Assembly (NCBI RefSeq): GCF_035084215.1 | Contig: NC_090340.1 | Coordinates: 4,216,001 to 4,280,000, forward strand | Direction: 5' to 3' | Source of the DNA: Heptranchias perlo | Taxonomy: Eukaryota | Length of the DNA stretch: 64,000 nucleotides | Shown here: positions 1 to 64,000 of the stretch, one piece after another | Layout of the letters: every line of letters starts with the position of its first letter | Numbering within the stretch: the stretch's first letter is position 1 | Made by a program: the position numbers and the translations under genes | The notes under the pieces: generated by a model | Database searches by the model: none | The model's input: the letters and a program-made list of their open reading frames with translations, nothing else | Told to the model about the DNA's origin: nothing

Positions 1-744
1 TTCATATAAATCAGTTTTTACATAATGCCTCTCGCCTTCCCAATAATCTTCCCAAGGAAAAACTTATGTTGCTTTAATCCTGTCAATTCTAAACCTTTAT
101 TTTGGTTAGCGTCCAATTACCTGGTTGGACTGAGTCTGATTTAAGAGGAACCTTTGAAATAGACTTTCCATCTTCTTTTCCAATATAGTTTCGAGATCTT
201 GCTCATTGAAATTGTTATGCTGTCCTCTATATGGCTTTTTTTGTTAAATTTTGACCTTCTTTGCTGACTAGAACTCTGTCCATATTGTTAATCTCATCTG
301 GTATAAATTTTGTTTCTCTATTATGAGTTCCCAGACTGCTCATATTGTTGAATTGACTGGAGAGCCTTGTTCTGTCCATTGTCTGGCCCCCGTTTCCTAT
401 ATATTGGAGGTTGAGTATTTAATTCTCCACCTTCCATTTCAAGGGAAGGCTGTATACTAATCTTACTCACTTTTACCCCATGTTTCTTTTCTTACACCTC
501 TTACTCTTGAGTATTATCATAAAGAAATTCAGCTTCTGAAATCATCCGTCAATAGTCAGGAGAGAGTAAGGAATACAAAGACAGAATAGAGATGTAAGCA
601 AAGAGGATAAGGACGAAAAGTTCATGGCTGATTGGGGAGGTTATCCTAAGGTCATTAGTTATGACAATGATATTCTGCCCATAAAAAATAGATCCAAAAA
701 TGCAATATTACATTTAAAATAGCTACATTTCTTTTAACATGAGG

Positions 745-1078
745 AATTTTGATAGAGGGAAACTGTTTCCATTGTTAAGAGGGTCGGTAACCAGAGGACA
801 CAGATTTAAGATAATTGGCAAAAGAACTAAAGGGGCGATAAGAACTTTTTTTATTCAGCAATTTGTTACGATCTAGAATCACTGCCGGAAAGGGTGCTGG
901 AAGCAGATTGAAAACTAACTCTTAAAAGGGAATTGGATATATACTTGAAAAGGAAAATTTTCAGGGCCTATGGGGCAAGACCGGGGCGAATTGGACTAAG
1001 TTAGAGAGTTTGGATAGGTCTTTCAAAGAGCCAGCATAGGCACAATGGGCCGAATGTCCTCCGTTTTTACTGTATGTC
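745..1078 (+). mobile_element. CR1 LINE 3' fragment
   Basis: Decayed CR1 ORF2 C-terminus (KLFPL..GSVTRGHRFK) followed by a typical 3'UTR 'ggcacaatgggccgaatgtcctcc'. Confidence 0.8.
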
Positions 1079-1084
1079 TCTCTG

Positions 1085-1570
1085 AAATCTCCTCTTAGCC
1101 TTCTCTGTACTGCTGTGGAAACAGTTCCACTCTCACGTCTCCCCTTATTACTATAGGTTTTCAACACTGGTATCCTCCTAGTAAATCTACACTATACTTT
1201 TTCTCAGGCTTTCATGTTCTTTCTATAAAACTGAACACAGTACTCGAACTGTGGCATAAGCAATGCCTCCGATGATTTTTTCATTAGTTGTTTGGTTTTG
1301 TACTCCATACCCCTATTTTTAAATCTAAAGTGTAATGAGACCTTTAATGGCTTTATCTACCTACTGTACTTGTATTTTCAAAGAATTATACATTTGAACA
1401 CTAAAGTATTTCAGTTCATCCACATCCTTCAGCATCATTTCATTGATGTGTTTCATTACTTCTTTTATCTCCAAAAGAGTAATACCCTCATTTTTTTTGC
1501 ATTAAGTTGCATCTGCCACCTGTTCGCCCATTCTCCTAACCTGTCATGTATTTTCTTACGACTCACTGTT
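1085..1570 (-). mobile_element. Old CR1 LINE RT C-terminal fragment
   Basis: Reverse complement matches the CR1 'PQFEYCVQF' and 'EWANRWQMQLNAKK' regions seen in other copies in the window. Confidence 0.7.
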
Positions 1571-2084
1571 CGATAACCCTTTGACTTTTGACAATGGGCT
1601 TCCTAAGCCCGTTGAAATCATTATATATATAATATATATGTAGGGTAATTTTCATGTTCTCTGCCTGGCTGTAATCCGGCAGAGTACAGTCCACCCCTCC
1701 CTTCGCCCCACCGTTAGCATCTATGTCATCAGCTGCCTCGGCACCACTCTGAAATTCGTTCTGTAATCTCTCCATCTCCCCATCTCCCTTTCCTGCTTTA
1801 AGACCCGTTTATTTGACCAAACATTTGGTCACCCCTCCTAGTGTCTGCTTCTTTGGCTCAGTGTCCCACGTTGCATCAACAGCTGGTTACACTGTAAAAT
1901 TCTTCATATGCACAGAAAATATCAAGCTGGGAATACTGTTCAGGAAACTTCAAGTTGACTCCCTTCATCTCAGCAAGCTGGTTAATGGTAACGGAGTAAA
2001 GGTACAATTTAATGCTTGTGATTGATCTCTGGGGGAAATCTGACACAAATAGAAAGACAAGGTGCCCTGCTGTTTGACAGTCCC

Positions 2085-2520
2085 TCAGCCAACCTAAATA
2101 GTGGTTGACTGGATAAATGTTCAAACTGGTGTGGTACTGAGCTACACAGGAGGAATCATGTTTCATCTGCAGTCTGTGCTGTTAGCTGATGTCAACTGGG
2201 ACAGCAGTGGGATTCAGTGTCTCAGGCTAGGAATTGGAGATGTCAGGCAGGGCTCTCAGGCCCGAGTGATTCATCGACAGTGTGGAGTGATATCTCAGGT
2301 CATTGGTCCATTCATGTCCTCAGCGGACATGTGCAGGGATAAACCTTTAACCAGGAGTCACAGCATGAGGTTGGGAACTTTGACTGACCTCCTCCTTCCA
2401 GAGCAATAGTAGCACCTCTACTGTTACCCCGGCTGATAGCAGACTACACAGCACTGGCTGCAGATCGAGCCTGGTCTGTTTGCCTTGGTCAAGCTAATCA
2501 CAGAGCCACTGAGGAGCCTT
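2085..2520. repeat. Inverted pair of tRNA-SINE-like segments (imperfect palindrome)
   Basis: 2157-2210 'catgtttcatctgcagtctgtgctgttagctgatgtcaactgggacagcagt' is similar to the reverse complement of 2418-2474. Confidence 0.5.
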
Positions 2521-2994
2521 CATCCCACTTTCACGAGGAATTTTTAGAACAGGAAACATTTGTTGGCGGTGCAGTCTCCATCAGACTGCCCCTTGCTGCT
2601 TTTAATCTGATCAGGTTTTGCACATGGTGTCTATGCACCACTTGAATGCTGCACAGAACTGTTTGAATTGGCTCTCTTCTAACCAGCATTGTGACAGCAA
2701 CCTGCTGTCGTGTGACAGAGACTCTCTCTCTCTCTCCAATCTCTCCCACATACACATGAGATACAGAGACACAGACGCACAAATCAAGTATAGAAATTCA
2801 GAAGCAGAGAAAGCTGTGACCAGACAATATTAACGGGAAATAAAAGTATAAGTTGGAGGGAGGTCTCCTTCCCCCTCCCCCATTTCTGGAAAAAAAGAAC
2901 ATAGGAATAATTTGTACCTGTTGGAAAGTGTAATTGAAATTGTTGCCTTACAGCCTCCCAGCAAGTCCAGTTTGCTTCCCTCACTTGCTCTGGC

Positions 2995-3147
2995 GATTCA
3001 TCTTATTGCTATTAATGGGATCTTGCTATGCACAACATAGACTGCATAACAATAGTCACTGCATTTTACTTTAAAATAATTGATTGTATGTGAAAAACTT
3101 TGAGGAGTTTCTAAGGGGTGGATGCTATATAAATTCGAGTCTTTGTT
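2995..3147 (+). mobile_element. DeuSINE/SacSINE1-like 3' fragment
   Basis: 'gggatcttgctatgcacaa...gctatataaattcgagtcttt', homologous to the fuller copies at 54750 and 58800. Confidence 0.7.
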
Positions 3148-5169
3148 CCACTAATATAGTTTGCTGCATGCGACCTGGAACTGGACCTGGGGGAACCTGA
3201 CCGCAGGAAGCCCGTTATTCTCTAAGGTTACAACAGTTCCCAATCCCCGGTGTGACCTTCAGCAACTGATTCAGTCTTCGGCTGCTCCCACTGACTGCAA
3301 TGGTGCTGCTCCAGGATACACACAGTGTCTGTTTGTGTAACAACTTCCTCTTATAACTGTTAGTCGTGTAAACCCAACATTCTAGAACATCTCATAGAAG
3401 CTGCCATTTTTCAGTGAGCCCAAGATCTGTTTTGGGAGAGTCTATACTGTTAACTTCAACATCATGTTTTTCATTTACTGTTACTAGTTACCTCAATGTT
3501 GTTGTTTAGGCAGAATCTCATTGCTTTCTGACATTCACTGACACTGCAGTACCTAACAATCAACCTCCTTAAGATCTGCACAGTAGGTGCTGGGTTGAGC
3601 CCAGGGATGACTCAATCCAGCCTGTGTGCATCCTATGGGACTGGGGTGGTCTGGAGGCATCTTCAAGGACAGCCCACTGTGCACTTCGCTCTGCAGCACC
3701 TCGAGCACACATCATGTCATCGCAGCTGACACTGTGATTGTTTTTTTTTTCCTATCCGAATGCTTCATCATTTAGTTCGTGAACAAACCATTCTAGATGT
3801 TGCATTGAGGTCACAGAGTAAACTCACTGCACCAAAGGAACCGGCTGAGGGAGTTTGTATTCTGCTGCAATTCTCACTGGTGCTTTAATGATTCCTTCAT
3901 TCTGTTTGTCTCCAATTTCTATATTAATTATCCTCCTGATCCTGAAGTGATAGGGGCTTCAATCATTACCATGAACTTTCCTGCTTTCTATCTGGTGTTC
4001 TATCACAGGCTGCTCTGGTACGAATCATCCGGCTCATCCCAAAAAGTACAACTTTTGTTCGGGGTTCAATAGAACAGATCTTGAAACAGCTGCTGCTGCA
4101 ATGGGCTCCTGACCTCGGCACCTCTTGTATTAAGCACGTTCAGCCTCTGCCCACCATCCTCAGGACTCGGCAGCAGGTCCTCCTGACACCAGAGCAAGAG
4201 ACTCTTTGACCTTACTTTTATTGTACAATTCTACATCCATCACTTCTGCGAGTGGATGTTCTTGGATTTTGGGTTCGTGCTGGGGCAAGTGTTATTTTAG
4301 CTATTTATCGAAACCAATAAATTTGGCCCTAATAAGATTCCCTGTAAGACTGCATCTGTCCTATGGTGCACATTATGTTAGAGTTTAAAAAACCACGCTA
4401 TAAAATTCTCTGCTGTCAGACAAGGAACCAAAGTAATGAGTGTGTATTGAATGGAACAGATGAGGAAAGTGACGGTCAAGGAAATAGTGAGACCAGCGCA
4501 TTGCTGCAGTGGAAAGGTAAACACTGAACTGGTCTCCACTAGTAACATGAGATGATGTTTTAGTGCATATGGGGTTGGTCCAAGCCCAGCTGCAGCACTA
4601 GTCTCCATAACACAGGGAGATTAATGTCCTCAAGAGTTTAATATGACAGCGCTGTGAAACAGGCTGGGATTTAATCACGTAACATTTCTATGGAGGAGGC
4701 AGTCAGTGACTTGATCCGTAAACGCTGCATTCATTCAAACAACGGGTTTAATTAGTCTGCTAAAGACATAAATGAAGACAGAACAGAGCACAGTGAATAT
4801 GGTAATACCACAATTGATACATTGGTTGGGGGTTTGCACGTGTCTGTCCCCGGACGATCGCAGGCCGCCGAGCGGACGCAAACCCCAAACATCCTGTGAT
4901 CTAACCCGTGAGCGCTGTAACTGTGATCTTTCTTACAGAGAATCCCTGGAGTTCTCAGTTAACACAGCTCTGGAACCCATCCTGGGAAACAATGAGTGAC
5001 AGGGTACCCAGGGACTAGAAACACCGTCCAGGGAACCGCTTGTGGTGGATTGAGTACTGGAGAGAGTCACTGTAGGAAAGGAACCGATTCTAAACATCCA
5101 AACACTGACATCCTTGGAGGAACCAACTGAAAGAATAATTCATGCAGGAGATTCCAGAACCTCCAATCT

Positions 5170-5574
5170 AATCCATTGCGTTCAACACTATTTCTCCATT
5201 GTGAATTCACTGGAGCTGGATCAAATCATTCGACTGGACAAACACTGAACATTACAGCGATTCCCGGCTGTTGTGAATTCGGTGACGGCTGGTCAAGCAT
5301 CCAGATGTATTAATGTGCTTTCTGCACCCTGTACACTCGAACAGTTTCTCTCCGGTGTGAACTCGCAGTTGCATTTTCAAAAGACCGGGCCAGTTGAAGC
5401 CGCCCCCTTCCTCAGGGACAGACCCCTACTGACTCGGTGCAGGATTCTTAACTGAACCAGTTCCAGGAGTCACCGCTGATCCAGGCTGATCTTTTACTAA
5501 CATTTCCGCTTCTTTCAGTATTTCCACGTTGGCTCTTTGTCCCAGATTATCTGAGCAATCTCCGTCTCGCAAAC
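5170..5574 (-). pseudogene. Degenerate C2H2 zinc-finger terminal exon
   Basis: Minus frame reads ...LLKMQLRVHTGEKLFECTGCRKHINTSGCLTSRHRIHNSRESL*CSVF...LQ*IHNGE (HTGEK linker, C-x2-C..H remnants). Candidate acceptor 'ttttctttacggtgttcag|' at 5575/5574. Confidence 0.6.
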
Positions 5575-6459
5575 CTGAACACCGTAAAGAAAACAGTGAA
5601 TCCGTAAACACCCTGTGGGTTCTCAGGTACGACAAAAACCGAACACTGTGTCGGCACTAGCCTCAAACAAGCATCCCCTACCATTACTGATAACAGCAGC
5701 TCTCGGGGACTATCCAAGGGCTTTACTTACACCACAAATGTAGGCTCTGTGTGAAGCAGCAGTTATCGTGTAAATGAAACCTGAATCCAGAGTCAGGGCC
5801 CAGTTGACACTGAAACAATGCTGGCCGAGATTCCCCGGAAGAACAAGTCTCATTCGGCTTTGCTTCAAAGTCAACTTGAGCCTTAAAACCCAACTTGTAC
5901 TTCGCAAGCTTGACATCAGAGGGATGCTAAAACCGATTTGCACTGATGCCAACTTGCAGTGCAACTGCGCCCTTAATGAAAGGTCTGATTTTACACAATG
6001 ACTATCAAACTAGGGGTCGCTTTGAGCTGTGAGCTCACAGCACTGGAAACTACCCAAGCTCAGTTCAATATCAGTGAACGGAGATTCAGAACCCATCACA
6101 CTGGGCGGAATTTGGACTCAGGACCCAAAGGAGAAAAGCCAATTTTCAGAAATTCGCATGTTCCCAAAGACTCAAAGATGCATTCAACTTTCAACCGTCG
6201 CATTCAGCACAACGGAACTTCACTTTATTGTGCAGTTACATTGACTCGCAACACATTCATTGGGTGCACGGTTTCAATCGGGGCAATATTCTATTTTAGT
6301 TTAATCAAAATGATTCCCCAATCACAAACGTAAATATGCTTTGTGTGAAACCATTACAAGCAGCTTGCTGTTCCAGATACCCTTCCCCCAACATCACCTA
6401 TTCCATTACCGAACCGGATTAGAGTTGGTAAAATATAATAAAGAAGTCATCACGGATTC

Positions 6460-9315
6460 AAAAGGGAAGTCCGTGCTTGACGAACCTTATATTTATTGGA
6501 GAAGTATCAGAAAAGGTAGACAAGGGTAATGTAGTAGATGTAATGTACATGGACATTCAAAAGGCCTTCAATAAGGGACCGCGTGGTAGACTCATGACGA
6601 AGGTCAGAGCACTTGGAGTCAGAGGATAAATAGTAGAATGGATAGCAAGCTGGCTACAAAACAGAAAACAGAGAGTAGGGGTTAAGGGTAGCTACTCAGA
6701 TAGGCAGATGACGGGAAGTGCTGTTCCTCAAGGATCAGTGCTGGGACCATTTATATAAACGACTTGGACTCGGAAATTAGAAGTACAATTTCAACATTTG
6801 CAGATGACACCAAATTGTGGGCTATAGTTAATAACGAGGGAGAATGGGAAAAAAGACAACGTTAATAAACCTGTGCAATGAGCATGTAAATGGCAAATTA
6901 ATTTCAATTCCATTGGGACACTCAGGGGAAACGTCTTTACCCAGAAAGTGGTTAGAATCTGGAACTCGCTACCACAGGGAGTAGTTAAGGAGACTACTTT
7001 AGATGCATTTAAGGGGAAGCTAGATAAGCACATGAGGCAGAAAGGAATAGAAGGATGTGATGATAGCGTTAGATGATGTAAGGTGGGAGGAGGCTCGTTT
7101 GGAGCTTAAAACACCGGCACAGACCAGTTGGGCTGAATGGCTTATTTCTGTACTGTGCATTCTATGTAATATAGATAACTGTGAAGTGTTGCAATTTGGT
7201 AGGAGGAATAAGAAGGCCACATACTCCTTGGAAAATAAGAGTCTAAATGGGTTAGTGTTGCAAAGTGATCTTGAGATACAGATTCACAACTCATTAACAG
7301 CAGCAACACAGGTTAACAATGCCATAAAATTGCAAAGAAAGAACTGGGGTTCATTCCGAGAGGAAGAAAATTCAAAAGCAGAAAAGTTATGTTAAACTTG
7401 TATAGAACTTGGTTAGACCACTCTCTATACATTCCAGGTCTAAATATTACAATAAGGTATGGAGGCATTGGAGAAAGTGCAAAAAAAAGATTTGCAAGGA
7501 TAATACCAGAACTGAGACGGTACAATAATCAAGATTTAATCATGGGTGATGAGCCAGATTTAGCTAACAGCCTAAAGGTGTGCGAAAATTTATCTAACAG
7601 CGATCATAATATAATCAAGCTTAACGTTGTATTTGAAAGGGAGAAACCCTTATCAGCTATTAAGATTCTAAATTTAGGTAAGGCCGATTTCAATGGGATG
7701 AGACAGAGACTGTCTACAGTAAACTGGGAAAATCTGTCAATGGGTAAAACGACAGAAAATCAATTCGAGGTGTTCAAAAGAGAATTTAACGTGGTGCAAA
7801 ACCAGTTTATAACCCGAAGGGACAAGAGCTCTACTTGCCAAAAAAACCCCAGCCATGGACGACAAAAGAGGCAAGAGACAACATCAAACTAAAAGCAGAA
7901 ATATACACAAATGCAAAAAAAAAAGCACAGATCCTGGCGACTGGGAGAGATACAAATAGCAGCAAAGGGTGACAAAACAGATAGTAACAGCTACAAAGAG
8001 GGATTATGAAAGAAACTTGCAAGAGATATAAAAATGAACTCAAAAAATACAATTATATTAGAAAAAAGAGGGTGGTCAAGAGCACTGTGGGCCCCTTAAA
8101 AACGGATAAAGATGAGATTGTAAATGAAAATAAGTAAATGGTGGACATGTTAATTAATTATTTTGCGTCAGCATTTGCAGTGGAGGAAGAGGATAGCGTG
8201 TCAGATACCCCAAGTAAACTAATTTTGAATCAGGGACAGGGACTCACCATAATTAATGTAAGTAAATGAACAGTAATGATGAAAATAATGGCACTAAAGG
8301 GTGGCAAATCTCCAGGACCAGGCGGTTTTCATTCCATGGGTTTAAATGAAGTAGGTGAGAACATTGCAGATACCCTAACTATAATTTTCCAACGTTCTCT
8401 CGATTCAGGAACCGTTCCTTTAGATTACAAAATTGCACGTCACTCCGCTATTTAAGAAAGGTGAGAGAGGGAAACCAGGGAATTATAGACCAGTTAGCCT
8501 AACACATGTTGTCCAGAAATTGCTAGAATCTATAATTAAGGATAGAGTGACTGAACAACTTGACATTTTTCAGTTGATCAGAGAGAGCCAACATGGATTT
8601 GTAAAGGGTAGTTAATGCCTGACGAACCTAATTGAATTTTTTGAACAGGTGACTAAAGTAGTGGACAGGGTAAGTCTATGGATGTTGTTTATATAGACTT
8701 CCACAAAGCATTCGATGAAGTGCCTCAGAACAGAATGTTAACTAAAGTTGAAGCTCACAGAATTGAGGGCAAATTTTGGACCTGGTTAAGAAATTGGATA
8801 TGCAACAGGAGACAGAGAGTAAGGATAATGGGCAGATACTCACATTGGCAGGATGTGACTCGTGGTGTCCCACAGGGATCTGTGTTGGGGCCTCAATTAT
8901 TCACTGTATTTGTTAACGACTTGGATGATGAGATAGAGAGCCTCATATCCAAGGATGCCGATGACACAAAGATAGGCAGCATTGTAAGCAGTGTAGATGG
9001 CAGCATTACAGAGCGATACTAATCGATTCAGTAAATGGGCAAAACTGTGGCAAATTGATTTCAACGTAGTTAAGTGTGAGGTCATCCACTTTGGATATGT
9101 ATAAAAATAGATCAGAGTACTTTCTAAATGGTGAAAAGCTCGAAACAGTGAAGGTCCAAAGAGACGTAGGGGTCCATGTACATAGATCATTAAAATGTCA
9201 TGGACATGTAGAAAATAATCAAAAAGGCTAATGGAATGCTGACATTTATATTTAGAGGTCCAGTATGCAAAGTGGTAGAAGTTATAGTACAGCTTTTACA
9301 AAGCCCTGGTTAGAA
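6460..9315 (+). mobile_element. Composite of several decayed CR1 ORF2 fragments
   Basis: ORFs 7389-7892 (SDHNII APE end), 8433-8615 (GNYRPVSLT), 8678-9022 ([24 protein letters not shown]); a 3'UTR at about 7000-7160. Confidence 0.9.
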
Positions 9316-9809
9316 CAAAATCGACTAGCGCCGTTTACCCTCCACGCAAGAAAATAGTCCTGATCACAGTTACCCGTCCTGTTATCAGATCCCTTCACCC
9401 CCTCTTCTCCAATGTTTTCATCAGCAGAGTGCCAGAGGTGCATAAAATAGGCATGAAGATGTCAGTAATGGTCAAGGTGTGGTTGCACGACACCCCATGA
9501 ATTTTGTAACTAATGTGATCAGAATGATTTTACCCAAAAGTTATGTGTTTTTTAAAAAAGGTTGAGTTAATATTTTGTATTTCTGCTGCTAAAGCCCAAT
9601 TTGGTTGCTGAATTGTGTCAGCTGGTTAAGGTAGTAGAAACTTCAACATAAGTGCGGGTTCTGGGAGCAGTTCAGCCCGACATATATCAGTGCCCAGCTT
9701 ATCTCTGCTAAAGTTTGAATCTGTAATGAATTTAACTAATGATTTTGTTGCTAAGAGCAGCTTTGCAAAAGCATTCTGGTAGCATTCTGCTTCGACTGCA
9801 ATTTTATAT

Positions 9810-10070
9810 TCTTGGGACATAGGCGTCACTGGCAAGGCCAGCATTTATTGCCTATTCCTAGTTGCTTGGAGAAGGTGATAGTGAGGCTTCTTCTTGAACT
9901 GCTGCAGTCTGTGTGGCGAGGGTACTCCCGCAGCGTTGTTTGGTAGGGGGTTCCAGGATTTTGAACCAGCGACAATGAAGGAACAGCGATATCCGTCCGA
10001 GTGAGGATGGTGTGTGACGTGGAGGGGATCTTGGAGGTGATGGTGAATAAACTCGTGCAACCAGTCCTTG
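9810..10070 (-). mobile_element. 3' end of single-ORF CR1-group (Zenon-like) LINE
   Basis: 'SFIVAGSKSWNPLPN...QQFKKKPHYHLL' and a 3' tail shared with copies at 27.0, 43.8, 52.2 and 56.3 kb. Confidence 0.85.
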
Positions 10071-10197
10071 CATTCAGCACAATTTCTGTCGATTTTGGTC
10101 AGTACGTAGTATACTGTTTATGTTACTGGACTAGTAATCCAGAGAACGTAAATTCCAATCTCACTGTGGCAGTTTGAGAATTTGAATTTTGTTTAAA

Positions 10198-10672
10198 CTC
10201 TGGTGCCTGTATCCTAACTCGCACCAAGTCCAGTTCACCCATCACCCCTGTGCACTTACATTGGCTCCCGGTTCATCAACGCCTCGATTTTAAAATTCTC
10301 ATCCTCTTGTTCAAATCGTCTCAGGGTTTCGCCCTTCCTTATCTCTGTAACCTCCCCCAGCCCGACAACCCTCCTAGATCTCCGTGTTCCTCCAACTCTG
10401 GCCTCTTGTGCATCCACATTTCCTTCGCTCCACCACTGGTGGCGATGCCTTCAGCCATCGAGGCACTAAGTTCTGGAATTCCCTCCCTAAACCTCTCTGC
10501 CTCTCCTTTAAGACGCTGCTTAAAACTTATCTCTTTGACCAAGCGTTTGGTCACCTGTCCTACAGTCTCTTTCTTTGGCTCGGTGTCAATTTTATTCTAA
10601 TAATGCTCCTGTGAAGTGACTTGGGACGTTTTAATATGTTAAAGGCGCTATAAAAATGCAAGTTGTTGTTGT
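10198..10672 (+). mobile_element. L2 LINE 3' end
   Basis: 'RTKSSSPITP..LHWLPVHQRLDFKIL', 'WNSLP..FKTLLKTYLF', L2 tail 'aaaggcgctataaaaatgcaagttgttgttg'. Confidence 0.9.
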
Positions 10673-10732
10673 AAAAACATCTGGATATAGAAAGCTGGTA
10701 TCAGTACCAGTGACCATGAAGCAGTCGGATTA

Positions 10733-12425
10733 AATAGAATTTACAGCACAGAATCAGGCCATTCGTCCAAACAAGTCTATGCCGTTATTGATGTTGCACA
10801 CAAGCCTCCTCCCACCGTACTTCATCGAATCCTATCAGCATATCCTTCTATTTCTTTCTCCCTCATGTATTTATCTAGCTTCCCCTTAAATGCATCCATG
10901 CTATTTGCCTCAACTACTCCTTGTGGCAGCACTTTCCACTTTCTTACCACTCTTTGGGTATAAAAGTTTCTCCTGAATTCCCTATTGGATTTATTAGCGA
11001 CTATTTTATGTTTATGACCTTTAGTTTTGGATTCCATCACAAATGGAAACGTTTTCTCTATGTCTACCCTATCAAACCCTTTTATTATCTGAAAGACCTC
11101 GACAAGGTCACCCCTCAGCCTTCTCTTTTCCAGAGAAAAGAGCCCCAGTCTGTTTAGCATTCCTGATAAGTATATACTCTCATTTTTGGTACATCCTTGT
11201 TCATCTTTTTTTGCACACTCTCCAATGGCTCTATATCCTTTCTATAATATGGAAACCATAACTGGACACAGTACTCAAGTGTGGTCTAGCTAAGGTTCTA
11301 TACAAGTTTAACATAACTTCTCTGTTTTTCAATTCTATCCCTTTAGAAATGCACCCCGATGCTTGATATGCCATTTTTATGGCCTTATTAACCCGTGTCA
11401 CGTCCTTTAGAGATTTGTGAATCTGTACCCAGATCCCGTTGCTCCCTTATCCAATTTAGACTCCTATTATCCAAGCAATACATAACCTTGTTATTCTTCC
11501 TACAAAAATGTTCCACCTCACACATCTTTTTTGAAATTAATTTGCCAATTACACGCGCGTTCTCCAATCTCATAATGTCCTCTTCCATTTTGACATATAC
11601 TCGCTTTGCATTAACTGCAACCCCCAATTTGGTGTCGTCGGCAAATTTTGAAATTATACTTCTGATTCCTGAATCCAAATCGTTAATGTAAATTGTGAAC
11701 AACAGCACCGATTCCTGTAGAACACCACTTCCCACCTTTTCCCACTCTGGGTAGCTACCCATGCTCACTGTTTTCTGTTTTGTAGCCAACTTGCTATCCA
11801 TTCTGCTACCTGTCCCCGGAATCGACATACTCTGCCCTTAGTCATGAGTCGAAAATGCAGTACCCTATCGAAGACTTTTGAAAATGCAAATATATTACAT
11901 CCACTGCGTTAAGTAGATGTAATATCATTTGTACAGATATTAAACAAAGGGTTGTAGGGCTGGAGGAGGTTACAGAGATGAGGAAGGGCGAAACCCTGAA
12001 AGGATTTGAACACGAGGATGAGAATTTTAAAATCGAGGCGTTGATGAACCGGGAGCCAATGTGAGGGGTGATGGGTGATACAGATATTAAAGAATTGAAA
12101 ACAGATCCTTGTGGGATCCTATTGGTATCATTCTCCCTGGCTGATGACAGCCCCTGTACCAACACCCTCTGGATTCTATCGGTCAAGCAATTACAAATCC
12201 ATTTTAACATATTTGGACTGACTCCCACTTTATTTTCAGTACCAGCCTTTCCAGAGGAAATGTATCAAAGGCCTTACTTAAATCCAAGTACACCACATCC
12301 ACTGTTTTATTCTTATCAAGCTCGCCAGCCATGCCTTCAAAGAAAATCAGTAAGATTGATTGGAAATACCTCCTCTTCATGAACCCATATTGGCTGTTTT
12401 TAATGGTTTTATTTATATCCAGAAG
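10733..12425 (-). mobile_element. CR1 fragments (3' end near 10733), with a short L2 piece at about 11920-12090
   Basis: ORFs 10822-11160 (LGLFSLEKRRLRGDL), 11388-11828 (FADDTKL), 11842-12228 (IPQGS). Confidence 0.85.
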
Positions 12426-12673
12426 TTGCGAACCTGCCGTCCTTACTCAGTCTGACCTACATGTGACTCCAATCGCATGCCAATGTAGTTGAATCTTAAC
12501 TGCCCTCTGAAATAGCCTAGTAAGCCCCTCATTTGTAGCAAAAGAGGGCCCACACCACTTTCTCAGGGCAATTTGGAATGGGCAATAAATGCTGGCCTTG
12601 TCAAAGTACACAGTGAATTAAAAAAACACGGTTCATGATTTTGGGTAAATTTCCACACTAACCTTAGATATCA

Positions 12674-12846
12674 GAGTCGATTTTCAACTTGCTGTCCTGG
12701 CATAAATCTGGTGTTGCAAATTAACGGCCTGTTACAAAACCGCCCAATTTTCATTTTGTTACATTAATGAAATAAATACAGTTTCTCTAACGGGCAGCCG
12801 ATCTACAACACGTTTATGTCTGGGCAGCAAGTTGAAAATCTATTCC
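12674..12846. mobile_element. Palindromic MITE-like element
   Basis: Inverted termini 'gattttcaacttgctgtcctggcataaa' / 'tttatgtctgggcagcaagttgaaaatc'; hairpin pairing extends inward. Confidence 0.75.
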
Positions 12847-13229
12847 CATAGATATAGAATTACTTACGATGTTAGAAACTTGGGAAGTAAGAGACCTGGA
12901 GAAAGGACAATGATTTGGGACCAAAGAGATAAAGAGCTGCCATGTAGAGCAGCTCCAAGAGTCAAGTTCCTCGCACCATTCTTATGTTCTAGAGTCTTTA
13001 GATCTTTTTAACTGTCCTGATTTGATCATCTGTTGATCTTAAATTATATTTACAACAAACCATTGCACTGAAGAGTTTACACAATGGCACACGATAAATC
13101 TCACCATAAACTGGGCATGCGTTCCCATGTCCAAATATTTAAAACTTCTTCTAAATTTTAAATTCAAACATATAATTTACTTCATGTTATATTTGCTGGT
13201 TTCCCTCATTCTTTCACTCCCTGTAACCA

Positions 13230-13728
13230 TAGGGGTTTACAGCACAGAAAGAGGCCATTCCGCCCATCATGTCTGTTTAGGCAGTTTGCTCGAGCAATCC
13301 AAAACTAATCTCACTGGCCTGCTCCATTCCCGTAGCCCTGTATCAATCCTAAACTAACCCCACTAACCCGCACCCTCCCTATAGCCCTGCATCAATCACA
13401 AACTAGTCCTACTGCCAAATTCTTTCCGCTTAGCCCTATATTGTTTCAAAATTAATTCCAATGAGATGCTCTCCCGATAGTCCTCCATCAACCCCAAGCT
13501 AATCCTAATGTTCCATCCTTTCCCCATAGTCCTGTATCAATCCAAAACTAATCACACTGCCCCCACTTTCCCCATAGCCATGTATCAATCCCATACTAAT
13601 GCTACTGCTCCGCTCTCACCCCTTAGCCTTGCCTTAATTGAAAAATAAGTCCACTGCCCTGCTCTCCCCTCATAAGCCCCTGTCAATCCAAAACTAATTC
13701 CACTGCCAGGCTCAATCCCCATAGCTCT
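13230..13728. repeat. Reverse CR1 3' end running into a 47-49-bp minisatellite (left half of array)
   Basis: Unit approximately 'tcaatcccaaactaatcccactgccccgctctccccatagccctgta'; about 9 degenerate copies after 'acagcacagaaagaggccattc'. Confidence 0.85.
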
Positions 13729-14414
13729 TGTCACAGAGTTCTACCAACTCGTAACCTTCTCCATACGACAAACGATAATCCTTGACCAATTCTTAATTCA
13801 AAACACTTGTCTTTTAATTCAATCAACAAAAACATCAGACTGCAATACCTTTGGCAACGCCTAGTACACTTCCCAGTCCACGGTACCTTTGGCAACGCCT
13901 ATTACGCTTTCCCAATCGCAGGCTTTTTCATCTGTCCGAAGCTGCCTTACAACTGCCCTCAACTGCCTTTTAGCTCATTAGCTTCTTTACAGGTCTCTGA
14001 GCTCAGGCCAGCCCCAGCTGCCTTCCAGCTTAATCTTTAGAGACTCTTTCCGCGACCGATGGGCACCGAAGGGACTGGAGTGCATGCTGGATTGTTATAA
14101 TAAAATTATTATTTGACACTTATATTGGGTTTATTGATTTACTGCACATAAACACACTCTAAAAAAAGAAAAAGAAAACTAGACGAACCTCAAAAAAAAT
14201 CTTTAGATACTCTGTTCAGGGGTGGACCCTTTACTTCTCTCCACATTTCCATTTATTCCCACCTGATTGTGAAGGTCTCCACCGACTCCAGCCTTTATTC
14301 TTACTTAAAGGTGAAGTTTCCTAAAAGTGCCGTACCCCTCCTCTTAAAGGGGAGGTCTCCTTAAAAGGGCCAAAGCCTTATTCAGCGATTAGGGTCATTT
14401 GTTACTCCGCTACA
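13729..14414 (-). repeat. 3' LTR
   Basis: Minus strand TGTAGC...GTGACA termini; collinear with 29045-29600; internal 38-bp 'tacctttggcaacgcc..' repeats. Confidence 0.85.
14048..14197 (+). mobile_element. 5'-truncated L1/Tx1-type LINE 3' end with A-rich tail
   Basis: Absent from the other LTR; flanked by 16-bp TSD aatctttagagactct (14032-14047) / aatctttagatactct (14198-14213); reads FRDRWAPKGLECML, like Tx1 ORF2 C-termini. Confidence 0.75.
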
Positions 14415-14434
14415 AATCCTCCCTCCCGCCCCTC
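14415..14434 (-). promoter_or_regulatory. Polypurine tract
   Basis: Minus strand 'gaggggcgggagggaggatt' immediately before the TG of the 3' LTR. Confidence 0.8.
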
Positions 14435-14898
14435 AGCATAGATCCATTGGCTCTGGTGGCCTGAATGCGAAGCAGTACGCTCTGGAGAGGGCATGGAGTA
14501 TTCTCCAGAGCCTTCCTGGCTCCATGCCCAATAATTGCCGTCTCAATCATTTCAACAAGTTCTAGCCGCTCATTTTCACATGCCGTATGGACAGTCCCTT
14601 TGGCTATTTCAAAGGCCTTTGACGCACCGTCCGAGTTTCCCGTCTTTCCTTTTCATGCAGAATCCAGCACAATTCCTTTCACAAGGGTCCTCACTCCGGA
14701 TTTTCCCAGTGGAAATTTCCTGCTCGTGTCTGTCGTCTTTATTTCTGGTGCAACCATCTGTTTGTGGAAGGACATGATCCCACCTGACGATAACCTCTTC
14801 TTTCCAGCCTTCTTCTCAGTAAAGGAGTATTCTTCATTTTGGCTCTTTCCAAGTTCAATTCATGTGGTCTCTTTTCCAATGCACTTTCGAAAGACTGC

Positions 14899-17800
14899 TG
14901 GCAGGGGTGGGGGGGGGGGCGGAGGGTCCCGGTGGAGAGAAATCTAGAACGCTCAAGAGAAAAAACAAAGAAGTAGTGCCGGAAAGTGATTGGGGTAACG
15001 ATAACCAGATTATGTCACGAAGGGACAGAGGTACAAACAAAAGAGTGCATTAACAAATAGGGTCCGGGTAAGAAAAAATGTAATAAGACAAATAGGGTCA
15101 TAGTACAAAAAACGTTAGGATGTCTAAAAATGTTATAAAAGACAAATCTAATGGCACTGTATCTGAATGCACGGAGCACTCATAGTAAGTTAGAAGAATT
15201 AACAGAGCAAATAGATGTAAACGGATATGATATAATTGCAATTACAGAGACATAGCTGCAGGGTGACCAAGACTGGAGCTGAATGTCCAAGGGTATTCGA
15301 TATTTAGGAAGGACAGGCAAAAAATGAAAAGAGGTGGGGTGGCGTTGTTGGTAAAGGATGAAATCAGAGCAATAGTGAGGAAGGATATTGGCTCAGAAAA
15401 TCAAGATGTAGAATCAGTCTGGGTGGAGGTAAGAAGCACTAAGGGACAGAAAACACTGGTGTGAGTTGTCTATAGGCCTCCAAACAGTAGTGATAGTGTA
15501 GGGGATGGCATCAAACAGGACATTAGAGATGCATGTAACAAGGGTACTACAGCAATCGTGAGTGACTTTGATCTACATGTAGAGTGGCCAAACCAAATCA
15601 GCAAAAATACTGTGGAGGATGAATTCCTGGAGTGTGTACGAGATGTTTTTTTAGACCAGTACGTTGAGGAGCCAACCAGGGAACAGGCTATCCTAGATTG
15701 GGTATTGTGCAATGAGAAAGGGTTAATTAATAATCTTGTTGTGCAGGGTCCTTTCGGGAAGAGTCACCAAAACACGATAGAATTCTTCATTAAGATGGAA
15801 AGTGAAGTAGTCCAATGCGAAACTTGGGTCCTAAATCTAAACAAAGGAAACTACGTAGGTATGAGGAGTGAGTTAGCTATGACAGATTGGAATGCTTCAT
15901 TAAAAGGCATGATGGTGGATAGGCAATGGCTAACGTTTAAGGAACGAATGCATGAATTGTAACAATTATACATTTCTTTCTGGCGCACAAACACAAAAGG
16001 AAAATGGGCCCAACCATTGTTAACAAAATGAATTAGGGGTTATATAAAGTTGCCAGAAAAAGTAGCAAGCCTGAGGATTGGGAGCAGTTGAGAATTCAGC
16101 AAAAAAGGACCAAGCGATTGATTAAGGGGTGAAAAATAGAGCATGAGAGTAAACTTGCAAGGAACATAAAAGTGGGTTGTAAAAGCTTCTACAACTATGT
16201 AAAAAGAAAAGAAAAAGATTAGTGAAGACCAATGTAGATCCCTTACAGTCAGAAACGGGAGAATTTATAATGGGGAACATGGAAATGGCAGAGCAATTAA
16301 ACAAATACTTTGGTTCTGTCTTCACAGAAGAGGACACAAATAACTTCCCAGAAATGCAAGGGAACCAAGGGACTAGTGAGAAGGAGGAATTGAAGGAAAT
16401 TAGTATTAGTAAAAAAATAGTGCTGGCGAAATTAATGGGACTGAAAGCCAATAAATCCCGAGGGCCTGAAAATCTGCATCCCAGAGTACTAAAAGAGGTA
16501 GCCATGGAAATAGTGGAGGCACTGGTTGTCATCTTCCAAAATTCTATAGATTATGGAACAGTTCCTACCGATTGGAGGATGGCAAATGTCAACCCACCTT
16601 TTAAAAATGGAGGGAGAGAGAAAACAGGGAACTACAGACCGCTTAGCCTAACATCAGTAGTAGGGAAAAATGCTGGAGTCTATTATAAAGGATGTGATAA
16701 CAGGACACTTAGAAAATATCAACGGGATTAGACAAAGTCAACATGGATTTATGAAAGGGAATTCATGTTTCACAAACCTACTGGAGTTTTTTGTGGATGT
16801 AACTGGTAGAATAGATATGGGAGAACCAATGGATGTGGTTTATTTGGATTTTCAGAAGGCCTTTGATAAAGTCCCACATAAGAGATTAGTGTGCAAAATT
16901 AAAACACATAGGATTGGTGGTAATATACTGGCATGGATTGAAAATTGGTTAACAGGCAGGAAACAGAGAGGAGGAATAAATGGGTCTTTTTCGGGGTGGC
17001 AGGCAGTGACTAGTGGGTTACCACAGGGATCAGTGCTTGGGCCCCAACTATTCACAATATATATCAATGATTTGGATGAGGGAACCAAATATAACATTTC
17101 CAAGTTCGCTGACGACACAAAACTAGGTGGGACCATGAGTTGTGAGGAAGATGCAATGAGGCTTCAATGCGATTTAGATAAGTTGAGTGAGTGGGCAAAT
17201 ACATGGCAGATGCAGTATAATGTGGATAAATGTGAAGTGATCCACCTTGGAAGGAAACACAGAAAAGCAGCGTATTATTTAAATGTTGATAGATTGGGAA
17301 ATGTTGATGTCCAAAGGGACCTGGGTGTCCTTGTACACCAGTCACTGAAAGCAAGAATGCAGATGCAGCAAGCAGTTAGGAAGGCAAATGGCATGTTGAA
17401 CTTCATTGCTCAAGAATTCGAGGAAAGGAGCAAGGATGTCTTACTGCAGTTATACAGGGCCTTGTTGAGGCCACACCTCGAGTATTGTGTGCAGTTTTTG
17501 TCTCCTTTTCTAAGAAAGGATATACTTGCCATCGAGGAAGTGCAGCGAAGGTTCACCAGACTGATTCCTGGGATGGCAGGAGGAGAGATTGGGTCGACTC
17601 GGCCTGTATTCACTAGAGTTGAGAAGAATGAGAGGGGACCTCATTGAAACATATAAAATTCTGACAGAGCTAGACAGACTGGTTGCAGGGACACAGTCTC
17701 AGGATGGGGGAATATTTAGGACTGAGCTGAGGAGAAATTTCTTCACTCAGAGGGTGATAAACCTGTGGAATTCTCTACCACATGAAGCTGTGGCGGCCAA

Positions 17801-17981
17801 GTCACTGAATATATTTAAGAAGGAGCTAGATAGATTTCTAGACACAGAAGGCATCAAGCTGTATGAGGAGAAAGCGGAAATATGATAGAGGATCAGCCAT
17901 GATCATATTGAATGACGGAACAGGCTCGAAGGGCTGAATGGCCTATTCATGCTCCTATTTTCTATGTTTCTATGTTTCTAT
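14899..17981 (+). mobile_element. 5'-truncated CR1 (near-complete decayed ORF2 plus 3'UTR)
   Basis: APE (YLNARS, AITET) and RT ORFs 16222-16731 and 16670-17647 (DFQKAFD, PQGSVLGP, FADD); tail (tctatgtt)n. Confidence 0.95.
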
Positions 17982-19125
17982 ATCCCACCATAAGCAGGCT
18001 CATCCAATGGAACCACCAAAGATATGCACATGGGCAGGAGTATCCAATTGCTTCCTGGTCTGGAGCAGACTTCTTTTTCTCTTTCCAGTGCTTAACAACC
18101 TCTTTTCCTGTTATATCTTTGGAGATTTTTTCCAACCTTTCCCCATGTATCCCTTTAACATCGTGGTCTGTAGATGTGGAACTCTCGACTGCACACACTG
18201 CACTCGATCCCATTAGATCATGAACAAACCCTAGTGGTAGCCTTGAATTTCTCAGAGATTGGAACTTGTTTCTCGGAGTTTCTCATTAACTGCCCCAGCT
18301 CCTGCTGCTGCTCCCCGGCCACACTTCGCAGGATGACCGTGAGCTGATGGTTTTCATCCTCCATTTTGAAGTAAAAACCCTTCACTCCACTTGATTCCTG
18401 CAGTTTGCGCCTGCCCATCAATTTGGTCCATCTGACCCTTCTGCGGGTATTTCCATTGCTCTTCGTTCCTCTTCCCCCAGAGGAATTCCTCTTCTCCTGG
18501 TCCTTACTTGACCTGTGGAGTGCTGATTTTACTTGGCACCCTTCAATTCACGATTTAATGGGGGCCCAATCCCCATGGTTTGCACTCTTGGGTCAACTAC
18601 TTCAACACCTATTCCCAAAGACTCTAATTTCTCTCCAAGAATTTCTTCGATTTGGTGTTTATCCAACCTTCCTTCAAACTGCTCCACTCTGGAACTCTGC
18701 AGCTTTTGCACATCAAGAGAAGAGCCGTTTTCACTGACCACAAGATGAATGTCTGACAAGCTACCAGCTGTAGTTTCTATGGCAGCCTCCGTAGTGGCAG
18801 CTGCAGTTTCTATCACCGATCCATGTACAATGCTTGCATTAGGCTTAACGGGTTGTACAACCTGAGATACAGCACTGAATTCTGGAATCCCTATCTCCAC
18901 AGGTAATACAAACTCTGCAATGAATTAAGAACATAAGAACATAAGAAATTGGAGCAGGAGTAGGCCAATCGGCCCCTCGAGCCTGCTCCGCCATTCAATA
19001 AGATCATGGCTGATCTGATCCCAACCACAAATCTAAAGAACACAAGAAGTCGGAGCAGGACCCGGCCACATAGCCCCTGGGCCCTCTCCGCCACCCACAG
19101 GGCATTGACCGATCCGAACTCAGCT

Positions 19126-21982
19126 TCATGTCCAATTTCCTGCCCGCTCCCCATAACCCCTAATTCCCTTTACTTCGAGGAAACTGTCTATTTCTGTTTT
19201 AAATTTATCTAATGATGTAGCTTCCACAGCTTCCTGGGGCAGCAAATTCCACAGACCTACCACCCTCTGAGTGAAGAAGTTTCTCCTCATCTCAGTTTTG
19301 AAAGAGCAGCCCCTTATTCTAAGATTATGCCCCCTAGTTCTAGTTTCACCCATCTTTGGGAACATCCTTACTGCATCCACCCGATCAAGACCCTTCACAA
19401 TCTTATATGTTTCAATAAGATCGCCTCTCATTCTTCTGAACTAATATGAGTAGAGTCCCAATCTACTCAACCTCTCCTCATATGTCCGCCCCCTCATCCC
19501 CGGGATTAACCGAGTGAACCTTCTTTGTACTGCCTCGAGAGCAAGTATGTATTTTCTTAAGTATGGAGACCAAAACTGTATGCAGTATTCCAGGTGCGGT
19601 CTCACCAATACCTTATATAACTGCAGCAATACTTCCTTGTTTTTATATTCTATCCCCCTAGCAATAAAAGCCAACATTCCGTTGGCTTTCTTGATCACCT
19701 GCTGCACCTGCATACCAACTTTTTGATTTTCTTGCACTAGGACCCCCAGATCCCTTTGTACTGCAGTACTTTCCAGTCTCTCGCCATTAAGAAAATAACT
19801 TGCTATCTGATTTTTCCTGCCAAAGTGCATAACCTCACATTTTCCAATATTATATTGCATCTGCCAAATCTCCGCCCACTCACCCAGCCTGTCTATATCC
19901 CCTTGCAGGTTTTTTATGTCCTCCTCACTCTCTACTTTCCCTCCCATCTTTGTATCATCTGCAAATTTTGATATGTTGCACTCGGTCCCCTCCTCCAAAT
20001 CGTTGATATAGATTGTAAAGAGTTGGGGACCCAGCACCGACCCCTGTGGAACACCACTGGTTACTGGTTGCCAGTCCGAAAATGAACCATTTATCCTAAC
20101 TCTCTGCTTCCTGTTCGATAACCAATCCTCCACCCATGCCAGAATATTACCCCCAATCCCGTGATTTTTTATCTTAAGTAATAATCTTTTATGTGGCACC
20201 TTGTCGAATGCCTTCTGGAAGTCGAAATACACGACGTCCACTGGTTCCCCTTTATCCACCCTATACGTTATATCCTCGAAGAACTCAAGCAAATTTGTCA
20301 GACATGACTTCCCCTTCATAAAGCCATGCTGACTTTGTCCTATTAAATTATGCTTATCTAAATGTTCCGTTACTGTCTCCTTAATAATAGACTCCAAAAT
20401 TTTACCCACCACAGATGTTAAGCTAACTGGCCTATAATTTCCAGCCTTCTGCCTACTACCCTTTTTAAATAACGGTGTTACATTAGCAGTTTTCCAATCT
20501 GCCGGGACCTCTCCTGAGTCCAGGGAATTTTGGAAAACTATCACCAAAGCATCCACAATCCCTACTGCCACTTCCCTCAAGACCCTAGGATGGAAGCCAT
20601 CAGGTCCAGGGGATTTATCCGCCTTGAGTCCCATTATTTTACTGAGTACCATCTCTTGAGTGATTTTAATCGTATTTAGCTCCTCCCCCCCGAGAGTCCC
20701 CTGTTTGTCCAGTGTTGGGATATTCTTAGTGTCCTCTACTGTAAAGACTGAAACAAAATATTTGTTCAGCATTTTTGCCATCTCCATGTTTCCCACCATT
20801 AATTTCCTGGTCTCATCCTCTAAGGGACCTATGTTTGCCTTAGCCACCCTTTTTCTTTTTATATAACTATAGAAACTCTTGCTATCTGTTTTTATATTTT
20901 TTGCTAATTTCTTTTCATAATCTAACTTCCCTTTCTTAATCAATCCTTTAGTTACTTTTTGCTGCCTTTTGAAGAATTCCCAATCTTCTATCCTCCCACT
21001 AAGTTTGGCTACCTTATATGTCCTTGTTTTTAGTCGGATACTATCCTTGATTTCTTTACTTAGCCACGGGTGGCTGTCATTTCTTTTACACCCTTTTTTC
21101 CTCAGTGGAATATATTTATTTTGAAAGTTGTAAAATAACTCCCTAAATGAACACCACTGCTCATGTACCGTCTTACCCTTTAATCTATTTTCCCAGTCCA
21201 CTTTAATCAATTCCGCTCTCATACCATCATAGTCTCCTTTATTCAAGCTCAGTACGCTTGTTTGAGAATCAACCTTCTCACCCTCTAATTGGATATGGAA
21301 TTCAACCATGTTTTGGTCGCTCGTTCCAAGGGGATCCTTAACTAGGACATTATTAATTAATCCTGACTCATTACACAGGACCAGGTCCAAGGTTGCCTGC
21401 CCCCTTGTAGGATCAGTTACATACTGCTCAAGAAATCCATCCCTGATGCACTCAATGAACTCGTCCTCAAGGCTGCTCTGCCCAATGTGATTTGTCCAGT
21501 TAATATCATAATTAAAATCCCCCATAATTATGGCTGTTCCCTTATTACATGCCCCGACTATCTCCTGATTAATACTTCTTCCAGCAGAGTTGCAACTATT
21601 AGGAGGCCTATATACTACGCCCACTAATGTTTTTTTTTTCCCTTATTATTCCTTATCTCCACCCAAACTGTTTCATTATCTTGATGCTTTGTCCCAATAT
21701 CATTTCTCTGTATTACAGTGATTCCTTCCTTTATTAACATAGCCACCCACCTCCCCTTCCTTCCTGCCTGTCCTTCCTGATTGTTAAATACCCTGGCATA
21801 TTTAATTCCCAGTCGTTGTCACCCTGCAGCCATGTTTCTGTAATGGCCACAAGATCATACCCATACGTAGTTATTTGTGCCGTTAACTCGTCCATTTTAT
21901 TACGAATGCTACGTGCATTCAGATAAAGAACTTTCAAATCTGTTTTGTGACGCTTAGTTCCTGCTTTTTCCTTTTTTAACAC
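19126..21982 (-). pseudogene. CR1 ORF2 (AP endonuclease + reverse transcriptase), frameshifted
   Basis: Pieces 21734-21982 (YLNARSIRNK, AITETW), 19441-21624 (727 aa; GDFN, SDQ, YRPVSLTS, GVPQGS, FADD) and 19126-19431; shifts near 21745, 21635 and 19445. Confidence 0.95.
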
Positions 21983-22065
21983 TTTACCTATTACTCCATA
22001 CCTTCTGTCCCTTCCTGTTACGCTTTCCTCTCTCTCCCTGCTCAGGTTCCCAACCCCCTGCCACT

Positions 22066-23016
22066 TTAGTTTAAACCCTCCCCAACAGCACTAGCAAACA
22101 CTCCTCCTAGGACAGCGGTCCCGGCCCTGCCCAGGTGCAGACCGTCCGGTTTGTACTGGTCCCACCTCCCCCAGAACCGTTTCCAGTGTCCCAGGAATTT
22201 GAATCCCTCCCCCTTGCACCATTCCTCTAGCCACGTATTCATTTGAAATATCCTCCTATTTCTACTCTGACTAGCACGTGGCACTGGCAGCAATCCTGAG
22301 ATTACTACCTTTGAGGTCCTATTTTTTAATTTACCTCCTAACTCCCTATATTCTGCTTTTAGGACCTCATCCCCTTTTTTACCTATATCGTTGGTGCCTA
22401 TGTGCACCACGACAGCTGGCTGTTCGCCCTCCCCCTCCAAAATGTTCTGTAGCCGCTCCGAGACATCCTTGATCCTTGCACCAGAGAGGCAACACACCAT
22501 CCTGGAGTCTCGGTTGCGGCCGCAGAAACGCCTGTCTATTCCCCTTACAATTGAGTCCCCTATCACTATAGCTCTGCCACTCTTTTTCCTCCCAGCCTGT
22601 GCAGCAGAGCTACCCGTGGTGCCAGGAAGTTGGCTGCTGCTGCCTTCCCCTGATAAGTCATCCCCCCCAACAGCATCCAAAGTGGCATATCTGTTTGAGA
22701 GGGGGATGGACACAGGGGACCCCTGCACTACCTGCCTGCATCTCTTACTCTTCCTGGTGGTCACCCATTCACTTCCTGCCTGTATACCCTTTACCTGCGG
22801 TGTGACCAACTCGCTAAACGTGCTATCCACGAGTTTCTCTGCATCGCGGATGCTCCACAGTGAGTCCACCCGCAGCTCCAGCTCCGAGATACGATCGGTC
22901 AGTAGCTGCAGGTGGACACACTTCCCGCACACATGGTCGGCAGGGACACTGGTCGTGTCCATGACTTCCCACATCTTGCAGGAGGAGCATATCACGGGTG
23001 CGAGGTCTGCTGCCAT
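22066..23016 (-). CDS. CR1 ORF1 protein (Cys-rich zinc finger/leucine zipper + SGNH esterase-like domain)
   Basis: Intact 316 aa: CSSC...CGKC, heptad LLTDRISELELRVDSL, GDSIVRG, HIGTND, DGLH. Confidence 0.92.
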   Translation of the reverse strand: MAADLAPVICSSCKMWEVMDTTSVPADHVCGKCVHLQLLTDRISELELRVDSLWSIRDAEKLVDSTFSELVTPQVKGIQAGSEWVTTRKSKRCRQVVQGSPVSIPLSNRYATLDAVGGDDLSGEGSSSQLPGTTGSSAAQAGRKKSGRAIVIGDSIVRGIDRRFCGRNRDSRMVCCLSGARIKDVSERLQNILEGEGEQPAVVVHIGTNDIGKKGDEVLKAEYRELGGKLKNRTSKVVISGLLPVPRASQSRNRRIFQMNTWLEEWCKGEGFKFLGHWKRFWGRWDQYKPDGLHLGRAGTAVLGGVFASAVGEGLN

Positions 23017-23285
23017 GACTTGCCTTAGCTGAGTTACCCCTTTTAAATTACTTTGAAATTAGAAAATGTTAACTATACTAGGGACCTAGGTTCACTAAAA
23101 AAAAACACTATCTGCTATAAAACCTGCAGATCTTCCCTTTCTTATTACTTTACTTACAGTAAAATGGTAGAAATACTCACCTGAACCTACTCACCAATCA
23201 GCTGCCTCCCCTGTGCCGCGTTACTTTCTGACTGGTGACGTCACCCCGAACTGCTGCTGGTCTCAGAGTCTCGCTCTCAGAGTAA

Positions 23286-23680
23286 GCTCTGGTCTCACTC
23301 TCTCCGCGCTGTGTATATCCCCGCTCTGGTCTCACTCTCTCCCGCCGCTCACCGACTGAACTCTCACTCTCTCCGCGCTGTTTATATCCCCGCTCTGGTC
23401 TCACTCTCTCCGCGCTGTGTATATCCCCGCTCTGGTCTCGCTCTCTCCGCGCTGTGTATATCCCCGCTCTGGTCTCACTCTCTCCGCGCTGTTTATATCC
23501 CCGCTCTGGTCTCGCTCTCTCCGCGCTGTTTATATCTCCGCTCTGGTCTCGCTCTCTCCGCGCTGTTTATATCTCCGCTCTGGTCTCGCTCTCTCCGCGC
23601 TGTTTATATCTCCGCTCTGGTCTCGCTCTCTCCGCGCTGTTTATATCTCCGCTCTGGTCTCGCTCTCTCCCGCCGCTCAC
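23286..23680 (-). repeat. 37-bp tandem monomers in CR1 5'UTR
   Basis: About 10 copies of 'cggagatataaacagcgcggagagagcgagaccagag' (element sense). Confidence 0.9.
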
Positions 23681-23854
23681 CTCTCTCAGGTCCACTACCG
23701 CTCTGCAAGAAAAGCAAGGCAAAGCAGCACCTCCTTCCCCCACTTCACCTAACTCCCACACGTACCGAACTCTCAGCACACTGTGTAATATCCGCACACC
23801 GTGCAGTCCGCACTGACAGGCCCCTGTATTTCTACAGTTGAGACTCAGATTAAT

Positions 23855-26800
23855 GGAGAATATAAATTCAGTTAATTAAAATAAAATCTGGAATGAAAAG
23901 CTAGTATCAGTAATGGTGACCATGAAACTACCGGATTGTTGTAAAAACCCATCTGGTTCCCTAATGTTCTTTATTGAAGGAAACCTGCCGTCCTTGCCCA
24001 GTCTGGCCTATATGTGACACCAGTCACACAGCAAAGTGATTTTATTCTTAACTGCCTTCTGAAATGGCCTAGCAAGCTACACTGTTGTACACCCCTGCTA
24101 CAGATAGACATAATAAGAATAAACCAAACGGAACATCTTGCATCGGACCACTAAGCACCGGACAGGTAAAGGGCAAACCAAGCCCAGTCGTCACTGCAAT
24201 ATCCTCCTCATTAACATCTGGGGACTTGCGCCAAAATTGGGAGAGCTGTCCCACAAAATAGTCAAGTAACAGCCTGACGTAGCCATACTCACAGAACCAT
24301 AACTTTCAGCCAAAGTCCCAGACTCCTCCATCACCATCGCTGGGTATGTCCTCACGCAGCGGCAGGACAGACCCACCAGAGGAGGTGACACAGTGGTATA
24401 CAGTCAGGAGGGAGTGGTCCTGAGAGTCCACAGCATGGAGTCAGTACCCCATGAAGTCTCAAGGCATCAGGTCAAACATGGGCTAGGAAACCTCGTGCAC
24501 ATCACCACCGACCAACCTCCCTCAGCTGATGAATCAGTCCTCTTCCATGTTGAGCACCACTTGGAGAAAGCACTGTGGGTAACAAGGGCACAGAATGTAT
24601 TCTAGGTGGGGGAATTCAATATCCATCACCAAGAGTGGCTCGGCAGCACTGCCACTGACCGAGCTATCAGAGTCCTGAAGGACGTAACTGCCAGACTGGG
24701 CCTACGGCAGGTGGTGAGAGAAACAACATGAGGGAAAAACCTACTTGACCTCGTCCTCAACAATCTACCTGTCGCATATGCATTATTCCATGATATTATT
24801 GGTAGGATAGACCAACGTACAGTCCTTGTAGAGACGAAGTCCCGTCTTCACACTGAGGACACAATCCATCGTGTTGTGTGGCACGACGACCGTGCTGAAT
24901 GGGATAGATTAAAAACGGATTTAGCAGCTCAAAACTGGTCATTCTTGTTGCCCATCAGAAGCAGCAAAATCGTATTCCACCACAATCTTTAACCTCATGG
25001 TAGGGCATATACCACACTCTACCATTACCAGTAAGCCAGGGGATCCACACTCGTTCAATGAGCAGTGCAGACGAGCATGCCAGGAGCAGCACCAGGCAAA
25101 CCAAAGAATGAGATACCAACCTGGTGAAACTACAACACAGGACTACATGCATGCTAAACAGCAGAAGCAGCATGCTGGAGACAGAGCTAAGCGATCCCAC
25201 AATCAATGCATCAGATCAAAGCTCTGTAGTCCTGCCACATCCAGTCGTGAATAGTAGTTGACAATTAAGCAACGAATGGGAGGAGGAGGCTAGTGAGTAT
25301 GCCCATCCTCAATAATGGCAGATCTCAGCATATGAATGCAAAAGGCAAGCCTGAAGCGTTTGCAACCTCTTCAGAAAAAAGTGCCAAGTGGATGATCCAT
25401 CTTGGCCTCCTCCCGAGATCCCCACCATCACAGAATCCAGTCTTCAGCCAATTCGATTAATTCCACGTGATATCAAGAAACGGCTGAGTGCACAGGACAC
25501 AGCAAAGGCTATGGGCCCCAGAAACATCCCGGCTGTAGTGCTGAAGACTTGTGCTCCAGAATTAGCCGCACCTTTAGCCAAGCTGTTCCAGTACAGCTAC
25601 AACATTGGCATCTACCCAACAAAGTGTAAAACTGCCCAAGTATGTCCTGTCCACAAAAAGCAGGGCAAATCCAATCCGACCAATTACCGTCCCATTAGTC
25701 TACTCTCAATCATCAACAAAGTGAAGGAATGTCTCGTCGACAGTGCTATCAAGCGGCACCGAATCACCAATAACCTGCTCACCGATGCTCGTTTGGGTTC
25801 CGCCAGGACCACTCAGTTCCAGACCTCATTACAGCTTTGCCCCAAACATGGACAAAAGAGCTGAATTTCAGAGGTGAAGTGAGAGTTTCTTCCCTTGACA
25901 TCAAGGCAGCATTTGACTGAGTGTGGTATCAAGGAACCCAGTAAAATTGAAGTCAATAGGTATCAGGGGGAAAACTCTCCATTGGCTGGAGTGATACCTA
26001 GCACGAATGAAAATGGTAGTGTTTGTTGGAAGCCAATCATCTCAACCTCAGCACATTGATGCAGGAGTTCCTCAGGGCAGTGTCCTAGGCCCAACCATCT
26101 TCAGATGCTTCATCGATGAACTGCCCTTCAACCTAAGGTCAGAAATGGGGATGTTTGCTGATGATTGCACAACGTGCAGTTCCATTCGCAACCCCTCAGA
26201 TAATGAAGCAGTCTGTGCCTGCAAGCAGCAAGGCCTGGACGACATTCAGGTTTGGACAGATTTGTGAAGCAAATGTTATTTGGCACTTAAGTGTCAGACA
26301 AAGACCATCTTCAATAAGACAGAGTCTAACCACCTCCCCATGACATTCAGCATCATTACCATCGCCGATTCGCCCACCATCAACATCCTTGGGATTACCA
26401 TTGACCAGAAACTTAACTGGACCAGTATAGTGGCTAGAAGAGCAGGTCAGAGGCTGAGTATTCTGTGGCGAGTGACTCACCTCTTGACTCCCAAAGCCTT
26501 TCCACCATCTACAAGGCACAAATCAGGAATGTGATGGAACACTCTCCAATTGCCTGGATGAGTGCAGCTCCAACAATACTCAAGAAGCTCAGCACCATCC
26601 AGGATAAAGCTTAATTGACACCCCATCAACCACTTAAACATTCACTCACTCCACCACCGGTGCACCATCAACATGATGTACTGCAGCAACTCGTCAAGGC
26701 TTCTTCGTGAGCACCTCCCAAACCCACGACCTCTACCATCTAGAAGGACAAGGGCAGTAGGCACATGGGAATAACACGACTTGCACGTTCCCTTCTAAGT

Positions 26801-27021
26801 CACACAGCATCCTGACTTGGAAATATATCGCCGTTCCTTCATCGTCGCTGTGTCAAAATCCTGGAACTCCCTTCCTAACAGCACTGTGGGGGAACCTTCA
26901 CCACACGGACTGCAGCGGGTCAAGAAGGGTGCTCACCACCACCTTCTCAAGGGCAATTAGGGACGGGCACTGAATGTTGACCTTGCCAGCGATGCCCACA
27001 TCCCACGAATGAATAAAAAAA
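23855..27021 (+). mobile_element. Near full-length single-ORF APE-RT LINE (CR1 group, Zenon-like), decayed
   Basis: APE start NIWGLAPKLGEL..PDVAILTE at about 24212; [31 protein letters not shown]; tail gaatgaataaaaaaa; no ORF1 seen; clade label tentative. Confidence 0.85.
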
Positions 27022-27186
27022 TGCTCTTCCAACCCATCGTTGTCATTTCCCTCTGAACCTCTCTTTGTCGAGCACCCTCCTCATAAAGCCTCTTTCCCTC
27101 TATTGATCGCTTGCTCTATTTTTTCCAGCCATCCAATAGTCCCCTGCCGGGAAGTAAATTGCGTGGAGGATCTAATTATTTCGAGG

Positions 27187-27964
27187 ACTCTGCTCGAGAC
27201 CAACCGCCTTGTTCCTTTCCTCTTCCAAGTTGCCTTTTATCTTCTTGACCATTGTCAGTGCGTCAGAAAAAACACTCTGCCGTTTTGCAGATCTTTCCAC
27301 TTGTTCATCGTTGGATTGCCTCCTTTGACCTTCAGTCATCTCTTACTTGTATTGAAGAGTTATAACCGAATCAACCTGGGTTTCACAGATGATTGCAGGC
27401 TTTGGTTTTGAGAGGTCAGCACGGCAACCTTGGTGTCCAACTCTTGCACCTTCTATGCCAGCTCGTTCCTCTCTTGCTCATCTGATTGCTTTCCAAAGTC
27501 TTAATCTGTTTAGTGAGCATTTCTAGTTCAGCTTCCATCTCAACCTTCAGTGTCTCATACTGCCTACCTACAGAAGCCTTCTCATTGCACATCGGGTCCG
27601 TCTTTTCCTTCAGCGTGGACACTTGCTGCAACTTGCTCTCTCTTTCGGCTTCCAGTTCTCTCTCAAAACTAAGCACTGCGTCCTCTATAATCCTCAGGGC
27701 TTCCTCGAGGGTCTCCCTCTTCAAGCGTTGATCGAGGGCAACTTGCTAGGCCGCCCTCTCTTTACTTTGCGAGTCTTCCACCAGCTCATGCCTCACTCTT
27801 TTTCCCTCCAGATCCACGTTGAATGCGTTGACCTGTCCAGTCAGCCTTTCCTCCTCAATCTACGCAGCTTGCTCGAGCAGCTCCTTCTGGTCAACCGTCT
27901 CGTTGACTGACTGCTGGAGGCTGGCGATGGTTGTGGTTAGCTGGCTTTTCTCTTCCATGTGAAG
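27187..27964 (-). pseudogene. NUMA1: Intronless NuMA-like coiled-coil fragments captured in LTR element
   Basis: HMEEKSQLTTTIASLQQSVNETVDQKELLEQAA*IEEERLTGQV resembles recalled human NuMA HFEEEKQQLSSLITDLQSSISNLSQAKEELEQASQAHGARLTAQV; also SFERELEAERES ~ SLERSLEAERAS and KKIKGNLEEERNKA ~ KVTKGSLEEEKRRA. Confidence 0.7.
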
Positions 27965-28434
27965 TCCTTTCATGGCCTGCAGGTTGACCTCCAGGCAGAG
28001 CTCAGTTTCTTCGATGCCCTGCCGCTTGTTGGCCCGCTCCTCCAACTGGTCCTCATCTCTGCCGTGTGCTGCTCCAGCGCTCTCTTCACCTTCTCCAGCT
28101 CGTGCACGCTCTTGCCCACAACGTCCATGGCACTCATCACGTCCTCCCTCTTGGTCCGATGCTGCTTGTGGAGGCGGTCGAGCTCCTCATGTTTCTCGCA
28201 GACCTTTCTAACCAGCACTTATCCCTTCTCACTATTCGCCAATTGAGCCTGCAGGGACACCAACTGCTGCTTCTCTTTCAGCCTCTTCTCCTTCTCCTCC
28301 TGGAGCAGTGACTGGGCGTCCTTTAAGTGGGACTCCAGACTCGACACTACCTTGGCCAGCTTGATGGCTTTGGACTCGGCCCTCCTCAGAGCTCCGGTGG
28401 TTTCTTCCAGCTCAGCCTGCAATTTGAGGACCCG
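27965..28434 (-). pseudogene. Intronless non-muscle/smooth myosin II rod fragments (MYH9/10/11/14 type) captured in LTR element
   Basis: KLQAELEETTGALRRAESKAIKLAKVVSSLESHLKDAQSLLQEE and [39 protein letters not shown] match the myosin II tail motifs [28 protein letters not shown] and LEVNLQAMK. Confidence 0.88.
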
Positions 28435-28694
28435 ATGCATCCCATTTTCCTCCTGACTTACCACATAAGCACATGTCACTGATCTCCCCCTCATCCTGGA
28501 AAAAAGCCTTCTACAGGACTGTTTTGATAAGAATGGACTTCCTATACCTTTCTCTGAGACACTTTCTGGACTTCTCCATCTCTTCAGAATGGGCGCAGGT
28601 TTGTTGAAAAATTCCTGTATTCTCCTTCAGCAGCTCACTCCAAAGACTTCCGCTACAGTACCCTCTGTGAATGTGTAATTGTACTTATCTTCAA

Positions 28695-28904
28695 CTTAAT
28701 GTTGGCCAGCATCATTTCTTTACAGATTTCCCAGAACAGAAAGTGATTGGCAAAAGAACCAAAGGTGACATGAGGAAAAAACCTTTTTACACAGCAAGTG
28801 GTTAGGATCTGGAATGCACTGCCCGAAGGGGTGATGGGTGCAATATCTTGCTTATCGTACACAGCACGTTGCTTCCTGTCGCTCAGCAACGCCTGTCCTT
28901 TACC
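28695..28904 (-). pseudogene. DNAJC9: DNAJC9-like J-domain end fragment, split by a small CR1 piece (28735-28838)
   Basis: GKGQALLSDRKQRAVYDKQ vs recalled DNAJC9 GKVYSVLSDREQRAVYDEQ; after the CR1 piece, WEICKEMMLANIK ~ WRLLFKKISLEDIQ. Confidence 0.6.
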
Positions 28905-29024
28905 AGGACTCTTGCTGGGCGTCACGGATCAGGAACCAATTGGTCCTCTCTTGAGCGCACAACAATTCTTCGAGTGTTTCCTCCATACTGGGTTGGTGTC
29001 TTTCTTTTCTCTCTTAGAGACACG

Positions 29025-29042
29025 TTCCCACTTCTGACAACA
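29025..29042 (-). promoter_or_regulatory. Primer-binding site complementary to tRNA-Leu 3' end
   Basis: tgttgtcagaagtgggaa matches TGGTGTCAGAAGTGGGAT at 16/18, 2 nt after the LTR terminal CA. Confidence 0.85.
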
Positions 29043-29044
29043 TA

Positions 29045-29600
29045 TGTCACAGAGTCCTATCATCTTGTAACCTTCTTCAGATGACAAACGATAGACCTTT
29101 ACTAATTCGTAATACAAAACAATTGCCTTTTGATTCATTCCACACACAGTCACACTACGGTAACTTTGGCAACGCCCATTACACTTTAACACTCCACCGT
29201 ACTCTTGGCAACGTCCAGTACAATTTCCCACTCCATGGTACCTTTGGTAACGCCTAATACACTTTCCCAGTCCATGGTACCTTTAGCAATAGACTTTCCC
29301 AGGCCCAGGCTCTTTCAGTTGTCCGCAGCAGCCTTGAAACTGCTCTCAACTGCCTTTCTATTCATCAGCTTCTATCCAGGTCTCAGAGCCCAGGCAGCTC
29401 TAGCTACCTTCGGGCATCCTCTTCAGGGGCTCTGTTTAGGGGTGGCCCCTCTACTTCTGCCTCTCGACCTCTCCATTTTACTCTCACCTGACTGTGAAAC
29501 GTCTCCACCCACTCCAGCATTAATTGCTTCTTAAAAGTGATGTCTCTTTAAAGGGCCATACACTTATTCGGGGATCAGGGCCCTCAGTTGCACTGATACT
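29045..29600 (-). repeat. 5' LTR
   Basis: Collinear with 13729-14414; PBS directly adjacent; about 4 copies of the internal 38-bp repeat. Confidence 0.85.
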
Positions 29601-30853
29601 CCCTGTATCGATTCAACACTAATTTCACTGCTCTGGTCACTACCCATAGCCTTAATCAATCCCAAATGAATCTCACTGCCATATTCTACCCCCTTCGCCC
29701 TGTATCAATCCCAAATTAATCCCACTGTCCCGGTCTCTCCCCATAATCCTGCACCAATCCCAAAATAGCTGCACAGCCCCATTCTCTCTCCATAATCATG
29801 TACCAATCGCAAACTAATGCCACTGCCACGCTCTGTCCCTTTGGCCCTGTATCAAACCAAAACTAATGTCACGGCAATACGCATTCCCGATCGTCATACT
29901 TCAATCCCAAACCAATCCCGCAGCCCTGCACGCTCCCCTTAGCCCCGTATCAATCCAAAACTAATACCGCTACCCCGCTCTAACCGTAGCCCTATATCAA
30001 TCCCAAACCAATCCCACTGCCCCACTCCATCCCATAGCCCCGCATCAAACACGCTAAGCACACTGGCCCCGTTCCCTCCCCGTCGCCCAATATCAATCCC
30101 AAACGAAAACCAGGGTCCCATTCTACACCATAGCCCTGCGTCAATCTCAAACTAATCCTGCTGTCCCATCGATCTACTTCAATCCCAAATGAATCCCACA
30201 GCCCCGCGCCCTCTCCGAAGCCTGCATCAATCCAAAACTAATCCCAATGCCCCTCTCTCCCCACAAAGCCCTGTTTCAATCAAAAACTAATTCCACTGCC
30301 CCCTCTCTCCCCTGTTGCCATCTACCAATCCCATGTTAACGCCACTGCCCCGATCTCCCCCCAATGCACTCTATTAATCGAAAACTAATCGCCTTGCCCG
30401 GCTATCCCCCTGTATCGATTCAAAAGTAATCTCACTGTCCCGGTTTGTCCCCATAGTCTTGAATCAATCCCAACTTAATCCAATTGCCCTGTTCTCTCCC
30501 CGTAGGCCTGCATCAATCCCAAACTAATCCCAATAACCCGCTCTCTGTCCATAGTCTTGTTCCAATACCGAACTGATGCCACTTCCCCGCTATCTCTCCA
30601 CAGCTCTACATCAACCCAAAATGAATTCCACTAACCCACCCTCTCCCCATAGCCCTGAATCAATTCCAAACTAATACCACTGCCCCGCTCTCCCCATAGC
30701 CCTGTATCAATCTCAATCTATTCTCCTGCCACGCTCTCTCTCAATAGCCCTGTATCAATCCCAAACTAATCCCATTACCCCGCTGTTTCGCAAAGGCCTA
30801 TATCAATCTTAAACTTATCCCAGGTCCAGCTATTACCCCAGAGCCCTGAATCA
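29601..30853. repeat. 47-49-bp minisatellite (right half of array, about 25 degenerate copies)
   Basis: Same unit and orientation as 13290-13728. Confidence 0.9.
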
Positions 30854-30975
30854 AGGTGCATTTATATAGCACTTTTAACGTAGTAAGAAATCCGAAGGCT
30901 CTTCACATTAGCTTTATCAGACAAAATTTGACACCGAGCCAAATGAAGAGATATTAGGACAGGTAACTAAAAGCG

Positions 30976-31290
30976 CTGGGAATGTTTGATGGGGCAGTAT
31001 AGAGGAAGCTTTACTCTATAGCTAACACATGCTGTACCTGTCCTGCGAGTATTTAGTAGGACACTGCAGATGGAGCTTTACTTTGGATCCAACCTGTGCT
31101 GTACCTTCCCTGGGAGTGTTTGATGAGACGGTGTAGATGGAGGTTTACACTATTTCTAAACTATGCTGTAGTTATCCTGGATGTGTTTAATTTGATTGTG
31201 TAAATGGAGCTTTTCTCTGTATCTAACTCGTGCTGTAAGTGACGTGCTGTACGTAGGAATATTTGATGGGACAGTGTAGAGGGATCATTA
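30976..31290. repeat. 67-bp minisatellite
   Basis: Unit 'gggagtgtttgatgggacagtgtagagggagctttactctgtatctaacccgtgctgtacctgccct'; starts spaced 67 bp apart (30978, 31045, 31112). Confidence 0.85.
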
Positions 31291-31444
31291 CATAGAATGT
31301 ACAGCACAGAAACTGGTCTATACTAGTGTTTATGCTCCACACGAGCCTCTCCCGCCTCTCTTCATATAACCCTTTCCGCAGAGGCATTTATTCCTTTCTC
31401 GCTCTTGTGTATATCTAGCTTTCCCTTAAATGCATCTATGTTTT

Positions 31445-32700
31445 TTCAATAGATATGGGTGGGGAGGATAGAAGGAAGTGATCAGTGATGGCATTTTCTC
31501 TGATCAGTGATGTCATTTTCCGTGATCAGTGATGGCCGTATCTGTGTTTCACACAGTGGGAGTAAAGAGGCCATGTGCAATGGCAAGGTAGAACGGGTAG
31601 CGGTGAATACGGTTATGGAGAGAGTAAGGGAGGATTGGGGGTCAGTGAACTCAGACGAGTTGAGATGGAGGTTGGAATCATCGAGGATGAAAATTCGCTC
31701 GGTGTGGAGGCTGAGGGAGGAAAGCAATGAAGATATGTCGGTGAGAAACTTGGCGTGGTACTTGGGTGGACAGTAGAGAATGAGGATTTTAAAAGAGAGA
31801 AGGTGTCAGAATAGTAGGGGGACAGAGCAAAGTGTGATTTGGTGATAAGGGCCACACCAGCACCCCGGCGGCCTAGGCGGGGCAAATGGTGGACGCTTTA
31901 GCCAGTTGAGGATGCTTCACTAGGGGTTAAGGTATAATCACTGGTCAGCCAAGTTTCCGTCAAGGACATGATGTCAATGCAATCAATCATCTACAATAAG
32001 CTCATGGATGGCAAGGGCCTTCTTCACAAGTGGACAGACATTCTGGAGGCAGATGCGAAGAAGGGCAGTGATAGCTGATAGGCTGGCAGAGTCCAAAGAT
32101 TCAGCACTTGGACGGGTGAGTGGGAAGGAGATAGGCAAAATTAGCAGCCAGCGGGCATGCTGGGTGGGACAGTTGGTGAGAGAGGAGGATGGATAAGTTG
32201 CGGTTGCTGCTCATAAGGAGGCAGTGACGAGTGCCTCAATGGGCCCTTCGGAGGATGCCAAGCAAGGCACAGAAGGAAGTTGTCGGCTTATTTAAGAGTG
32301 AGTCAGGAAGGTCGAAGAGTGGTGAAGGGTTGGGGTGCAGAGTACCCAAGAGGCGATAAATGAAAGGAGGCATGACGACAGGAAGGAGGGGTCTTGGATG
32401 CGTAAAGAGAAAAGAAGAAAAAAGGGGAAATAGAAGCGGTGAACTCGGGTCCGGAGCTGCAGCCAAAACGGTCACGCAAATGGAAACAGGGGAAGTCAAG
32501 TTACATAGGCATGGTTATATAATAAGATTGAGATAGATATGCTATGGTAATCAACAGGGAATAGAGAAGAGACAATAGGAAGGAGTGCAAGGCTAAAGTC
32601 AAATGTCCCGTGGTGGGATAGAGTTGACGTTGATAGTTTGGAGTCAGCTTGGAGCATCGACGAACAGACGGAGATTCATGAAAGCAGGTCATAATGTTGG
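31445..32700 (-). mobile_element. L2 LINE 5'/endonuclease fragments (L2 3' end also at 30856-30975; CR1 3' end at 31290-31440)
   Basis: Minus frames contain IDIMSLTETWL, PRLGRRGAGVALITK, ILDDSNLH and a decayed SDH motif typical of L2 APE. Confidence 0.7.
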
Positions 32701-33834
32701 TATAAACACAACGGAAACATTACAATTAACGATAAATAAACAATAGAAAGAGCAGCATCTGAAAAAGAAAGCTAAGCTGAACTATTGGATGGAACACCCC
32801 ATGGGGCCATTGATGACCGATCCTATTGTGTTGTTCTACCATTTCCTAGTCTAATTTGAGATTGTCAGAACTGTCCGATTTTCCTTTATTTTCCCTCTAT
32901 ATTTAACACGGGTGGATATGGCTCGCACGGTCCAGTAAAATGTCACATACAAAATCAGCATAATTTCGCTTTTTGTTCGTTGAAATAATCCACGTTTTTT
33001 GATTGGCTTACGCTTTTTGTTCTCTTTAGTTTTCCGTCTTTGGTTATAACCTGTGCCATCCACAGCAATCTATTTTCAACCATCGCTTCCATAGTCTGTA
33101 AAATCAAAGCGTGTTTCGGTTCACTCGTGACCTGGATTGTTCAGCAGAGTGATGCATGGAACAGAGCGCGCTCCACTGTAACTAAATAAAAGATTCAACA
33201 AATATGTTATTTGAATTATGAATATATCAATATCGGTATATCATTATTGAAATTGGACAACCATTTTCTGCACAACGATTGCTGACTGTTCGGAGCGTCA
33301 CGGTGATGTGTGATAAAATGCCATTACAATCCTTTCAACTCAAATAATTCCTAGACACAGAAAAACAGTATAATTTTTATCTACACGAAGTGAGCAATTG
33401 TCTTGTGCCCACAATGTGTGCCTCAGGCACGGGTTCAATGACACACAAAGAGGTGTTTTATGGATATTGAGATCATGAGAACTAGAGAGCGCAGTGAACT
33501 CGTGCGTTGGTCCTGGAGTTTGAGTGTAGCCTGTTCTGATGGATGACTCTCCATTTCTTGGCTGGTCTAGATCTAACTCGTCGTGCTGTACTTTACAGCA
33601 TCAAATGTACAGTGGATTAAACATCGTTAGAGAAAAAATAGTAATCGAACTGAGAGAAGCCAGCGATGGGTCGGCCCGAGAGTGCGGATAATGCGCACGG
33701 TCCAGTTGTCGACTTTTTCATCAGTTGGAGCTTCAGGCATTTTATTGAAGCAAAGTAACGGTTAATCAGTCTGTATGTAACTCTACTGCACTAGACCTCA
33801 GGGTGTTAAATAAGGAAGGGTCGAGGAAGGCCTA

Positions 33835-34205
33835 CCCTGTATCTAACCAGTGCTGTGAGTGTTCGGCGGGACAATGTAGAGGAAACTTTACTCTGTATCC
33901 AATCCGTGCTCTACCTGCCCTGGGAGTGTTTGATGGGAGTGAGTAGAGGGCGATTTACTCCCTATGTAATCAGTGCTGTATCTATCCTGGGAGTACTTGT
34001 TGGGACAGTGTAGAGGGAGCTTTAATCTGTATCTAATTCGTGCGGTCCTGTGAATATTTGATGGGACAGTGTAGAGGAATATTTACTGTACATAAAACGT
34101 GATGTACCTGCTCTGGGAATATTTGATGGAAAAGCGTAGACAGAGATACGTTAGCATCCATCCTTGCTGTACTGGATTGGGAACGTTTAAAGCCGGTACT
34201 GGGAA
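33835..34205. repeat. 67-bp minisatellite, second block
   Basis: Same unit as 30976-31290. Confidence 0.85.
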
Positions 34206-34882
34206 TGATGAGGATTTGTTGATTTTGCTCAGTGCCCCCTCGTGCACATGAACATAAACATTTAGCAACAATCGAAATGTACAAAATACGGGGTAATCGT
34301 GTAAGGCACAGATTTCAAATATGCTCAGTTTTGGATCACATTCTTTTTGCACTTCAAGCATTTTCGAAAATGTACGAGAGAAACGCACCCGTTCTTCGAA
34401 GTGTTGAGATCCATCTTGGTCTCTGCGTGCGCCTAATGAAATACAACATTTAACTTTGACCGTGAATCAGGAAGTGAACCACCGAGAGCAGGGAAATCCA
34501 AATTAGTCTCAGCTAATAACGCCTCAAGCATCACAGCTCATGAAAAGTTTAGAAAATGTAATCGCAACGCCCCCTTTCGGTGAACAATCTTGAATTAAAG
34601 TTCCGGCAATGCATTTGGCCCATAACACAGGGAATTACTGATTTGAATCTACGAAAAATGCAAATATCGGTTCTCCTTAATCAATTATTTGAAAGTTCAC
34701 TTGAATGACTCTTGGACAAATCTTTTATTTCAGATCGTGCAACCAATTACAACTGTTCAACATATCCACATAATTCCTTTCCTTTAGCAGCTTTAAAGCG
34801 CCTTCCTCTGCCCGGCGTCATGTTGTTCCCTTTCTATTATTACAAATGTATCACAGTGAAACTACATAGCCGGCTCCTTAAA

Positions 34883-34994
34883 TTTACAGTTACTGAGTTG
34901 GCAACACTTCCCAATGCGGCGACGAGGGCTGAAAGTATCAATGCACCCCCTGTACATCCAGAAATCAGTAGGTAAAGGGCGATGTGTTCATTGC
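34883..34994 (-). pseudogene. Transmembrane exon of Ig-superfamily receptor pseudogene
   Basis: GNEHIALYLLISGCTGGALILSALVAA then, after a frameshift, IGKCCQLSNCK; downstream of the C1 exon on the same strand; splice sites degenerate. Confidence 0.55.
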
Positions 34995-35210
34995 CTCCAT
35001 TCATAATAATAATGTTAGTTGTACGATTTATATATTCAATGCCTCCAAAGCTGAGCATGAGGAATGAATCTGTTAAATTGGGCAAGCCGATTTACTTCTC
35101 TGTATAAAATAGAATTTTATTGATTCTTGTTTCCCCTTCAGCTGAAGCTGGAACGTAAATTTTCTGGATTACAAGTGCAAAATGTAATGTTTGGATTTAC
35201 ATTTTTCACT

Positions 35211-35747
35211 TGTAATGCATAGAAACTTCAACAATTGCAGGAGCAACAGTTGAATAATCACTGCTGTATAAGCTCCACCAACAATGAGCACTTCGATACT
35301 TTGCTTCTGAACTTTGACAAACAGACTATACTTCTGAACGTTAATAAAAAGATCTTGCTTCTGAACTTTGAAAAAAGACTTCATTTCTGAACTTCCACAA
35401 AAAGGTACCGAACCTTGACACATCATTCAACACAAGACTCGACATATCACTCCGCACATCCCTCAACAACGCACCTGTTACCGCAGAGATCGACACCCTG
35501 CTTCAAGATGGCTGCCATGATGTTGTATGGAGGTTTCATGTGTTATTTGCTTTCTTTGCTTTATGCCTACTTCTGGGAATCGGATAGAGTAATCCTAGTA
35601 TTGATTGAGTTGCTTCATGTGTATGTAATCCTTTCTAAATCATTACATAATCACTTTGATTAATGCAACTATCGGGTAAGAGTGTCTTTCTTTGTCTGAA
35701 CTATTGTCCAGGTTCACAAATCTCTCAGAAGACTCAAATTCCCCACA
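35211..35747 (+). repeat. 5' LTR of ERV-like element
   Basis: Ends 'ccccaca' just before the PBS; collinear with 40849-41327; start at TGTAAT is tentative. Confidence 0.8.
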
Positions 35748-35749
35748 AA

Positions 35750-35767
35750 TGGCGCCCGAACAGGTAT
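35750..35767 (+). promoter_or_regulatory. PBS complementary to tRNA-Lys(UUU)
   Basis: tggcgcccgaacaggtat matches TGGCGCCCGAACAGGGAC at 16/18. Confidence 0.9.
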
Positions 35768-37879
35768 CCGATATAGTTAAAAACAAGCGAACAAGTTCTT
35801 GTAAAATGACCCCGCAGAGCAAAGGCTGCACTCCTTGTCCTCCAGAGAGGTGTAGGAGGGTATAACAGGCGGGGTAAAGAATGAATGCTACAGCAACGTT
35901 TAGACAGAAAACGGTTTTTTTACGCAGGAAAGGGTGGAAGGTATAAAAAATCCTTGTCTAGCGTCAAGGCAAAAACATTTTTTTTCTGGGAAGAGGCGTT
36001 GAAGGGTTTAACAAACTTAATACTGGAACCGTTTTGATAGAAATAGAAATATTAGTTAAAGGACAAGAAATGGTGAGTGGAATGTAAAATGGAAGTAGCA
36101 GTACAAAACTACATTGAAATGAAGTTAGCAAACAGTGAGGAATGATTCCCAGTTCAGCATCATCAGGTAGACCCCTTCGAAGCACACGTGGATACATAAA
36201 ACAGCAGAGTGGCCGAAATTACAGAAAAAAGATAAAAGCCGTATGATTCCTTGCCTTCAGTAAATAAAAAGAGCGATGAGAAATAAACAGGCTGTGGCCC
36301 TGGTAGGAAAGAGAAACCGACGAGTCGTTTGTTAGACATTCTGAAAGGGAAGAGGTAGAACCAACAAGATAATAGTCCTGGAATGAAGAAGAAACCAGTG
36401 AGGCAGTTGTTAGAGTATGTCTCTCACATCTATGCGCAGAGGAGTGAGGCCAAAGTGAGTGATCTAATGAAGGATGTCTCAAAGAAGGAAAGCAGGAGAA
36501 GGGGCAATTGTTGGAGCATCTTATATTAACTTGCATTGTGCAGAGACTTATATAGAGAGAAGTCAAATATATAAGTTATTGGCACGAAATATACTGGAAT
36601 TATAGAATAATCTTGGTGGGGTAGAATTAAATAGGGATGACCTGAAGAGTGGCTTTCGACAAACGATGTAAACTCTGTATGAATTAGGGCCGATAGGCTC
36701 GCAACACGTGGTTGCAGTTTTAGTTGACGAGCCTGTGTCGTTAAAACAGACCATTGTTGCGGCTACTGCCTCCATGCTCAGTCGGCAAGACGCTCAGTTA
36801 AAGGAAGAGTTAAAGGAAACAGAAAATAAACAGAAACAGTTTGAAATAGAAGCACAGGAGAAGGAAATCCAGCAATATGGAGATGAGATTGTTGACCAAC
36901 GAGCAGAAGCAACTAGTTCAGAACCATTTAAAGTTTCTGTACAAAAGGACTGTCTCAAAAAGTGAAAAGGGAAAATGTGAGGGGTATAATGATGGCCTGG
37001 GAGTTGCAGGAGAGGGTGACAGTCGTAGTGGTTCGATAAAGTGAACTGAGAAAGAGATTAGAAATCTCAGCTGGTTCCCCACTACCCCCTTTCCATTCAC
37101 AATACCCAATTTTTCCAGCAATGGAGGAGAATGAGGAAACTTTTAAACAGGAGAGCCAATACAAGCCTGAAAAACGGTCTTTCCCACATGAGATGTTAAA
37201 TAGGTTCAAAATTGAGTTTAGCAGGAAATATTGGAGATTGAAAATGAAGCTCAGAGATAATGGATAACGCACGATTTAAATATATCTTGCTTAACTCAGT
37301 TTTGAACCGATTTAACATCTCATGTGGGAAAAACCTTTCGTTACAAGCTGGAGAATTTTTCTTTAGTTTGAGTGATTATTGTTTTACTTGTTTTAAATCA
37401 CTTCGACAATTTACAAAATAATTTTCTTAATTTGGCTACATCTTAAAAAAAACACAAAGAGAAGGACTTGGAGTTGGAGATTCCAAATTCAGCTGTCCTG
37501 TGTATGTCCGTGTGTGGGATAGACATGGTTAATTTCCTTGGAAGGTAAGACAGAAAAGCAAGCCAGTCGCTCCCAAGTTTTTCTCATATTTTGTTGGACT
37601 TGTTTGGGTTAAAAGGATAATTCTTTGAAATTTAGTGCTATTGTTGCGGTGCTTTGGTCAGTCAAGCGTATATTGTTTTAAGTTTCCTTATTTAAGTAGA
37701 TATTACCCACCGCGATAGAAGGAAATCTGATGCATCAGGGAGAAAAAGTGTAAGGTGGCCAATCAAAACCACCACGAAGGTCCAATAAAAGCACGAGTGT
37801 TGCCTGACACTCGCGGGACATATGAAAATAGATCCAGTTGAGGAGAGAATGGACAAAAAAAGACAGGACGTAGTGTATA

Positions 37880-39230
37880 TGACCCAGAAAAATTTCAGTG
37901 CATAAAGTCAAAGCACATACTAAGAATGAGCCTCTATTGGAGGGAATCAGAAAACAGACGAATTGGCGAAGAAACGAGGAGAGGAGGGAATGGAATGGGA
38001 TCCCGTTGAAATGTTTCCCCCAATGGAAACTAATCAGACTGAGAAATTACCCGACCCAATCGATTTGCAACAATTACAAAAAGAAGATCCCGAAATAAAG
38101 GCAGTCGTGGTGATGCTAGAAAATAAAGAAAGCCAAAGGGGAGAATATGTTAATCAGCCAAATTAAAGGTGAGAGATGGGATCCTGCTTTATGAACAAAA
38201 GTGGGTGGGACCACAGAATGGGCGCAATGCTTTTCTTTACCAAGCCCATGAGGGACCCACTCCAGGACACCCCAGCCCACGGGGAACGTTAGAAAGGCTC
38301 CAGCAAGTAGCATGATGGTCAAGAATGAAAAGCCAGGTATAGCATTATTGTCACAACTGCTTAATTTGTGTACAATACAACCCAAATGCGAACACCAAGA
38401 AGGCACTTTTGTGGCACACTTGGTCAACAGCAGACCCTTGAACAGACGTACAAATCTATTATTTTGGGCCCACTCCCCCTTCTGTTCGAGGTAATCGGTA
38501 CGTATTGGTGGTAGTTAACACATTCTCAAAGTGGGTTGAAGCATTTCAAATCCCCAATGGAAGAGCACAGGCCACTGCTAAAATACTGGTGAACCACGTA
38601 TTCACCCAATGGGGACTCCTAAAGAGCCTCGACCCGGACCAGGGTGGTCATTTTAGGGGGAGTTGCTAGGAATCAATACATGATGCCATATTTCACATAA
38701 TCCTACCTCATCAGGCATAATGCAGAGAATGAATCAAACATTAAAAGACAATGCTGAAGAAGTTGATTGAACAATCCCGCAAAACATGGGACCAATTGCT
38801 GCCCTTGGCGTTATTGGCTATGCGATCCATTGAGTCAGGTACCACCAAGACTTTGCCCCATGAGTTAATGACAGGGAGAGTGATGAGAACTCCAGAACAT
38901 TTAATGTATCAGGATATGTCTGATCTGCAGTATCTGGTCTTTACTCAGGAGCGGTATGTTCACCAATTACGTGACCAGCTGCAACAGACAATGGTCTTTG
39001 CAGCCGTTAATATTGGAATAAAAGCCAACAAAATGTATTTTGACACCAAATTCAAAGCAGTAGAATGGGATGTGGGACAGACAGTGATGGTAAAAACATA
39101 TCAATCAGCAGGGCCATTCACAGCTAACGTTTCTGGAACATAATCCATTGTGGAAAGAGCCAGTCCATCTGTGTACAAAGTAGCTCTGAAAAAGGGAAAA
39201 GAAAATGGTTCCTTGTCGACTAACTAAAAG
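37880..39230 (+). pseudogene. RNase H C-terminus + integrase
   Basis: HKVKAHTK..GNQKTDELAK; AHE..GH...CLIC; GPLP..GNRYVLVVVNTFSKWVEAF; DPDQGGHF; SSGIMQRMNQTLK; WDQLLPLALLAMRS; GPF..IVERASPSVYKV. Confidence 0.92.
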
Positions 39231-39600
39231 AGTAAAAGGGAGATGTACATGGGGTAAACAACCCAAAGGAGGAAGAGATTGCTCACCTCCATCTTATGCT
39301 ATGGGACGAGGAGGGTGACAACATATTACACCCACCTGTGGTAGGACAGAGAGCCCCTAGTCATAGGCGACTGAGACAAAGGCCAGTCCATTCCCCTGAG
39401 AGGTACTCTCCTCCATGGGATTACAGACAAAGATGGTTACTATTGTTAAGTGGCAATTGGAGATTTACATGAAACTGAATAAAATGTATTAACAAATAGC
39501 AGACATTACCCATAGATTTTGTTTTCTCCTATGTCCTGACTTGATATCAACATCGGGAAAACGAAACGAAACATCAATAAGAATGAAATGACTATTTGTC

Positions 39601-40050
39601 ATGTTAATATGTATGTTAATATTATGTGTAAAAGGATTTCAACTAAAAAGTGAAGAATGTAGCATAACGGCATACCAAGGTAGTGAGGATAAAGGGCAGA
39701 CTCGAGCAATACCATGGAATAGAACAAAGACATGGCTCGGATCCTTATGGCTCGACCAGGAAGGAACACGGGTCGGATTACATTGTAGGTACAAAATAGA
39801 ACATAACACCAAACAACATCCCCTGATCTGGTGGAAGAAGGAAATGGATGACTCGGGGCATGTGATCACACTACGCCCTCTTAATGAAAAGGTGGGACAA
39901 TTGCGGGGGGGGGGGGTGGGGGCGGGGGTTGGTGGTGGCTACTCTGTGGAAACCACCCCTGAAAAGAAGGATAGTGTAGAAAATGATTTAATTTGGCTGG
40001 CATTTAAACAAAGATTTTGCCCAGAGAAATGCAGGTCGGGATCTGGTTGA
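39601..40050 (+). pseudogene. Env-position ORF with signal peptide and possible Ig-like domain
   Basis: MLICMLILCVKG hydrophobic leader, NRT sequon, VGLHCRY...PLIWWKK spacing; truncated. Confidence 0.5.
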
Positions 40051-40848
40051 GACTTGGCCCCTGCACATTCAAGAACACTTGATTAATTTTGTCTGGGACA
40101 ATGTGACAACCACCCCAATCACCAACAGTAGGGGGCCCACAGTAGAAAAAGGCGAAAATTGGTGCAATGAAGGTACACTAGTTTGATTCCTGGGATGTGC
40201 AAGGATTTTAGACATTGGGTCAGATCCCATTTTACTCTTTTGAACTGCTGGACGATTCAGCGTAAATGGTTAATAGTTCCTTTAAGCATTTGGATATTCA
40301 CTTGGACAGTACATTTATAGTACATGTGAATGCAAGGGTTAACTCGCCCCTTGACATTGCCTTTGAACATTTTGACAGTATAAAGTTACAACTGCAAAGA
40401 CAGCAAACTGCAGTCAGTTTACACCGGACATTTAGACATCAGTTTAAACTGCAAAAGCAGCAGAGTACAGAAATATCAACAAACTGCGGTTGTCAATATC
40501 TTCTGATCAGCACTAAAGACACAAGCTTTATGTCACGTTCCAGACACATCAAGAGACTTTGAGACAGTTTGAACCGGGTGTTTGGTTCTCACCGTAAATG
40601 CAAAGGACTAGAAGCTTCGAGAAAGTTCTACCGACATCAGTTCTCAGGACATGCTCAAAATAAAGGAGCTCCTAATTGCACCTGGATCCACACGGAGAAG
40701 AAGATACAATGGATTCACACTGTTGTTGAGTAGGTCAAATAACCAGACATCATGAATGCAAATTTGGGTGAGTGGCCAAACGGGGTCTTCTCATAACTTG
40801 GAGCACACCCTATTAGTCAAAAAAGCATACAAAGATAGGACATCGTAT

Positions 40849-41327
40849 AAGCTTCAACAGTCAACACTTGCAGGAGCAACAGTTGCATAATTACTGCGGT
40901 ATGAGCTCCTCCATCAATGAGCACTTCCAAACTTTGCTTCTGAACTTTGACAAAAAGACTTTGGTTCTGAACTTTGACAAAAAGAGAAACCTTGATGAGA
41001 AAACACAGAAACTCGACACATCATTCCACACATCATTCAACACATCATTCAACCTGTTACCTCATCGATGGACACCCTACTTTTAGACAGCTGCCTTGAT
41101 GTTTTATCGAGGTTGTTTGTATTATTTGCTTGTTTTGATTTATGCCTGCTTGTGGGAATCGGGTAGAGTAATCCACTTATTGATTGAGTTGTTTCATGCT
41201 TATGTACGCCTTTTTAATTCATTAAATAATCACTTTGATGAAAGAAAAAAACACGTAATCGTGTAATTTTTTATCTAAACAATTGTCCAGGCTCACGAAT
41301 CTCCGGAAAGACAAAAACTTCCCTACA
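40849..41327 (+). repeat. 3' LTR of ERV-like element
   Basis: Collinear with 35222-35747; ends 'ccctaca'. Confidence 0.8.
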
Positions 41328-41785
41328 AATGAGAGGGTTGTCCCATGAAGAGAGAAGGAGTTTAATCGGTCTTTTTTCTCTGGAGCTGAGAAGAATAAGA
41401 GGTGATCTCATTGAAACGTTTAAAATTCTTAAAGGGCTGGACAAGGTAGATGCTGAGAGTCTGTTTGCCCTGGCAGGAGAGTGTAGAACTAGGTGGCATA
41501 TTCTCAAGATAAGGGCCGACCATTTACGACCACGATGAGGAAGAATTTCTTCATTCAGAGGGTCGTGAAACTTTAATATTTTCTACCCCAGAGGACCGTG
41601 GATATTCAGTCGTTGTGTCGATTCTGAAATCGATAGATTTTTGGACACTAAGGGAATCAAAGGATATGGGGATAGAGGGGGAAAGTGGAGCCGAGGTAGA
41701 AGATCAGCCATGACCTTATTGAATAGCGGAGCCGGCTAGAGGGGCGGAATGGCCTCCTTCTGCTCTTATTTCTTATGTTCCTCTG
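41328..41785 (+). mobile_element. CR1 3' fragment
   Basis: MRGLSHEERRSLIGLFSLELRRIRGDL and a 3'UTR ending 'ttcttatgttc'. Confidence 0.9.
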
Positions 41786-41889
41786 ATGGGAGACGTTTTC
41801 CTTTTTGATCCATTTTACAAATCCGCAAATAAAAACACTCTTTAAACGTAAAAGTTTTGAATTAATTGTACGCCACAACCAAAAATGAT

Positions 41890-42174
41890 GGGACCAAATA
41901 ATGCAGATTTAAAGTTAACGGTGGCTGCCAATATCTGTAACACATGTATATACAACCGCGCTCTGGGCTGGCTGTGTCGCTTTCAAACTGCTGGGAACTT
42001 CATACATTCCCTCCGAATTCAGCTTTTTAATGGTGCTGATCCCAGTCACAATGTTGATGTCATTTTTATACAAAGTGAAGTTGAGAGATTCTGGATAGAA
42101 CACAGCAACACAAGAATAAGAGCAGGTGAGTTAGTTCCGGACACTTGGGGACCAGACTCACGTGTTGTGGGTAG
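41890..42174 (-). pseudogene. Ig C1-set exon of SIRP-like receptor pseudogene
   Basis: Acceptor 'ttattctctaacctgttccacag|' (phase 1); SCVAVFYPESLNFTLYKNDINIVTGISTIKKLNSEGMYEVPSSLK...VYTCV (C..FYP, G.Y...S.L, YTC); two in-frame stops; core Trp lost. Confidence 0.8.
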
Positions 42175-43171
42175 CTGTGGAACAGGTTAGAGAATAAACT
42201 GAATGTTTGGACTCTGCGAATTTAGTCCCGTTTGGCACTCAGTCTTCTTGAATATAACGTCGAGACTCTCAGTTACAGGTTCGTTGAATCCAATTCACAC
42301 TTTGCTCAACAATTTGAAATAAGATTTTTCCTCTAGACTAAAGTGCGGATGATTCACAACCGTCTAGCTGCAAACAGGAGAATGTATTTCAGTGCGAGTA
42401 AAAGTTCATGCCGTCGCTGCTTTGTGCTTAGTCCATGGAAAGAATTAGATTTATATTTCAACTCAGCGGCATTTTGCTCTGTTTTATTATTGGGCAGCTT
42501 TTAATAAATAGGCAAAACTTATTCAGGTAATATTAATTCAAACTGCTCATGTTAAGATTTGCAAATTTGGAACAAAGGGGCACAATTATTACCGTCCAGA
42601 TAAGCGGTACTTTAATCCCGGGTTTATAATCGGGGCCGGAAAAAACATTTTGTCAAAAATTGTGAAGAGAGAAAAAACAAACTTGCTGGAAGTTTGGTTC
42701 TGTTGAAATGGCGGGAAGAGAAGTTTGAGAGGATCATCGATGGAGCTGAATGAGGAAAGTGGCTGGATGTCCAGTGACAACATCTTCCATCCTGACACAT
42801 AGCAGACTGGAAATATATTATCACTGTCAAGAGCCCCCCTCACATTCTTGCTTGTTAAAGTTACAATTCAAATCGAGAGTCACGGTCGGGCCTCAATCCA
42901 CGAAGCAGCGCGTGAGATCCCTTTGAGAAGCCTGGCGCTCACTGATTGGTTCGAAACCCATGCCGTATAACTCCGGTCTGGTGTCAAATCTAGTTTTCAA
43001 AATTGATCAAAGTGTCACTTGGACCACACTGTAAACTTACTTGTAGTTTATTCAACTGTGACTAAATTATAGACCCTCGTCTCTCCTCTCTAAATATTTA
43101 ACCATGTACAGAGCTTCCCTCCGCCCCCTCCCCCCACGCAAACACAGACAGACAGACACAGGAGAATTATA

Positions 43172-43660
43172 CATCACACCTACATTCAGTTCTGGGCACC
43201 GCACTTCAGGAAGGGCATATTGGCCTTGGAAGGGGTGCAGCACAAATTCACCACAATGATACCCGGACTAAAGGAGTTAAGTTGTGAGGACAGGTTGCAT
43301 AGACTAGACATGTATTTCCTTGAGTATAGAAAGTTAAGGGGTGATCTAATTGAGGTGTTTAAGATGATTGAGTTATTTATAAGGTAGATAGAGAGAAACA
43401 ATTTCCTCCGGTAGGGGAATCCAGAACGATTCTGTACACGCAGGGAAAAGGACATCTGGAACTTACTCCGCCCAAAGGCTGTTGAAGCAAGGTCAACTGA
43501 AAATTTTAAAACTGAGATTGACAGATTTCTGTTAGGTGAGGTTATTAAGATGAATGGAACTCAGGAGGGCAAATAGAATTAAGATACAGATTCAGCATGA
43601 TCGAATTGAAAGGCGGAACTGTCTAGAGCAGCTGAATGACTTATTCCTGTTCCCACGGTC
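43172..43660 (+). mobile_element. CR1 3' fragment
   Basis: QFWAPHFRKGILALEGVQHKFT...RKLRGDLIEVFK plus 3'UTR. Confidence 0.85.
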
Positions 43661-43802
43661 CGATTTTTGACCCCATTTCCAACAGTCATAAGTGGTTGCT
43701 GAGCAAAAAACATAATTAAGCGCTTCAGAGAGGGTGCAATCTGTACTCCTTATTTATATACACTGCGTAACTTTGCCTGCATCAAGGTTTCCATGAAGTT
43801 CC

Positions 43803-46590
43803 TTTTTATTCGTTCATTGGACGTGGGCGTCGCTGGCGAGGCTGGCATTTATTGACCATTCCTAAATGCCCTTGAGAAGGTGGTGTTGAGCCGCCTTCTT
43901 GAACCGCTGCAGTCCGTGTGGTGAAGGTTCTCCCACAATGCTGTTAGGAAGGGAATTCCAGGATTTCGACCCAGCGACGATGAAGGGACCGCGATATATT
44001 TCCAAGTCGGGATGGTATGTGACTTGGAGGGGAACGTGCAGGTGGTGTTGTTCCCATGTACCTGCTGCTCTTGTCCTGCTAGGTGGTAGAGGTCGCGGGT
44101 TTGGGAGGTGCTGTCGAAGAAGCCTTGGCGAGTTGCTGCAGTGCAGCCTGTGGATGGTACTCACTGCAGCCACAGTGCGCCGGTGGTGAAGGGAGTGAAT
44201 GTTTAGGGTGGTGTATGGGGTGCCAATCAAGCGGGCTGCTTTGTCCTGGATGGTGTCGAGCTTCTTGAGTGTTGTTGGAGCTGCACTCATCCAGGCAAAT
44301 GGAGAATATTCAATCACACTCCTGACTTGTGCCTTGTAGAAGGTGGAAAGGCTTTGGGAGTCAGGAGGTGAGTCACTCACCACAGAATACCCAGCCTCTG
44401 ACCTGCTCTTGTAGCCACAGTATTTATATGGCTGTTCCAGTTAAGCTTCTGGTCAATGGTGACCCCAAGGATGTTGATGATGGGGGATTCGGCGATGGTA
44501 ATTTCATTGAATGTCAAAGGGAGGTGGTTAGACTCTCTCTTGTTGGAGATGGTGATTGCCTGGCACTTGTCAGGCGCGAATGTTACTTGCCACTTATGAG
44601 CCCAAGGCTGGATGTTGTCCAAGTCTTGCTGCATGTGGGCTCGGACTGCTTCATTATTTGAGGGGTTGCGAATGGAACTGAACACTGTGCAATCATCAGC
44701 GAACATCCCCATTTCTGACCTTATGGTGGAGGGAAGATCATTGATGAAACAGCTGAAGATGGTTGGGCCTATGACAATGCCTTGACGAACTCCTGCAGCA
44801 ATGTCCTGGGGCTGAGATGATTGGCCACCAACAACTACCATCTTCCTTTGTGTTGGGTATGACTCCAGCCACTGCAGAGTTTATCCCCTGATTCCAATTG
44901 ATTTCAACTTTACTCGGGGTCCTTGGTGTCACAATCGGTCAAATGCTGCCTTGAAGTCAAGGGCAGTCACTCTCACCTCACTTCTGGAATTCAGCTCTTT
45001 TGTCCATGTTTGGACCAAGGCTGGAGCCGAGTGGTCCTGGCTGAATCCAAACTGAGCATCGGTGAGTAAGTTATTGGTGAGTAAGTGCCGCTTGATAGCA
45101 CTGTCGACTACATCTTCCATCACTTTGCTGATGATTGAGAGTAGACTGATGGGGCGGATTGGAATTGTTCTGCTTTTTGTGGACAGAACATAGCTGGGCA
45201 ATTTTCCACATTGTCGGTTAGATGCAAGTGTTGTAGCTGTACTGGAATAGCTTGCCTAGAGGTGCAGCTAATTCAGGAGCGCAAGCCTTTCGCACGACAG
45301 CCGGGATGTTGTCAGGGCCCATGGCCTATGCTGTATCCAGTGCACTCAGCCGTTTCTTGATATCACTTGGAGTGAATCGAATTGGCTGAAGACTGGCTTC
45401 TGTGATGGAGGGGATATCGAAAGGCGGCCAAGATGGATCATCCACTCGGCACTTATGGCTGAAGGTGGTTGCAAATGCTTCAGCCTTGTCTTTTGCACTC
45501 ACGTGCTTGACTCCGACATCGTTGAGGATGGGGATGTTGACAGAGCCTCCTCCTCCTGTTAGCTGTTTAATTTTCCATCACCATTCACAACTGGATGTGG
45601 CAGGACTGCAGAGGTTTGATCTGATCCGTTGGTTGTGGAATCGCTTAGCTCTTTCCATAGCATGTTGCATCCGCTGTTTAGCATGCATGTAGTCCTGAGT
45701 TGTAGCTTCACCAGGTTGGCACCTTGTTTTTAGGTACGCCTGGTGCTGCTCCTGGCATGCTCTTCTACACTCCTCATTGAACCAGGGTTAATCCCCTGGC
45801 TTGTTGGTAATCGTAGAGTGAGGAATATGCCGGGCCATGAGGTTACAGATTGTGGTGGAATCCTATTCTGTTGCTGCTGATGGCACACAGCGCCTCATGG
45901 ATGCCTAGTTTTGAGCTGCTAGATCTGTTCTGAATCGAACCAATTTAGCACGGTGGTAATGCCACACAACACGTTGGATGATGTCCTCAGTGCGAAGACG
46001 GGACTTCGTCTCCACGAGGACTGTGCAGTGGTCACTCCTACCAATACTGTCATTGACAGATGCATTTGCGACAGGTGGATTGGTGATGACGAGGTCAAGT
46101 AGGTTTTGCCCTCATGTTGGTTCACTCACGACCTGCCGCAGGCCCAGTCCAGCAGCTATGCCTGCTGCCCTTGTACTTCTCGGTGGTAGAAGTCGCGGGT
46201 TTGGGAGTTGCTGACGAAGAAGCTTTGGCGAGTTGCTGCAGTACATCATGTGGATGGTACACACTGCAGCCACAGTGCGCCGATGGTGAAGGGAGTGAAT
46301 GTTTAGAGTGGTGGATAGGGTGCCAATCAAGCGGGATGTTTTGTCCTTGAAGTTGTCGTGCTTCTTGAGTGTTGTTGGAACAGCACTCATCCAGGCAAGT
46401 GGAGAGTATTCCATCATACTCCTGACTTGTGCCTTGTAGATGGTGGAAAGACTTTGGAGAGTCAGGAGGTGAGTCACTCGCTGCAGAATACCAAGCCTCT
46501 GACCTGCTCTTGTAGCCACAGTATTGATATGGCTGGTCCAGTTAACTCTCTGGTCAATGGTGACCCCCAGCATGTTGATGGTGGGGCATT
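43803..46590 (-). mobile_element. Zenon-like LINE (43803-46155) plus an adjacent second 3' fragment (46156-46590)
   Basis: ORFs 43862-44383, 44377-44841 (FADD), 44929-45201 and 46112-46642. Confidence 0.9.
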
Positions 46591-49500
46591 CTATTTTTTT
46601 TATTCGTTCATGGAACGTGGGCGTCACTGGCGAGGCCAGCATTTATTTCCCATTCCGAATTGCTTTTAAATCTCACGGGATCCAAGGTGAGGTAGCCAAT
46701 TGGATACAAAATTGGATTGACGACAGAAGACAGAGGGTGGTTGTAGAGGGTTGTTTTTCAAACTGGATGCCTGTGTCCAGTGGTGTGCCTCAGGGATCGG
46801 TGCTGTGTCCGCTGTTATTTGTTATTTATATTAATAATTTGGATGAGAATTTAGGAGGCATGGTTAGTAAGTTTGCAGATGACACCAAGATTGGTGGCAT
46901 TGTGGACAGTGAAGAAGGTTATCTAGGATTGCAACGGGATCTTGATAAATTGGGCCAGTGGGCCGATGAATGGCAGATGGAGTTTAATTTAGATAAATGT
47001 AAGGTGATGCATTTTGGTAGATCGAATCGGGCCAGGACCTACTCCGTTAATGGTAGGGCGTTGGGGAGAGTTATAGAACAAAAAGATCTAGGAGTACAGG
47101 TTCATAGCTCCTTGAAAGTGGAGTCACAGGTGGATAGGGTGGTGAAGAAGGCATTCGGCATGCTTGGTTTCAATGGTCAGAACATTGAATACAGGAGTTG
47201 GGATGTCTTGTTGAAGTTGTGCAAGACATTAGTAAGGCCACACTTGGAATTCTGTGTACAGTTCTGGTCACCCTATTATAGAAAGGATATTATTAAACTA
47301 GAAAGAGTGCAGAAAAGATTTACTAGGATGCTACCGGGACTTGATGGTTTGAATTATAGCGAGAGGTTAGATCGACTGGGACTTTTTTCCCTGGAGAGTA
47401 GAAGGTTAAGGGGTGATCTTATAAAAGTCTATAAAATAATGAGGGTCATTGATAAGGTAGATAGTCAAAATCTTTTCCCAAAGGTAGGGGAGTCTATAAC
47501 GAGGGGACATAGATTTAAGGTGAGAGGGGAGAGATACAAAAGGTTCCAGAGGGGCAATTTTTTCACTCAAAGGGTGGTGAGTGTCTGGAACTAGCTGCCA
47601 GAGGCAGTAGTAGAGGCGGGTACAATTTTGTTTTTTAAGAAGCATTTGGACAGTTACATGGGTAAGATGGGTATAGCGGGATATGGGCCAAGTGCAGGCA
47701 ATTGGGACTAGCTGAGTGGTATAAACTGGGCGACATGGACATGTTGTCCGAAGTGCCTGTTTCCATGTTGTAACTTCTATGACTCTATGATTCTATGAGC
47801 CGAGTTCTTGAACCGCTGCAGTCCGTGTGGTGAAGGTTCTCCCACAGTGCTGTTATGAAGGGAGTTCCAGCATTTTGAACCAGCGGCAATGAAGGAACAG
47901 CGAAATATTTCCAAGTTGGGCTGGTGTGTGACTTAGAGGGGAACGTGCAGCTGGTGTTGTTCCCATTTGCCTGCTGCCCTTATCGTTCCAGGTGTTAGAG
48001 GCCGCGAGTTTGCAGGTGCTGTCGAAGATGCCTTGGCGAGTTGCTGTAGTGCATCATGTGGATGGTGCACACTGCAGCCACAGTGCGCCGGTGGTGAACG
48101 GAGTAAACGTTTCGGGTGGTGGAGGGATTACCAATCAATCGGGCTGCTTTGTCCTGGATGGTGTCGAGCTTCTTGAGTGTTGTTGGAGCTGCACTCAGCC
48201 AGGCAAGTGGAGAGAATTGCATCACTCTCCTGACTTGTGATTGTAGATGGTGGAAAGGCTTTGGGGAGCCAGGAGGTGAGTCACTCCCCGCAGAATACGC
48301 AGCCTCTGAATTGCTCTTGAACCCACAGTATTTATATGGCTGGTCAAGTTATGTTACTTGTCAATGGTGACCCATAGGATCTTGATGGAGGGTGATTCGG
48401 CGATGGTAGTGCCGTTGAATGTCAAGGGTAGGTGAGTGGACTATCTTTTGTTGCAGATGGTCATTGCCTGGCACTTCTCTGGCGCATGGTAATGCCGTTG
48501 AATGTCAAGTGGAGATTCTCTCTTTTTGGAGGTGGTCATTGCCTGACACTTGTCTGGCGCGAATGTTACTTGCCAGTTATCAGCCGAGGCCTAGATGTTG
48601 TCCAGGTCTTGCTGCATGTGGGCAATGACTGCTTCATTTTCTGAGGGGTTGCGAGTGGAACTGAATACTGTGCAATCATCAGCGAACATCCCCATTTCTG
48701 ACCTTATGATGGAGGGAAGGTCATTGATGAAGCAGCTGAAGATGGTTGGGACTCGGACACTGCCCTGAGGAACACCTGCAGCAATTCCCTCGGGCTGAGA
48801 TGATTGGCCTCCAACAACCATTACCATCTTCCTTTGTGCTAGGTATGACTCCAGCAACTTGAGAATTTTCCCCCTGTTGCACATTGACTTCAATTTTACG
48901 AGGGCTCCTTGGTGCCACACCCTGTCAAATGCTGCCTTGATGTCAAGGGCAGTCACTCTCACTTCAACTCTGGAATTCTGCTCTTTTGTCCATGTTTGGA
49001 CCAAGGCGGTAATGAGATCTGGAGCCGAGTCGTCCTGGCGGATCCCAAACTGAGCATCGGTGAGTAGGTTATTGGTGAGTATGTGCTGCTTGATAGCACT
49101 GTCGACGACACCTTCCATCACTTTGCTAATGATTGAGAGTGGACTGATCGGGCGGTAATTGGCCGAATCTGATTTGTCCTACTTTTTGTGGACAGGACAT
49201 ACCTGGGCAATTTTCCACATTGTCAGGTAGATGCCAGCGTTGTTGCTGTACTGGAACAGTTTGGCTAGAGGCGCGGCTAGTTCTGGAGCACACATCTTCA
49301 GCACTACAACCGGGAAGTTTTCGGGGCCCATATCCTTTGTTGCATCCAGTGCACTCAGCCGTTTCTTGATGTCACGTGGTGTGAATCGAATTGGCTGAAG
49401 ACTGGATTCTGTGATGGTGCGGATATCGGGAGATCGCCGAGATGGAACATCCACTCGGCACTTATGGCTGAAGATGGTTGCAAACGATTCAGCCTTGTCT

Positions 49501-50130
49501 TTTGCACTCACGTGCTGGACTCTGCCATCATTGAGGATGGGTGTGTTCACAGAGCCTCCTCCTCCCTTTATTTGTTTAATTGTCCACGACCATTCACGAC
49601 TGGATGTGGCAGGACTGGAGAGCTTTGATCTGATCGGTTGGTTGTGGAATCGCTTCGCTCTGTCCATAGCATGTTGCTTCTGTTGTTTAGCATGCATGTA
49701 ATCCTGAGTTGTAGCTTCACCAGGTTGGCATCTCATTTTTACGTACGCCTGGTGCTGCTCCTGGCATGCTCTTCTACACTCCTCATTCAAGCAGGGTTGA
49801 TCCCCTGGTTTGTTGGTAATCGTAGAGTGAGGAATATGCCGGGCCATGAGGTTATGGATTGTGGTGGAATACAATTCGGTTGCTGCTGATGGCCCACAGC
49901 GCCTCATCGATGCCCAGTTTTGAGCTGCTAGATCTGTTCTTAATCTATCCCATTTAGCACGGTGGTCGTGCCATACGACACGTTGGATGGTGTACTTAGT
50001 GCGAAGACGGGACTTCGTCTCCACAAGGACTGTGCGGTGGTCACTCCCACCATTTCTGTTATGGACAGATGCATCTGCGAATTTAGATTTGTGAGTCGAG
50101 GTCAAGTAGGTTTTTCCCTCGTGTTGGTTT
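46591..50130 (-). mobile_element. Zenon-like LINE interrupted by CR1
   Basis: 3' tail at 46591-46665, resuming at about 47798; ORFs 48591-49121 and 49179-50204 (GGSDHRTV). Confidence 0.9.
46667..47797 (+). mobile_element. 5'-truncated CR1
   Basis: Open RT C-terminal half ([20 protein letters not shown]); tail (tctatga)n. Confidence 0.95.
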
Positions 50131-50279
50131 CGCTTCAGTCCAGATATTGGTGGGGCGGAAACTTTTATCACACAATTCTGCAGAAGTTGCTCTGAATTTT
50201 CCATCTGTCGACCCTAAGTTGCACTGACGAGGACATTCTATTTTCATTTGATAAGTTCAAACGGTTGAGTGTCCCCAAC

Positions 50280-52268
50280 CCTGGTTCAATCAACAGTGTC
50301 GAATAGCATGCCAGGAGCAGCACCAGGCATACCTAAAATAGAGGTGCCAACCTGGTGAAGCTGCAACACAAGCATGCTAATGACCAGAAGTAAAAATGCT
50401 ATCGAAAAAGCTAAGCGATTCCACAACCAACGGATCAGATCAAAGCTCTGCATTCCTGCCACATCCGGTCGTGAATGGTAGTGGACTATTAAACAACTAA
50501 CGGGAGGCGGAGGCTCCGTGAACATCAACATTCACAATGCAGGGTCCAGCAGGTGAGTGCAAAAGACAAGAATGAAGCGTTTGCAAACATCTTCAGCCAG
50601 AACTGCCGATGATCCATTTTGGCCTCCTCCCGATATCCCCACCATCGCAGAAGCCAGTCTTCAGCCAATTCGATTTACTCCACGTGCTATCAAGAAACGG
50701 CTGAGTGCACTGCATATAACAAAGGAAATGGGCCCCGACAACATCCCGGCTGCAGTGCTGAAGACTTGTGCTTCAGAACTATCCGCCTCTAGCCAAACTG
50801 TTCCAGCACAGCTACTACACTGGCATCTATTCAACAATGTGGAATATTGCCCAGGTATGTCCTGTCCACAAAAAGCAAGACAAATCCAATCCTGCCACTT
50901 ACCAACCCATCAGTCCACTCGCATTCATTAGCAAAGTGATGGAAGGTGTCATCGACAGTGCTATCAAGTGGTACTTTCTCACCAATAACCTGCTCACCGA
51001 TGCACAGTTTGGGTTCTACCAGGACCACTCGGCTCCAGACCTCATTACCGCCTTGGTCCAAACATGGACAAAAGAGTAGATTTGAAGAGGTGAGTGAGAG
51101 TGACTGCTTTTGACATCAAAGCAGCATTTGACCGAGTATGGCACAAATGAGCCCTCGTAAAATTGAAGTCAATGGGAATCAGGGGGGAAAACTGTCCAGT
51201 GGCTGGAGTCATACATAGCACAAAGGATAATGGTAGTAGTTGTTGGAGGCCAATCATCTCAGCCCCGGGACATTGCTGCAGGAACTCTTCAGGGCAGTGA
51301 CCAAGGTCCAACCATCTTCAGCTGCTTCATGAATATCCTGCCCTCCATCGTAAGGTCAGAAATGGGGATGTTCGCTGATGATTGTACAGTGTTCAGTTAC
51401 ATTCGTAACCCCTCAGATAATGATGCAGACTGTGACCGCATGCAACAAGGCCTGGACAACATCCAGGCTTGGGCTGATAAGTGGCAAGTAACAATCGCAC
51501 CACACAAGTGTCAGGCAATGACAATTTCCAATAAGAGAGAGTCTAACCACCTCCCCATGAAATTCAACGGCGTTACCATCGCCGAATCCCCCAAAATCAA
51601 TATCCTGGTCAGAACTGACCAGAAACTTAACTGGACCAGTCGCATAAGTACTGTGGCTAACAGAGCAGGTCAGAGGTTGGGTATTCTGTGGCAAGTGACT
51701 CACCTCCTGACTCTCCAAAGCCATTCCACCATCTACAAGGCGCAAGTCAGGAGTGTGATGGAATACTCTCCACTTGCCTGGATCAGTCCAGCCCCAACAA
51801 CACTCAAGAAGCTCGACAAAATCCAGGACAAATCAGCCCGCTTGATTGGCACCCCATCCACCATGCTAAACATTCACTCCCTTCAACACCGGCTCACCGT
51901 GGGTTCAGTGTATACCATCCACAGGATGCACTTTAGCAAATCGCCAAGGCTTCTTTGACAGTACCTCCCAAACCCGTGTCCTCTACCACCTAGTAGGACA
52001 ATGGCAGCAGGCACATGGGAACAACACCACCTGCACGTTCCCCTCCAAGTCACACACCATCCCGACTTGGAAACATATCTCCGTTCCTTCATCCTCGCTG
52101 GTTCAAAATTCTGGAATTCCCTACCTAACAGCACTGTGGGAGAACCTTCACCACATGGACTGCAGCGGTTCAAGAAGGCGGCTCATCACCACCTTCTCAA
52201 GGGCAATTGGAATAGGGAATAAATGCTCGCCTTGCTAGCGACATTTCATGAACGAATAGAAAAAAAAA
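50280..52268 (+). mobile_element. Zenon-like LINE, 5'-truncated
   Basis: ORFs 50557-50931, 50768-51079, 51230-51958 and 52001-52222; A tail. Confidence 0.9.
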
Positions 52269-52779
52269 CTTTCTCGGATATCCCGCCCTAAAGTTGGCGG
52301 AAGATCGGTGGAAAAGCTACAAAAACGCCATGGGGGTGAAGTTCAACTGTGTGGTGGTGATGGAGGGGATGGGGTCAAAACTGGTGATAGCGGATTGTCC
52401 GTCCATTATGCACACCGCCTGCCTTTCTTTTATGTTGAATGCAATGATATGAGTGCCAGATATGATCCTCTCAGTTTCCCACAGGGAGTGTTATGTTTAA
52501 ACCAATCCAGAACTTTTCTCTCGGCATTTTGCGAATCATCCGCCGAAGTTGCGACGAACAGTCGAGAAAACTCGCGAAGGAAATGTAAGTCTAGTGTGTC
52601 CGGAGGTTTGCTCACCAATTCCTGACGCCTGTCCTCCCAATTCCAGAGTATGCCCTTTGCGGGATAGAAGCTGTATCACAAACCTTCAAAATGGAATCGG
52701 TCCTCCAGCGATCAGAGTCGCGTATCTTTGTGAAAGTGAACAGACACAGGGCACACAATACCAGTAAGGCCTCATTGCT

Positions 52780-53110
52780 ATGGTAGGAAATTTAATCCTT
52801 AGGCAACAGTGTAAAATGGGCGATATCCAATTGGCCGCTCATTATAAGCCCTGGTCTATTCTCCCTCCACTGACTTCGATGGAAAGGGAAATCCGACACA
52901 ATAATGGACGGCTGATTACATCGCCCGGTTTGCATCATAGCCCGAAGTTAAACTTACCCAATGAGCGATAGTATAAAATGGGCGATAGCGAATGGACAGC
53001 CCATGAGAAATCTCTCTCGATTTTTATTTCCCTTGACTGTAATTGACTAAAACGGGCTGCCGATTCGCTATCACCTGATTTATACCATCAAACAAAGTCA
53101 AATTACCCGC
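52780..53110. mobile_element. Two tandem hairpin MITE-like elements (a partial third at about 52330-52450)
   Basis: 'tgtaaaatgggcgat' ... 'atcgcccggtttgca' and 'tataaaatgggcgatagcgaat' ... 'attcgctatcacctgatttata' inverted arms. Confidence 0.7.
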
Positions 53111-54749
53111 TGTGGATTGAAATTTATAGGGCATTTGAATTTCAGAGAAATCCAGCAGTTAAAAAACACATCGGCCTCCTCAGTGTTCTCTCTTCTTCCT
53201 CCGAAACGAACTCTGCCACTAAGCAGACCCAGTTCCGGTGCGGGGTCGCAGCCGTTGAAATGACGCACTTGAAGTCGGAAAGAATTAACCTTCTCGCGAT
53301 GTATGAATATAAAGCAGATGTTAAAATTATATTAAAAGTTGTGTATAATAGTTACCGTGGCTAACCACATTACTTCTTTCCACTAGGTTGAAATAAATTA
53401 AGCGCTTGAAGTACTGAAGACGGGAAAGGTGCTCACAGCCGCTTTCTCAAGTACACGGAAACAGCGATATTGGAATAAATGCGGGGCAGCAGTTTTCAGT
53501 ACAACAGAAACCACATCACGGTTTTGGTAAAAGGTCAGATTAAGTCATACCTATCTGTAAACGCCAGCAGTGGAACACCGACTCGATAACCCCTTCACTG
53601 CTGTAGATAAAATATATCTGCTGTATTTCTATTTCGTCCAGTCCATCGTGGTGACATTTTAAAGGGATAGCATTTCTTTTGCCGCTATCTGCAGCCCGCT
53701 GGTTACATTGTAGATGTGTGCGTCTTCTTAGATAAGTCGTTAACGCATTAACATCCATCAGCTTATTTAGTAACGCACACGTTCATTCTCCCAGAGCTAC
53801 AGCGAACCCTCTCATCCCGTGTACACCTACCTGAGAGTCAATCTCTTCGAAAAGAGTCAAACTATTCGGGAATGACATTTATTGATAATCTGAACGATGT
53901 TACTTCAAGAGGGCGGGGTAAATGCAAGTACACGTGAAAACAACATTTTCACCAACAGATCAATCATAAGAAAGGCAATAATTGGATATCTGACAGATGT
54001 TCAAATCACCCCGATGAGGCGCGGCTTGGAGCAATGACTGAAACATCCGACTGAATCTGCACCCATATGAGTGGGAATCATCAACTGAGAGAGGACGAAA
54101 TGTTTATATTTGGATTGAGCTGGTGGGGGTGAGTTATGTGGGATGCAGCTTAGTCTTTCGAAAAGTTTCAACGATATGAAACGATAACACAATTCTTCAG
54201 TAAATTTGTAAAAAAATCCACGTGCAAGAATTTACTCCAGTAATGAAGATTTTATTACAGTTTAAAACAGTTTTGTTTTGGAGCCGTGTTGTACAACTGT
54301 GTTCCCTGTCGCCTAACCGTTCATGTCAAAATACATTAATATGTTGGTTTCTCTTTCTCTGGTGCACCATGGACACTTTTTCTGCCTACACGTCACCACT
54401 ACTGCTTCATTCATCTCATTTACTGCCCTACTCGTTCTGCTACATTTTTAGATGTGCCGTCTTTCGGGTAAGAAGTTGGACCCAGACCCTGTAGCCCTCT
54501 GCCGATCAAATTGCCGCGCAAGATCCCATGACAGGATCGTAAGAAAAATAAGACATTTTCTTGGGAGCTGGGTAGCATGCCTCCCAAAACCAACCCCAGC
54601 AAAACAGAATAATAGATAATTTATCTCATTGATTCTTTAAAATTGGCTGCCTGCATAATAACAGCCATTACACTTCAAGAAGAAATTCCTTGTTCGTAAA
54701 AGAGGTTTGGGATATGATGAAGACGTAATATGTCACTTTATATGTTAGC

Positions 54750-55200
54750 CTATGCTCATTTGTCGCATTCCTGCCTCCATATCAGAAGGTTGAGAGTTCA
54801 AGCCCCGCCCCCTCCCAAAGAACTGAGCACGTAGCCGAGACTGACACGCCAGTGCAGTATTGAAGGATTGCTGCACTTTCAGACATGTGGTCTTTCCAAA
54901 GAGACATTAAGCTGCTCTCTTAGGTCGACGTTAAATATCCCATGATACTACTGGAAGAAGGGCAGGGGAGCTCTCCCTAGTTTCTTGATTAATTTTTATT
55001 CCTCAGCCAACATCAGTAAATAAACAGATTATCTAGTCATTATCTCATTGCTGTTTGTGTGATCTTGCTGTGCGAAAATTGGCTGTGGGTTTAATACATT
55101 ACAGCAGTGAAACTTCAAAAGTATTTCATTGGCGGTAAAATGATTTCAGAGGTCCTAAGGCCGTGAAAGGCGCTAAATAAATGCAAGTTCTTTCTTTCTC
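54750..55200 (+). mobile_element. DeuSINE/SacSINE1-like SINE
   Basis: tRNA-like head (tcagaaggttgagagttcaagccc), Deu-domain-like body, L2-type tail 'gtgaaaggcgctaaataaatgcaagttctttc'. Confidence 0.8.
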
Positions 55201-56245
55201 TCTGCTATTTCTCTGTATATTTTTCAACCTTTGCGTGTTCCTCGTCATCTTCAACTAGTTATCTTAATTATATTCTCTTTCCTTGCTGGTTTTCCTTATA
55301 AATCCTGCACAATGTGAGTTAGTAATTCCCAGTTGTTCGCCTGTTTCTGAGAAGGATCTATCCAACCCCTCCTGAAACTGTGCAATTACAACTTCAAAGC
55401 AAACTCATTTTCTGCAGAAACGAGCTACGACCATAATTAAGGCCCAACTTGGCATTCTCGCGCTGAAATGCATACAACGGCTGTTTCTTCCTTCGGGCGC
55501 TACCGATACCGAAGTGTGCCAGCAAGTACTGCTGACCATGAAATTCGTGAGCCCATAATGCCTGATCTTCTGCCTTTAAACGTACCCTAGGCAGAAATAA
55601 AAACACTGCGGAAATATAATTTCCTGCCCAGTGATCCTTGCAAGCGCCTTTCCACGCAGCACCTCGAGATCAGCCCCTGCCGTGACCATGTGATGCATCG
55701 CACACGCGTTTAATGGCACCATCTCTTCCGGACAGGGTTTCAAGCGTTGGTGGTGATTCATGAGATATGAACAAGTGTTTTTAGACTGCTGACTCAGTAG
55801 TTATGATGTGAATCAATAATATATCAGAAAATGACCAAGTGTCATTACATCAAACAATCGGGGCATTTCCGTTAGTGACAGTTTTGAATAATGGAGACCT
55901 TGTTATTTTGAGCATGAAGGGAAATTTATCCCAGAATTGTTGGAGAAAGAGACCAAGTCGGATTCTGCAGGGAGCACGGAAATAATATTTTGGTTCATTG
56001 GGGGCTTTGTTCCGGAGCAATAATAAAATTAAAAATACAAGCTGAACTCTGATTTTTCATCTGAATTAATCATTTTTACCCTTTACGGTGCTGCTAATAT
56101 GTATGACCACGTCTCTTCTGGGCGTAGTCCCACTTACTTCATAGTGTTAGGTTTGATAAATTAAGACATTCTACATTCAGCAACGGAGACAACCATAGTT
56201 GTTCCCAGAATTCGTAAAATATCTGATGCTAAATCGCTAACTTGA

Positions 56246-57593
56246 TTTTTTTTATTCGTTCATGGGATGTGGGCGTCGCTGGGGAGGCCAGCATTTATTG
56301 CCCATCCGTAATTGCACTTGAGAAGGTGGTGGTGAGCCTCCTTCTTGAACCGCTGCAGTCCGTGTGCTGAAGGTTCTCCCACAGTGATGTTTGGAAGGGA
56401 GGTCCAGGATTTTGACCCAGCGACGATGAAGGAACGGCGATATATTTCCAAGTCGGGATGGTGTGTGACTTGGAGGGGAACGTGCAGGTGGTGTTCTTCC
56501 CATGTACCTGCTGCTGTTTTGCTGCTAGGTGGTAGGGGTCGCGATTTTGGGAGGTGCTGTCGAAGAAGCCTTGGCGAGTTGCTGCAGTGCATCCTGTGGA
56601 TGGTACACACTGCAGCCACTGTGCGCCAGTGGCGAAGGGAGTGAATGTTTAGGGTGGTGGATGGGCTGCCAATCAAGCGGGCTGCTTTGTCCTGGATGGT
56701 GTCGAGCTTCTTAAGTGTTGTTTTAACTGCACTCGTCCAGGCAAGTGGAGTGTATTCCATCACACTCCTGACTTGTGCCTTGTAGGTGGTGGAAAGGCTT
56801 TGGGGAGTCAGGAGGTGAGTCACTCGCCGCTGAACACCCAGCCCCTGACCTGCTCTTGTAGCCACAGTATTTATATGGCTGGTCCAGTTAAGTTTCTGGT
56901 CAATGGTGACCTCCAGGTTGATGATGGTGCGGGATTCGGCGATGGTAATGCCGTTGAATGTCATGGGGAGGTGGTTAGACTCTCTCTTGTTGGAGATGGT
57001 CATTGCCTGGCACTTGTCTGGTGCGAATTTTACTTGCCACTTATGATCCCAAGCCTGGATGTTGTGCAGGTCTTGCTGCATGCGGGCTCGGACTGCTTCA
57101 TTATTTGAGGGGTTGCGAATTGAAGTGAACACTGTGCAATCATCAGCGAATATCCCCATTTCTGACCATATGATGGAGGGAAGGTCATGGATGAAGCAGC
57201 TGAAGATGGTTGGGCCTAGGACACTGCCCTGAAGAACTCCTGCATCAATGCCTTGGGGCTGAGATGATTGGCCTCCAACAACCACTACCGTCTTCCTTTG
57301 TGCTAGATATGACTCCAGCCATAGAGTTTTCCCCCTGATTCCCATTGACTTCAATTTTACTAGTGCTCCTTGGTGCTACTCTCTGTCAAATGCTACCTTG
57401 ATGGCAAGGGCAGTCACTCTTATCTCACCTCTGGAATTCAGCTCTTTTGTCCATGTTTGGACCAAGGCTGTGATGAGGTCTGGAGCTGAGTGGTCCTGGC
57501 GGAACCCAAACTGAGCGTCGGTGAGCAGGTTATTGGTGAGTGAGTGCCGCTTGATAGCACTGTCGACGACACCTTCCATCACTTTGCTGATGA
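56246..57593 (-). mobile_element. Zenon-like LINE, 5'-truncated
   Basis: 364-aa RT/C-terminal ORF 56260-57354 and ORF 57376-57651. Confidence 0.92.
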
Positions 57594-58799
57594 TTTTCCT
57601 GTTTCTACACTTAATATATATTATAGAGCCATTACGGCCTGAAACTTCCACATAGAAAACTCAGCTTTTTATATGTTCATAAATAATCGGTAAAAAATTC
57701 TAATTTTTCATTCCCTGTGAGTCATGAGAAGCTTGGGAATTTGATCATTGAATCTTTCCTTTGAGGTTCTTCATCACCTTCAGATAATGTACAACGACCA
57801 TTATTACCCAGTATAATGAGTTTCCCACTTCATCATACTTCACAATAAATACGCTTTTTTTTTCAATTGAAATTGTTGGGTGAAGGTCAAGGATACTTGA
57901 TTGTTTGAAACGAGAAGTAGAGAAAACGAGATGAATCCAAAAGCACCGATTAGGTGATGTCCCAGGACCCCAGCTTTATCGTGATTACATCCAGACAGAT
58001 TTTCAATGAATCTGATAGTGTTGGTTCTGCAGCCCTTGCTGAACAAGTATTTCAGTCGCTGACTTGAAAAGAAAACTTCCGGATACCTCTTTATTAAAAT
58101 ATTTGTTATAATCTGCTTACGGCCTTGTATTTGTGTAGTCATGTAAGCCTTTTTTGATTTTAGACTTAAGAGGAATGGAAATATCTCCTGAGCTCTATGT
58201 GCTACCAAATCTTTAACTTTATCCTTACCAGAGTTGAAACGTGAAGAGGTGGTAGGAAGGAATGTGATATATTTTTATTTCACCAGAACAAAATCTTACA
58301 AGTAGATGTATTACAGAAGAAAAATCAATAAAATACAAGAAGGCAAAAAAAAATCCCCATATTCGATGATATGAATACTCTTTCATGAGCTCATTCTGTT
58401 AACACTCGAATAACAATGATACATTGGAAAGATCATTTCAGTTAAATGGATACGAAGAACATGAGAAAAGTCAAGAACCAGTAAAGACCAGTCGTCTCAC
58501 TGAAGCTCATCGCACTCGTACCCCAGCTCTCCCATTAGGGCATCCAGACACATTTACAACGCACTCAACAGTTTTGGTTCTGTTGCTCCTTTTGAAGAAG
58601 TATTCCAGCCTCTGAGTAAAAAACAACTATTTCTTATTTGTTTAGTTTATGTTTTGTCCTCTGGTATTCCTTCCGGGATTTAGTTTGAAACTCTGCATTC
58701 ATCTTATCTGTACTATTTAATGTTTTATAGATCCCAGTAAGTTCCTAAATTAACTGCTTTCTTCCGAGCCTGCAGTGCTTGACCTCCTCTACCAGCGCT

Positions 58800-59260
58800 C
58801 GCCTTGGATCAGTAATAGCATTCCCCTCTCTGATTCAGAAAGATAATATTTGAATACCCACTCAAAGACTCGAGCACATAATCTAGGCTGACACTTCAAG
58901 ATAGTACTGAGGGATGCTGCACTGTCGGAGGATGCCTTCTTTCGGATGAGACGTTAAGTCAAGTCCCCGTCTGTCCTCTCAGATGGAAGTAAGTGATCCC
59001 ATGACACTATTTCAAGAAGAGCAGCGAAGTTCTCCTGGTGTCCTGGCCAATATTTATCAACAAATCAACGTCACTAAAACAGTTATCTGATCACAGATGT
59101 TAATTGTTGTTTATGGGATCTTGTGTGCAAATTGGCTGCCCCGTTTGCCCTACTTTACAACAGTGACTACACTTCAAAAGTACTTCAGTGACTATGAATC
59201 GTTTTGGGATGAGCACAGGTCGCAGAAAGCGCTACATGAATGCAGTTTTGTTCTTTGTTC
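58800..59260 (+). mobile_element. DeuSINE/SacSINE1-like SINE
   Basis: Homologous to 54750-55200; 'gggatcttgtgtgcaaattggctgcc...acagtgactacacttcaaaagtacttca'. Confidence 0.82.
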
Positions 59261-59898
59261 CTTCCTAGCTGATTCCCCGTTCACTGAGATTAATTTTGCT
59301 CCACTCCTTGCACCAATCCAATCCCTATGGCCAGACTTCAATGGGACAGAAAATCCAGCAGAGTGCAAAATGAGCTGCCGATTCGCTATCGCCTGTATTG
59401 TGCTATCGTTTCTACCACATACAAATTAAATCCGCAATTTTCAAATAACTCAAGTCACTGACACCTTAACGATCACGGTGTTGTGATTTAGGAAGCAGCT
59501 ACCAATCAGTAATCCGCACCAAATCCAATCCTTTCCAAACTGCAGAGAATTCAATCAGCACAAATCAGCAATAAGCAAATGCAGGTTCGAACACGAACCA
59601 GATGCGTGGCCATGAAGGTCTATGGCCGGTTAAAACAGAGCTTGGACATTACTGTCACTTGGATTTCTGCAATCTATTTCATCATCAGCTTGTAAAATAA
59701 GGCGAAGGGGACAGTCAAACAGGAGCGCCGTTTTTACATCCACTCTGGCCGTTAATTATTAACTATTATACATTGGTACTCTCCACCATTCCACTTAGAA
59801 TAGTTGCCATTATCTTGCCTGTTATTAATTTCAGGTTAATGAGCCTGCAGTTAGATACACTTAAACAAATAAAACGGGTTCACCATTGGTCACGAATA

Positions 59899-60066
59899 TT
59901 ACTTGGCTTTCCGTTCCTCGGAAATAACGTCTGCTCTTTGGTTTTTCATCCGAAGCTGAGCGTACTCCGTGCTTTTATCCTTACGTGGAGGCTTTGCTGT
60001 TTTTTTGGAGCTTGTCATGTCTATTGAAGCGTAGGTCAGCTGGTTTTCGGGTGCCCTTTGCTTGGT
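59899..60066 (-). CDS. Terminal cytoplasmic exon of SIRP-like inhibitory receptor (ITIM LTYASI, TEYAQL motif)
   Basis: Acceptor 'ttgatttcacag|', phase 0, open 55 aa TKQRAPENQLTYASIDMTSSKKTAKPPRKDKSTEYAQLRMKNQRADVISEERKAK* (not in the ORF track). Confidence 0.82.
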   Translation of the reverse strand, partial: TKQRAPENQLTYASIDMTSSKKTAKPPRKDKSTEYAQLRMKNQRADVISEERKAK

Positions 60067-60279
60067 CTGTGAAATCAATGTATGGGAATCTCATCAGTTC
60101 GATAATTTAACTGTATGTAGATTACTTTTAATCAAATCATTGGAATAACCAGAACTTCGAAGAATCAGGGCTAAATACAACAGATTACCAAATATCTATT
60201 GAAGCTATTTCTTGCACCATCCCGCATGTCCGTTAATTACAGGTAATTTGTGTCTCTTTGTTCTGCTCCTCGGCCCGAC

Positions 60280-60378
60280 CTGGGCATACACTGTCCTCTC
60301 TTGATGCTTTGGTCTTGGATCTTTCCTGGACTTGGTCATATCTAGTGCAGCATAAGGCGCCATCACATCCACTGTTGC
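60280..60378 (-). CDS. Penultimate cytoplasmic exon of SIRP-like inhibitory receptor
   Basis: Acceptor 'ttttgccttttattctatgcag|', 99 bp phase 0-0, ATVDVMAPYAALDMTKSRKDPRPKHQERTVYAQ|gtcggg; splices in frame to 60066. Confidence 0.8.
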
Positions 60379-61404
60379 CTGCATAGAATAAAAGGCAAAA
60401 TTATATCTTGTTATGCTGTTGGGGCAGATAACGCGGTTGGACGCTCCCTGCGAAGAACGATGCAAGCAGGCCCGGAAATCATGGGTCCAGAGTCCATCCA
60501 TTAAATTAATGGATGGAAATTCAGTTGCAGCATAAACTGCGAAGATCATAACATTGTCATGATTAACAACAACAAAATAGATTAATCCATGGTCCAAGGA
60601 AGACCATAGGATAAAAGTCCTGTCTTTATAAAATAATAAAACACATCCTACTGCAAATCAAGATACATAAAACTAAACTTAAAATAGACCTTCAGGAAAT
60701 CTAAAATACATAAAACTAATAGTGACAGAAAGGTAAAACATGGAGTCGGATCCAAAATTGGCAATAACAAGGAGGGTAAAATCATAATGGACAAACCAAC
60801 AATACGTAATTTTGTCGTGACTGCACCAGCGTCATTCTTGGTGGGGTCCCTTGAATTGCGAGGTTGTTCGCTCCAATCTTCCCCGGTAGGAACTGTCCAG
60901 CGAATGATGGTCGATATGAAAACATTCCTCAAAGGTCTCAACGAGGCGGTAATAGCGGGACTGCAGGAGTCTGCCCAGGGTACGTTCCAGCTGATTACGT
61001 TTCGCTCGGGTCGCTGATTCCACAAGCGGGGATGTTGTTTCACCGATCGTTCACTTCCGGATTGGAGCAAGCTCTCTGTTTTCCTCGTCCCCTTCTGTGT
61101 GTTCTCCTGACATCACCTATTCGTGTGTTCTTTGAACGGCCGTGAGATCGCACACGGTAAACGGCGGCAGTGAAACACACAAGAGTACTACGGTTGAGAG
61201 TTCTCTGGGCAGCCCATTTAGCCAATGTTTGTATGTTGTTGCCCGGCGGGACCACGAGGAGGCACGGCTCACTGCGACCGAGAACCCACAAGAAGGCCGC
61301 AGCCACGAAACTATGGCTCTCTTGGGAGACTAACGCCAAAAATGAATCCTAAGAGAGTCATAGTTAATCCCATATTGATGGCACCTAGTTATTGTGTCCC
61401 CCTC

Positions 61405-62888
61405 AAGTGGAAACATCTTCTCCATGTCTACCCCATCAAACCCTTTCATAATCTTAAAGGCCTCTATCAGGTCATCCGTCTCTCTTCTCTTTTCCAGGGA
61501 AAAGAGTCACAGCCTATTCAATCTTTCCTGATAAGTATAACCTCTCATTCCGGTATCATCCGAGTAAATATTTTTCACCTTCTCCCGTGCCTCTATATCG
61601 TTTTTATAATATGGAGAATAGAACTGTTCGCAATATTCCAAGTGTGGTCTGACCGTGATTCTGTACAAGTTTTGCCTAACTTCCCTGCTTTTCAATTCTA
61701 TCCCTCTGGAAATGAACCCCAGTGCTTGGTTTGCTTTTTTATGGTCTTATTAACCTGCATCGCTACTTTTAGTGATTTGTGTATCTGTACCCCTAAATCC
61801 CTCTGCTTCTCCACTCTGTTTTGACACTTATTTTCGAAGGAATATGTGGCCTCCTTATTATTCCGACCAAAATGTACCACCTCATATTTATCTATATTGA
61901 AATTCATTTTCGAATTACATGCCCATTCTGCAAGTTTACTAACGTCTTCCTGCATTTTGTCGGAGTCCTCCTCTGTATTAACTCTACGGCACAATTTGGC
62001 GTCGGCCACAAATTTTGAAATTGTACTTTCGATTCCCGAGTCCAAATCGTTTATGTAAATGGTGAACAACACTGGTCCCAGCAACGATCCTTGTGGAACA
62101 CCACTTCCCACCTTTTGCCAGTTTGAGTAACTACCTTTAACCCCCACTCTCTCCTTTCTGTTTTGTAACAAACTTGTTATCTATTCTGCTACTTATCCCC
62201 TGACGCAACATGCACTGACCTTAGTCATGAGTTTACTATGTGGTACCTTACCGAAGGCCTTTTGTAAATCCAAATCTATAACATCCACTACATTGCCCTT
62301 ATCTACACTTTCTGTAACTCCTTCAAATAATTCAATAATGTTGGTCACGCATGACCTTCCCTTTTGGAATCCGTGCTGACTATTCTTTATTCTCATTTTC
62401 GGTTTCGAGATTTTTCTCTATTACATCTTTGAGTAGGATTCCAATATCTTTCCGAATACTAACGTTAAGCTAATTGGTCTATAGTTCCCTGGACTTGTTT
62501 TATCTTCCTTTTTAAATGTAGGGATCAGATTAGCTGTCCTCCAGTTCTCTGGCACTATTACTTTTTGTAATGAATTTATATATATATATATATATATATG
62601 TAGAAGTGCCTCTACGATCTCTTCCTTAATGCTTTTAGTATGCTTCTGGACCTGGGCATTTATCCTCTCTAAGATTGATTACTTTATCAATTGCCTCCCC
62701 CTTTCTATCTTAAAGGTCTTTACATCTTTTTCGATCTCTTCTTCCAACGTCATGCCCACCATATTAGTCTCCCTGGTAAATACTGAAGCAAAGTAATTAC
62801 TTAATAATTCTGCCATTTCACTGTCGTTGCCTGTTGGTTTATCTTGTTTATCTATTAGTGGCCCGATCGCTAACCTGATTTTTCTTTT
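61405..62888 (-). mobile_element. CR1 RT fragment, containing a (TA)n at 62576-62599
   Basis: ORFs 61698-62171 (GVPQGSLLGP) and 62193-62396 (SQHGF, DLQKAF). Confidence 0.9.
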
Positions 62889-64000
62889 ATAGGAACATAG
62901 GAATATAGGAACAGGAGTCGGCCATTTAGCCGCTCGAGTCTGCTCCGCCATTTGATAAGATCATGGCTGATCTGTGATCTAACTCCATATATCTGCCTTT
63001 GGCACATATCCCTTAATACCTTTGGTTGCCAAAAAGCTATCCATCTCAGATTTAAATTTAGCAATTGAGCTAGCATCAATTGCCGTTTGCGGAAGAAAGT
63101 CCGAACTTCTACCACTCATTGTGTGTAGAAATGTTTTCTATTCTCGCTCCTGAAAGGTCTGGCTCTAATTTTTAGAACGTGCCCCCGACTCCGAGAATCC
63201 CCAACCAGCGGAAATAGTTTCTCTCTATCAACCCTATCTGTCCCCCTTAATATCTTATAAACTTCGATCAGATCACCCCTTAACTTTCTAAAATCTGGAG
63301 AATACAACCCCAATTTGTGCAATCTCTCCTCGTAACTTAACCCTTGAAGTCCGGGTATCATTCCAATAAACTTATGCTGCACTCCCTCCAAGGCCAATAT
63401 GTCCTTCCGAAGGTGTGTGCTAGAACTGCTCACAGTACTCCAGGTGCGGTCTAACCAGGTTTTTGTATAGCTGCAGCATAACTTCTGCCTCCTTGTACTC
63501 TAGTCCTCTAGATATAAAGGCAAGTATTCCATTAGCCTTATTGATTATTTTCTGCACCTGTTCATGACACTTCAATGATCTATGTACCTGAACCCCTAAG
63601 TCCCTTTGGACATCCACAGTTTTTAACTTTTTACCATTTAGAAACTACCCTGTTCTATCCTTTTTTGATCAAAAGTGGATGACCTCACATTTGCCTACAT
63701 TGAATTCCATTTGCCACAGTTTTGCCCATTCACCTAATCTATCAATATCCCTTTGTAATGTTGTGTTTTCATCTACACTGCTTATAATGCCACCAATCTA
63801 TGTGTCATCGGCAAACTTAGATATGAGACTTTCTATGCCTTCATCTAAGTCGTTAATAAACATTGCGAATAATTGAGGCCGTAAGACAGATCCCTGCGGG
63901 ACTCCACAAGTCACATCCTGCCAATGTTAGAACCTAGCCGTTATCCCGACTCTCTGTCACCTTTCGCTCAGCCAACTTGCTAACCAAGTCGGTACTTTTC
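62889..64000 (-). mobile_element. CR1 3' portion nested in or next to the previous copy, running off the window
   Basis: Tail (ataggaac)n on the plus strand; RPHLEYCEQF, KLRGDLIEVYK, FADDT. Confidence 0.9.

Follow-up and report, generated by a model that had tools for sequence, protein, structure and literature searches.

A decayed pol-less LTR element family in the shark Heptranchias perlo with an interior assembled from fragments of several host mRNAs

Structure of the element

The window (the whole stretch of 64,000 nucleotides that was analysed) contains a decayed LTR element on the minus strand that lacks pol and has a patchwork of host mRNA fragments as interior. This confirms what the initial annotation had seen from the letters alone, and the patchwork is larger than first noted. 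In the order of the element, the features are:

29045..29600 (-): 5' LTR, 556 nt, with a 39-bp tandem repeat inside; 381 first-look candidates genome-wide
29025..29042 (-): primer binding site (PBS), 16/18 to host tRNA-Leu(CAG)
28913..29024 (-): leader and start of Gag (~15-20 N-terminal codons, ATG 28986), common to the candidate Gmr1-like helper
28839..28912 (-): DNAJC9 exon 2 piece, 72 nt aligned to host at 76%
28735..28838 (.): inserted repeat fragment, 104 bp, missing from dispersed copies
28675..28734 (-): DNAJC9 exon 2 end and exon 3 start, 3.4-kb intron gone
28456..28674 (-): linker 1, free of stops in the reading frame of the adjoining pieces; no donor found in the searches
28243..28455 (-): myosin II rod piece 1, Myosin_tail_1 positions 427-497
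27969..28188 (-): myosin II rod piece 2, spans a host exon junction, 1.5-kb intron gone
27329..27963 (-): NuMA piece A (coiled coil), 74% match with host
27022..27343 (-): further NuMA pieces, shuffled into the order C, B, D
18927..27021 (.): two LINEs that inserted later, one encoding an esterase (ORF1) and an endonuclease-RT (ORF2), the other a fragment of a different family
18527..18926 (-): AKAP12 pieces in shuffled order, from the giant AKAP12 exon
18365..18526 (-): linker 2, common to sister family B
18141..18364 (-): PRKRIP1 (DUF1168) exons 1-3, two introns gone
17982..18133 (-): RALBP1 piece, first part
14899..17981 (+): LINE (RT), inserted later, on the strand opposite to the element
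14877..14898 (-): RALBP1 piece, last part
14550..14885 (-): two more AKAP12 pieces
14415..14549 (-): 3' end of the pol region of the candidate helper and polypurine tract (PPT), shared with that helper
13729..14414 (-): 3' LTR, 686 nt, with an AT-rich insert of ~170 nt

The two LTRs are collinear, as annotated, and 80% identical across 317 aligned columns; the 5' LTR of the window has lost its terminal TG. The PBS (29042-29025) is complementary to the 3' terminus of a host tRNA-Leu(CAG) gene, with CCA added, at the 16 of 18 positions first reported, and several other copies match at 18/18. A purine tract (14432-14417) adjoins the 3' LTR, again as described. The approximate target site duplication (TSD) also held: the flanks of the window element agree at three of four positions of a 4-bp TSD within a 49-bp minisatellite, and an exact 4-bp TSD was found in three (L080, L100 and L109) of the six copies with both outer ends located. 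The three nested LINEs turned out to be four insertions: 14899-17981 is indeed a LINE, 18927-27021 consists of two, and the segment at 28735-28838 is a fragment of a repeat, 104 bp long. Once these are removed, 3,348 nt of interior remain by coordinates, matching the earlier estimate of about 3.4 kb. No RT, RNase H or integrase, the absence of which had been noted, and no capsid family matched in 12 stop-free segments of the window, three of which were scanned a second time. The Gag-like start after the PBS is confirmed as the ATG at 28986, and the window copy is decayed, in agreement with its description as dead.

Donors of the interior

Initially, the interior was read as a chimera of at least three host mRNAs. 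DNAJC9, the myosin II rod and NuMA are all present, with identities that are specific beyond generic coiled-coil matches, but the myosin and NuMA segments consist of several shuffled pieces each, and the list was incomplete: AKAP12, PRKRIP1 and RALBP1 had been missed in a 3' half left unexplained, which brings the donors of the window element to at least six. Coiled coil makes up only about half of the cargo. The ~20 shuffled pieces, with a composition of 62% purine and 17.6% Glu, are all internal coding fragments, each in the frame of its donor and joined end to end. The captured pieces cross one host intron in DNAJC9, one in myosin II and two in PRKRIP1, and these three donors therefore indicate capture from spliced mRNA, in support of the serial mRNA capture proposed at the outset; the join of DNAJC9 exons 2 and 3 exceeded the shuffle maximum in all 10 copies tested. 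The pieces of NuMA, AKAP12 and RALBP1 each lie within single exons and are thus uninformative on splicing. Signs of LINE-type processed pseudogenes (an mRNA 3' end, poly(A) and an own TSD) were not found, as the pieces are internal and directly joined.

Three host genes with 63-83% match are candidates for the myosin donor; contig C777 did not match and was rejected. Neither genome searches nor a library search found a donor of linker 1, and the candidates C22 and C7 were rejected, both being copies of the element. A weak match (E 0.013) of the leader-DNAJC9 frame to PARP1 was discarded after DNA-level matches to the host DNAJC9 exons were obtained. The PDB gave no match for a 49-residue frame of L022, and NuMA was identified by other comparison; a homologue search with two natural copy segments gave no match under length limits that kept NuMA and AKAP12 out, and an exact look-up of the AKAP12 exon gave none either.

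Copies and related families

The annotation had suggested a non-autonomous family, and dispersed copies of the defective form were found: 123 genomic places were fetched, of which 92 have at least two donors and 24 have all six, and the LTR of the window element is present at at least 67 places. The layout LTR-PBS-cargo-PPT-LTR recurs with identical junctions on many contigs, without the LINEs of the window; such shared junctions among dispersed copies indicate secondary retroposition. The low identity (80%) and unequal length of the window LTRs would be expected from independent solo LTRs around ordinary processed pseudogenes, or from an assembly artefact. This reading is refuted by the dispersed copies, as well as by the 4-bp TSDs that flank whole elements and by donor pieces that are internal fragments in shuffled order, and we regard its probability as negligible.

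Sister families with a different LTR carry the same AKAP12-PRKRIP1-RALBP1 block, and a variant subfamily carries an additional EEA1-like exon as seventh donor, for which the Atlas returned generic coiled coils only. The cargo of related families ranges from RALBP1 alone over AKAP12 plus RALBP1 to the same two joined by PRKRIP1, the EEA1-like exon being present or absent: these families record other stages in the assembly of the chimera. The genome has 61 DUF1168 matches, and annotators should be warned that its dozens of myosin-, NuMA- and DUF1168-like matches are transposon cargo. No intact copy was seen among those examined (cargo frames reach at most 346 codons in an initial set of 20 and at most 249 in 40 more), the copy tree is star-like and all copies examined are dead.

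A candidate helper

An autonomous Gypsy partner with the same LTR and PBS, sought since the initial annotation, was found in decayed form (L086). It has Integrase_H2C2, rve_3, RVT_1 and RT_RNaseH in this order, and shares the LTR, the PBS and both interior ends with the chimeric element. Integrase upstream of RT defines Gmr1 in the excerpted text of PMC8220671, and from this domain order L086 is assigned to the Gmr1-like Gypsy elements and is likely the helper. The order of endogenous retroviruses (RT-RNase H-integrase, with env) was not observed: integrase comes first and RNase H extends to the 3' LTR. The gag of L086, represented by three short fragments of the decayed copy, had no match in Pfam, where a SCAN-like capsid was sought. 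The chimeric element itself retains only ~15-20 Gag codons and no capsid.

Conservation of the reading frame

Frame was scored at 16 non-splice junctions in 65 copies. Four copies of other architecture (L107, L131, L135 and L138) and L099, a near-duplicate of L100, were left out of the selection, indel and 65-copy analyses (L099 was retained in one earlier frame analysis); the 65-copy junction count also omits two loci that had been fetched twice and nine copies with the EEA1-like exon.

One long frame runs through the interior, from an ATG about 60 nt in to a stop near the 3' LTR, which settles the check for a continuous ORF proposed earlier. In-frame is the commonest state at 16/16 junctions, at five of them narrowly (7/6/3, 12/9/8, 17/15/5, 12/9/4 and 10/7/2); the margin is no wider at a genuine host splice junction (14/13/5). 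The myosin-NuMA junction, annotated as in frame, is so in the window and in 43 of 48 copies, and the proposed in-frame fusion of the Gag leader to the cargo is seen in 12 of 25 copies, against 9 and 4. There is no fixed stop across 973 host-frame codons. Indels present in at least half of the copies are multiples of three in 4/4 cases, compared with 59/266 of the singletons; these four may have originated on the host branch. Nor is any frameshift fixed, whereas neutrality would predict ~3.5 in the shared block alone (rough P 0.03). Sister-family junctions are in frame at 5/6, 3/4, 5/7 and 6/6; L134 has one junction out of frame, and the EEA1-like junctions of the variant subfamily are mixed (3/5 and 4/9 in frame). 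Some frameshifted variants recur across several copies with mostly incongruent carriers, which fits slippage hotspots and would also allow for transposition of frameshifted RNA.

Words of 3-10 nt are shared at the switch points and are in frame at 9 of the 11 junctions tested, a count made at these junctions alone. An alternative is that the frame was not selected at all: microhomology between purine-rich, Glu/Lys-rich coding sequences may itself be codon-phased, and the stem before the burst may have been too short for stops to become fixed. Consistent with this, 56-74% of the 5- to 10-mers that donors have in common are in frame, the N:S ratio on the element branch is not significantly below neutral (see below), and 14 of 17 young Drosophila LTR retrocopies are in frame in the material available from Tan et al. 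(PMC5131818). However, even under an approximate microhomology null of 0.60-0.74, 16/16 in-frame junctions have a probability of 3e-4 to 8e-3 (0.004-0.04, by hand arithmetic, for the 11 clearer junctions), the two linkers conceal further joins, and ~47 substitutions in 225 codons accumulated on the element branch with no fixed frameshift or real stop. We regard an unselected frame as unlikely.

Amino-acid constraint and transcription

Constraint on the amino-acid sequence is weak and, on the element-only branch, without significance: N:S in the shared block is 30:15 versus 587:167 for neutral changes (p=0.07). The AKAP12 part, whose acidic sequence makes up ~390 of the 973 host-frame codons examined, is neutral-like (41:11). 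In the NuMA part, N:S is 20:29 for near-fixed differences, counts that combine host and element branches, 31:29 for shared (n>=3) and 240:71 for singleton alleles; only 12 of the 33 near-fixed residue differences lie on the element branch. The excess of shared alleles consists mostly of recurrent transitions (transition-only p=0.05 for NuMA, 0.03 overall). As a selection signal, the synonymous shared-allele excess was rejected: it shrank under CpG/transition control, and its carriers form no clades. A raw copy-copy dN/dS of 0.54 was set aside because a transition-aware baseline is missing.

Transcript searches showed no long-ORF transcript in the sense direction, and no RNA was listed for the window stretch. 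Only one transcribed copy came to light; it is broken and probably transcribed in antisense. An LTR-driven sense transcript was rejected for the transcribed relative, as its 12 differences are all T>C on the element strand. A functional gene of the type of maize Bs1 (intact, transcribed and translated) was not seen among the copies fetched.

These data bear on whether the fusion protein itself was useful, with the Gag helix, the myosin/NuMA coiled coils and AKAP12 serving as a co-assembling spacer, localisation or decoy factor of an element of the same origin. The low near-fixed and shared N:S ratios of NuMA, the small share (12 of 33) of near-fixed residue differences on the element branch and the fact that coiled coils were captured more than once (myosin II, NuMA, EEA1-like) all speak for such a role, and captured genes under purifying selection are known from crocodilian endogenous retroviruses (ERVs), according to the extract of PMC4299795. 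Against it, the capsid was not retained, the near-fixed counts mix two branches, recurrent transitions on a star-like tree account for most of the shared-allele excess, AKAP12 is neutral-like, the element-only branch is not significant and the cargo varies between subfamilies. A protein role is thus unlikely in our view. The particle scaffold or spindle/cytoskeleton association that the initial annotation had suggested finds no support, given the missing capsid, the neutral-like AKAP12, the non-significant branch constraint and the lack of a long-ORF sense transcript in the searches. Similarly unlikely is the more far-reaching proposal that a shark Gypsy lineage fused its Gag leader to at least seven host mRNAs, swapped blocks across LTR families and was selected for a protein of ~1,250 codons with the NuMA coiled coil as core.

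A model for the origin of the chimera

Our preferred explanation, to which we give about an even chance, is that serial template switching in particles of a Gmr1-like helper made the family from at least six mRNAs, and that the frame was kept for the translatability of the RNA and not for a job of the protein. At short shared words, the reverse transcriptase of the helper would hop to mRNAs packaged in the same particle, and also to sibling element RNAs, so that cargo moved as whole blocks from families with one LTR to families with another; the element would be mobilised in trans by helper proteins. An early stop near the 5' end would leave an untranslated tail of 3-4 kb and thereby make the RNA a target of nonsense-mediated decay (NMD), and the observed ORF ends just before the 3' LTR; a loss of early-stop products would be most plausibly explained by putative NMD of RNAs with such tails. 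A long 3' UTR makes retroviral RNA vulnerable to NMD, as stated in the cited part of PMC2925335. The amino-acid sequence may have been weakly constrained, perhaps more so in the NuMA part, and a single old burst would have been followed by neutral decay of all copies examined. The synonymous excess in NuMA (near-fixed N:S 20:29) is superfluous under a purely RNA-level model and counts against it.

Comparison with known systems

Defective transforming retroviruses depend on helpers, and in those with gag joined to two host genes the Gag leader reads in frame into the captured sequences; they are infectious and selected for oncogene activity. In contrast, nothing in the shark element points to env or a signalling domain.

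No description of the shark family was found in the literature searched, in line with the initial annotation, but its kind is known from Bs1 and from Tan et al. 2016. Like Bs1, as portrayed in the passages available from PMC13317346 and PMC5131818, the shark LTR interior merges several unlinked host genes in one hybrid ORF, and copies share switch points. Bs1 draws on three donors, with one out of frame, exists in 1-5 copies and is reported to be transcribed and translated, whereas the shark element has six donors (seven in the variant), ~20 shuffled pieces in donor frames, at least 67 places, a likely Gmr1-like helper and only dead copies among those examined. The LTR-mediated retrocopies of Tan et al. 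have microsimilarity at the switches and include multi-gene chimeras of up to four genes plus Alu, and secondary retroposition of non-autonomous copies (PMC5131818, in part); here too, element ORFs are replaced by partial spliced mRNA. Those cases are mostly young single loci or few insertions, while the shark chimera is a family that swaps blocks across LTRs and keeps frame over 16 junctions. L086 resembles Gmr1-like Gypsy elements in having integrase upstream of RT-RNase H (PMC8220671, PMC4592553, both in excerpt), unlike the chimeric element, which has neither pol nor capsid. Crocodilian ERVs with KIT-ligand or nectin3 are likewise an ancient multi-copy vertebrate LTR lineage with host-mRNA cargo tested for selection; in the available text of PMC4299795 they carry single near-complete genes beside viral genes under clear purifying selection, whereas the shark element has many fragments, no viral genes and weak constraint.

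Gene capture by LTR elements is known, and the published animal cases that were found concern single loci, a few insertions or the capture of just one gene. The shark case adds more donors and copies, module exchange between families and the amplification of a many-gene chimera as a family. Because its related families record stages of assembly, whether selection kept the frame, and whether its target was RNA or protein, becomes a countable question.

Structure of the element

The element lies on the minus strand, and the two collinear LTRs proposed in the initial annotation could be aligned, with 80% identity over 317 columns. The following features delimit it in the window:

29600-29045, minus strand, LTR
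29042-29025, minus strand, PBS
28735-28838, repeat fragment of 104 bp
18927-27021, two LINE insertions
14899-17981, LINE insertion
14414-13729, minus strand, LTR

The proposed tRNA-Leu PBS and abutting purine tract are both present: the PBS matches the complement of the host tRNA-Leu(CAG) 3' end plus CCA at 16 of 18 positions (several other copies match at all 18) and the purine tract adjoins the 3' LTR. The flanks match a 4-bp TSD at three of four positions within a 49-bp minisatellite, in line with the approximate, unit-restoring TSD described earlier. The count of three nested LINEs needed correction: one insertion is a LINE as described, but the second contains two LINEs and the third is only a repeat fragment. 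Without insertions, the interior measures 3,348 nt (3,934 nt in the uninterrupted copy L080), close to the 3.4 kb first estimated, and none of 12 stop-free window segments matched a retroelement family, in agreement with the reported lack of RT, RNase H and integrase.

The LINE at 19444-23670 (minus strand) is near-complete: its esterase-type ORF1 has 330 codons, one piece of ORF2 spans 733 codons, and the 5' end bears a 37-bp tandem array. Arrays of 49-bp and 67-bp minisatellites occupy 13284-13752, 29601-30854, 30969-31290 and 33846-34150, and a 49-bp array was the insertion target of the element. The tRNA-Leu(CAG) 3' motif has 291 exact matches in the genome, many clustered on unplaced contigs (G000 contigs C360, C457, C1286 and C1317); a tRNA gene was called in just one of three fetched loci with this motif.

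Host genes in the interior

The intronless DNAJC9-, myosin II rod- and NuMA-like segments recognised initially are real and match host exons at the DNA level, but myosin and NuMA are each present in several pieces and the 3' half of the cargo consists of pieces of three further genes. DNAJC9 has a single host locus (71-80% match), and in 10 of 10 tested copies the cargo runs from exon 2 into exon 3 without the 3.4-kb intron, with scores above the shuffle maxima. Myosin contributes two distinct pieces of the rod, which in the window correspond to Pfam positions 427-497 and 648-700 (best PDB match myosin-9); the second spans the site of a 1.5-kb host intron. Three host non-muscle or smooth-muscle myosin genes (L073, L074, L075/L076) match at 63-83%, with no clear donor among them; a fourth paralogue may have been lost, or the assembly may lack it. 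About 700 nt of NuMA cargo match a large host exon (74-80%), and behind them come three shorter pieces whose order is shuffled; the protein encoded by this host exon has 100% identity to a record labelled Heptranchias perlo NuMA.

A host frame of 2,200 codons that contains three WSK motifs, and which we take to be AKAP12 from motif and size, is the source of at least seven pieces in scrambled order. A captured stretch of it (window 18770-18820, minus strand; host locus L097 near 6150-6200) is amphipathic and presumably resembles a PKA-anchoring helix; it has no Pfam match. Exons 1-3 of a DUF1168 gene, presumably PRKRIP1, follow one another without either intron, and next comes a RALBP1 exon (RalA-binding protein; 75-83% to the host exon, weak PDB match with E 0.08). 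No donor was found for the two linkers, one about 220 nt long and the other about 160 nt.

Copies, variants and a sister family

When one piece of the interior was searched against the genome, 53 matches were obtained from 40 scored candidates, mostly at 72-81% identity and on many contigs, and other copies have the same LTR-leader-interior-LTR layout without the LINEs of the window. The 167 non-host loci fetched for matching some piece represent 123 distinct places. In this enriched set, and as lower bounds, 92 places have two or more donors (67 of them with the LTR of the window element), 64 combine myosin and NuMA, and 24 have all six donors. Exact 4-bp TSDs flank three of the six copies with both ends located; LTR-flanked copies, which the initial annotation had suggested searching for, are dispersed in the genome. 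The contig of the window also has two copies (98% and 91% identical) that contain the window's LINEs and are segmental duplicates; they lie on G000:C18 near 3.44 Mb (L002/L090) and 5.06 Mb (L003/L091), with a further partial match near 4.41 Mb (L144). One locus (L077:1658-5800) is a tandem of LTR, interior, LTR, PBS, start of a second interior and LTR end, the middle LTR being common to both.

Sister loci (L123, for example 1300-5200, L124, L126, L127, L129 and L130) have another LTR, the same PBS, a similar Gag start and an AKAP12-linker-PRKRIP1-RALBP1 block with identical junctions. They are nearer to the hosts (mostly 82-94%), their RALBP1 piece extends further and about 900 nt of acidic cargo occupies their 5' end. 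In L133, L134, L136 and L137, RALBP1 is present and PRKRIP1 or the AKAP12 block is absent: L134 has AKAP12 and RALBP1 without PRKRIP1, and in L133 and L137 the RALBP1 piece is longer and the block is missing. Such elements may represent stages of assembly that came earlier or ran in parallel.

An additional exon of 340 nt is found in 11 places (L177, L178, L182, L185, L186, L192, L194, L197, L198, L207 and L208) and matches a host exon at 73-86% identity. That host exon is followed 41 kb downstream, on the same strand, by a FYVE exon, and we assume the donor to be EEA1. These variants have other AKAP12 pieces and, in several of them, a shorter DNAJC9 piece. The exon sits between myosin and NuMA wherever both are present, so the myosin-NuMA join of the window may have come about by a later deletion and not by capture.

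A candidate helper

The search for an autonomous Gypsy partner sharing LTR and PBS identified L086, in which the same LTR, PBS and leader surround a decayed gag and pol. Its pol order is integrase, RT and RNase H, described as a mark of Gmr1 elements (PMC8220671). Common to L086 and the cargo element are only the LTR and the two ends of the interior (75-130 nt at its start and 110-190 nt at its end); the Gag remnant of the cargo element has about 15-20 codons and no capsid. The L086 gag gave 51 matches from 40 scored candidates in the genome, and further helper-gag loci have the LTR of the cargo element in 11 of 14 cases and its PBS in 13 of 14.

Conservation of the reading frame

Frame state was scored against host codon phase in 65 copies; at each of the 16 non-splice junctions more copies were in frame than in either shifted state (a smaller set gave 14 of 16). 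Nine junctions are clear (e.g. 43/48, 36/41, 17/17, 27/30), two moderate and five narrow; a genuine splice junction of the host is equally narrow (14/13/5), caused by short-repeat slippage between anchors. Stepwise checking of linker 1 favours an unbroken frame at 11 of 12 steps, and on visual inspection the frame runs on into the pol tail of the helper and ends near the 3' LTR. Junctions of the EEA1-like exon are mixed (3/5 and 4/9 in frame). No fixed stop occurs among 973 host-frame codons in 36 copies, and six of seven stop-rich sites are CpG-decay mixtures. Singleton indels are mostly frameshifting (207 versus 59 in-frame), and the four indels common to at least half of the copies are all in-frame, although these could be host-branch changes. 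On the element branch of the block shared with the sister family, about 3.5 fixed frameshifts would be expected under neutrality, and none was seen (rough P 0.03).

Absence of any selection on the frame would have to explain this pattern by chance. Of the 5- to 10-mers that the Glu-rich donors share, 56-74% already lie in frame, which sets the chance level at 3e-4 to 8e-3 for 16 junctions and at 0.004-0.04 for the 11 clearer ones; we consider this explanation rather unlikely.

Residues are less clearly conserved than the frame, as the N:S ratios indicate. Singleton changes are neutral (587:167, with 54 stops). Alleles in at least three copies have 82:51 and one stop (p=1e-4; transitions alone p=0.03); their carriers form no clades and the tree is star-like. 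The element-only branch, comparing cargo family with sister family and host over 225 codons, has 30:15 (p=0.07). Near-fixed differences from the host are neutral-like in AKAP12 (41:11) and 20:29 in NuMA, the latter a mix of host and element change: of 33 near-fixed residue differences, 13 are on the host branch, 12 on the element branch and 8 unpolarised. A protein role of the fusion, as initially suggested, draws its support from NuMA alone and appears unlikely, marginally more so than absence of selection.

Age and expression

Terminal branches of the copies measure 0.05-0.15 substitutions per site, and divergence within the six LTR pairs compared is 0.135-0.23. Of 26 NuMA sites that separate this genome from other sharks, the copies agree with this genome at 8 and with the other sharks at 11 (7 unclear), which places the capture well back on the Heptranchias perlo lineage's own branch. 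The longest cargo frame is at most 346 codons in the first 20 copies and at most 249 in 40 more. Among three runs guessed to be RNA, X1, and not X2 or X3, contained a 3,639-nt contig matching L185:852-4490, a broken copy of the EEA1-like variant. All 12 differences are T>C, clustered at 3839-3949, which looks like A-to-I editing; if so, the RNA would be antisense to the element and is no evidence for a fusion protein.

Proposed mechanism and comparison with known elements

A family with spliced host donors, a helper and a conserved frame could have arisen if template switching took the RT to co-packaged mRNAs and to RNAs of sibling elements, with helper proteins acting in trans and frame-breaking products being lost. 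Template switching has also been proposed for LTR-mediated retrocopies (PMC5131818). For the open frame we favour, at roughly even chances, a reason at the RNA level: an interior-filling ORF would avoid NMD, and a long 3' UTR makes retroviral RNA an NMD target unless protected (PMC2925335).

In the literature listings searched, which covered few subscription journals, neither this family nor, in a shark, the sharing of cargo blocks between LTR families is described. The initial remark that no description of such a family was known holds in these searches for the family but not for its kind, as multi-gene LTR chimeras are already known. Bs1 is an LTR chimera of three donors with 1-5 copies (PMC13317346, PMC5131818), animal LTR retrocopies combine up to four genes (PMC5131818) and crocodilian ERVs have one captured gene (PMC4299795).
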